Origin: Polynucleobacter sp. | GTDB taxonomy: Bacteria > Pseudomonadota > Gammaproteobacteria > Burkholderiales > Burkholderiaceae | Assembly: GCF_030693775.1 (NCBI RefSeq) | Contig: NZ_JAUXZY010000002.1 | Location: forward strand, 93,361-125,360 | DNA length: 32,000 bases | Direction: 5' to 3' | Shown here: piece after piece, positions 1-32,000 of the stretch | Position numbering within the stretch: the first letter of the stretch is position 1 | How the letters are laid out: each line of letters starts with the position of its first letter | Translations under genes and position numbers: made by a program | Notes under the pieces: model-generated | Databases searched by the model: none | What the model saw: the letters and a program-made list of their open reading frames with translations, nothing else | What the model was told of the DNA's origin: nothing

Positions 1-183
1 TTTTGTACTCTGTACTCATAACGACCCCATCTACGAAGAGAATAATTTGAATGCTTTCTTATTAAGCAAATTAAATTGCTACATCACAGACTCTACTTAA
101 ATTTGATCTAAATGTTTGTAAGGTTTTGTAATGCGGGTCAGCGAAAGACATGGTCAGAGCTTGTTCTCTGTTAGGATGACTCT

Positions 184-897
184 ATGTCAATAAATCCGAC
201 TCCCGTCATACCTCGCATTTTGGTAGTAGATGACGATACCCGCTTACGCGACCTTCTTATTTCCTTCTTAGGAAAAAATGGGATGATTGTTTTGGGTGCA
301 AATGATGGCGACGAAATGGGGGCCATATTAAAAAACGATATCTTTTCCCTGTATATCTTGGATATTAATTTGCCTGGTAAAAATGGTTGGGAGCTTTGTC
401 GGTCTTTGCGTAATAGCGGCAATAACACGCCCATCATCATGCTAACAGCGCGCAGCGAAGATCATGATCGAATACATGGCCTTGAATTAGGTGCCGATGA
501 CTACCTACCTAAACCATTTAATACGCGCGAATTATTAGCTCGCATACGCGCAGTTCTACGCAGGTTTAGCCCAGACTCCATCAACTTATCCATTGATGCG
601 CCCGTTGAATTTGATAATTTTTCGCTCGATATGTCTCGCAACCAACTGCTTCGTCACGGAAAGCCCGTTTCACAAACCGCAACGGAGCTGGCTTTACTCA
701 AGCTACTATTTAAGTATCGTGGCCATGCGATTTCGAGAGACTTTATCTGCTTTCAATTACATGGGAGAAACTATCAATCTGATGATCGCTCCATAGATGT
801 CTTGATATCAAGATTGCGTAAACAACTTGGACAACGTCCAGATGGAATGGGCTACATACAAACCATTCGTGGTCAAGGCTACATATTTTTACCCTAA
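184..897 (+). CDS. ompR: OmpR-family winged-helix response regulator
   Basis: 237 aa. Receiver domain motifs: RILVVDDD, phospho-acceptor Asp context LYILDINLPG, conserved Lys in LPKPF. C-terminal winged helix: GYIQTIRGQGYIFLP. The linker PKPFNTRELLARIRAVLRR closely resembles E. coli OmpR from memory. The stop lies 5 nt before the kinase gene. Confidence 0.9.
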   Translation: MSINPTPVIPRILVVDDDTRLRDLLISFLGKNGMIVLGANDGDEMGAILKNDIFSLYILDINLPGKNGWELCRSLRNSGNNTPIIMLTARSEDHDRIHGLELGADDYLPKPFNTRELLARIRAVLRRFSPDSINLSIDAPVEFDNFSLDMSRNQLLRHGKPVSQTATELALLKLLFKYRGHAISRDFICFQLHGRNYQSDDRSIDVLISRLRKQLGQRPDGMGYIQTIRGQGYIFLP

Positions 898-902
898 GAT
901 TA

Positions 903-2255
903 ATGATACCTATGAGGGCACTTCAATTTACGCAACATCGTATTTTTAGCAGTTTTTGGCTGTGGTTCGTTGCAATTCTAGTTATCAATCAACTACTGCT
1001 AATTATCGCAATTCGCTTTTTTCTCTTAAAGCCGCCGGCAGAAATTTTTGCCGATTCGATATTGATGATGAATGATGCTATACACCAAATTCGCATAGAT
1101 CAGGGTGACAGAGCAATAGAAAAATTATCACTTAAAGCGAAAATGTACAGCAGCACGGTTGAATTAGTTGATAGAGTTCCTGAAAAAATTACAAGTACCC
1201 GTTGGTATCCAGGCATATCAATAATCCAAGATTTCATCGCTAAGAAATCAAATGGGAAATTATCTATTGATTTTGAGCCCATACCGGATCTCTCGATCTG
1301 GCTTACCAATAGCGACTATCCAGGTCTAATATTAAAATTTAGCTACAAGGGGCAGCCTTTTACTAGGAACTATCTTGGTTGGGCATTTTTATTAACAATG
1401 GTATTGAGCTTGCTCGCCGCTTGGTGGATTGCGCGGAGAATAACCAGACCCTTATATCAACTGTCTGACCAAGCTCAAAATCTTGTTATTAGCAAAGAAT
1501 TTAATGCTATCAAAATAGATCCTAACGCTTCCCCGGAAATCAAAATTTTAACCAGAGCAATCAATGATATGCGCTCCGAACTGGATCGAACTATTAATGA
1601 CAGGGAAAACTTACTAGCCACAGTAACCCACGATTTACGGACCCCGCTAAGTCGGCTACAAATCGCCCTTGAGATGTTGGAGCCAACACAGCCCGATGCC
1701 ATTAAATCAACCCTTGAAGATGTATCTGAAATACGGATGATCTTGGAGCAATTTGTCGAACTATCAAAGTTAAATGTGGAGACAAATGAGTCATGGTCTT
1801 TGGAGGATTTAAATTCTTTTGTCGCAAAATTACGAGACCAATATCGTCGTGTAGGAGTTAATTTGCGGGCCATTCTAGAGGATAGCCCGGCCCCCATCTT
1901 GTGCAAACCAATAGCTCTTACTCGCCTGCTATATAACCTTATTGATAATGCATATCGTCATGGAGCCGGCAGCATTGAAGTTTCGGTAATTCGTGATGAT
2001 CAGGATTTTCTGTTACGAGTGAGCAATCATTTTGATAGCATGCATCAGGAAACTGGACTCACGCATGCATTCGCCGAAAATACTGGCAAGATGCCTGTCA
2101 CAGGCTTAGGGTTGCGAATTATCCATCAATTCGCCAAGGTACATCAAGCTGAGCTCGAAGAATCTCAACAGAATGGTATGAAAATATTTACTCTGCGTTT
2201 CAAGCCATCACTTGCAGAAGACTTGCCAGCAACTAAGAATGATATCGCTGAATGA
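903..2255 (+). CDS. envZ: EnvZ-like sensor histidine kinase
   Basis: 450 aa. Two predicted TM helices (FWLWFVAILVINQLLLIIAI; LGWAFLLTMVLSLLAAWWIA). H-box THDLRTPLSRL, N-box LIDNAYRHG, G-box GLGLRI. Tightly coupled to the upstream regulator gene. Confidence 0.9.
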   Translation: MIPMRALQFTQHRIFSSFWLWFVAILVINQLLLIIAIRFFLLKPPAEIFADSILMMNDAIHQIRIDQGDRAIEKLSLKAKMYSSTVELVDRVPEKITSTRWYPGISIIQDFIAKKSNGKLSIDFEPIPDLSIWLTNSDYPGLILKFSYKGQPFTRNYLGWAFLLTMVLSLLAAWWIARRITRPLYQLSDQAQNLVISKEFNAIKIDPNASPEIKILTRAINDMRSELDRTINDRENLLATVTHDLRTPLSRLQIALEMLEPTQPDAIKSTLEDVSEIRMILEQFVELSKLNVETNESWSLEDLNSFVAKLRDQYRRVGVNLRAILEDSPAPILCKPIALTRLLYNLIDNAYRHGAGSIEVSVIRDDQDFLLRVSNHFDSMHQETGLTHAFAENTGKMPVTGLGLRIIHQFAKVHQAELEESQQNGMKIFTLRFKPSLAEDLPATKNDIAE

Positions 2256-2348
2256 TTGCCTGCACCTCAAAATGATAATTTTATAAGGATCAGATAATCA
2301 TTTTTCCGCCAGCTATTTCAATGGATATTTAGAAAATGAAGGCTCACG

Positions 2349-2394
2349 ACTTTTAATCCGTTGGTCGCGAGTTCGAATCTCGCCCGACCCACCA
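2349..2394 (+). tRNA. Partial tRNA-Lys(UUU), 3' portion only (attachment-site remnant)
   Basis: Anticodon loop CTTTTAA (2350-2356). T-arm GCGAG-TTCGAAT-CTCGC (2367-2383). Acceptor 3' strand CCGACCC, then A, then CCA (2384-2394). Upstream there is no complementary 5' acceptor strand (GGGTCGG), no D-arm and no partner for the anticodon-stem strand TCCGT. Confidence 0.75.
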
Positions 2395-2405
2395 GTATCA
2401 AGAAA

Positions 2406-2431
2406 CCCCTACTAGCAATAGTGGGGGTTTT
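2406..2431 (+). terminator. Rho-independent terminator following the tRNA 3' fragment
   Basis: 9-bp stem CCCCTACTA / TAGTGGGGG (one G-U pair), GCAA loop, then TTTT. It starts 12 nt after the CCA end. Confidence 0.7.
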
Positions 2432-2548
2432 GTCTTCGTAGGTTGGTCAAATGTGGTGACTGTTCGGAACAATGCGGAGCTTTATGAACGTTTCGAGTGG
2501 GGATAGCCCACGCTAGATGACCGTTTGAACTATGAGCGTCTCAAGAGG

Positions 2549-2749
2549 TTACTTAGCGATCTTATGATCGCACTTGTTTACATCACCTGCGGCCAGAGAA
2601 AAACACCTAATTGTATCTTTGGCATCAATCATTAATTTCTCTGCCGCTATTAATAGCTCATGCGAAGAAATCTTCTTCAAACCTTGAGATTCAGCATTAA
2701 TTCTGTGAAATATTCGTTCAGTCAACTGAAGATTGGATAGCTTGCTCAT
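2549..2749 (-). CDS. Hypothetical small helical protein (66 aa), overlapping the upstream membrane-protein gene
   Basis: ATG preceded by AGGGAG about 8 nt upstream. Its start lies 32 nt inside the 3' end of the 353-aa ORF on the same strand, which suggests coupled expression. I recognise no motif. Confidence 0.5.
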   Translation of the reverse strand: MSKLSNLQLTERIFHRINAESQGLKKISSHELLIAAEKLMIDAKDTIRCFSLAAGDVNKCDHKIAK

Positions 2750-3779
2750 TAGATAACTCCCTTATTCCCAGTAAAGAAAATTCTAACTTCATGCGCAACT
2801 CAAAAGATCTAAGCAATTCAATATAGCTAGCCTTAAATCTTGTTTTGAAATAATGAGGTTGATCAGAATAGATTGAAATTACAAATATTACAGAATTAAA
2901 TTTTTCATAAAAAATTGGGTAGCAAATAAGAGATCCATCCTCATCTTTTCTTGTTGGATTCGGGGAAAACCTTGGTGAATCTTTATCCAGTTCCCGCTTA
3001 ATGCTCTCAATAATAAGAATGGACTTTGTATTTGCCGCATGCCTAATAGATGAATTAGGCTTATTCAATATATGAATCGGGGTTTTAACGCTGTGATTAT
3101 TAGGGTAATGAAACGGGATGTCATTTATGTAGCCATCTTGCATTTGCGCAAAATTAACCTTAAGAGTAAATTTTTCGCCTGGATTCTCAAGCTGCAAAAG
3201 CGCCAGCATAGATGAATGCAATCCTTGAACTAATTCGTTTAACTGGCTTGCAGGCTGGGTTATGGAGTTGAAAGTTTGCCCAATGTTTATAGGGCTATCC
3301 GAATTTTGAAGATCTATCAAAAAACGACTAAATCTTTGCTCTTTAGTTCCAACAATATTGTCGATTGAGCGGAGAAGAAGTGTAGGCATTTCTGTCCACC
3401 CATTTGGGTTCTCCTGATAAATGCTTTTTAGGAATTTATAGAAGGCAATTATAAAAAATGCCCACACACAACTAGCGAAGACTCCTATAACCATATATCG
3501 ATCAAGAAATTCTCCGGCATCGGGTAAATACTCCTTAATTTTTAATGCGAATCTATCTATCTGATAGTACTGCTGCAAAAAATAAGGTGGGAATGTTAAA
3601 ACAAAAGTTCCAAACAGCGAAAATAATATGGCGTGATTCTTTGAAAATCTTCTTGCATACGTTGCTAAGCCCACCAATATATTCGAATCTTTCCACTTTT
3701 CGAAAATGGATTTTTTGATGGGCGCAGACTTGACTACAATTTTGCGAGATCGCCTGTTCTTTTCACGGCTTTGGGTCAT
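2718..3779 (-). CDS. Hypothetical 2-TM membrane protein with GAF-like C-terminal domain
   Basis: 353 aa. Basic N-terminus. Two hydrophobic helices (AILFSLFGTFVLTFPPYFLQQYY; YMVIGVFASCVWAFFIIAFYKFL). The C-terminal segment GSLICYPIFYEKFNSVIFVISIYSDQPHYF...YIELLRSFE resembles the GAF-domain core pattern, but the similarity is weak and judged by eye. Confidence 0.7.
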   Translation of the reverse strand: MTQSREKNRRSRKIVVKSAPIKKSIFEKWKDSNILVGLATYARRFSKNHAILFSLFGTFVLTFPPYFLQQYYQIDRFALKIKEYLPDAGEFLDRYMVIGVFASCVWAFFIIAFYKFLKSIYQENPNGWTEMPTLLLRSIDNIVGTKEQRFSRFLIDLQNSDSPINIGQTFNSITQPASQLNELVQGLHSSMLALLQLENPGEKFTLKVNFAQMQDGYINDIPFHYPNNHSVKTPIHILNKPNSSIRHAANTKSILIIESIKRELDKDSPRFSPNPTRKDEDGSLICYPIFYEKFNSVIFVISIYSDQPHYFKTRFKASYIELLRSFELRMKLEFSLLGIRELSNEQAIQSSVD

Positions 3780-3870
3780 TAACTTAAATTCATAAATATC
3801 AATTCAACACTACACTACCATAAAGCACGCTCAGCAAATGATTGGTTCAGGGTGGCAATTGACCGCTAGC

Positions 3871-3889
3871 TTGTCGTGTTTCCCGACAA
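3871..3889. repeat. Hairpin repeat TTGTCG-N7-CGACAA (family shared with 16317 and 31677)
   Basis: TTGTCGTGTTTCCCGACAA has a 6-bp perfect stem. It is 23/30 identical to the 31677 copy when extended to 30 nt. It is also 15/19 identical to the GTGTCGTGTTTCGAGACAC repeat at 16256. Confidence 0.6.
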
Positions 3890-3973
3890 ACTAGGCTTCC
3901 CCAGCCCTATCCCTACGGATTCTGTGCTCAAGCTCCACAGACTCGCCCACTGTCCGCTTACGCCCAAGAATAA

Positions 3974-4780
3974 TCACTCCGAAGGGGGGATATCAGCTGA
4001 AACAGGAGCCTCCGATGATTTGACTTGAGCTGCAGAGTTTTTCGCTTTCTTTGAGATGGCTTTGGCTATTTTTTTGGATGCCTCCTTAGCCTTATCACCC
4101 TCCTGAACTTCCCTCTTAATCACCTCATTCAATAAAACTGACTTAATGTCATCAGTATCAATTTTGACGTCTGGAGAAACGCGACGAAGCTCTCTACGGA
4201 TCACATCTAGCACTGGATCAGTTTGTAGCATGGCGCCAATAAAGAATCTGGAAAGGGCCTGTCGCTGGGTGTGATAGTCACCCAAAGCAGATTTGATCCA
4301 TCCCTCCTTACATAGCAGATACAAAGATTCAACATCATCCTTAGATCTACTATTGATGGAAGTCATATCCAATGCCACAACTAACTCTTTATCGATTGGC
4401 TTCTCAAAAATTACCTTGTAAACAAACCAAGTAATTCCGTTCGTAAGTACTACCCAGTCAAGGCCTTGATTGGCAGCATAGTCAATTGCCTGCTTGATAT
4501 GCTGCTCTTTTAACTCGATCCCAATTGCTTTAGCCTCGATTAATATGGCCAGCCGATTATCGAGTTTGATTGCCAAATCACAATAGGTACCTCTAATTGC
4601 AAACTCCGAAGTAACCTCAGAATATTTGTCATACCCAAAGATATCTGAGAGCATGTCCTTAATCAGGGTAACGGTATCCGCCTCGCCAACATCTCTAGAT
4701 CTTGCGGCAACCAGAAGAGGTTGATATTTTTTTATACCAGATACAACTCTTTCGGTTATCTTTTTTGGAATGGTGGCCAT
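3974..4780 (-). CDS. HsdR-N-like PD-(D/E)xK nuclease-fold protein, stand-alone
   Basis: I chose the start at Met24 of the tracked ORF (MATIPKK), which has AGGA 8 nt upstream. The core GTYCDLAIKLDNRLAILIEAKAIG...VVLTNG matches the D...(E/D)xK restriction-endonuclease-like pattern typical of type I R-subunit N-terminal domain proteins. The C-terminal tail is Lys/Ala-rich. Confidence 0.75.
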   Translation of the reverse strand: MATIPKKITERVVSGIKKYQPLLVAARSRDVGEADTVTLIKDMLSDIFGYDKYSEVTSEFAIRGTYCDLAIKLDNRLAILIEAKAIGIELKEQHIKQAIDYAANQGLDWVVLTNGITWFVYKVIFEKPIDKELVVALDMTSINSRSKDDVESLYLLCKEGWIKSALGDYHTQRQALSRFFIGAMLQTDPVLDVIRRELRRVSPDVKIDTDDIKSVLLNEVIKREVQEGDKAKEASKKIAKAISKKAKNSAAQVKSSEAPVSADIPPSE

Positions 4781-4910
4781 ACTTAATCCTTCATAAAATT
4801 GTTTAGGTGGGCATTTGATTATGTTTTTAACTAATAAATAGTACTCCACCTCAAATCATTTTGGGTTGATGCAAAGCTGTATTTAAAAAAGGCTATTCCA
4901 GAGTATTCAT

Positions 4911-5285
4911 TCATAGAAATTTGCAAGTCCCAAAAGCAATTCCACCACGACCATTGTTCTCAACAAACTTCATATCTGGGAAGAGCTGGATATCGTACTG
5001 ACTTCTAAATAGGTAGAATTTCTTGTATCCCACATGCTTGTCTACTTCCACCCTGTCAATATCGTAGGAATCACAAGTGACTTTATTGTCATTAGGCTTA
5101 ATACTGCATCTATCGACTTTGGGTTTATCTGAATCGTGAATTCTGGCGGAAAACTTGTATTTTTCCATTTGAGCTGGCTGATAGACATTCTCAAAATCTA
5201 GCTTCCTTGTAACAGCACAGTCATAACTGGCGGCACTTACTAAACTGGATGCTACAAGCGAACAAACAAATACTAAGAATTTCAT
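4911..5285 (-). CDS. Hypothetical secreted protein (124 aa)
   Basis: N-terminal signal peptide MKFLVFVCSLVASSLVSAAS. Four further Cys residues. No recognisable domain. Confidence 0.6.
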   Translation of the reverse strand: MKFLVFVCSLVASSLVSAASYDCAVTRKLDFENVYQPAQMEKYKFSARIHDSDKPKVDRCSIKPNDNKVTCDSYDIDRVEVDKHVGYKKFYLFRSQYDIQLFPDMKFVENNGRGGIAFGTCKFL

Positions 5286-5368
5286 AAAGACCCCAAAAAT
5301 AACTATTTTCAGTTTAGTTATGGTGCATATAACTGTCTAGCTCTGATTTAAGGGATTTTATAACCGGC

Positions 5369-5391
5369 AAGTGTCGCGTTTCGAGACACTT
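5369..5391 (+). repeat. 23-nt direct repeat / putative att core (left copy)
   Basis: AAGTGTCGCGTTTCGAGACACTT is 22/23 identical to 16254-16276 in the same orientation. It contains an internal 7-bp inverted repeat AAGTGTC/GACACTT around a 9-nt spacer. Confidence 0.65.
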
Positions 5392-5488
5392 AAGGGTCTC
5401 TAGATACTTAATACAAGGGTAAATATCTAGTTCATGAAGTATATGATTAAGCTCTAATTACTCAATCCAATACCGACGAGGAGTTAGT

Positions 5489-5692
5489 ATGCGCAGATTT
5501 AAAGATATTAATGAGGCATGGCAACAAGGCTATACCGACGGATGGATGTCAATTCAACCAACGAAACCGCCTATGCCAGAACGTCCAGGTACGGTACCAG
5601 ATGGAGAGGGAGATCAAATCCAGCGCTATTACGATGCCGGCTATTATCAAGGTCAATTAGATGCGACAAAAAGCAGTGGTGGAATAACCTAA
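5489..5692 (+). CDS. Hypothetical small protein (67 aa)
   Basis: ATG with GAGGAG 6 nt upstream. Pro/Gly/Tyr-rich. No known motif. The alternative frame 5518-5730 looks less protein-like (Arg/Ser/Trp-rich). Confidence 0.5.
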   Translation: MRRFKDINEAWQQGYTDGWMSIQPTKPPMPERPGTVPDGEGDQIQRYYDAGYYQGQLDATKSSGGIT

Positions 5693-5850
5693 TAACAACT
5701 TCAGATATCCCCAGGAAAAAACTTTTTTAAGAGAAGTAGATCCCAGCCCGATTAAACAAATTGCATTTAACCCTTCTTTTTTATACATGAAACCAAAAAT
5801 TAATCTAAATAGTTATTTGACCATATCAAAAGAGATATAAAATCCACGAC

Positions 5851-6225
5851 ATGTCTTGGCCACAATACTTTCCTCCTGAATGCCCACCAGCCGACTCACA
5901 AGATCTAGAGGTTACAGTTTTCAGGCTTGTAAGATCGCTCCCTCCAACTATCGAAGATTTTAAGCCAGCGCTCGTTGAATATCCACACAGAAATTTTTCG
6001 CCCGATAAGTTGTGTATGGCCTGTGGAGTTTCGGTTTTTTCTAAATTAAATGAGATTATCGATAAAAGAGATGCGTTCAAAGCATTGAGAAATAGAAAAA
6101 TTGCCAAGGGGTTAATCAGTCAAGGTGACGGTCCATTGTTACTATCCAACAAGGATTCACACATTACTTGGTGGTCAAAAATTCAGGCGCCACACATAAA
6201 TTTTGCAGAAGCCGTAAATGAATAG
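5851..6225 (+). CDS. Hypothetical protein (124 aa) with ECPPAD...C-x2-C(G)VSVF pattern
   Basis: Its stop overlaps the start of the next ORF by 8 nt (6218-6225). N-terminal FPPECPPADSQ...VFRLV...P..EDF and central LCMACGVSVF. I cannot assign a family. The SD is weak. Confidence 0.6.
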   Translation: MSWPQYFPPECPPADSQDLEVTVFRLVRSLPPTIEDFKPALVEYPHRNFSPDKLCMACGVSVFSKLNEIIDKRDAFKALRNRKIAKGLISQGDGPLLLSNKDSHITWWSKIQAPHINFAEAVNE

Positions 6226-7378
6226 CTCTGAATTTTTTAAGAAAATCATCGCTAACCTTACCCCATTAGAAATTTTCATTTTTCATGATGGTCCGAGATT
6301 CTATAGTTGTCGAGACTTAACTGGTCAACAGTATTTAGTTTATTGGGTAGATGAAACAGATCAAGGGGATGAATGGCTCTATGAAAGAGTGAGTCCAGAA
6401 AGACTTAATAGCTTGAAATCTGGACAAATCTCTATACATCAAGCTCTAAAGAATCCAGAGGATTATTGTGCATACATAGTAAAACCTTTTCATAACTCGC
6501 TTTCAGTTAATGAAATCTCCTGCGATCAAATTGAGGAAGATTGGCTTCCACCAGAATCATACTTTCTAAGTGTTGAAACAAAAACTTTGCCAGATAAATT
6601 AATATCAACTGACGCATTGGCGCTTAGCTCAAAAAGAGAAGTTTTAGATATTGCTTTTGTAAAAAAATCAAATGCATATGAACTTTCATGCGGAAAGCTT
6701 GGATTAATTTTGAATGCAATTCAATCAACAGTCAATTCATTGATGCTGCCAAGCGAATCAAACGTTCGGAAAATTCCAGAGCACTTAAAATATCAGTCTG
6801 AACTAAACATCACAGGAATATATGCGAGCTCTTTCGGAATTAGACTTCAGTCAAGAGGGAGCGAACTTTTGCCAGGAGGAGCCCTCTCTAGTGCGCTAGA
6901 GACTCTTAGTAGACTACTTTCAGAAACAGATTCGCCCGAGTTAATGGTTAAAAATATAAAAGCCGTTAATGTTTTGAGTCGTAGTAGATTTAAGAATCTA
7001 TTAACTACTCTTGTTGATTCAACGGTTGCCATAAAACTTGAGTGGGCATCCCCTGAGGGTCGTCAACTTTCAACAAACTGCTCTTACGAAAAATTAAGCC
7101 AATCACTTACAAAACTTGAGCAATCAGAAGAGGCAAACAAAGAAGATATCGATGTAAGCGGAAAACTAGTTGGAGTCGATGTAGAGAATGACTTTTTTGC
7201 AATAATTGCTGATGATAAAACCCTGATTAAAGGCAAACTATCAAAAGACCTCACTAATAGCAACTTTGTAGTGCCAAGCAGAATTCAAGCAATCATAGAG
7301 GCTACATGCGTGACCGATCCAGTTACAGATCGTGATAAGTGGTCTAACACTCTCATAAGTTATAAAAAATTGGAATAA
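6218..7378 (+). CDS. Hypothetical protein (386 aa), coupled to the 124-aa ORF
   Basis: Long uninterrupted ORF with ordinary amino-acid composition and an overlapping start. No catalytic motif recognised. Confidence 0.75.
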   Translation: MNSSEFFKKIIANLTPLEIFIFHDGPRFYSCRDLTGQQYLVYWVDETDQGDEWLYERVSPERLNSLKSGQISIHQALKNPEDYCAYIVKPFHNSLSVNEISCDQIEEDWLPPESYFLSVETKTLPDKLISTDALALSSKREVLDIAFVKKSNAYELSCGKLGLILNAIQSTVNSLMLPSESNVRKIPEHLKYQSELNITGIYASSFGIRLQSRGSELLPGGALSSALETLSRLLSETDSPELMVKNIKAVNVLSRSRFKNLLTTLVDSTVAIKLEWASPEGRQLSTNCSYEKLSQSLTKLEQSEEANKEDIDVSGKLVGVDVENDFFAIIADDKTLIKGKLSKDLTNSNFVVPSRIQAIIEATCVTDPVTDRDKWSNTLISYKKLE

Positions 7379-7536
7379 TGTTGGGCGGATAACTCCGCCT
7401 GCCCAGCCTTAATCTTCTGCCTAGCCCGCTCAGCTTTAATAGCTTGCTGATCACGCTTTACACGATCCTTCATTGATTTAAGTCTAGCTTGCTCTGGGCT
7501 TAATGGCTTTTGTGGGGCAATTTCATCAAATCTCAT
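7360..7536 (-). CDS. Possible small ORF (58 aa, highly charged coiled-coil-like)
   Basis: Hand-translated: MRFDEIAPQKPLSPEQARLKSMKDRVKRDQQAIKAERARQKIKAGQAELSAQHYSNFL. Its ATG lies 2 nt after the stop of the 48-aa ORF. It is below the 60-aa cut-off of the ORF track and has no clear SD. Confidence 0.3.
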   Translation of the reverse strand: MRFDEIAPQKPLSPEQARLKSMKDRVKRDQQAIKAERARQKIKAGQAELSAQHYSNFL

Positions 7537-7538
7537 AG

Positions 7539-7685
7539 TTAACCAATCTGCAGGGGTTGATGTGGCACGTTATTGGCACCAAAGATAGCTTGAAACAACC
7601 GATATGCCTGAGCCTGGTTTTGGGCGTACAAAATGGTCTCCACCCACATCCCTGCTGCATTTACTGTTGCCTTATATCTTTTCAT
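7539..7685 (-). CDS. Possible small ORF (48 aa)
   Basis: Hand-translated: MKRYKATVNAAGMWVETILYAQNQAQAYRLFQAIFGANNVPHQPLQIG. It lies 24 nt downstream of the 177-aa gene on the same strand. The composition is protein-like. No clear SD. Confidence 0.3.
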   Translation of the reverse strand: MKRYKATVNAAGMWVETILYAQNQAQAYRLFQAIFGANNVPHQPLQIG

Positions 7686-7709
7686 ATAGATATTTAGCAA
7701 ACCCGGTAG

Positions 7710-8243
7710 TCAACCACGCTTAACTTGATAATCCTCAATTTTAGGATCCCATATGTAGCTTAAGGATTCGGCATAGTCTTTGCCCACAAAAAGAAGAGTT
7801 TTCCGAATTTCATCAATTGAGACTCTATAAAGAACATTCTTTGCCTGACGGTCCGAGCAAAGCATAATTTCAGACCAATTTCGAGTTTTATCTCGTATTG
7901 CGAAAATTGCCCTGGAATGAATAAATTGATTGGCTAAATGCTTCACGGATATCTTGTCATCAAATTCGCGATCAAAAGAATAGAGCCTCTCAATATCAAA
8001 ATAATTTAACTTAGTGAGAGACCTTCTATTCCATGGCACACAGCGCACTGAAACTCTGTAATCATCAGATTTTTTTGATGTCTTATCCCTCTCAAGTAAG
8101 GTTCGGACGATATAAAAAGAAATCATGAGTTCTTTTTCAAAAATGACCAAAGCACGGTCGCTCCAGCGCTTTGGATTTTTTACAGGCCTAAGTCTTCGAG
8201 CATGATCCAGAAGGTCTTCTCGCCAATAATAAGATTCAATCAT
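7710..8243 (-). CDS. Hypothetical protein (177 aa), downstream partner of the HEPN-motif protein
   Basis: Same strand, 46 nt after the 330-aa gene. No motif recognised; ANQFIHSRAIF does not fit Rx4-6H. Confidence 0.7.
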   Translation of the reverse strand: MIESYYWREDLLDHARRLRPVKNPKRWSDRALVIFEKELMISFYIVRTLLERDKTSKKSDDYRVSVRCVPWNRRSLTKLNYFDIERLYSFDREFDDKISVKHLANQFIHSRAIFAIRDKTRNWSEIMLCSDRQAKNVLYRVSIDEIRKTLLFVGKDYAESLSYIWDPKIEDYQVKRG

Positions 8244-8289
8244 TCAAAATAACCCCCAGAAGTGCTGATTAAGATCTTAATAGGATGTA

Positions 8290-9282
8290 TTAATAATCAT
8301 AAATTGGATCAAAATTGCTCTGCTTAGCAATATGCTGATATGCGCGGTCTACAGCCTGGGTTAAATCTACAAATAACGCCTTTAATTTTGCATCAAAAAG
8401 ATTGATGTTTATTTCTCCAGTATGTACAAGCTGATTTCGATCGTTAACAATATTCTCTATAAGATCAAATAGACTTTCTTTTCTACCTCTATACGGCTTA
8501 CGTAAAATTGCGGCAATATCAATTTTAGAATCGACATATCCAAAATTTTTTGCAATTATGCTTGGACGTTGGAATGAAAAAGATTCCGCTATTAATCTTT
8601 CCGCTTGTAGGCTGCCCGCAATCAATTGCTCAAATTCAACATGGCCAAGCTTTGCTTGCTTTAGTGCGGACTCTCTTTTCCGAGAGTAGCGCAAACAAGC
8701 AGTAAAAGTTGCTCGGAAATATTCTTCCCATGCCGCTATTAAATAGGGAACCAACATATTATTTGATAATAAGCGTGGATTTAATTCATCTATAAAAGGA
8801 AGTCCCGAAGGCACATCTTTTGCTAAGTCACCACCTAGGTTACGATGCTGCAGATAAAGCTCAGCTCGCTGAAGATTGTTGTGAAACCTCCAACGAGCAA
8901 GATAACAACCGGAGGACAACGGTGAAGGTGCTGCTCCATTTGGACGCCAATAGCGATTTTTGCCTGCATCACTTTCAAAATGACCGCCAAATAGATCCCT
9001 CAATAACTTCAAAGTTCTATTTTGCTGCAAAAGATCCCAATAACTTCTCGAAACTCTTGATCTTGTGAAAATCTTAATTGGACCTTTTCTTGTTTTATAT
9101 ACCTCCAACTCAACACCCGTCCAAGAGCGATAATCCTTTTCATCAAACCAGTAATAGCTTGCGATTTGATTGGGCGCTTTGAAAGCATTTTTAACTTTTT
9201 TATACCCAAGTAATTCAGTAATGTCTCTAACTTGAGGAAGGGTTGCTGATAATTTAAGAATGCTAATAGAGGTATAGCTCAT
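8290..9282 (-). CDS. Protein with C-terminal HEPN-like domain (RNxxxH) and unknown N-terminal domain
   Basis: 330 aa. The C-terminal ~150 aa is helical and contains VNDRNQLVHTG (R282...H287, nt 8422-8439). This is the RNxxxH form of the HEPN Rx4-6H ribonuclease signature, followed by about 40 aa of helix. The N-terminal ~170 aa has no recognisable motif. Confidence 0.75.
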   Translation of the reverse strand: MSYTSISILKLSATLPQVRDITELLGYKKVKNAFKAPNQIASYYWFDEKDYRSWTGVELEVYKTRKGPIKIFTRSRVSRSYWDLLQQNRTLKLLRDLFGGHFESDAGKNRYWRPNGAAPSPLSSGCYLARWRFHNNLQRAELYLQHRNLGGDLAKDVPSGLPFIDELNPRLLSNNMLVPYLIAAWEEYFRATFTACLRYSRKRESALKQAKLGHVEFEQLIAGSLQAERLIAESFSFQRPSIIAKNFGYVDSKIDIAAILRKPYRGRKESLFDLIENIVNDRNQLVHTGEININLFDAKLKALFVDLTQAVDRAYQHIAKQSNFDPIYDY

Positions 9283-9368
9283 AGATCAGTACAAGGTAAT
9301 CATTGGTTGCGCTATAGCAAGCATACAACCAACTCATGCTTTAGATTTGAATCATCAAAATCTTTCTG

Positions 9369-9809
9369 TTAACGCCTAAATCCACTACGCAATCCAGCAC
9401 TAGCTGTCTCAATCTGCTCATCGAGCTCTCCCGCCTCTACAGCTGCTTTAATAGATTCCAGGGCTTTGATTAAAGCCTCTCCACTAGCTACTTCAACACT
9501 GGGCTTGCCTTTGGCTAGCTCAAGCGTCCAGCTGCCATATTTCACGGCGACACAGACTTTCCCTTCTTCACTTTGAAACCACCAGGGTTTAATCCGCTTA
9601 GGCACTTCAACCTGCTTGCGTATCCCTGTTTCACGATCTTTAACAGTTTTGTATTTCATGACTACAAATGGTGTTCCATTTAGCTGACTTTTTGCTAGCT
9701 GGATCTGCTCCCACAGCTTGGATCCCAGCTTATTCCTACGTATAACAATTACTGGCATATTACGAGGCTTTTTGACTGCGACTAGTTTGAGATGACTTAA
9801 TTGGCTCAT
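9369..9809 (-). CDS. Hypothetical protein (146 aa), first gene of the minus-strand cargo operon
   Basis: Strong SD (AGGAGA 6 nt upstream). Basic N-terminal half and a C-terminal helix (EALIKALESIKAAVEAGELDEQIE). It sits next to the AGTTGC repeat region, so a DNA-binding or regulatory role is possible but unproven. Confidence 0.75.
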   Translation of the reverse strand: MSQLSHLKLVAVKKPRNMPVIVIRRNKLGSKLWEQIQLAKSQLNGTPFVVMKYKTVKDRETGIRKQVEVPKRIKPWWFQSEEGKVCVAVKYGSWTLELAKGKPSVEVASGEALIKALESIKAAVEAGELDEQIETASAGLRSGFRR

Positions 9810-9963
9810 TTAATTCTCCTATGTAGTTAATGGGCTCATTAAGTGTGTTTTCGGTATGGAGTTTTGGTCGACCTCTTTTTTCCTAATTAGAAAATCGGCT
9901 CATTTTGGACATAAAAAATACGGTTTTTATTAACAAGGGCTAAATATTTACGAGTCGCGTAAT

Positions 9964-10115
9964 GAGTTGCATTGAGATGCGACTAAGAAATAAGTTGCAG
10001 TTGCAAATAGGAGTTGCTTTAGTTGCTGTATTTGGGACAAATGAGTAGCTCTGAACAGCAACTCAAGCAACAGCAACTATCTTTTGTCTCTGCTACTCCC
10101 TGCATCTCAAGCAAC
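9964..10115. promoter_or_regulatory. Divergent control region with inverted arrays of AGTTGC hexamers
   Basis: AGTTGC occurs at 9965, 9993, 9999, 10012 and 10021. The complement GCAAC(T) occurs at 10058, 10067, 10073 and 10111. The outer arms GTTGCATTGAGATGC (9966-9980) and GCATCTCAAGCAAC (10102-10115) form an imperfect inverted repeat. Confidence 0.6.
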
Positions 10116-10150
10116 ACCGCGACTCCTTTCAACATTCAAGGAGATTAAAA

Positions 10151-10684
10151 ATGAAAGAAATCACAGCCCGCTTATGGGAAAACAAAATGTATGGAACAAC
10201 CTTCGGCAAAGGTCAATATCGCAAAGCCATCTACAACGGCACATTAGAAATCCCCAGTCCCTATGCCAAGTATTTAGTAGATTTTGAGGAAGTTGAAGCA
10301 TGGTTCCACTTTCCAAAGAGTCCAGTGCATGTGGAAATGGCCAATCGCCTCAAGAACATCCCCACAAATGAAGACGGAGTATTAATGAGCTGGATATATC
10401 GCTATGAAGCTGGGATCAAAAGCGCAGTTGAAGGCTATGCGTCTTTGGATATGAACTACAGCAGAATTTATATTGAAATTAAAGATTCAGGGCACGGAAT
10501 AAAGGATTACTGGGAATTGCCTATCCGCAGCTGTATTGCCAGAATTCCCGGCAAACCCACTCCAGCACTAATAGCTACTACACAGTCTGAGCTAAATTCA
10601 CCTCAAAAACCGTCTACAAATGGCGTGTTTGCCGGGGGATATAAGCAAGCACTTGAGAACCTACAAAAATACGCTGTCCAGTGA
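10151..10684 (+). CDS. Hypothetical protein (177 aa)
   Basis: ATG with AAGGAG 8 nt upstream. No recognised domain. Confidence 0.75.
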   Translation: MKEITARLWENKMYGTTFGKGQYRKAIYNGTLEIPSPYAKYLVDFEEVEAWFHFPKSPVHVEMANRLKNIPTNEDGVLMSWIYRYEAGIKSAVEGYASLDMNYSRIYIEIKDSGHGIKDYWELPIRSCIARIPGKPTPALIATTQSELNSPQKPSTNGVFAGGYKQALENLQKYAVQ

Positions 10685-10772
10685 TTTGAGGTGTTAGCTA
10701 GCTTCGTGGGGTTTTGTCGTCTAAATCCCACGATATTTAGAAGATTTAGCTAAATACTTATAGAAAGAATCA

Positions 10773-10800
10773 GGCTAAGAATATTCACATATTCTTAGCC
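10773..10800. repeat. Perfect 12-bp hairpin (possible terminator or protein-binding site)
   Basis: GGCTAAGAATAT-TCAC-ATATTCTTAGCC. It lies 89 nt downstream of the 177-aa gene. No T-run follows, so it is not a canonical intrinsic terminator. Confidence 0.4.
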
Positions 10801-10936
10801 CAGTCTTGTAAGTCATTGATTCTTGGAAGGTCTTTTTGTCTTGTTACACGACACTTAGTAAACAAACTGAGGTCGACCTTTTCCCGTTAAGGAAACATAC
10901 TTAAAACGCACATTTTATTTATGACAGGAAAACCAA

Positions 10937-11503
10937 ATGGCACAAGCAAAAACCTTATCTCAAGCCGAACTTGATCAAGTTCTAGACTACGTCAGCACCA
11001 AAAAATATGCTTTGCGTGATCGCGCAATCATTCTTACCAGTTTTCTCGCAGGCCTTCGCGTTGCGGAGATCGCATCTTTAACCATGGGAGACGTAGTGAA
11101 CCCCGATGGCACCATTAAAAACGAGATTCGACTATCGGCAGCGCAGACCAAAGGCAAATACCCCAGAACCGTATTTGTTTCTCAGCGACTACAAACAGAG
11201 TTGGCCAACTACTTAACAACAAGACACGCCAAAGGCGCTGATATTCCCTTCTTTCATACCGATCATCGCTTACGCTTTAGCCCCAATGGCTTATGCGTAT
11301 GGTTTCATCAGCTGTACAAGAATGTGGGAATTAGCGGCGGTAGTAGCCACTCGGGAAGAAAATTTTTCATCACAACTTTGGCTAATAAAGGCATCGGCGT
11401 GCGAATCTTAGCCAGTCTTGCTGGTCACAGATCGATTGCCGTAACGCAAAGATATATCGATGTGAATGATGAACAAAAGAGAAATGCTGTGGAGCTTATC
11501 TAA
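10937..11503 (+). CDS. Short tyrosine recombinase (catalytic domain only, 188 aa)
   Basis: Catalytic signature residues in order: R (LAGLRVAEI), K (TKGKYPRTV), HxxR (SHSGRKFF), H (AGHRSIAVT), Y (QRYIDV). There is no N-terminal core-binding (SAM-like) domain. Confidence 0.85.
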   Translation: MAQAKTLSQAELDQVLDYVSTKKYALRDRAIILTSFLAGLRVAEIASLTMGDVVNPDGTIKNEIRLSAAQTKGKYPRTVFVSQRLQTELANYLTTRHAKGADIPFFHTDHRLRFSPNGLCVWFHQLYKNVGISGGSSHSGRKFFITTLANKGIGVRILASLAGHRSIAVTQRYIDVNDEQKRNAVELI

Positions 11504-11517
11504 TATAAAGTAAGGCA

Positions 11518-12051
11518 TTACTCTAAATTGAGTGATGTCTTATCTTCGGCAACACGTTGCTTAACCGATTTTTCTTCGAAATCATCCAAGAAAGCGGTTT
11601 GACGTAAGCGATATTCAATGGTGGGCATTGAAAGTAAATCAGCTTTTAAGCCCTCTTTAATCCAAATGCGATCCCTAATTTCACCCCGGGCATATTTGGA
11701 GATTGCAGCGTCATTTAACTCAAGAAATAACGCCCGCACATTGCCAAAGTCGTGAACCACAAAGCGGTCCTCCCAGCTATCAGGCAGCGTTGGTAAGTCT
11801 GGACTGGCTGCATCTACGTAATAACCGAATTCATCTTCAAACGCACTACCTTGACCAATAATCGCAGCAATCTCACCTGCGCGAGCTGGATCATCTTTTG
11901 GATACATATCGACATCAATAGATCTAACCATCTCATCTGGAGGAGGAACTTCAAGACCCAGGGCGGTCAGGCTACCAATAATGACGTAGTCAGTGTGATT
12001 GGTAATCTTTTTAGCTTCAGTTAATACGTGATGAATATGATTCAGATTCAA
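11518..12051 (-). CDS. Nucleotidyltransferase-fold protein (MNT/DUF6036-like), TA-type
   Basis: 177 aa. Pol-beta NTase motif IIGS...(x22)...SIDVDMY. The apparent start is TTG, overlapping the TGA stop of the upstream 110-aa ORF. Confidence 0.75.
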   Translation of the reverse strand: MNLNHIHHVLTEAKKITNHTDYVIIGSLTALGLEVPPPDEMVRSIDVDMYPKDDPARAGEIAAIIGQGSAFEDEFGYYVDAASPDLPTLPDSWEDRFVVHDFGNVRALFLELNDAAISKYARGEIRDRIWIKEGLKADLLSMPTIEYRLRQTAFLDDFEEKSVKQRVAEDKTSLNLE

Positions 12052-12380
12052 CGAACTTCTTTCATCAGAAAGCTAAATGGGGAATTTTGTGCAAGCGCAT
12101 GTGCCTGAGGAGCGTCACCACAAACCTCTTGCTCCATTTCGGACGGGTCGGCATTTATCAATCTTCTCCAGGAGTCAATGTAAAAACGACTACATAACTC
12201 TTTTTCCTCCCACATCCGAATACGAACTTCAGCTTGATGTACTACATCATTACGACGATCAGATCGAAGTAATATCAGAGCGTGACGATGCAACCTACCA
12301 AGTTTTTCGTACTTCTCAGCATCAGCTTTGCGTGCTAAAACACGCATGGAGAGGGAAAGATTAGGTTTAACGCTTTGCAT
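12048..12380 (-). CDS. Hypothetical small partner of the nucleotidyltransferase (110 aa)
   Basis: Translationally coupled to the NTase gene. Contains DRRNDVVHQ, an RNxxxH-like string placed too near the N-terminus for a canonical HEPN fold. The antisense ORF 12077-12364 is less likely given the coupling. Confidence 0.55.
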   Translation of the reverse strand: MQSVKPNLSLSMRVLARKADAEKYEKLGRLHRHALILLRSDRRNDVVHQAEVRIRMWEEKELCSRFYIDSWRRLINADPSEMEQEVCGDAPQAHALAQNSPFSFLMKEVR

Positions 12381-12399
12381 GGCTTAAGTATATATAGGA

Positions 12400-12452
12400 G
12401 CTAAAAGAAGAGCAAGATCGGCTAAAAGACCTAAAAATCTGCTTGTTTTAGC
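12400..12452. promoter_or_regulatory. Candidate operator upstream of the TA-like pair (GCTAAAA repeats)
   Basis: GCTAAAAG at 12400 and 12421, CTAAAAA at 12431, and the inverted copy TTTTAGC at 12446. All lie within 75 nt upstream of the 12380 start. Confidence 0.3.
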
Positions 12453-12879
12453 AAAAATCAAGTTATTTCCGCCAAGTAAAAACTAGTTCACATCCCTATC
12501 GTCGATCTTATAAAGCAATGCCTTATGAGTTCTTAATCGATATTCAAAAAGCCATAATCTCCTAGTAAAAATATCTCTATAAACCGGCCGGATTTTCGAG
12601 CTAATTTGTTGCTGTCTTCTTAGTCAAATTTCAATATCATTTTTATTAAATTTCTTCAAACAGAGTTTTTTGATGATTTTTTCTCAAAATTAAAATTGCC
12701 CTACAAGCCCCTGTTCATGAGGCTTTGATTTTTCGGAATTTTCTGTCAAGGAAATAAAACAACGCGGTGATTTGTTCGAAAAATCCCAAAAATATACAGT
12801 GACTCCATCAACACAAAAAGTTTCATCAGCACTTTCGCTAAAACGTGTTGGTAATTTTATAACTTGAAGGAGCAACACC

Positions 12880-13656
12880 ATGAGAATCACAGCAAATCAG
12901 AAGCATGAAATCGCTAGCGCGACATTGGTAAAACTCGATGCACTAGCAAACCGTCGTCAAGTCTGGCAACGGGACTTTTACGACAAATCCAATAAGGGTC
13001 TTTATGCCCTTCTCTCAGAGTGTCTTGGTATGTATTACGAGATCAAGGGTAGCCCTGCTGAGAAGGTTGTATTAGAAGGCATTAAAGCCAACCTAGAAGG
13101 TCGTGGCATCAAAGTACAAGCCAGCACTCCAGTACTAACCTTGATCGTCAAGTACGTGTTTAATGCCGAGCGTCGCAGAGCAAGCGCCTATTCACGTGCA
13201 TTACGAGTGGCAGCCAAAGAAGCGGTATCTGTTGGCAATTTTGCCGAATGGGTAACCAAAGTAGGCGGCGTTGAGGAAGTGGCCAGCACCAAGGGCATTA
13301 CTGATGAAACTATCAAAAAACGTAGTCAGCTTGATAACAAGGTGTCAGAGGTTAAGCAATTGCTTGTTAGCCAGCTGCAACACCCCTTAGCGTTGGTGCC
13401 AAAAACTGCCTTAGCCCACCCAGCCGACTCTGCTGAGTACACCTTGTTAATTGGCAAGATGCTAGCTAGCGGTCAAACGCAGGTCTTAAGCGTTGTTCCG
13501 GGTTCGTCTGGCGCCATGATTGAGCAGGCGATTCGCAAGATCGCGCAAGAATTGCTCAACAAGGTCGAGGAGCATGTCAAAGCCCAGGCAGAACTCGCAG
13601 CGCAAGCGGCGATTACTGAAGCAGCCAATCAAGCCTTCTTTAAAGAAATGGCTTAA
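12880..13656 (+). CDS. Hypothetical protein (258 aa) with C-terminal coiled coil
   Basis: AAGGAG SD. The C-terminus is Ala/Gln/Glu-rich and helical. No enzymatic motif. Confidence 0.8.
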   Translation: MRITANQKHEIASATLVKLDALANRRQVWQRDFYDKSNKGLYALLSECLGMYYEIKGSPAEKVVLEGIKANLEGRGIKVQASTPVLTLIVKYVFNAERRRASAYSRALRVAAKEAVSVGNFAEWVTKVGGVEEVASTKGITDETIKKRSQLDNKVSEVKQLLVSQLQHPLALVPKTALAHPADSAEYTLLIGKMLASGQTQVLSVVPGSSGAMIEQAIRKIAQELLNKVEEHVKAQAELAAQAAITEAANQAFFKEMA

Positions 13657-13731
13657 GCCTTTGCAAGCCTTGACAGGGGTGTAGCACTTACTGGCTCACC
13701 CCTGCTTTTACCCAATCAGAAAGGAATTACC

Positions 13732-14445
13732 ATGAGCTTCGCACTCAAATACGCCCCAACTCGTCTCGATGATGTAGTTATAGGCAGCCAAACCCTTAAA
13801 AATAGGCTATCTGACTACATCAACGATCGCGACTTAAAGCCCCTCATCCTTCACGGCGGGGTTGGAACTGGGAAAACTACCATTGCCAATTTATTGCCTG
13901 ATGCCATCGAAAGTAAAAAGGCAGAAGTTACCCGTCTTAAAGCGGTGGAATTTAATTCCATCAATGATGTCATACAGGCGTTTGGTGATCAAACTATGTT
14001 TTATCAGGTGTTTACGATCAATGATCAAAAACGCAACTACATCATTTCTAATGAAATTAACTTCACCCCCAAAGCAGCAATAGCTTTTAGAGATGTAATC
14101 GATGACATGATCGGTCATACCCAGTTCATCTTTACAACGAACTACATCGATCAAGTCGACATTGCCTTACGTGATCGCAGCAACTGCTTGGCTGTGCCTC
14201 CAGTAACAGCAAAAGACTGGCTTTCCCGAGCACAGTGGATCTTGCAGCAAGAAGGTATTGCCCTACCAGATGATCAGCTACTCAAAGTCCTATCAGCGCA
14301 ATTACAAATAAGCTCTAGCAATCGTAAATTATTGGAGCGTCTTGAAGACTTTGTTAGATCGGTACGAAATCCTCCAAGCAATCCTGGCGGAATTATTGAG
14401 CTGGCACCTATCCCAGAGCCGATTAACCCCTTGATGGCTGCTTGA
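13732..14445 (+). CDS. Clamp-loader (RFC/DnaX/delta-prime)-like AAA+ protein with degenerate Walker B
   Basis: 237 aa. N-terminal KYAPTRLDDVVIG resembles the KYRP..l.d..G opening of clamp-loader subunits. Walker A is GGVGTGKTT. The Walker B position reads IISNEIN instead of hhhhDE(A/x)D. The SRC-like position reads LRDRSN. The C-terminal collar domain is absent. Confidence 0.8.
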   Translation: MSFALKYAPTRLDDVVIGSQTLKNRLSDYINDRDLKPLILHGGVGTGKTTIANLLPDAIESKKAEVTRLKAVEFNSINDVIQAFGDQTMFYQVFTINDQKRNYIISNEINFTPKAAIAFRDVIDDMIGHTQFIFTTNYIDQVDIALRDRSNCLAVPPVTAKDWLSRAQWILQQEGIALPDDQLLKVLSAQLQISSSNRKLLERLEDFVRSVRNPPSNPGGIIELAPIPEPINPLMAA

Positions 14446-14491
14446 CCACACCAGTACTAGCCCTAGTGGCTAGTACTTATAAGGAATTAAT

Positions 14492-15040
14492 ATGCGCTAC
14501 CCAAGAACAGTCTTTGTTTTTGACACTCCAAACCATGGCATAGATCAAGAATACTTTCAGATGATTAGCTCATCTTCACAGAAGATCTATATACGCGGGC
14601 ATTCAAAACCAATTGGGACAATTGATTCTGAGCTTGATGCCATCAAAATTTTGGATGGGTATCTCAACTTTACCGGCCCAAATCGATCCTATATGGTCAT
14701 CGGCAATCTAAAGCATGTCGAATTTATTGCCACTAGCCTGGCTGATAAAGATTGCTCCATCTATTGGCTCATGAATAAGAATTCAGCTTTATGCATTCGC
14801 GCAGCTTTAAGTGCCTTACTTGATCTTCATGAAATGGAAGCCTTATTTAACGAGGCGCTTTACTACTACACTAAATCCAGAGATCGGTATCAAGCATTAT
14901 CCGATTCCAGGCACATATCAAACGATGATTTTCCCCAGCTTATTGCGGACATCATCAATGGAGGAAAACAGGTTGAGCTACGGGCAGATATTGAAAGTTT
15001 TTTATGCGAAGAATTGCATATCGGGAAGTTTGAGATCTAA
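14492..15040 (+). CDS. Hypothetical protein (182 aa)
   Basis: AAGGA SD. Its 3' end overlaps the convergent integrase stop by 4 nt. No motif. Confidence 0.7.
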   Translation: MRYPRTVFVFDTPNHGIDQEYFQMISSSSQKIYIRGHSKPIGTIDSELDAIKILDGYLNFTGPNRSYMVIGNLKHVEFIATSLADKDCSIYWLMNKNSALCIRAALSALLDLHEMEALFNEALYYYTKSRDRYQALSDSRHISNDDFPQLIADIINGGKQVELRADIESFLCEELHIGKFEI

Positions 15041-16251
15041 GCCAACTTAGCGGCTGCCATCATTGGGGTCAGTTTTGAGTAATGACGCTCAATCATTAAT
15101 GTCGAGGTACCCATTTGCCTAGCTAGGGTGTGTATATCAATACCTTCAGCTAGTGCAAATGTGGCATAGGTATGGCGTAGGCTATACAGGCTACGATTAC
15201 GCCCCGCTACATCTTTGAGTAAATTACATTCTTTTAAGAGATTCTCAAACTGAGGATTAAAGTTATAGGGCTGAACCCCTCTTGGGAAAGTAAATATCAG
15301 ACGATCTAACCTGGCCTCAATGACTTCATTAAGGTCTTTATATGGCAATTGATGCCAAGCAATTAATCTTTCCAAGCAATCCACTACCAAATTTTTAGCA
15401 ATTAAATATCGAGGTCCTGTTTTACCGGAAAGCCAAACCTTAAGATACCGCTGATCGCCAATCCAATGCCATTGCAAATGCTTCCAGCGCATGGGCTTTA
15501 GCTCGGTTCCGGGCCTAGCTCCTGTGTAAAGCAAGAATTCGACATAGGAGCGACATAGTTGCCTCATCTCCTTGGTGCGAGATGATCTGCCAACCTTTTC
15601 CCAGCTAGGCATATAGCCCAATAATTGAGCGATCTCTTCCTTACTAAAGGCGGGTCTTGCTTGACTGGGAGAGCCATGGGGATCCAATAAAGGCACCCGA
15701 TAACTATCGGCAATGAGGTTTTGCTCTCTTGCTAGAGCAACTACCCGGTTATAGGTCGTAGCATGGGTGCGTTTTGTACTTGCCTGGGGATCTCTACCCA
15801 TCTGTGATGAGCGCCAAGATTCAAAATCCTTAACCAGCTCTGGGGTGATTTCCTTTAGCTGGAATTTTCCAAAAAATGGAATGAGGTATTTATTGAGGAC
15901 AAATTTGTAATCCTTAAAGATGGCTTTGCCATTACCTTCTTTATTGGCAACGTCCATCACCACGAGATCTTCTTCAGCTAACTGCTTAAATGACTTGGAT
16001 TTGAGGCTCAATTCCTGACTAATCTTAGCCATGGTCTGCTCATAAAGCGCTATAGAGGCATGCTTGGCCTCTTCAAGATCCGCCTGGCCAGTGCTCATGG
16101 AGTGCCACTGACAATTGGGCAACCTAAAGCGGCATTGCCATTGATTGCTGCCTGATCGCTTAAAGAGACTTACTAAACCTCGGTGGAGGTGAATTACATC
16201 AGCAGACTGGGATGCACTAGATTTGAAGAAAAGCTGGTTTAGATTTTGCAC
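15037..16251 (-). CDS. Tyrosine-type site-specific integrase
   Basis: 404 aa with a GTG start. Catalytic motifs: LYTGARPGTEL (Arg I), LRHTYATFAL (HxxR), and IERHYSKL (nucleophile Tyr). The N-terminal WQCRFRL region is an arm-binding type. The gene abuts the 23-nt repeat. Confidence 0.92.
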   Translation of the reverse strand: MQNLNQLFFKSSASQSADVIHLHRGLVSLFKRSGSNQWQCRFRLPNCQWHSMSTGQADLEEAKHASIALYEQTMAKISQELSLKSKSFKQLAEEDLVVMDVANKEGNGKAIFKDYKFVLNKYLIPFFGKFQLKEITPELVKDFESWRSSQMGRDPQASTKRTHATTYNRVVALAREQNLIADSYRVPLLDPHGSPSQARPAFSKEEIAQLLGYMPSWEKVGRSSRTKEMRQLCRSYVEFLLYTGARPGTELKPMRWKHLQWHWIGDQRYLKVWLSGKTGPRYLIAKNLVVDCLERLIAWHQLPYKDLNEVIEARLDRLIFTFPRGVQPYNFNPQFENLLKECNLLKDVAGRNRSLYSLRHTYATFALAEGIDIHTLARQMGTSTLMIERHYSKLTPMMAAAKLA

Positions 16252-16253
16252 TC

Positions 16254-16276
16254 AAGTGTCGTGTTTCGAGACACTT
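16254..16276 (+). repeat. 23-nt direct repeat / putative att core (right copy)
   Basis: AAGTGTCGTGTTTCGAGACACTT begins 3 nt beyond the integrase start codon. It is 22/23 identical to 5369-5391. Confidence 0.65.
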
Positions 16277-16316
16277 GTAGCTTAACTTCAGATTTCAGGA
16301 AGGTCGATCGGAAAAT

Positions 16317-16334
16317 TTGTCGAGTAAACCGACA
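16317..16334. repeat. Hairpin repeat TTGTCG-N7-CGACA
   Basis: TTGTCGAGTAAACCGACA is 16/18 identical to 31677-31694. CGACCCAAAGCAGACC follows 31 nt later, the same spacing as at the 31677 copy. Confidence 0.55.
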
Positions 16335-16434
16335 TTTCATGTGTGGATATCTGGTAGGCAGACTCCGACCCAAAGCAGACCATCAATTCAATAATCTGAG
16401 TACGCTAACTCTCACCCAAAACTGAGCGACCTGC

Positions 16435-16665
16435 TTAACGTAAGGCTTTATTTAACTGATCCACAATCTCGGCCCAATCAGCATCTAAAAGCAACTCATC
16501 ACGAAGAAGCCTTGCTTGAGATGGTGTCCACAATGGTGCATCCGCTAATTCAATCGCTTCATCTAAAGGAGCATGCCGATCAATGAATGCCTTAATACTA
16601 TTACCATCAGAAGGTAGTCCTAATTGAAGGAATAACTCAGAGAATGGATGAAATGACTTTTCCAT
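16435..16665 (-). CDS. DUF2789-like small protein
   Basis: I chose the internal start (MEKSFHPFSELFLQLGLPSD...). It has AAGGAG upstream and lies 2 nt after the ATPase stop. The longer tracked ORF would overlap the ATPase gene. The pattern F..LF.QLGL....I..FI..H..L fits DUF2789 as I recall it. Confidence 0.7.
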   Translation of the reverse strand: MEKSFHPFSELFLQLGLPSDGNSIKAFIDRHAPLDEAIELADAPLWTPSQARLLRDELLLDADWAEIVDQLNKALR

Positions 16666-16667
16666 GA

Positions 16668-19016
16668 TTAATTTCTCCTTAAACGTAACGCATTTGTAAT
16701 GACCGAGGCTGAGCTCAAGCTCATGGCAAGTGCAGCAATTAATGGTGAGAGTAACCATCCAGTGAAAGGATATAAGAGACCAGCAGCAATAGGAATGCCC
16801 AGTGCGTTATAAAGAAACGCAAACACTAGGTTTTGCTTCATATTGCCTACCGTATCGTCTGAAAGCGACTTAGCAATCGCAATACCTCTGAGATCACCTT
16901 TAACTAAAGTAATTTGGGCGCTATTCATAGCAACGTCAGTACCGGTGCCCATAGCAATACCAACATTGGCTTTTGCTAAAGCTGGAGCATCATTGATGCC
17001 ATCACCTGCCATTGCAACAATCCGACCTTCATTTTGTAGTCGAGTTACCAATTCGAGCTTATCTGCTGGCTTAACCTCTCCATAGACCTCTTCAATCCCA
17101 AGGCGCTTGCCAACAGATTTAGCAGTTGTTAATCCATCTCCAGTTGCCATCACAATTCGCAATCCCGCCTCTCTTAAGGTTTGCAAAGCCTCTGGCGTAG
17201 TAGCCTTAATAGGATCAGAGACAGCTAAAAGTCCAGCAAGCTTTCCGTTGATAGCTAAATGCATCACGCTAGCGCCTTCAGAGCGGAGCTCCTCTGCTTG
17301 GGCTTTCAAAATATCAACAGAAACTCCCAGCTTATCCATCAATGCAGTATTACCCAACGCCAAATGAAACAAGCCAACGCTACCTTGAACTCCAATTCCT
17401 GAACTAGATTCAAAGTTTTCAGGTTTCTCCAGGGGCAAATTACCATCTCTTGCAGCACGAACAATCGCATCGGCAAGAGGATGCTCACTGCCCTGATCAA
17501 GACTTGCTGCAAGCTTTAAGACCTCATTACCATCAAAGCTGGGCGCAGGAATAACTCTATCAAAAATTGGCTTACCCTCTGTTAAGGTGCCTGTTTTATC
17601 AATAATGAGGGTGTTCACCTTACGAAGATTTTCAATGGCCGCAGCGTCGCGGAACAAAATTCCCTTTGTCGCCCCTTTACCAGTAGCAACCATAATCGAC
17701 ATTGGCGTGGCAAGACCTAGGGCACAAGGGCAAGCAATGATTAATACCGAAACCGCATTGATTAAACCAAAGACCCAACTTGGTTCGGGGCCAAAGATCC
17801 CCCAAATGAAAAAAGTCAGTAAAGCTATCGCTACAACCGTTACTACAAAATATCCCGCAACAATATCTGCCATTCGCTGCATTGGTGCTCTGGAGCGTTG
17901 GGCTTGAGCTACCATTTGCACAATTTGAGCCAGCATGGTTGATGAACCAACACGCTCGGCTTTAATAATCAATGCGCCATTGGTATTCATCGTTGCTCCA
18001 ATCACACGATCACCGATACGCTTAGTAACTGGCAATGGCTCCCCGGTAAGCATGGATTCATCAAGCGCACTAGAGCCTTCAACAATGACGCCATCAACAG
18101 GCACTTTTTCACCTGGGCGCACCCTCAATAAGTCTTCAATATGAACATTTGATAAAGGAATATCTTCCTCAGATCCATCGCCCTTAATTCTTCTAGCTGT
18201 TTTAGGAGCTAAGCCCAGCAAGGATTTAATTGCCGCAGAAGTTTGTGAACGTGCCTTTAGTTCCAACACCTGACCAAGCAGAGTCAATGAAATAATGACG
18301 GCGGCTGCCTCAAAATACACACCAATCCTGCCCATAGACATAAAGGAAGCAGGAAATACTTGTGGAGCTACCGTAGCAACAACGCTATACAAAAATGCAG
18401 CACCTGTTCCCAATCCAATCAAAGTCCACATATTTGGACTGCGATTGGCTATGGATTGCCAGCCACGATAAAAGAATGGCCATCCTGCCCATAAAACAAT
18501 TGGTAAGGATAGGAATAATTCAACCCAGGTTTGGGTTTGAGACTCAAGTAGATTAAGTTTATGGCCAAACATCGCAAGGACAGTCACCACTGTCGTCAAA
18601 GGCAGCGTCCACCAAAATCGTCTTTGAAAATCAACTAATTCTGGATTTTCTTCTTCCTCTAATTCAGGCAACAGAGGCTCTAAACTCATTCCACAAATTG
18701 GGCAATTACCTGGTTGATTCTGCCGAATTTGCGGATGCATGGGGCAGGTATAAATTGTGCCGGCCACCGAAGCAGGCGACTCTGAGTCCTTTAGTCCCCC
18801 ATCTAGATACTTGCTGGGCGCTCCAATAAATTTTTCTTTACAACCATTGCTGCAAAAGTAATACGCAATATTCTTAAGCGAGTAACTATGCTTAGACTGA
18901 GAAGTGACCGTCATCCCACAAACAGGATCCTTCAAGGAATTTTCATCTGAAGAATGTTCGTGATGGGAGTGATCGTGTCCATGCTCATGATGATTGTTCT
19001 CATTGTGCTTACTCAT
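16668..19016 (-). CDS. copA: Copper-translocating P1B-type ATPase
   Basis: 782 aa. His-rich N-terminus. TRASH/YHS-like DPVCGMTV...YYFCSNGC. A second metal site YTCPMHP...CPICGM. TM CPC motif [21 protein letters not shown] and GDGINDAP are present. Confidence 0.95.
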
Positions 19017-19033
19017 TGCAAATCCTTGTTTAC

Positions 19034-19543
19034 CTAATTCATTAAAACTGGCGTATCTGGGATTTCATTATCTGAAGATGATTTACCTGGGAATTGACTT
19101 TGCAATAGTTGACTCACCATTTCAATTCCAGACAAAATGCCAGCCTGATATTCATTGAGCGCAAATTTGGATTCGATCTCATGACAAATAACATCCCACG
19201 CACTGGCATCCGCATTTGAATGAATGCCTCTATCGGCAATTATCTCTACAGCATGATCGGCTAATAAAATATAAATGAGCACCCCATTATTGTGCTCGGT
19301 ATCCCAAACTCTGAGATTGGTAAAGACTTCAATTGCACGATCTCTAGGGCTTAAGTCTTTTAACAAGGCAAGCGTATCCAGGGCACCTTCCACGGCAAAA
19401 CAGATTTGACCCGAATGTTGAGCCTCACTATCTCGAATCGCATTTGTTATTGCGGCAAGATCTTCCTTGGAAAAGCATTTCTCTACCTTGCGACTATGAG
19501 ACCAGAGATGTTTTATTAATCGATTCATATTCATGCTTACCAT
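19034..19543 (-). CDS. TPM-domain protein (cytoplasmic type)
   Basis: 169 aa. GGGGAG SD. Overlaps the upstream TPM gene by 7 nt. The core [10 protein letters not shown]...[22 protein letters not shown] is TPM/TLP18.3-like. Confidence 0.75.
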
Positions 19544-20400
19544 CTCCCCGAGGAGCCACCGCCACCAAAGCCGCCACCGCCACCACTAAATCCACCACCT
19601 CCACCATGGCCTCCACTGCTATAGCCACCAAAGCCATGTCTACCCAACCCCATTCCGGATAGAGCAACGACCAATGCCACAACACCGGCAATTAAGGCCA
19701 TAGAAAACGCACCGAACATAAACCAGGCGATAAGAGCTACAAATCCTCCAGTAACTAGGGATCCAGGTAACCTGCCGAGCATCGATCGTAAGATTCCACC
19801 AAGCACTAAAGCCACAATAAAAATGATTGGTAAAAACGAACGAATATCCCCGGGGTCACGCATTTCTGTATTAGTTGGGTTTGGCGCTGGTAACGCCTCA
19901 CCATCAACCACGCTAATCACAGCGTTTAGGCCATCCGTAATGCCGCCATAAAAATCCTGCTGTTTGAAACGGGGCACAATGATTTGGTCGATGATTCGCT
20001 TGCTAGTTGCATCAGTTAATACACCTTCAAGGCCGTAACCCACCTCAATCCGAAGTGCTCTATCAGCCTTAGCAATAATCAGAATCGCACCATCATCGAC
20101 TTTTTTGCGCCCAATCTTCCATTGCTCCGCTACGCGAATTGCATATTGCTCAATTGACTCAGGAGCGGTAGATTGCAGCATCAAGACGACAATCTGACTA
20201 CCCTTTTGAGCCTCAAAGTTACTTAAGGTTTGATCTAGAGAGCTGACCTGAGCCGGTGTAAGAGTGCCCGTTTGATCAATTACTCGCCCCGATAAAGCCG
20301 GTACCGCCTGCTGCGCCACAGAAAACTGAGGCAAGCAAAGCAGCGCCAAAACCGATAGTAAAGCTAAGAGACGTTTGGGGAACTGGAAAAAACGGGTCAC
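19537..20400 (-). CDS. TPM-domain membrane protein (YgcG-like) with Gly-rich tail
   Basis: 287 aa with a GTG start. Signal peptide, TPM core (GSQIVVLML...DDGAILIIAKADRALRIEVGYGLEG), TM helices, and a C-terminal GGHGGGGGFSGGGGGFGGGG tail. Confidence 0.85.
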   Translation of the reverse strand: MTRFFQFPKRLLALLSVLALLCLPQFSVAQQAVPALSGRVIDQTGTLTPAQVSSLDQTLSNFEAQKGSQIVVLMLQSTAPESIEQYAIRVAEQWKIGRKKVDDGAILIIAKADRALRIEVGYGLEGVLTDATSKRIIDQIIVPRFKQQDFYGGITDGLNAVISVVDGEALPAPNPTNTEMRDPGDIRSFLPIIFIVALVLGGILRSMLGRLPGSLVTGGFVALIAWFMFGAFSMALIAGVVALVVALSGMGLGRHGFGGYSSGGHGGGGGFSGGGGGFGGGGSSGRW

Positions 20401-20414
20401 GGAAGATACTCCAA

Positions 20415-21017
20415 TTATTTCGCTGCTGGCGTATCAAATGAAACACTAGGAGGAGAAGCCAGCTCTTTCTCATTCTCAACAGTAAAGTTAGCCTTAGCCT
20501 TATAGCCAAACATCATTGCTGTTAAGTTAGATGGGAATGAGCGAATCGTGACGTTGTAATCCTGTACAGATTTAATGTAACGATTACGAGCAACTGTAAT
20601 GCGATTTTCAGTGCCCTCTAGTTGCGCTTGCAAATCTCTAAACCCTTGATTTGCTCGTAAGCTCGGGTAATTTTCTGAAACGACTAATAGTCTGGATAAA
20701 GCCGAAGTGAGCTGTCCTTGCGCTTGCTGGAATTTCTGAAAAGCTTCTGGGTTGTTTACCAAATCAGGAGTAGCTTGAATTGAGGTCGCTTTAGATCTAG
20801 CCTCTACAACCTTAGTTAGAGTATCTTGCTCAAACTTAGCTTCGCCTTTGACCGTGCTTACTAGATTAGGAATCAGGTCGGCTCTACGCTGATATTGATT
20901 CAATACCTCAGACCAGCTAGAAGTTACCTGCTCATCTTGGGACTGAATTTGGTTATACCCACAACCTGATAACAATACCGCTGCTATTGCCAACAGACCG
21001 ATAAGATATTTACGCAT
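20415..21017 (-). CDS. lemA: LemA family protein
   Basis: 200 aa. Lipoprotein-type signal (LLSGC). Conserved LemA pattern: VLNQYQRRADLIPNLV...E...F..AR..YN. Confidence 0.9.
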   Translation of the reverse strand: MRKYLIGLLAIAAVLLSGCGYNQIQSQDEQVTSSWSEVLNQYQRRADLIPNLVSTVKGEAKFEQDTLTKVVEARSKATSIQATPDLVNNPEAFQKFQQAQGQLTSALSRLLVVSENYPSLRANQGFRDLQAQLEGTENRITVARNRYIKSVQDYNVTIRSFPSNLTAMMFGYKAKANFTVENEKELASPPSVSFDTPAAK

Positions 21018-21104
21018 TTGTTACTCCTTTACTTAATTGAAGTTTGAGTCTTTAAGAACAGTCACCTTTTTAGATGTCTAAAAAATTGGGAATTAAAGAG
21101 AGTG

Positions 21105-21365
21105 TTAACCACAACAGCAACCACCAGATTTTTTCTGTGGCGCCTGAACGCCGCCATCAAGATCTAAAGAAGATGGATAACCACCCTCATTAAGCGCATA
21201 AATCAAATCATCACTCATCCAGCTCGTCCTATCTAAATGCACTTTGCCGTTTTGCAAGTCAACATGGATATTTGAAACGCCATCTAAAGATTCAAGCGCC
21301 TTGGTAACGTGTTTGACACAAGAGCCACAGGTCATGCCGGCCACATTTAAATGAATTTGACTCAT
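21105..21365 (-). CDS. Heavy-metal-associated (HMA) domain protein, CopZ-like with C-terminal Cys cluster
   Basis: 86 aa. GMTCGSCVKHV metal-binding loop. C-terminal GGCCCG. AAGGAG SD. Confidence 0.85.
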   Translation of the reverse strand: MSQIHLNVAGMTCGSCVKHVTKALESLDGVSNIHVDLQNGKVHLDRTSWMSDDLIYALNEGGYPSSLDLDGGVQAPQKKSGGCCCG

Positions 21366-21367
21366 AT

Positions 21368-21676
21368 TCAGTCTCCTTTTTTTAATTCGATGACATACAG
21401 CTTTCCACCTTCGCTTGATGCTACGAATTCCACTTGGTCTCCAGACTTAAGACCATTTAAAAGAGTTTTGTTTTTCACGTTAAAAATCATGGTCATTGGG
21501 GGCATATCTAAATTCTTGATTTCCTCGTGACGAATGGTGACTTTGCCTTGCTCCAAATCAACTTTGCGTACCTGACCAGCCGTATATGCACCAGTAGATT
21601 GGGCGCTTGCTACATGAGTCAAGATTACTCCTGATAGTAGAAAAATAACACTCAAATATTTTTTTAGATTGTTCAT
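21368..21676 (-). CDS. CusF-like periplasmic copper-binding protein
   Basis: I chose the start at MNNLKKYLSV (AGGAA SD, 10 nt after the upstream stop). Signal peptide present. IRHEEIKNLDMPPMTMIF is the CusF-type Met/His Cu(I) motif region. Confidence 0.8.
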   Translation of the reverse strand: MNNLKKYLSVIFLLSGVILTHVASAQSTGAYTAGQVRKVDLEQGKVTIRHEEIKNLDMPPMTMIFNVKNKTLLNGLKSGDQVEFVASSEGGKLYVIELKKGD

Positions 21677-21686
21677 TATTAAATTC

Positions 21687-22154
21687 CTATCGATAAGATT
21701 GATAAATTTGGGATTGACCATTTTTGGAGATCAATAAAACGTCATAAGGATCTTTTCTAGATCCATACTCAGGACCATCCATTCCTGGAGAGCCTATGGG
21801 CATCGCTGGTACAGCAATCCCCACAGCATTGGGCTTCTCGGCCAATAAACGCTTAATTTCCCTCGCCGGGACATGGCCTTCGATTGCATAACCATCAATG
21901 ACTGCGGTATGGCAAGACCCAAACTGAATGGGCATGCCCATCTTCTTTCTAATCTGGTCATTACCATCGCTGATCACTTTAGTAGCAAAGCCATTTTTCT
22001 CCACATACGAAATCCAATCCTTGCAACAGCCACAAGTTGGACTCTTCCATACTGTGATCAATGGTTTTTCACTGACAGCACTGGATGCAAACGGCACTAG
22101 CACCAATCCCATTGCTATAGCCCTTCTTGTTAAATTAATGTTGATGGGAGCCAT
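21687..22154 (-). CDS. DUF411 (CopG-like) metal-binding protein
   Basis: 155 aa. Twin-Arg-like signal (TRRAIAMG). CGCC motif (SPTCGCCKDW). CHTAVIDGYAIEGHVP is typical of DUF411. Confidence 0.85.
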   Translation of the reverse strand: MAPININLTRRAIAMGLVLVPFASSAVSEKPLITVWKSPTCGCCKDWISYVEKNGFATKVISDGNDQIRKKMGMPIQFGSCHTAVIDGYAIEGHVPAREIKRLLAEKPNAVGIAVPAMPIGSPGMDGPEYGSRKDPYDVLLISKNGQSQIYQSYR

Positions 22155-22950
22155 GGCCGTCCCCTTTCTGTGCTGGTGAAACAGATTTAGGTCCAGCTAC
22201 CGAAATTGATCCCTTCATTCCCGCATCGTAATGGCCTGGTTGTAGGCATGCAAATTGCACTTTTCCAGATTTCGTAAATTGCCAAATAATTTCACCTGTT
22301 TGACCAGCGCCTAAGGTAACCATGTTTGGCTCGGCATGCTCCATTTCTGGAAACTTCATCATCTGCTTATAGTGCTCTTGTAGCTCTTGATCTGTACCAA
22401 GCACCATTTCATGTTTTGTTTTACCCAGATTCTTGACTACAAAGTGGATAGTTTCGCCTTGCTTGACTTGAATACTGCTAGGATTAAATCTCATGTTGTC
22501 TGTCATGCGAACTCTAATTGTTCGATTTACTTTGGCTGCAATACCCGGCTGTCCAACACTAGAATTTTCGCTGGCATGATCATGACCACCACTAGCGCCA
22601 TGGTCATGAGACATTGCGCCCATGCCACCCATAGCCCCCATGCCTGCGCCTGATCCCTGCATCTTGTCATGCATCGCCTTACATTGACTAGCACTCATCT
22701 CAGGATGCATTTGTTGGCACATTGCCACCCTTTGTTCAGGAGTCATTTTTGCCATATTCTCGTGCATCGCCTTACATTGATCAGGACTCATTTCAGGATG
22801 CATTTTTTGACACATCGCTGCCATTGGATCTTGGTTCATGGCCCCTTGATTCATCATCCCCATACCGCCAGGTTGTGTTGCACCTTGCGCAAACACCAAA
22901 CTAGATGCTGCCATCGCAATTGCTGCCAATGTAAATTGAATATTTTTCAT
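22135..22950 (-). CDS. Cupredoxin (plastocyanin-like, CopI-like) protein with Met/His/Cys-rich N-terminal region
   Basis: 271 aa. Signal peptide. Duplicated MCQxMHPEMSxxQCKAMHxxM module. The C-terminal cupredoxin carries type-1 Cu ligands (H in KHEMV, then FACLQPGHYDAGM). Confidence 0.85.
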   Translation of the reverse strand: MKNIQFTLAAIAMAASSLVFAQGATQPGGMGMMNQGAMNQDPMAAMCQKMHPEMSPDQCKAMHENMAKMTPEQRVAMCQQMHPEMSASQCKAMHDKMQGSGAGMGAMGGMGAMSHDHGASGGHDHASENSSVGQPGIAAKVNRTIRVRMTDNMRFNPSSIQVKQGETIHFVVKNLGKTKHEMVLGTDQELQEHYKQMMKFPEMEHAEPNMVTLGAGQTGEIIWQFTKSGKVQFACLQPGHYDAGMKGSISVAGPKSVSPAQKGDGHGSHQH

Positions 22951-22967
22951 TTTGTTTTCCTTAATTA

Positions 22968-24380
22968 TTAATGTCCAGAATGCCCATTGGGCTTTCTTAC
23001 TTGCACTTCGATTTCTTTTGTAGAGCTTGGTCTTGTTGATTGCATAGGTTTTGCAGTATTTAGTTGCGTTGGAGCTGCAGGTAATGCGCCTTTGTAAGCC
23101 TCTGCCACCGTACCAGCCGGATGCTTATACCAACCCGGATCTGCATAATCGCCAGGCTTTTGATCCTTACGTACTTTTAATACGCTAAACATACCGCCCA
23201 TCTCTACCGACCCAAAAGGACCCATACCCGTCATCATGCGAGCCGTGTTATCGGGAATAGGCATTTCCATTTCAGACATATCACCCATACCCCTTTCACC
23301 CATCACCATATAGTCAGGTATCAGACTGTTGATCTTCTTGCCAACCCCCCGATGATCAACGCCAATCATGGTGGGGAGGTTATGCCCCATTGCATTCATG
23401 GTGTGGTGGCTCTTATGGCAATGGATCGCCCAGTCACCCTCTTCATCTGCAAGAAATTCAATTTGCCGCATCTGCCCAACAGCCACGTCAGTGGTTACCT
23501 CAGGCCAACGAGCAGTTTTTGGAACAGGGCCTCCATCAGTGCCTGTGACCGAAAACTCATGCCCATGAAGATGAATTGGATGATTGGTCATTGTTAAGTT
23601 TCCTACTCTGATTCGGACCTTGTCATTTAGGGCGACATTCAAAGAATCTATGCCAGGAAAAACGCGGCTATTCCAGCTCCATATATTGAAGTCAACCATC
23701 GTGGCTACTTTTGGTGTGTAACTACCAGGATCAATGTCATATGAGCTCAATAAAAAACAAAAGTCCCTATTAACATCATCAATAAGTGGATTTTGATCTT
23801 TAGGATGCGTAATCCACATACCCATCATTCCCATTGCCATCTGTGTCATTTCATCGGCATGGGGATGGTACATAAATGTTCCCGGGCGGCGAGCAACAAA
23901 CTCATACATGAAGGTTTTTCCGGGTGGAATACCTTTTTGAGTTAAGCCTGTTACACCATCCATACCATTTGGTAATCTTTGGCCATGCCAATGTACTGAA
24001 GTCTGCTCTGGTAACCGATTGGTAACAAATATCCGGACTCGGTCGCCTTCCACCACTTCGATTGTTGGCCCAGGGCTTTGACCGTTGTAACCCCATAAAT
24101 GCGCCTTAAATCCAGAAGTCATTTCTCGCACTACTGGCTCAGCGACTAAATGAAACTCTTTAACGCCTTCATTCATTCTCCAGGGCAATGTCCAGCCATT
24201 TAAGGTAACAACTGGGTTGTATGGGCGACCTGTACTAGGGGTCAATGGTGGCATCGTATTAGCGTTTACCTGCGTCACTATTTCTGGGGCGCCAGATAAG
24301 GCATAGCGGCCAACTGCTGCAACCGCAACAGCACCACCAGCAATACCGGCGTATTTAAAAAAATCTCTTCTTGAACTCAT
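22968..24380 (-). CDS. Multicopper oxidase (CopA/PcoA-type)
   Basis: 470 aa. Tat signal SRRDFFKYAG. Copper-site motifs HWHG, HPHAD, HPIHLHGH and HCHKSHHTMNAM. Met-rich loop. Confidence 0.93.
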   Translation of the reverse strand: MSSRRDFFKYAGIAGGAVAVAAVGRYALSGAPEIVTQVNANTMPPLTPSTGRPYNPVVTLNGWTLPWRMNEGVKEFHLVAEPVVREMTSGFKAHLWGYNGQSPGPTIEVVEGDRVRIFVTNRLPEQTSVHWHGQRLPNGMDGVTGLTQKGIPPGKTFMYEFVARRPGTFMYHPHADEMTQMAMGMMGMWITHPKDQNPLIDDVNRDFCFLLSSYDIDPGSYTPKVATMVDFNIWSWNSRVFPGIDSLNVALNDKVRIRVGNLTMTNHPIHLHGHEFSVTGTDGGPVPKTARWPEVTTDVAVGQMRQIEFLADEEGDWAIHCHKSHHTMNAMGHNLPTMIGVDHRGVGKKINSLIPDYMVMGERGMGDMSEMEMPIPDNTARMMTGMGPFGSVEMGGMFSVLKVRKDQKPGDYADPGWYKHPAGTVAEAYKGALPAAPTQLNTAKPMQSTRPSSTKEIEVQVRKPNGHSGH

Positions 24381-24392
24381 TATTTTTCCTTA

Positions 24393-25829
24393 TCAATGTC
24401 CGGCAGGGTTTGCTAACATCCCCGCCCCAGTAACGCTAGGCACCTGGAGTATTGTTGGTCTGCCAATTAAGGAGGACTGCAAAGCAGCATCTGTTAACCA
24501 AAATTGTTGCTGAGCATTAATCGCTGCAATTACTGCAGAGACCTGATCTCTTGAGTCGGCAATCAACTCAAAGACACCAATAATCATGCCGTTATAGCGA
24601 AGCTGACTTTCTTCAGCAATGGCTTTGCGTACAGGTATTACTTCTTTTCGATAGTGTTGGGATATATCGTATGCAGTTCGATAGGCCGAATAAGTCTCCC
24701 TCAAATTGGAACTAGCATTTCGAGTAACGCCCTCTAGCCGATTAAATGCAGCCAAAGTTTGGGCATTCATGGCGTCCCTACTCATATTCCCCCAATCGAA
24801 AATTGGTAGTCGAATTGAGATTTCATAACCCTGCTTTGGGGTGCTCTCACCAGATGCTGAATCAAATTTAGTGCCGCGATTAAAGCCCAGCTCAATATCG
24901 GTAAAACTGGTGATTTTGTTAAGCCCCTGGGCCTTCGCTGCTGCCTCTAAAGTTGCTGTAGCCAAGCGTATATCTAGCCGCTCTACACCGGCTTGCTGCG
25001 CAATAAATTCGGTGTTTGGTGGTTGCTTAGGCAGATCAGGTAAACGATCGGGCAATTTCAGTTCTTTTGCCTGAGCTTCACTTAGCCCAAGAGCACGAAC
25101 AAGCTCCTCCCTACGGCTTACTGAAGTCTGTTTTGCATTAGCAAACTGCGTGGCCGAATCTGCATAAAAAGCCTGCTGCCTTGCACGAGTAATCTTATTG
25201 AGATTACCTACCGCCTCCATGCGCCTTGCTAACTCAGCACTTGCTTCTGCACTTCGAAAAACTTGATCGGCATATTTAAGGGATTGCTCTGCTGCAACTG
25301 CACGAACCCAGGCTTGGCGAACCAAAGTAACCTGATCAATGATTTCGGTCGTTAAACGCAATTGAGCTTGTTCAATTCGCTTATCAGCTATTCCTTTGCG
25401 CTGTGGCAAAGTAATCAGGTCTAATAATCCAAATACAAACCAGCGATTAAATTCGATCTCTGGACTAGTAACCATTCGCTCAAAAGCAAAATAAGGATTA
25501 GACATTCTGCCTGCTTGGGCAGCAGACGCTGCTTCAGACCAATTCTGGGCAATAAGTGCTTGAACGGCTGGACTATTAATCAAGGCAAGCTGAACAGCAT
25601 CGCTTTGATTTAAATTCTTAGCCAGCAGCTCCTGAGCTCTACCCTGAAGAACATCACGCTCATCTGACGATTTTGCTAAAACAACCTGGCCATTAGTAAA
25701 TTTACTCGAATCTAGATTCGTTTTTTGTAAGGCCTCGTCAATATTGACGCTAGCGCATCCAGTAAGAGCACTCGCAAATAAGATTGATACTATTTTGTAT
25801 CGTTTATTGAAAGGCATGGTCATCATCAT
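24393..25829 (-). CDS. Outer-membrane efflux factor (TolC/NodT-family lipoprotein)
   Basis: 478 aa. Lipobox LTGC. The two-repeat helical/beta OMF architecture is inferred from length and composition. GGGAG SD. The start overlaps the upstream ORF stop (ATGA). Confidence 0.88.
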   Translation of the reverse strand: MMMTMPFNKRYKIVSILFASALTGCASVNIDEALQKTNLDSSKFTNGQVVLAKSSDERDVLQGRAQELLAKNLNQSDAVQLALINSPAVQALIAQNWSEAASAAQAGRMSNPYFAFERMVTSPEIEFNRWFVFGLLDLITLPQRKGIADKRIEQAQLRLTTEIIDQVTLVRQAWVRAVAAEQSLKYADQVFRSAEASAELARRMEAVGNLNKITRARQQAFYADSATQFANAKQTSVSRREELVRALGLSEAQAKELKLPDRLPDLPKQPPNTEFIAQQAGVERLDIRLATATLEAAAKAQGLNKITSFTDIELGFNRGTKFDSASGESTPKQGYEISIRLPIFDWGNMSRDAMNAQTLAAFNRLEGVTRNASSNLRETYSAYRTAYDISQHYRKEVIPVRKAIAEESQLRYNGMIIGVFELIADSRDQVSAVIAAINAQQQFWLTDAALQSSLIGRPTILQVPSVTGAGMLANPAGH

Positions 25830-26143
25830 TTAACTCCCTCGTGATGATTTTTCGAGTGCTCTTCGCTTGTTGGCGCCACATCAGCCTGAGCAGCTTCTTT
25901 TGCATACACTTTCCATCCGCCGATCTTTTGGACGGTAGCGTTAGCCTGCCTCCAAGGAATGATCTCCTCTTCCGAATAAGGCTGATAATTTTTAAATACT
26001 GACGTGTACTGCAGCGACTCGGCAATAAACTTTGCCGAAGAACCATTTACCGCCGCATCTTGCGCCGATGCAACTGGACTACCTAGTAATGTGAGCGCCA
26101 ATAGAAACATTCCATTGCCCCACATGCATTTAAATATGCTCAT
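25826..26143 (-). CDS. Small secreted protein preceding the OMF gene
   Basis: I chose the start at MSIFKCMWGNGMFLLALTLLGSPVASA (GGAGAA SD). The mature part contains IPWRQANATVQKIGGWKVYAKE. From memory, I associate this pattern with small proteins upstream of metal-efflux OMF genes. Confidence 0.6.
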   Translation of the reverse strand: MSIFKCMWGNGMFLLALTLLGSPVASAQDAAVNGSSAKFIAESLQYTSVFKNYQPYSEEEIIPWRQANATVQKIGGWKVYAKEAAQADVAPTSEEHSKNHHEGVK

Positions 26144-26209
26144 AATTTCTCCAATAGACAAACGTAGCGACAAGACTTGTCGCCAAAATCTACTTACTAC
26201 TGAGGAAAT

Positions 26210-26578
26210 TTAAATCCGAGGGGGTTTGTAAATGCTACCTAGCGATTGGCCGAGTGCCAAAGTAGGAGCGTAAGGCAGTAGATTGTCCGCATACTGCAAA
26301 GGAGCAACTACGGAGGATGAAACTGTTAAATCAGCAATACCAACGCAGCACTGAGAAGCGGTATGGCACTTTGTAGCCACTTTCTTTGCCGACTTTTCTA
26401 TCGATGAAGTGCAATCGTTACATTGCTTATGCTGCATATGAGAGTCAGCATTATCAGCATGAGTCGCAGCTTGGGACTGGTGCGCATGGTGTTGATCGGA
26501 AACGAATACGGGCATGCTAGCCGCATGAATCAGGCTAATAAAAAAACTTAAACATAAGAAAACGCATACTTTCCGCAT
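26210..26578 (-). CDS. Small secreted His/Cys-rich protein
   Basis: 122 aa. Signal peptide. HHAHQSQAATHADNADSHMQHKQCNDC...CHTASQCC. Ends in YKPPRI. First gene of the long copper operon. Confidence 0.6.
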   Translation of the reverse strand: MRKVCVFLCLSFFISLIHAASMPVFVSDQHHAHQSQAATHADNADSHMQHKQCNDCTSSIEKSAKKVATKCHTASQCCVGIADLTVSSSVVAPLQYADNLLPYAPTLALGQSLGSIYKPPRI

Positions 26579-26706
26579 TGTTTAATATTACACTGAATTT
26601 AGCGTTTTGTCGGCCTTACTCTTCACATTTTGAGTCTAGGTATTAACTTACTGGGCTATTGAGGCTATAAATTCAAGAAGATGTGAATAATCCATTTGGT
26701 TTGTAA

Positions 26707-28047
26707 ATGGGTGTTTATCGTAAAGTGCTACAAGAACCCCCACCACCCCCCACCAAAAAGATAGTAGATTCGAAATCCATGTCAGATAAAGCCGCCAAAC
26801 TCAATGCCCAGTGCAACTGCATCAGCGTAGACAAACAGAAACTAGATATTGAGGTTCATCGCCTTATTAGTGATCTGGACCTTGCTGATTCAACTGCTAC
26901 AAAGATAGGCTCGATGCTCTCAAGTAGCGGAGTATTTATTGACCAAGCCGCCTTAGATCAGATGAAAGCATTAGTAAAAGCGGTCTATAAAGTTTGCGAA
27001 ATGCCTTTATTTCAAAAATTAGTTCTTGAGCAAGCTCCATCCATTGCTAGACATCAACAAAGTACAAGTGGTGTTTTTTATGGATTTGATTTTCACCTAG
27101 GGGTAAATGGCCCGCAATTAATTGAAATCAATACCAATGCAGGCGGCGCTATGATTTCTGCCCTTGAAATTGGGGCATCGATAAATTGCTGTGAGCCAGT
27201 AGAGAGACGCTTGGGAGCAAGAAATATGCCCAATGAAATTTATGAGACTTTTCTGGATATGTTTACCCGGGAGTGGAGATCCTTCAATAGGGATCCTTCT
27301 GCGCAATTAAAGACGATTGCAATCGTTGATGAGAGTCCAACTGAACAATTCTTATATCCTGAGTTTCAACTCTTCCAAGCCCTGTTTCAAAAGCATGGAA
27401 TCACGACAATCATCACCTCTCCAGATGGTCTCGTAATTAAAGATCAAAAGGTTTACTTCGGCGAAGTCCAAATTGACTTAATCTATAACCGAACGACCGA
27501 CTTTTATTTTCAAGGTTCATCATACGAAGCGCTTAGAGACGCTTATCTTCAAGATCTTGTAGCCATCACCCCAAACCCCTTTAATCATGCAGTATTTGCC
27601 AATAAAGATAACCTTTGCATCTTAAGCAATCGGGAACATCTTGACTCCCTAGGGGTTGACTTGGCTATACAAGAAATACTCCTAAGCCACATTCCGGAGA
27701 CTGTAAAAGTGTCCTCTAAAAACGAAGAATCTCTTTGGACAAATCGCAAAGACTACTTTTTCAAGCCCAGTCAAGGCTATGGGAGTCGCGCTGTATATCG
27801 CGGAGATAAATTAACTAAAGGCGTATGGGGTCAAATTAAGGATAAAAGCTATATTGCACAAAAAGTAATTCCACCAAGCAAACGAACCATCACGATTGAT
27901 GGTAATGAGGTTGATCTTAAAGTCGATATTAGAGATTATGTCTTTGAAGGTAATTCACTCATTTCAGTAAGTCGCATATACCAAGGGCAAACAACAAATT
28001 TAAGAACCTTGGGAGGCGGCTTCTCACCTCTTTATGGCGTAGACTAA
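26707..28047 (+). CDS. ATP-grasp-fold protein (circularly permuted / glutathionylspermidine-synthase-like)
   Basis: 446 aa. GFDFHLGVNGPQLIEINTNAGG, FFKPSQGYGSRAVYRG, IAQKVIPPS and NLRTLGGGFSP resemble the conserved blocks of circularly permuted type-2 ATP-grasp proteins. The start is uncertain (no SD; alternative Met25). Confidence 0.65.
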   Translation: MGVYRKVLQEPPPPPTKKIVDSKSMSDKAAKLNAQCNCISVDKQKLDIEVHRLISDLDLADSTATKIGSMLSSSGVFIDQAALDQMKALVKAVYKVCEMPLFQKLVLEQAPSIARHQQSTSGVFYGFDFHLGVNGPQLIEINTNAGGAMISALEIGASINCCEPVERRLGARNMPNEIYETFLDMFTREWRSFNRDPSAQLKTIAIVDESPTEQFLYPEFQLFQALFQKHGITTIITSPDGLVIKDQKVYFGEVQIDLIYNRTTDFYFQGSSYEALRDAYLQDLVAITPNPFNHAVFANKDNLCILSNREHLDSLGVDLAIQEILLSHIPETVKVSSKNEESLWTNRKDYFFKPSQGYGSRAVYRGDKLTKGVWGQIKDKSYIAQKVIPPSKRTITIDGNEVDLKVDIRDYVFEGNSLISVSRIYQGQTTNLRTLGGGFSPLYGVD

Positions 28048-28248
28048 GACTGATAAGGTTTAAGACACAATTTAAATTTCTATCTTCTTTAATTCTGAAA
28101 TTGCAATCAAATAAGCTCAGTCACTAAAATTACTGCGACTACTTCTGGCCGATTTGAGTCATCTGAGTGAATTCAATCAATTTGGATCTTATCGACCCAA
28201 GGGAGACCTTGGAGGACAAGTCCAGTAACTCATCCCCCTAGTGTGTTA

Positions 28249-28749
28249 CTACCTTGACCGATCCATCCACATATAGTTCTGCTGCATCATTTGGTTCATC
28301 ATATTCTGCTGCATACCCATGTATTGATCCATCATGTATTGGCGTTGCTTTAACTGCTCAGGTGTTAATTTAGAGTAATAGGGGCCCATACCATTCCAAC
28401 CCATCATGTGTCCACCCATCATGCCGCCGTTACCACCACAACAACCCATCATTCCCGAACCCCACATGCCTTGCATCATATTCATGTTGCCCTGCATTGT
28501 GCTCCAGTGAGCCTGCATCAGCTTTTGCCTTTCTTGCGGATCTTGAGTTGCACGGATCTGATCCATCTGCTGTTGCATCTTTTTAAAGTTCTCTTGAATT
28601 TGAGCGGCTTGCTTATCAAACTCCGCTACATCAACATTTTTTTGTTGTGTCTGTGAGGCTTTAGTGCCTGCCCCTGCTGATTGCGCCAAAACGGGCGCAC
28701 TTAGTAAAACACCTAAACTTAAAATCCCAACCCATCCTAGCTTTTTCAT
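28249..28749 (-). CDS. ZraP/CpxP/Spy-like periplasmic protein, Met/Gly/Cys-rich
   Basis: I chose the internal start MKKLGWVGILSLGVLLSAPVLA (AAGGAG SD); the longer ORF would overlap the ATPase gene. LTxxQ motif (LTPEQL). MWGSGMMGCCGGNGGMMGGHMMGWNGMG resembles the ZraP metal-binding tail. It lies 41 nt downstream of the ATPase. Confidence 0.75.
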   Translation of the reverse strand: MKKLGWVGILSLGVLLSAPVLAQSAGAGTKASQTQQKNVDVAEFDKQAAQIQENFKKMQQQMDQIRATQDPQERQKLMQAHWSTMQGNMNMMQGMWGSGMMGCCGGNGGMMGGHMMGWNGMGPYYSKLTPEQLKQRQYMMDQYMGMQQNMMNQMMQQNYMWMDRSR

Positions 28750-28790
28750 TTTAGTACTCCTTGAGTTAACTGCTTGATATGAACTAACAC

Positions 28791-30971
28791 CTAGCTTCTT
28801 AATAACCGCAATCCATTTGCCACTACTAGCAAGCTCGCACCCATATCCGCAAATACCGCCATCCACATCGTGGCTTGCCCTGTAAAGGTAAGCACAAGGA
28901 AAATAGCTTTAATGCCAAGAGCAAGAACAATGTTTTGAGTCAGAATTAGAGCGGTTGATTTGGATAGCCGAATAAAGGTAGCAATCTTGCGTAAATCATC
29001 ATCCATTAGCGCAACATCAGCAGTCTCTATCGCAGTATCGGTTCCAGCCGCCCCCATCGCAAATCCAATACTTGCTCTTGCTAAAGCGGGGGCATCATTA
29101 ATGCCATCTCCAACCATGCCTACCTTTACATTGGGATCCTTTTTTAGGCGACTGTCAATTATTTTGAGCTTATCTTCAGGCAATAAATTACCCATAATCT
29201 CATCGACACCCACCTGTTTACCTATTGCCTTAGCGGTGTGCTGATTGTCACCAGTGAGCATGATGGTAGTCACGCCTAATTGGTGAAGCTCATCAATAGC
29301 CTGCTTGCTTGTTTCTCTAACAGTATCGGCCACCGCAATAATGGCTAAAACCTCTGTTTGGTTGGTAAGCAATACGGCCGTTTTGCCTTGCTGCTCTAGC
29401 GGTAATAAACGATTCTCAATATCATCAGAGCACAAACCCAATTCTTCAATCAGTCGATGATTGCCAAGGTAATACAAATTACCCTCAATAACGCCTTTGA
29501 CTCCGCGACCCAGAATCGCCTCAAAGCTATCTACAGTCATTAAATCATTCTTTTGCTCTTGATTAGTATGGGCAATTGCTAGAGATACGGGATGATCAGA
29601 TCGTGCTGCAAGACTGATGGCAATTTCGTGAATATGCTTGTCATTGCCACTTAATACAAAAAAGTCAGTTTGTGCAGGCTTTCCATAGGTGAGCGTTCCT
29701 GTCTTATCGAGCGCTAAGACTTTCATACTCCGCCCCGCTTCTAAAAAAGCGCCTCCTTTAATTAAGATGCCTTTTCTTGCGGCAGATGCTAAGCCACTCA
29801 CAATCGTTACTGGTGTTGAGATCACTAAGGCACAAGGGCAAGCAATTACCAGCATAACCAACGCCTTATAGATCCACTCTTGCCATGACTGCGCCATTAA
29901 CAATGGAGGCAAAACAGCAACCAATACTGCAAGCAAGAAGACCGCTGGGGTATAGATCCTAGCGAATTGATCAACAAAACGCTGGGTGGGCGCACGACTT
30001 CCTTGCGCTGCTTCAACTGCATGAATAATTCGAGCTAGCGTTGAATGAGTCGCTTCTGCAGTAACTTTGTATTCGAACGATCCTGTCTGATTGATCGTTC
30101 CTGCAAATACCTCATCGCCAACTATCTTATCGACGGGTAGGCTCTCACCCGTGATTGGCGCTTGATTTACTGCCGAGTTACCACTTATTAATATGCCGTC
30201 TAAAGCTATTCGCTCTCCAGGACGCACTCGAACTAAAGCACCTAAAGCGATAGCCTTTACATCCGTTAGCACCCAAGAGCCATCGGCTTGCTGAACGGTT
30301 GCGGTTTCAGGGGTGAGGTCTAATAAGCCACGAATCGCATTACGAGCACGATCTAATGACTTGGCTTCAATTACTTCAGCTAGAGTAAATAAGAACATCA
30401 CCATGGCTGCTTCTGGCCAACTTCCAATCGCCATCGCACCTGTGACTGCAATTGACATTAAGGCATTGATATTGAGATTGCCATTCTTTAATGCAATCCA
30501 GCCCTTTTTATAGGTGGTCAGGCCACCTGAAGCAATTGAGGCGATTACTAGAGCAATGACAATCCACTGATTACCAAGTTGCAGCAATTCCATGATTTCA
30601 GCCAAGGTTGCAGTGATACCTGCAACAGCCAATGGCCACCAATTGGTTTTAGGCATAGGCTCAATCGAGCTGTCCTTTGTAGAAGTCTGACCACTTTGTA
30701 GCACCGCCTGCATTCCAATTGAACCCAAAGCGGACTCGATAGCGTCAAGTGAGTTGAGATTGTGACCAACCGTGAGTATCCTTTGCATTAAGTTAAAGTC
30801 CAGCGACTCAATGCCGCTTACACTAACTAGCTTTTTGCGAATAAGCGCCTCTTCAGTTGGGCAGTCCATATTTTCAATGCGATAGATGGCCTTATTCTTG
30901 CTCGGTATTTCAGAAGCCTTTGTCACAGGGGTTGATGTTGAACAACTACAGGAGGTATTGCATTCGCTCAT
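28791..30971 (-). CDS. cadA: Cd/Zn/Pb-translocating P1B-type ATPase
   Basis: 726 aa. Cys-rich N-terminus (CNTSCSCS). HMA variant MDCPTEE. TM CPC motif ACPCALVISTP. DKTGTLT and GDGINDAP are present. Divergent from a CadR-like MerR regulator. The Cd versus Zn versus Pb preference cannot be read from sequence. Confidence 0.93.
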   Translation of the reverse strand: MSECNTSCSCSTSTPVTKASEIPSKNKAIYRIENMDCPTEEALIRKKLVSVSGIESLDFNLMQRILTVGHNLNSLDAIESALGSIGMQAVLQSGQTSTKDSSIEPMPKTNWWPLAVAGITATLAEIMELLQLGNQWIVIALVIASIASGGLTTYKKGWIALKNGNLNINALMSIAVTGAMAIGSWPEAAMVMFLFTLAEVIEAKSLDRARNAIRGLLDLTPETATVQQADGSWVLTDVKAIALGALVRVRPGERIALDGILISGNSAVNQAPITGESLPVDKIVGDEVFAGTINQTGSFEYKVTAEATHSTLARIIHAVEAAQGSRAPTQRFVDQFARIYTPAVFLLAVLVAVLPPLLMAQSWQEWIYKALVMLVIACPCALVISTPVTIVSGLASAARKGILIKGGAFLEAGRSMKVLALDKTGTLTYGKPAQTDFFVLSGNDKHIHEIAISLAARSDHPVSLAIAHTNQEQKNDLMTVDSFEAILGRGVKGVIEGNLYYLGNHRLIEELGLCSDDIENRLLPLEQQGKTAVLLTNQTEVLAIIAVADTVRETSKQAIDELHQLGVTTIMLTGDNQHTAKAIGKQVGVDEIMGNLLPEDKLKIIDSRLKKDPNVKVGMVGDGINDAPALARASIGFAMGAAGTDTAIETADVALMDDDLRKIATFIRLSKSTALILTQNIVLALGIKAIFLVLTFTGQATMWMAVFADMGASLLVVANGLRLLRS

Positions 30972-31002
30972 AGCGGAAACCTAAATGATGAAGACATAAA
31001 AC

Positions 31003-31033
31003 ATTTAACACCCTATAGTAACTATAGAGTCAA
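31003..31033 (-). promoter_or_regulatory. MerR-type promoter/operator of the cadA-like gene
   Basis: On the minus strand: TTGACT (31033-31028), a 19-nt spacer, then TTAAAT (31008-31003). The spacer contains the dyad CTATAGT-A-ACTATAG (31013-31027). An over-long 19-bp spacer with a central dyad is the hallmark of MerR-family activated promoters. Confidence 0.8.
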
Positions 31034-31069
31034 GGGATTAGAATAAAAATGTAAAAACTTGGAGGTCAA

Positions 31070-31468
31070 ATGAGAATTGGTGAACTAGCAACAGCCACAA
31101 GCACTCAAGTGGAAACTATTCGGTTTTATGAACAAGAGGGTTTGTTAGCAAAACCGGCTCGATCTGAGGGTAACTTCCGAATCTACGGGGATCAGCACCT
31201 GCAACGCCTTACATTTATTCGCCACTGCCGCTCGCTGGACATGACCTTAAGTGAAATTCGTCAATTACTTCGCTTAAAAGATTTGCCCGATGAAAACTGT
31301 GATGCAGTAAATGAATTGCTTGATGCCCATATTGAAGGTGTAAGCAATCGAATTAATGAGCTACGCCAACTTGAGCGACAATTAAAGCTGCTCAGAAAAC
31401 AATGTCATGCGAATCAGGACTCAGCACATTGCGGGATCTTAAATAAATTATCGCTACCCGTGAAGTAA
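31070..31468 (+). CDS. cadR: MerR-family metal-responsive regulator (CadR/PbrR/ZntR-like)
   Basis: 132 aa. GGAGG SD. N-terminal HTH MRIGELA...VETIRFYEQEGLL. Coiled-coil dimerisation helix. Metal-binding Cys residues (ENCDAV; QCHANQDSAHCG). Confidence 0.9.
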   Translation: MRIGELATATSTQVETIRFYEQEGLLAKPARSEGNFRIYGDQHLQRLTFIRHCRSLDMTLSEIRQLLRLKDLPDENCDAVNELLDAHIEGVSNRINELRQLERQLKLLRKQCHANQDSAHCGILNKLSLPVK

Positions 31469-31659
31469 AAAAGAGGTGACACTACCGCCTCTTATTAGCC
31501 GAAAGCAGTCATCGGCCTTTTGCCGATTTACCAATAACCAATCGTTAACACCCAAGGAACCCTGTCTAAAGCCAATTCGACATTTTTAAGCCCGTTGGGA
31601 ACAATAGACAATATTGGGTCGTTGTGAGTGGGAATGTTAAGCACTGATTAGCCGTGAGC

Positions 31660-31694
31660 GTCTCGAAACACGACGGTTGTCGGGTTAACCGACA
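31660..31694. repeat. Composite hairpin repeat (inverted copy of the att-like core plus a TTGTCG-N7-CGACA hairpin)
   Basis: GTCTCGAAACACGAC (31660-31674) is the exact reverse complement of GTCGTGTTTCGAGAC at 16259-16273. TTGTCGGGTTAACCGACA (31677-31694) matches 16317-16334 and 3871-3889. Confidence 0.6.
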
Positions 31695-31830
31695 TAGTAG
31701 GATGCCGTTAGCAATGGACCGATAACGACCCAAAACCAACTATAGATGGGCGCTGTCTTTACTATTCAGCGAGGTTAATCCAGATCATTTAGGGCGACCC
31801 AGAGTACAGACTAGATTGAGCTGATTTAGG

Positions 31831-32000
31831 CTATAAATTAAATCCTGCTGTAATCACTTTCGCTTTTATCTTGATAACTGCTATAGCCTTAGCTCCCTTG
31901 GGAATAGCGAAATTACCTTTCACTTCCAATTTGCCTCCATTAGGCAGTAGCTCATAATCTTTTTTATCTGATCCAATTAAGACTGTCAGCTTTGCGGTCC
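31831..32000 (-). CDS. Possible 3' end of a gene running off the window
   Basis: Hand-translated C-terminus: ...TAKLTVLIGSDKKDYELLPNGGKLEVKGNFAIPKGAKAIAVIKIKAKVITAGFNL-stop (TAG at 31831-31833). Beta-rich and open to the window edge. Too short to classify. Confidence 0.3.
   Translation of the reverse strand, partial: TAKLTVLIGSDKKDYELLPNGGKLEVKGNFAIPKGAKAIAVIKIKAKVITAGFNL

What the first reader, a model, noticed from the sequence alone, without database searches (positions are those of the whole stretch)
5851..7378. Overlapping 124-aa + 386-aa gene pair with no recognisable domains in the cargo position
The two ORFs overlap by 8 nt (6218-6225), which suggests translational coupling. The small protein has a distinctive N-terminal FPPECPPAD...VFRLV...P..EDF segment and a central C-x2-C-G-VSVF motif. 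The large protein has no catalytic signature. The pair lies just inside the left repeat of the putative integrative element and converges on the HEPN operon. That is the typical position and organisation of anti-phage or addiction cargo. I cannot assign either protein to a family by eye.
Basis: partly seen in the sequence, partly recalled or inferred. Interest (0 to 1): 0.7.

Follow-up and report, generated by a model that had tools for sequence, protein, structure and literature searches.

The report
Distant PD-T4-10-type toxin–antitoxin defence pair
The two overlapping genes are a real, strictly co-conserved pair and a distant variant of PD-T4-10, a two-gene toxin–antitoxin phage-defence system whose mechanism is unknown; it sits as cargo on a mosaic, integrase-bearing defence island.

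Summary
ORF A (5851-6225, 124 aa) and ORF B (6218-7378, 386 aa) overlap by 8 nt (ATGAATAG).

Both have database matches. A hits PADLOC PD-T4-10_A. B hits Pfam DUF6575 and PADLOC PD-T4-10_B, but only in its N-terminal third. Its C-terminal half matches PDC-M63B, an untested defence candidate.

PD-T4-10 (Vassallo 2022) is a validated toxin–antitoxin abortive-infection system: B is toxic and A neutralises it. Its mechanism is unknown.

In 23 of 23 independent loci an A homologue lies directly upstream of a B homologue. These span Proteobacteria, Cyanobacteria and Actinobacteria and were found through either gene. A and B's N-domain are always conserved together, while B's C-terminal part differs between clades (E. 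coli prophage forms have a different one).

The pair lies about 460 nt inside a 24-nt direct repeat that brackets a 10.9-kb integrase-bearing element. Neighbouring cassettes in that element swap between strains.

One new lead: A's confident structure model resembles ADP-ribosyltransferase folds, below significance, and R25, S61 and H104 are (near-)invariant.

Verdict: a new variant of a known kind, of moderate interest.

The parts
5368..5391 (.). Left copy of a 24-nt direct repeat (CAAGTGTCGCGTTTCGAGACACTT, internally palindromic). Putative attL-like boundary of the 10.9-kb element.
   Evidence: The pair starts 460 nt inside it.
5851..6225 (+). Gene A, 124 aa: PD-T4-10A-like putative antitoxin. 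Signature P8, C11-P12-P13, R25, D36-F37, C55, G59, S61, G94, H104-x-T-W107-W108.
   Evidence: PADLOC PD-T4-10_A 1.1e-6, and 28 of 36 family members hit it. No Pfam or NCBIfam family. AF2 model pLDDT 92.6. Conservation.
6218..6225 (+). 8-nt overlap ATGAATAG (B start / A stop), the translational-coupling junction.
   Evidence: A tight junction is conserved at other loci.
6218..7378 (+). Gene B, 386 aa: DUF6575 protein, PD-T4-10B-like putative toxin.
   Evidence: Pfam DUF6575 1.2e-21, res 10-173. PADLOC PD-T4-10_B 9.6e-12, res 8-123, and PDC-M63B 2.3e-12, res 188-380. AF2 model pLDDT 86.9.
6218..6580 (+). B N-terminal domain (about res 1-120, acidic, pI 4.5). This is the part shared by all B variants and always found together with A. 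Inferred docking site for A.
6605..7375 (+). B central alpha/beta region (about res 130-306, basic, pI 9.1; invariant S205-F-G; RSRFK 255-259) plus a C-terminal five-strand OB-like barrel (about res 308-384). Clade-specific putative effector module, shared with PDC-M63B and phrog_6603/phrog_18731.
7360..7700 (-). Two small convergent ORFs (58 and 53 aa) that stay linked to A/B in strain variants but do not recur at distant loci. Not part of the system.
7701..7701 (.). Recombination breakpoint. Strain variants are 99.97% identical to the window up to this base, then carry a different cassette (a 777-aa SEC-C protein instead of the HEPN pair).
7710..9282 (-). Convergent neighbouring cassette: a 177-aa protein plus a 330-aa HEPN (RiboL-PSP-like) protein. 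A separate, swappable module.
15037..16251 (-). Tyrosine-recombinase (integrase) gene at the right end of the element.
   Evidence: Phage_integrase plus SAM-like domains, weak scores
16253..16276 (.). Right copy of the 24-nt direct repeat, abutting the integrase start.

Best explanation
The pair is a distant member of the PD-T4-10 superfamily of two-gene toxin-antitoxin/abortive-infection modules, carried as cargo on a 10.9-kb integrase-bearing, cassette-swapping defence island.

Proposed working model:
1. A and B are made from one transcript with translational coupling through the ATGAATAG overlap, which keeps their ratio fixed.
2. A (124 aa, a well-folded globular protein) binds the acidic N-terminal DUF6575 domain of B and keeps B inactive.
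3. Phage infection disturbs this complex. The trigger is unknown.
4. Free B arrests or kills the cell through its clade-specific central plus OB-like C-terminal module, so the phage cannot complete its cycle.

What is shown here: the homology of both proteins to PD-T4-10 profiles, the strict A-B pairing and tight junction, the modular architecture of B, and the location on a mobile island.

What is taken from the literature on the prototype: B is toxic, A neutralises it, and the phenotype is abortive infection.

What is inferred: that A acts on B's N-domain, that the C-terminal module is the effector, and that this copy defends its own host.
For: Profile matches. A matches PADLOC PD-T4-10_A (1.1e-6, 104 of 124 residues). 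B matches PD-T4-10_B (9.6e-12) and Pfam DUF6575 (1.2e-21). 28 of 36 A-family and 50 of 53 B-family representatives hit the same PADLOC profiles.

Prototype biology. The prototype has overlapping ORFs, B is toxic, A neutralises it and cannot be deleted, and it gives abortive-infection defence against T-even phages (PMC9519451).

Pairing. An A homologue lies directly upstream of B in 23 of 23 independent loci, whether the locus was found through B or through A.

Modularity. E. coli and Rahnella prophage variants keep a full-length A (E about 1e-28). Their B matches the narrow B profile (A1) only over about res 1-120 (the broad profile A4 extends to about res 200 in one variant), followed by a different C-terminal part with a weak DUF7226 match. 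Linker insertions and one duplicated N-domain mark a domain boundary near res 120-130. The window's C-terminal module recurs in PDC-M63B and two PHROGs of about 300 aa.

Context. A 24-nt direct repeat and an integrase bracket the element. Neighbouring slots swap HEPN pair with SEC-C protein and DUF6036-NTase pair with Zeta-toxin pair between strains. Homologues elsewhere lie next to integrases, prophage genes and TA genes.

Both proteins are soluble, with no TM segment.
Against: Nothing was tested experimentally for this clade.

Only B's N-terminal third aligns to the PD-T4-10_B profile (res 8-123 to profile positions 11-126 of 353). The validated toxic part of the prototype may therefore not be homologous to the window's C-terminal module.

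I could not retrieve the prototype sequence (RCO36088.1/RCO36089.1) for a direct comparison.

PDC-M63AB, which shares the C-terminal module, showed no defence against 10 phages in its native E. coli host.

B shows no catalytic signature and no significant structural match beyond a local OB-like barrel, and that barrel is acidic (pI 4.7). How it would be toxic is unknown.

A is unusually conserved, with invariant polar residues, and lacks any DNA-binding antitoxin domain. That does not fit a simple type II antitoxin.

An N-terminally truncated B without A exists (L024/L025). So the C-terminal module alone may not be lethal.
Confidence: 0.7

Rival explanations
1. The pair is an addiction (stabilisation) module only. 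It is a toxin-antitoxin system whose selected role is to keep the integrative island in the chromosome, with no anti-phage activity in its host.
For: The pair sits 460 nt inside the island boundary. The island carries other TA-like cassettes: DUF6036 NTase pair, or Zeta toxin in variants. PDC-M63AB, which shares B's C-terminal module, showed no defence in a native host.
Against: The only tested member of the superfamily defends strongly against T-even phages. E. coli variants occupy classic prophage moron positions, between Q, the lysis genes and terminase, where defence genes accumulate. The surrounding slots hold defence-type genes: HEPN, and RT-trypsin/patatin in L033. Addiction and defence are not mutually exclusive.
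Confidence: 0.15
2. A is not a passive binder. It is a minimal ADP-ribosyltransferase-fold protein that controls B either enzymatically (covalent modification, like a type VII antitoxin) or by sensing NAD+/ADP-ribose-type ligands. The system then reads out a nucleotide signal or a phage ART activity.
For: The A model is confident (pLDDT 92.6).

Roughly half of its top 50 PDB fold matches come from different ART-fold families: EcPltA, LT, cholera toxin, pertussis S1, tankyrase/PARP2, ParT, Xre-RES and IcmQ, with TMq up to 0.43.

In the independent BFVD library the named hits are again PARP, ART-PolyVal, rifampin ART and an ART domain.

The secondary-structure order b1-a-b2-a-b3-b4-b5-b6 matches the ART core. 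R25 lies on b1 and S61 on b2, where R-S-E ARTs have their Arg and Ser (established knowledge of the fold).

S61, H104 and W108 are 100% conserved and R25 is 92% conserved over 50 sequences. That is unusual for an antitoxin.
Against: No fold match is significant: the best E is 0.66 in the PDB and 0.13 in BFVD, with probabilities of at most 0.72.

No Pfam ART family and no PDB sequence is hit by any of the 36 members or by the profile.

The position of the catalytic Glu (start of b5) is an invariant His, so canonical R-S-E chemistry is not expected.

PARP and tankyrase entries are heavily over-represented in the PDB, which inflates the apparent enrichment.

I could not inspect the model coordinates to test whether R25, S61 and H104 form one pocket.
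Confidence: 0.15
3. The roles are reversed in this clade. A (the ART-like protein) is the toxic effector and B is its regulator or sensor, as in all known ART-fold TA systems (DarT, ParT, RES/MbcT, CmdT), where the ART-fold protein is the toxin.
For: A holds the conserved polar residues, while B's conserved positions are mostly structural. There is a sub-threshold ART resemblance.
Against: In the prototype, B alone was toxic, A neutralised it, and A could not be deleted. The gene order (small gene first, overlapping the larger one) is the usual antitoxin-toxin order. B's C-terminal module varies the way effectors do, while A stays constant.
Confidence: 0.05

Closest known systems
PD-T4-10 (Vassallo et al. 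2022, Nat Microbiol; E. coli ECOR65, RCO36089.1 + RCO36088.1)
   Same: It is a two-gene operon with a small upstream gene overlapping a larger downstream gene. A matches the PD-T4-10_A profile over about 84% of its length. B matches the PD-T4-10_B profile and Pfam DUF6575 in its N-terminal domain. It is carried on a mobile element.
   Different: Only residues 8-123 of B align to the 353-position PD-T4-10_B profile. The remaining two-thirds instead match PDC-M63B. All 50 matching representatives of the window's clade score weakly (best 1.3e-14), so this is a sister clade, not a close relative. A is shorter: 124 aa against at least 162 aa in the prototype. The host is an uncultured environmental bacterium, and toxicity and defence are untested.
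PDC-M63 (PADLOC phage-defence candidate, two genes, never validated)
   Same: B residues 172-380 (central region plus OB-like barrel) match four of the PDC-M63B profiles, best 2.3e-12. 33 of 53 clade representatives match too.
   Different: PDC-M63B profiles are about 309 aa long, and their first ~95-113 positions do not align to B's N-terminal region. No A-family member hits a PDC-M63A profile. PDC-M63AB gave no measurable defence in E. coli NILS69.
E. coli / Rahnella prophage DUF6575 pairs (140-146 aa + 429-430 aa; e.g. WP_000005499.1 + WP_000072969.1)
   Same: They have the same A family (E about 1e-28 over the full length), the same B N-domain and a 4-nt overlap.
   Different: B matches the whole Pfam DUF6575 model (129 bits) and then has a different C-terminal region with a weak DUF7226 match. 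They sit as morons in lambdoid prophages between Q, the lysis genes and terminase. They are present in only 13 of 5,426 complete E. coli genomes. In their A proteins C11 is replaced by Val.
ART-fold toxin-antitoxin toxins (DarT of DarTG, ParT of ParST, RES/MbcT of Xre-RES, CmdT of CmdTAC = PD-T4-9)
   Same: A's model gives sub-threshold fold matches to ParT and Xre-RES, alongside the classical ART toxins LT, cholera toxin and pertussis S1. An Arg lies on b1 and a Ser on b2. These systems are also TA/defence modules.
   Different: In those systems the ART-fold protein is the toxin and has a catalytic Glu or an equivalent residue. Here the ART-like protein occupies the antitoxin position, has His at the Glu position, and shows no sequence-profile match to any ART family. 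I have not demonstrated membership.

Membership tests
PD-T4-10 defence/TA system | Two adjacent same-strand genes, with the small A upstream overlapping or abutting the larger B | tested here: met
   8-nt overlap in the window. The same arrangement holds in 23 of 23 loci.
PD-T4-10 defence/TA system | A matches the PD-T4-10_A profile | tested here: met
   E 1.1e-6; res 9-112 to profile positions 23-134 of 148. 28 of 36 family members match, best 9.4e-11.
PD-T4-10 defence/TA system | B matches the PD-T4-10_B profile | tested here: met
   E 9.6e-12. 50 of 53 clade representatives match.
PD-T4-10 defence/TA system | B is homologous to the prototype over its full length (same effector region) | tested here: not met
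   Only res 8-123 align, to profile positions 11-126 of 353. The rest of B matches PDC-M63B instead. I could not obtain the prototype sequence for a direct alignment.
PD-T4-10 defence/TA system | B is toxic, A neutralises it, and the phenotype is abortive-infection protection against phage | not testable with these tools
   Known only for the ECOR65 prototype (PMC9519451).
Pfam DUF6575 (PF20215) | Score above the gathering threshold (26.6 bits) | tested here: met
   77.6 bits, E 1.2e-21; res 10-173 to model positions 9-173 of 218.
PDC-M63 (PADLOC candidate) | B-component profile match | tested here: met
   PDLC04747 at 2.3e-12, res 188-380 to profile positions 113-306 of 309. This is partial, covering the C-terminal module only.
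PDC-M63 (PADLOC candidate) | The partner gene matches PDC-M63A | tested here: not met
   No PDC-M63A hit for A at E<=1, nor for any of 36 A-family members at E<=0.01.
ADP-ribosyltransferase (ART) fold superfamily (for protein A) | Significant structural similarity to ART-fold structures | tested here: inconclusive
   Many ART-fold proteins appear among the top Foldseek hits in two libraries, but the best E is 0.66 (PDB) and 0.13 (BFVD), with TMq at most 0.46.
ADP-ribosyltransferase (ART) fold superfamily (for protein A) | Sequence-profile match to an ART family | tested here: not met
   No ART family among the Pfam hits for 36 members at E<=10. No ART chain in the PDB profile search.
ADP-ribosyltransferase (ART) fold superfamily (for protein A) | Catalytic motif R-S-E or H-Y-E at b1, b2 and b5 | tested here: not met
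   R25 (92%) on b1 and S61 (100%) on b2 are present, but the start of b5 is an invariant His104, not Glu. The assignment of positions is by secondary-structure order, not by superposition.
Classical type II toxin-antitoxin | The antitoxin has a DNA-binding domain (HTH, RHH, AbrB...) and a poorly conserved toxin-binding region | tested here: not met
   The only Pfam DNA-binding hit among the 36 A-family members is a single chance-level HTH_AraC match in one member (E 0.1). A is a compact globular fold with pLDDT 92.6 and invariant residues.
OB-fold (for the B C-terminus) | Five-strand barrel with a helix between b3 and b4, and structural matches to OB proteins | tested here: inconclusive
   Local Foldseek matches to IF1, Rim1/SSB, RPA and ExoVII OB domains have TMt about 0.6, probability up to 1.00 and E 7e-3 to 0.15. 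The strand order of res 308-384 fits. However, the tool did not report which query region aligned, and the barrel is acidic.

The most novel reading that the evidence does not exclude
The small 'antitoxin' A is a minimal ADP-ribosyltransferase-fold protein with an R-S-H site. It controls the DUF6575 toxin by covalent modification or by sensing NAD+/ADP-ribose-type ligands (or phage ART activity). If so, the whole PD-T4-10 superfamily would work by a regulatory logic not described for any TA or defence system: an ART-fold antitoxin docked on a conserved N-domain that carries interchangeable effector modules.
Probability: 0.15. Interest if true: 0.8.

Novelty: new variant of a known kind. Interest (0 to 1): 0.45.

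Why it matters
PD-T4-10 is experimentally validated, but nothing is known about how it works. This analysis adds four things.

1. The E. coli prototype is one small branch of a large family: 2,775 B-protein clusters at 50% identity, found in bacteria from several phyla.
2. The constant unit is A plus the first ~120 residues of B. The rest of B comes in at least three forms, which looks like a regulatory docking module with exchangeable effectors.
3. A is a well-folded, highly conserved protein with invariant Ser, His and Trp and a near-invariant Arg, and a possible ART-like fold. That gives concrete residues to mutate.
4. The strain-to-strain cassette swaps around the pair show a defence island being rearranged in a natural population.

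None of this changes the basic classification, so the value is as a guide for mechanistic work on a known system.

Tried and rejected
- NCBIfam gave no hit for either protein.
- PDB sequence-profile searches gave only chance hits: Cas5 at E 0.075 for B and myoglobin at 0.0078 for A. I rejected both.
- The whole-protein fold search of B gave no global match. The exosome, ligase and similar hits have rmsd above 20 Å and are meaningless.
- Pfam scans of all 36 A-family members at E<=10 gave only scattered chance hits.
- I tried to recover the ECOR65 prototype by walking through Rahnella and E. coli DUF6575 loci by DNA similarity. This found three prophage variant groups (140-146 aa + ~430 aa) but not the 1.6-kb prototype.
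- I asked whether contigs L029-L031 were an empty integration site. They are not: L029 and L030 are 99.4-100% collinear with the window through the fetched part of the integrase region, and L031 diverges only inside the integrase gene, at 15959.
- I asked whether the small ORFs that travel with A/B (67, 58 and 53 aa) are extra components. They have no homologue at any distant locus.
- tblastn of window A, window B and the E. coli-type B against 50,697 phage genomes gave no match. The IMG/VR pattern scan found no confirmed relative, and the broad alignment was too divergent to scan with.
- A membrane-toxin idea is rejected because there is no hydrophobic segment.
- There is no tRNA gene at the island boundary.
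- The consensus scan found no plus-strand promoter between 5692 and 5851 and no intrinsic terminator directly after B.
Full report
**1. The observation**

B's ATG (6218) and A's TAG (6223-6225) form the 8-nt overlap ATGAATAG.

Both are real genes. B has 31 word-indexed homologues (E down to 2.9e-237), and an exhaustive profile search finds 2,775 clusters at 50% identity with E<=1e-3 and 347 with E<=1e-30. A evolves too fast for single-sequence word search (one hit), but a profile built from syntenic upstream ORFs finds 40 proteins.

**2. Family assignment**

The statement that the pair has no recognisable domains does not survive a database search.

- B matches Pfam DUF6575 (PF20215): 77.6 bits against a cut-off of 26.6, residues 10-173.
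- In PADLOC, A matches PD-T4-10_A (1.1e-6, residues 9-112 to profile positions 23-134 of 148).
- B matches PD-T4-10_B (9.6e-12), but only over residues 8-123 (profile positions 11-126 of 353).
- B residues 172-380 match four PDC-M63B profiles, best 2.3e-12.
- NCBIfam has nothing for either protein.

The matches hold across the families. 28 of 36 A-family members hit PD-T4-10_A and nothing else in PADLOC. 50 of 53 B-family representatives hit PD-T4-10_B, none better than 1.3e-14, and 33 of 53 also hit PDC-M63B. The window's clade is therefore a sister group of the E. coli prototype, not a close relative.

**3. What is known about PD-T4-10**

Vassallo et al. 2022 (PMC9519451) recovered it from E. 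coli ECOR65 in a functional selection against T4. The paper reports:

- two overlapping ORFs;
- B is toxic when expressed alone, and A fully neutralises it;
- A could not be deleted, and deleting B abolished T4 resistance;
- protection is by abortive infection and extends to T-even phages.

The authors found no predicted function for either protein, and their HHpred tables show nothing above 20% probability. A 2024 survey still lists it as a TA system of unknown function. PDC-M63AB is a PADLOC candidate that gave no measurable defence in its native E. coli host.

The paper lists DUF6575 among its new defence domains but does not say in the text which system carries it. The link to PD-T4-10B rests on the PADLOC profile and Pfam DUF6575 covering the same N-terminal region of the window's B.

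**4. Co-conservation**

- A genome scan with the B alignment returned ten loci (Iodobacter, Methyloglobulus, Methylococcaceae, Zeimonas, Nitrincola, Halomonas, Amphritea, Oleiphilus and others). All ten have an A-like ORF of 124-130 aa directly upstream.
- The same holds on plasmids of Oscillatoria and Rahnella, in three E. coli prophage variant groups, and in three further contigs. In two of those contigs A was not called but is intact.
- Starting instead from the four most distant A homologues (including Microbacterium), each is followed at once by a B-family gene, with E 1e-12 to 1e-141 against the broad B profile.
- A six-frame profile scan of all loci confirms A directly upstream of B in 23 of 23 independent loci.
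- Junctions are always tight, either an overlap of 1-14 nt or a gap of at most 9 nt. The exception is the first-start ORF calls in L001 and L006, which give 47 nt.
- The small ORFs next to the pair in the window do not recur elsewhere, so the module has two genes.

**5. Architecture of B**

The AF2 model is confident (pLDDT 86.9). It has three parts:

- a beta-rich N-domain (about 13-101);
- a linker followed by a central alpha/beta region (about 130-306);
- a five-strand barrel (308-384) whose strand order fits an OB fold.

The only structural matches are local ones to OB proteins: IF1, Rim1/SSB, RPA and ExoVII, with TMt about 0.6.

Relatives with inserted linkers, and one with a duplicated N-domain, place a domain boundary near residue 120-130.

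E. coli and Rahnella variants keep A over its full length (E about 1e-28). Their B matches the window-clade profile (A1) only over about the first 120 residues; the broad profile (A4) extends to about residue 200 in one variant. Pfam DUF6575 covers its whole model on them (129 bits), and a different C-terminal domain follows (a weak DUF7226 match).

The window's C-terminal module matches PDC-M63B and two PHROGs of unknown function of about 300 aa.

So the constant unit is A plus B's N-domain, and the rest of B is exchangeable. I read this as a regulatory docking module with interchangeable effectors. That reading is an inference.

B has no TM segment. Its N-domain is acidic (pI 4.5), the central region basic (pI 9.1) and the barrel acidic (pI 4.7), which argues against a classical nucleic-acid-binding OB. 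Across 53 diverse members the conserved positions are mostly structural. S205 and G339 are invariant, and D24, S59, E81 and Q169 are nearly so. I see no catalytic signature, so the way B is toxic remains unknown.

**6. Protein A**

The AF2 model is very confident (pLDDT 92.6, pTM 0.84), with the order b1(21-27)-helices-b2(60-63)-helix-b3(83-89)-b4(96-98)-b5(104-107)-b6(118-120).

Over 50 non-redundant homologues, P8, P12, S61, G94, H104 and W108 are invariant. C11, P13, R25, G59 and T99 are at least 90% conserved. This is not what a typical type II antitoxin looks like, and there is no DNA-binding domain.

Foldseek finds nothing significant. However, about half of the top 50 PDB matches are ADP-ribosyltransferase-fold proteins from different families: EcPltA, LT, cholera toxin, pertussis S1, tankyrase/PARP2, ParT, Xre-RES and IcmQ, with TMq up to 0.43. 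In the independent viral library the annotated matches are again PARP, ART-PolyVal, rifampin ART and an ART domain.

By secondary-structure order, R25 and S61 fall where R-S-E ARTs carry their Arg and Ser. The catalytic Glu position is the invariant His104.

No sequence profile supports the link, and I could not inspect coordinates. I therefore treat this as a lead with roughly even odds for the fold and low odds for catalysis.

**7. Genomic context**

A 24-nt direct repeat (5368-5391 and 16253-16276, 23/24 identical, internally palindromic) brackets 10.9 kb. The right copy abuts the integrase gene 15037-16251(-). There is no tRNA gene.

Inside the element are:

- the A/B pair;
- a convergent pair of a 177-aa protein and a 330-aa HEPN protein;
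- DUF6641;
- a short integrase-family gene;
- a DUF6036 nucleotidyltransferase pair;
- an AAA ATPase.

The exact B protein occurs in many metagenome samples (about 68 index blocks). Strain variants are 99.97% identical to the window from 4218 to exactly 7701 and then carry a 777-aa SEC-C protein instead of the HEPN pair. A second slot swaps the DUF6036 pair for a Zeta-toxin pair. One strain has an RT-trypsin/patatin module on the left, and the right chromosomal flank also differs between strains.

The clade was not found in 50,697 phage genomes or in IMG/VR by pattern scan. The E. coli variants, in contrast, are prophage morons present in 13 of 5,426 complete genomes.

**8. Verdict**

The pair is a distant variant of a known, validated but mechanistically unexplained TA/abortive-infection system. 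Membership of the PD-T4-10 superfamily is well supported for A and for B's N-domain. Full-length equivalence of B to the prototype was tested and not met, so I class it as a new variant of a known kind.

The most likely mechanism is that A holds B inactive through B's N-domain until infection releases B (confidence 0.7 overall; the individual steps are marked as shown, taken from the literature, or inferred under 'best explanation').

The most novel reading still open is an ART-fold antitoxin acting by modification or ligand sensing (probability about 0.15).

Noticed in passing
window 7701-9300 and 11518-12380; loci L027, L028, L032-L035: Strain variants of the same island swap cassettes at fixed breakpoints. 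The 177-aa + 330-aa HEPN pair is replaced by a 777-aa SEC-C-domain protein, with the breakpoint exactly at window 7701. The DUF6036 nucleotidyltransferase + 110-aa pair is replaced by a Zeta-toxin (173 aa) + 65-aa pair. The backbone genes stay 99.7-100% identical.
   Followed up: partly
L033:3284-6296: One strain carries a 592-aa reverse transcriptase (RVT_1) fused to Trypsin_2, plus a patatin and an HXXEE protein, to the left of the HSDR_N_2 gene, where the window has a 353-aa ORF. This looks like another defence module in the same hotspot.
   Followed up: no
window 5368-5391 and 16253-16276: The 24-nt direct repeat is itself a hairpin (AAGTGTC...GACACTT). Variable genes also lie to the left of the left copy (HSDR_N_2 protein at 3974-4849; 353-aa ORF at 2718-3779). 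The repeat-bounded 10.9-kb element may therefore sit inside, or next to, a larger variable region.
   Followed up: partly
L024:2830-3702 and L025:3001-3873: A 290-aa B relative lacks the DUF6575 N-domain and has no A gene upstream. It lies beside a Transposase_20 remnant and was seen on 5 contigs. It is either a decayed copy or evidence that the C-terminal module alone is tolerated.
   Followed up: partly
proteins P0123, P0014, P0096, P0109, P0132, P0187: B relatives have a tandemly duplicated N-domain (P0123, 529 aa) or 25-60-residue insertions between the N-domain and the rest. These mark a flexible linker at about residue 120-130.
   Followed up: yes
L013:3527-5238, L014:2564-4290, L019:3001-4712, L011:2537-4260: E. 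coli and Rahnella carry A-like (140-146 aa) + DUF6575 (429-430 aa) pairs as morons in lambdoid prophages, between the antiterminator Q, lysis genes and terminase. Their B has a different C-terminal domain (a weak DUF7226 match). They occur in only 13 of 5,426 complete E. coli genomes.
   Followed up: partly
window 9369-9809 (-): The DUF6641 protein (146 aa) matches phrog_31551 (1.2e-20, unknown function). It is kept in all strain variants, next to the swappable slot.
   Followed up: no
window 5817-5843 (+): TTGACC (5817-5822), a 15-nt spacer, then TAAAAT (5838-5843) ends 7 nt before A's ATG, and no clear Shine-Dalgarno follows. This could be a promoter giving a leaderless or very short-leader mRNA. 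The consensus scan, which requires a 16-18-nt spacer, did not report it.
   Followed up: no
window 7384-7399: A GGCGGA-TAAC-TCCGCC hairpin lies 6 nt after B's stop codon, inside the 3' end of the convergent 58-aa ORF. No T-run follows it, so it is not a canonical intrinsic terminator.
   Followed up: no
window 10937-11503 (+): A 188-aa Phage_integrase-family ORF (catalytic domain only, 3.5e-22) lies in the middle of the island and is conserved in all strain variants. It is either a short recombinase or a remnant that marks a junction between two fused elements.
   Followed up: no

Follow-up and report, generated by a model that had tools for sequence, protein, structure and literature searches.

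The window, a 32,000-nt stretch of a Polynucleobacter contig, carries a 330-aa ORF (gene A; 8290 through 9282, minus strand) that we favor, with a probability of roughly 0.55, as encoding a self-sufficient, solo HEPN protein of the RiboL-PSP/AbiD-AbiF branch: a candidate phage defense protein or toxin that would not require the product of its downstream neighbor, gene B. In protein A, a long linker helix joins an N-terminal α/β domain to a HEPN domain at the C terminus. The ORF list confirms the layout described in an earlier sequence-only reading of this DNA, in which a 177-aa ORF (gene B; 7710 through 8243, minus strand) follows gene A on the same strand after a gap of 46 nt; a GGGGG Shine-Dalgarno-like run lies 9 nt 5′ of the gene B ATG.

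The two tiny ORFs reported to follow gene B on the same strand are also present. Small ORF 1 (7539 through 7700, minus strand) encodes 53 aa from a TTG and 48 aa from an ATG at 7685, the latter probably being the start; the 48-aa version is called as a gene in L073, L074, L076, and L077. Small ORF 2 (7360 through 7536, minus strand; 58 aa, lysine/arginine-rich) begins 4 nt past the small ORF 1 stop and is translationally coupled to it. As members of the operon these ORFs fare less well, since their conservation is limited to the Polynucleobacter lineage: small ORF 1 is conserved (94 to 98%) only in L001, L052, and L053 and is not present at L002, and the conserved block terminates within the 3′ end of small ORF 2, homology to related contigs ceasing at ∼7391 through 7400. 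A promoter and terminator scan of positions 7200 through 10200 gave signals at or below shuffle expectation.

Homologs of protein A number at least 351 at 90% clustering and are nearly all 329 to 331 aa long. The mean pairwise identity among 25 aligned homologs, mostly proteobacterial, is 62%, with each domain at ∼60 to 65%, and relatives from other phyla are 41 to 61% identical to the protein in the window. Such conservation is unusually high for a defense gene and was counted against the defense reading.

The HEPN domain (residues 161 through 330; 8290 through 8802, minus strand) carries the Rx4H motif on which the sequence-only reading was founded. The motif, R282-N-Q-L-V-H287 within DRNQLVHTG, is present at 8422 through 8439 on the minus strand (R282 to H287 running from nt 8439 to 8422), with H287 positioned 43 residues before the C terminus, close to the ∼40 first estimated. 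R282, N283, and H287 are invariant in the 25 homologs of alignment A1 (52 to 80% identity). Across 17 diverse family members the invariant residues are N174, P179, E186, F237, Q238, R282, and H287, and the position after the arginine is N, H, or D in these members, the E. coli protein among them. The arginine, the histidine, and E186 are retained in relatives down to 24 to 30% identity; in the E. coli prophage homolog (26% identical) the motif reads RHGIVH. PF18735 (HEPN_RiboL-PSP) is the sole family model to match, aligning to residues 175 through 299 of the protein in the window with E = 1.5e-4 and 22.1 bits, below its gathering cut-off of 28.4. It matches 23 of the 25 homologs (best E 5e-6) and appears as precomputed annotation on at least eight family homologs.

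An AlphaFold2 (AF2) model of protein A (pLDDT 88, pTM 0.84) is helical throughout residues 169 through 322, with helices at 169 through 198, 271 through 288, and 297 through 322 and short insert helices spanning 203 through 261. The Rx4H motif forms the C-terminal end of the predicted penultimate helix (271 through 288), just ahead of the loop to the last helix, which is the position described for the HEPN motif (PMC3710099). The helical layout and the motif position thus fit the HEPN bundle that the sequence-only reading called for, but a Foldseek search of the full-length model against the PDB returned no significant HEPN or other match, and sequence-profile searches of the PDB for proteins A and B (alignments A1, A2, A4, and A6) likewise gave nothing significant. 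Taken together, sequence conservation and the predicted structure support the assignment of the C-terminal half to HEPN, with the Rx4H site intact; R282, H287, and E186 are the predicted active-site residues.

The N-terminal α/β domain (residues 1 through 115; 8938 through 9282, minus strand) contains thirty invariant columns and belongs to no recognized fold family. It was described at first as lacking a motif that could be placed, and searches of Pfam, NCBIfam, PADLOC, PDB sequences, and the PDB by Foldseek bear this out, none giving a match. The best Foldseek PDB hits for protein A (E = 6e-3, TM ∼0.2; spermine synthase N-domain, YwmB, Iml3, and BamC-N) were uninformative. A profile search with the N-terminal domain revealed no fusion to other effector domains, only full-length proteins of the A architecture and versions of it that are truncated or frameshifted. 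We propose that it is a sensor or regulatory domain.

Neither gene A (E ≤ 1) nor its E. coli homolog (E ≤ 0.01) matches PADLOC-DB 2.0 (2023), the A family is not represented in NCBIfam, and a literature search found no publication describing it; the term “RiboL-PSP” surfaced in that search only in an unrelated preprint. Gene B also lacks a match in PADLOC (2023), so that neither gene corresponds to a system in that catalog, in line with the original suggestion. The HEPN assignment itself is already in databases, the UniRef name of the E. coli homolog being “RiboL-PSP-HEPN domain-containing protein”.

Several known HEPN families provide points of comparison. AbiD, AbiD1, and AbiF are about 330 to 350 aa in size, near that of protein A. 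These lactococcal Abi_2 proteins also resemble it in being encoded by single genes on mobile DNA and in belonging to a HEPN branch tied to RiboL-PSP-HEPN; Anantharaman et al. (2013; PMC3710099) regarded the PF18735 family as a distant relative of AbiD and AbiF. Unlike them, protein A has no Pfam Abi_2 or PADLOC AbiD match at E ≤ 1; AbiF is moreover regulated by upstream RNA/tandem repeats, whereas nothing of that kind, and no RNA antitoxin or type III toxin-antitoxin (TA) repeats, was found near gene A with Rfam and TRF. Set against RiboL-PSP-HEPN proper, protein A shares the family match and the active-type Rx4H motif but falls below the curated cut-off and carries a fixed, unrecognized 115-aa N-terminal domain. 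No L-PSP domain, ParB domain, or DUF262 partner, the features of the fusion/operon criterion for RiboL-PSP-HEPN (PMC3710099), was found in protein A or its neighbors. The island of one relative does hold a canonical PF18735 + GmrSD_N pair, as a separate gene.

HepS, encoded by prophage Gifsy-1, offers a precedent: this “HEPN solo” abortive-infection protein works without a partner gene, stays inactive by default until a phage protein activates it, and cleaves tRNA anticodon loops (PMC13043305). Like protein A it is a single HEPN protein on a prophage or mobile element without a conserved partner or inhibitor, and among the families compared it is functionally the closest analog. Sequence and Foldseek searches gave no match between the two proteins, and the HepS motif (R100-H105; PMC13043305) lies far nearer the N terminus than R282-H287 of protein A, which suggests that HepS has no large N-terminal domain. 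HEPN-MNT (HepT-MntA) pairs are a further comparison. With the A profile, HepT toxins in the PDB align on the RNxxVH helix, at E-values (0.18 to 0.37) that are not significant; unlike protein A, HepT is minimal (about 135 aa), and no nucleotidyltransferase gene adjoins gene A.

In the RnlA-RnlB and LsoA-LsoB toxin-antitoxin defense modules (see also PMC8266594), a multidomain protein with a C-terminal HEPN domain is likewise encoded just ahead of a small second gene, both on the same strand. Genes A and B could by analogy form a true two-gene system, with the HEPN toxin first and a neutralizer or regulator second, and B gating A where it is present. We regard this as unlikely, although several observations speak for it. 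The genes are on the same strand, 46 nt apart, with a ribosome-binding site before B. Among 43 A loci from a scan of 185,579 species genomes, B adjoins A at three; A-B adjacency recurs in both gene orders, across three or more deeply diverged lineages, on the same strand and with gaps of 5 to 56 nt. The reverse order (B then A) is seen in two very different lineages, L040 (5-nt gap; B HMM E = 1.7e-36) and L060. The pair is kept while its members diverge in step, the A/B identities to the window being 100/100, 80/79, and 67/about 59%, and the rarity of A makes repeated chance adjacency very unlikely. Recurrence in two orientations also implies that B may matter more than the word “optional” suggests.

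Against a two-gene system, 40 of the 43 A loci have no B-like ORF, even by a broad B HMM, so that the second gene is missing at about 93% of them; an antitoxin-dependent toxin should not so often stand alone. The entire E. coli/Geovibrio subfamily, the E. coli prophage homolog included, is solo, as is P0005 (A at 66% identity). Most B loci in turn lack A. Unlike RnlB and LsoB, B is an α+β protein from a huge independent family, and A shows no homology to RnlA or LsoA by Pfam, PDB-sequence, profile, or Foldseek comparison. The view of B as the defining partner is therefore set aside. Of the expectation that homologs of the two genes would co-occur, what remains is an adjacency that recurs, in two gene orders, but at a minority of loci. 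Because it does so, we take the link between A and B to be a nonrandom one that is nevertheless optional. Within Polynucleobacter the two genes probably share a transcript, B being either a modulator that A can do without or independent cargo in its own right.

Slightly less plausible still is that the two genes are separate items of cargo with no functional link, brought together only by the tight packing of defense islands, in which case the presence of B would carry no information on A. Each gene is found alone far more often than with the other, hhalign sees no relationship between them (probability 0.4%), and the hotspot in which they lie swaps adjacent cassettes freely. The spacing, strand, and dual order of the recurring pair across deeply diverged lineages argue the other way; given the rarity of A, chance would hardly produce them.

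That hotspot lies on an integrative element whose limits can be placed. Two 24-nt direct repeats, identical at 23 of 24 bases, bracket 10.9 kb in Polynucleobacter: a palindromic, att-like left copy (5368 through 5391) and a right copy (16253 through 16276) directly beside the gene for a 404-aa tyrosine integrase at the element end (15037 through 16251, minus strand). In Pfam the integrase matches Phage_integrase and SAM-like domains, though weakly (E about 2e-4 to 8e-4). Homology to the sister contig L053 picks up again exactly at 5391, and the 24-nt repeat occurs at the equivalent place in L073 through L077; the proposed integrase-bounded element is thereby substantiated, with A, B, and a PD-T4-10 cassette as cargo. 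This last cassette (5851 through 7378, plus strand), which faces the A operon, had been taken for an unknown gene pair, a description that no longer stands. By PADLOC and Pfam it consists of PD-T4-10 A (124 aa; PD-T4-10_A E = 1.1e-6) and PD-T4-10 B (386 aa; PD-T4-10_B E = 9.6e-12), scores that are modest; component B also matches PDC-M63B (2e-12) and Pfam DUF6575 (1e-21), and the two genes lie on one strand with an 8-nt overlap. In L053 the same slot holds PDC-M48B plus a DEDDh/PDC-S48 gene instead. These observations support the placement of gene A in a variable defense hotspot on an integrative element. A DUF6641 gene (9369 through 9809, minus strand; PF20346 E = 3e-15) lies 86 nt upstream of gene A and is present in L073 through L078; it is not upstream of A in L002 or other A loci, and its link to A is confined to the Polynucleobacter lineage.

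The 43 A loci span at least 10 phyla, from freshwater Polynucleobacter to Firmicutes, and apart from B no neighbor recurs among them. The E. coli homolog (NC_049343 gp34, WP_192297589), whose R293 and H298 correspond to R282 and H287, sits by itself as cargo in a P2-like prophage, between gpD and ogr; 65 of 5,426 complete E. coli genomes (1.2%) carry it. P0005 stands beside IS110, with Prok-E2/multi-ubiquitin genes adjoining; neighbors elsewhere include Gabija, PARIS, TumE, and integrases. Gene A was not found in PLSDB, nor were A and B found in pattern scans of IMG/VR. Gene A spreads horizontally as a single gene, in integrative islands, P2-like prophages, and scattered chromosomal sites. That A is no conflict gene but a HEPN protein with a housekeeping-type role in RNA binding or RNA processing, which some genomes happen to carry on mobile DNA, would agree with its high full-length conservation and with the many loci flanked by metabolic and informational genes (e.g., ThiC, Pol A, GyrB, and EF-Tu), but is very improbable given its extremely patchy occurrence over many phyla, its prophage location in E. 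coli, the existence of frameshifted copies, and its repeated position beside integrases, IS elements, and TA and defense genes.

If protein A is a solo HEPN effector, as we favor, then by analogy with other HEPN defense proteins the cell would produce it constitutively but keep it inactive. Two A HEPN domains may pair to create a composite RNase site, and the N-terminal domain would hold the enzyme off until an infection cue is sensed; cleavage of RNA (tRNA, mRNA, or rRNA) would then arrest the cell. The outcome could be abortive infection, or A could serve the mobile element as a toxin of the addiction type. Should A prove to be a working solo HEPN defense, a new, highly conserved N-terminal domain would join the small set that possibly couple infection sensing to HEPN RNases, and the E. 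coli P2-like prophage homolog brings the idea directly within reach of experiments that use a standard host and its usual phages.

Gene B deserves attention in its own right. The AF2 model of its product (pLDDT 93) has an α+β fold with about eight strands, and an HMM search places it among proteins of about 177 aa that make up 1,488 or more representative clusters at 50% identity, with W7, E36, R47, K48, K54, H109, S110, S130, and D131 conserved. The first reading could assign it to no family, rightly so: there is no Pfam, NCBIfam, PADLOC (E ≤ 1), PDB, or BFVD match, and Foldseek of the model against PDB and BFVD finds none. The resemblance of its NQFIHS to the RNQLVH of protein A raised the idea of a degenerate HEPN domain, which is ruled out by the α+β model and the hhalign result.

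Away from A, gene B lies among housekeeping genes, in a parD/parE interval, downstream of an AAA ATPase or of a 126-aa gene, or beside Avs2 or a PD-T4-6 kinase. In the P0124 lineage B follows parD, and on sequence inspection the ORF that comes next, of 86 aa, resembles ParE; the arrangement reads parD-B-parE, which leaves B as a ParE-replacing toxin a weak inference. Small ORFs upstream of B (64 to 87 aa) share no similarity and do not form one family. Tentatively, and with the odds against it, B could be an unrecognized conflict-system module (toxin/effector or regulator) that plugs into diverse operons and would make a new two-component HEPN system when paired with A. The operon places named for such a module are after or before A, between parD and parE, and after small Rx4H-motif proteins; the neighbors named are Avs2, Gabija, and PD-T4-6. 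An enrichment of B beside Rx4H-motif proteins is hinted at by L060 and L064. The B family is very large, lacks annotation and structural relatives, and turns up repeatedly in defense and TA loci; a function for it would annotate more than 1,000 protein clusters. It was not found in the phage collection; distant plasmid copies occur in Scytonema, Leptospira, and Halioglobus, all of them hypothetical or unannotated.

The 330-aa ORF (A; 8290..9282, minus strand; WP_305485406/WP_108507854) and the 177-aa ORF (B; 7710..8243, minus strand; WP_108507855) were called on a common strand of the window with a gap of 46 nt, and the ATG of B has a G-rich Shine-Dalgarno-like run upstream. The DRNQLVHTG motif of A places R282 and H287 at nt 8439-8422, with 43 residues from H287 to the C terminus; all ORF and motif positions in the sequence-only reading, which proposed A and B as a candidate abortive-infection or toxin module, were correct. 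B is followed on the same strand by ORFs of 48 aa (counted from the ATG; 7539..7700) and 58 aa (7360..7536). The gene order DUF6641-A-B-48aa-58aa is invariable within Polynucleobacter; conservation of the two tiny ORFs is confined to the Polynucleobacter lineage.

The identity of the C-terminal half of A as a HEPN domain, of the RiboL-PSP branch, is well supported at the family level. The sole Pfam match of A is HEPN_RiboL-PSP (PF18735; residues 175 through 299, E = 1.5e-4), at 22.1 bits and below the 28.4-bit cut-off; the same family matches 23 of 25 homologues when each is scanned singly (best E = 5e-6) and is precomputed in the database for several homologues. R282, N283, and H287 are invariant across 25 homologues (52 to 80% identity), and in 17 far more diverse C-terminal domains, a set that takes in Firmicutes, Verrucomicrobia, and a 24 to 26%-identical E. 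coli protein, N174, P179, E186, F237, Q238, R282, and H287 are invariant and R is followed by N, H, or D. In the AlphaFold2 model of A (pLDDT 88, pTM 0.84), residues 169 through 322 are all-helical, with an insert of short helices between 203 and 261; the Rx4H motif forms the C-terminal end of the penultimate helix (271 through 288) and is followed by a loop and the final helix (297 through 322). These results support the HEPN claim of the sequence-only reading. A profile of the C-terminal domain gave only sub-significant matches in the PDB (E = 0.18 to 0.37), three of which are HepT HEPN toxins aligned exactly at the RNxxVH motif, and Foldseek with the full-length model returned no significant match. 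The assignment is already known to databases: UniRef calls the E. coli homologue a “RiboL-PSP-HEPN domain-containing protein”, and the JGI label for A is “predicted nucleic-acid-binding protein”.

For the N-terminal domain (NTD; residues 1 through 115), the AlphaFold2 model predicts an α/β arrangement with five strands and two helices; a long helix (121 through 146) comes next. The NTD has no match in Pfam, NCBIfam, or PADLOC or among PDB sequences, and Foldseek returned at best small generic α/β domains (E ≥ 6e-3, TM about 0.2). Its conservation equals that of the HEPN domain (63% versus 60% mean pairwise identity), with 30 invariant columns. Searching with a profile of the NTD alone brought up only proteins of the same NTD-HEPN architecture that were truncated or frameshifted. 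The NTD is thus unrecognized by searches and fused to this HEPN domain in every copy, and its description as novel therefore holds. Two subfamilies are distinguished by their N termini, “MSYTS...” (as in A) and “MGRDxTLYP...” (E. coli, Pseudomonas, Geovibrio, and Chloroflexi).

Homologues of A form at least 351 clusters at 90% identity and are almost always 329 to 331 aa long. A pattern-based scan of 185,579 species (one genome each) located 43 A loci, a lower bound, as members of the E. coli-type subfamily escape the scan patterns. These 43 loci lie in Beta-, Alpha-, and Gammaproteobacteria and in Acidobacteriota, Nitrospirota, Verrucomicrobiota, Cyanobacteria, Planctomycetota, Bdellovibrionota, Spirochaetota, and Firmicutes, a patchy phyletic spread that indicates horizontal transfer; searches for A among PLSDB plasmids and in IMG/VR were negative. 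A P2-like prophage of E. coli carries a full-length homologue (26% identity, E = 5e-29, motif RHGIVH) as a single cargo gene with tail gene D on one side and ogr on the other (L069 5989-7011, from Escherichia phage 500465-2, NC_049343 gp34; also L072). Among 5,426 complete E. coli genomes, 65 have one copy each, in every case with a hypothetical annotation, and this prophage homologue is experimentally tractable. PMC13586616, in its available part, does not list the D-ogr position as a defence hotspot of P2. In Geovibrio thiophilus (CP035108; L093 5001-6077), the A-family copy is split into ORFs of 240 and 113 aa, probably as a frameshift pseudogene, in an island with smpB, an integrase, and HipA alongside.

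A and B remain neighbours as both diverge in parallel: their identities to the window proteins are 80 and 79% on one contig (P0002/P0122) and 67 and about 59% in L002 and the P0004 contigs, with A-B gaps of 38 to 56 nt. Two loci have the reverse order, B-A: L040, from an alphaproteobacterium (gap of 5 nt, B HMM E = 1.7e-36), and the metagenome contig L060. Adjacency thus recurs in both orders, in keeping with the gene pairing first proposed, but an obligate link does not stand. B is present at only 3 of the 43 genomic A loci, even by a broad B profile, and A occurs alone in P0005 (66% identity) and in the E. coli and Geovibrio copies. B, in turn, often occurs without A: amid housekeeping genes (L048, L051, L061, and L085), downstream of an AAA ATPase gene and a 70-aa ORF, in Tn7-like cargo where it overlaps a 126-aa ORF and Gabija adjoins, and next to Avs2-like and PD-T4-6 kinase genes. 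In L079-L082 (5001-5534 in L079), it has a ParD antitoxin gene on one side (gap of 54 nt) and, abutting on the other, an 86-aa ORF that by eye looks ParE-like; AbiEi/AbiEii, Gabija, and an R-M S subunit are in the same island. On this evidence, A is a solo gene that has B as a facultative, recurrent neighbour and is not half of an obligate pair, and an RnlAB-like pairing of the two is unlikely. That A and B are coincidental neighbours is somewhat less likely again, as A is very rare and the recurrence of the adjacency is not chance.

A word-index search found 18 homologues of B. When 1.84 billion representative proteins were searched in full with an HMM, 1,488 clusters matched at E ≤ 1e-3, of which 1,008 passed E ≤ 1e-10; almost all of them are single-domain proteins of 170 to 200 aa. 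Pfam gave no convincing match in any of 52 diverse members, PDB sequence searches with B were empty, and the AlphaFold2 model of B (pLDDT 93; a sheet with about eight strands plus a pair of long helices at the N terminus) had no match in PDB and BFVD fold searches; a family so large and completely unannotated adds interest to the locus. Residues conserved family-wide are W7, E36, R47, K48, K54, H109, S110, S130, and D131, a pattern compatible with an enzyme or with a site for specific binding. Direct comparison showed B to be unrelated to A, and B was rejected as a HEPN domain or a relative of A. Small proteins directly upstream of B in L060 (3-344) and L064 (1637-2745) carry R[NC]xxxH motifs (RNTISH, RNGLAH, and RCGMVH), which hints that the B family may associate with candidate HEPN-like proteins more widely. 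In L047, a 177-aa B homologue is followed after 226 nt by an Avs2-like STAND NTPase (923-3865; PADLOC 4e-153), which fits the Avs2 model only from position 178 on, without the usual N-terminal effector region.

No neighbour gene family recurs across the 43 A loci. Gabija, PARIS, PDC-M24B, PDC-S19, TumE, and integrase genes lie near A homologues, and many other neighbours are housekeeping genes. A non-conflict RNA-processing role for A is improbable. With its architecture, residue conservation, and genomic contexts observed here, A is best supported as a self-contained HEPN ribonuclease-type protein, presumably acting as a dimer. The NTD would keep the protein inactive until a cue is sensed; once activated, A would cleave an RNA substrate, with cell arrest as the expected phenotype. 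By analogy, the closest worked example would be HepS of prophage Gifsy-1, a solo HEPN protein without a partner gene that is non-toxic on over-expression, forms an inactive tetramer, and is activated by phage tail-tip proteins to cleave tRNA anticodon loops (PMC13043305). The RiboL-PSP branch is a distant relative of AbiD and AbiF (PMC3710099); A belongs to this branch but lacks its original descriptors, an L-PSP fusion or a ParB operon, and Pfam, PADLOC, PDB-sequence, and Foldseek searches gave no match to Abi_2, RnlA, or PADLOC models. A would thus work like single-protein HEPN abortive-infection genes, from which it differs by its new, fixed NTD. On the P0004 contig, about 3 kb separate the A-B pair from a canonical PF18735 HEPN gene that adjoins a GmrSD_N/DUF262 gene, with TumE and Fic genes also present, so that a classical RiboL-PSP-HEPN plus ParB-like operon and the A family stand side by side.

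The A-B operon had been described as cargo of an integrase-bounded element, and this is confirmed: a 24-nt palindromic direct repeat, CAAGTGTCG(C/T)GTTTCGAGACACTT, at 5368-5391 and 16253-16276 brackets 10.9 kb with a tyrosine integrase gene at one end (15037..16251, minus strand). The repeats are probably att sites, and five related contigs (L073-L077) have the same repeat at the equivalent place. From the left, the element holds PD-T4-10 A and B, the two tiny ORFs, B, A, a DUF6641 gene, a 177-aa ORF, a 188-aa catalytic-domain-only tyrosine recombinase, a DUF6036 nucleotidyltransferase pair, a 258-aa ORF, an AAA protein, and a 182-aa ORF. The facing cassette, previously taken as unknown, is the known system PD-T4-10 (5851..7378, plus strand; PADLOC 1e-6 for PD-T4-10 A and 1e-11 for PD-T4-10 B; also PDC-M63B and Pfam DUF6575). 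The 177-aa DUF6036 gene overlaps an upstream 110-aa ORF, which has no family match, by 4 nt (11518-12380, minus strand), and the two could form a TA-like pair.

Window positions 7391-11055 are common to related contigs at 92 to 98% nucleotide identity, with divergence beyond 7391. In the sister contig L053, PDC-M48B (E = 5e-156) and a DEDDh/PDC-S48 gene occupy the slot of PD-T4-10, and homology picks up again exactly at the repeat (5391); the slot beside A-B is a cassette-swapping defence hotspot. In the Polynucleobacter contig L073, a reverse transcriptase-trypsin fusion (592 aa) and a patatin gene (12830-14993) lie just outside the left repeat, beyond 124-aa and HSDR_N_2 genes; the window counterpart is a 353-aa ORF of unknown family. 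A two-component system borders the element at one end. At the other end are copper-resistance genes, part of a large copper/heavy-metal resistance cluster directly outside the element (16668-30971) with two P-type ATPases, a multicopper oxidase, a cupredoxin, an outer-membrane efflux protein, and LemA/TPM genes.
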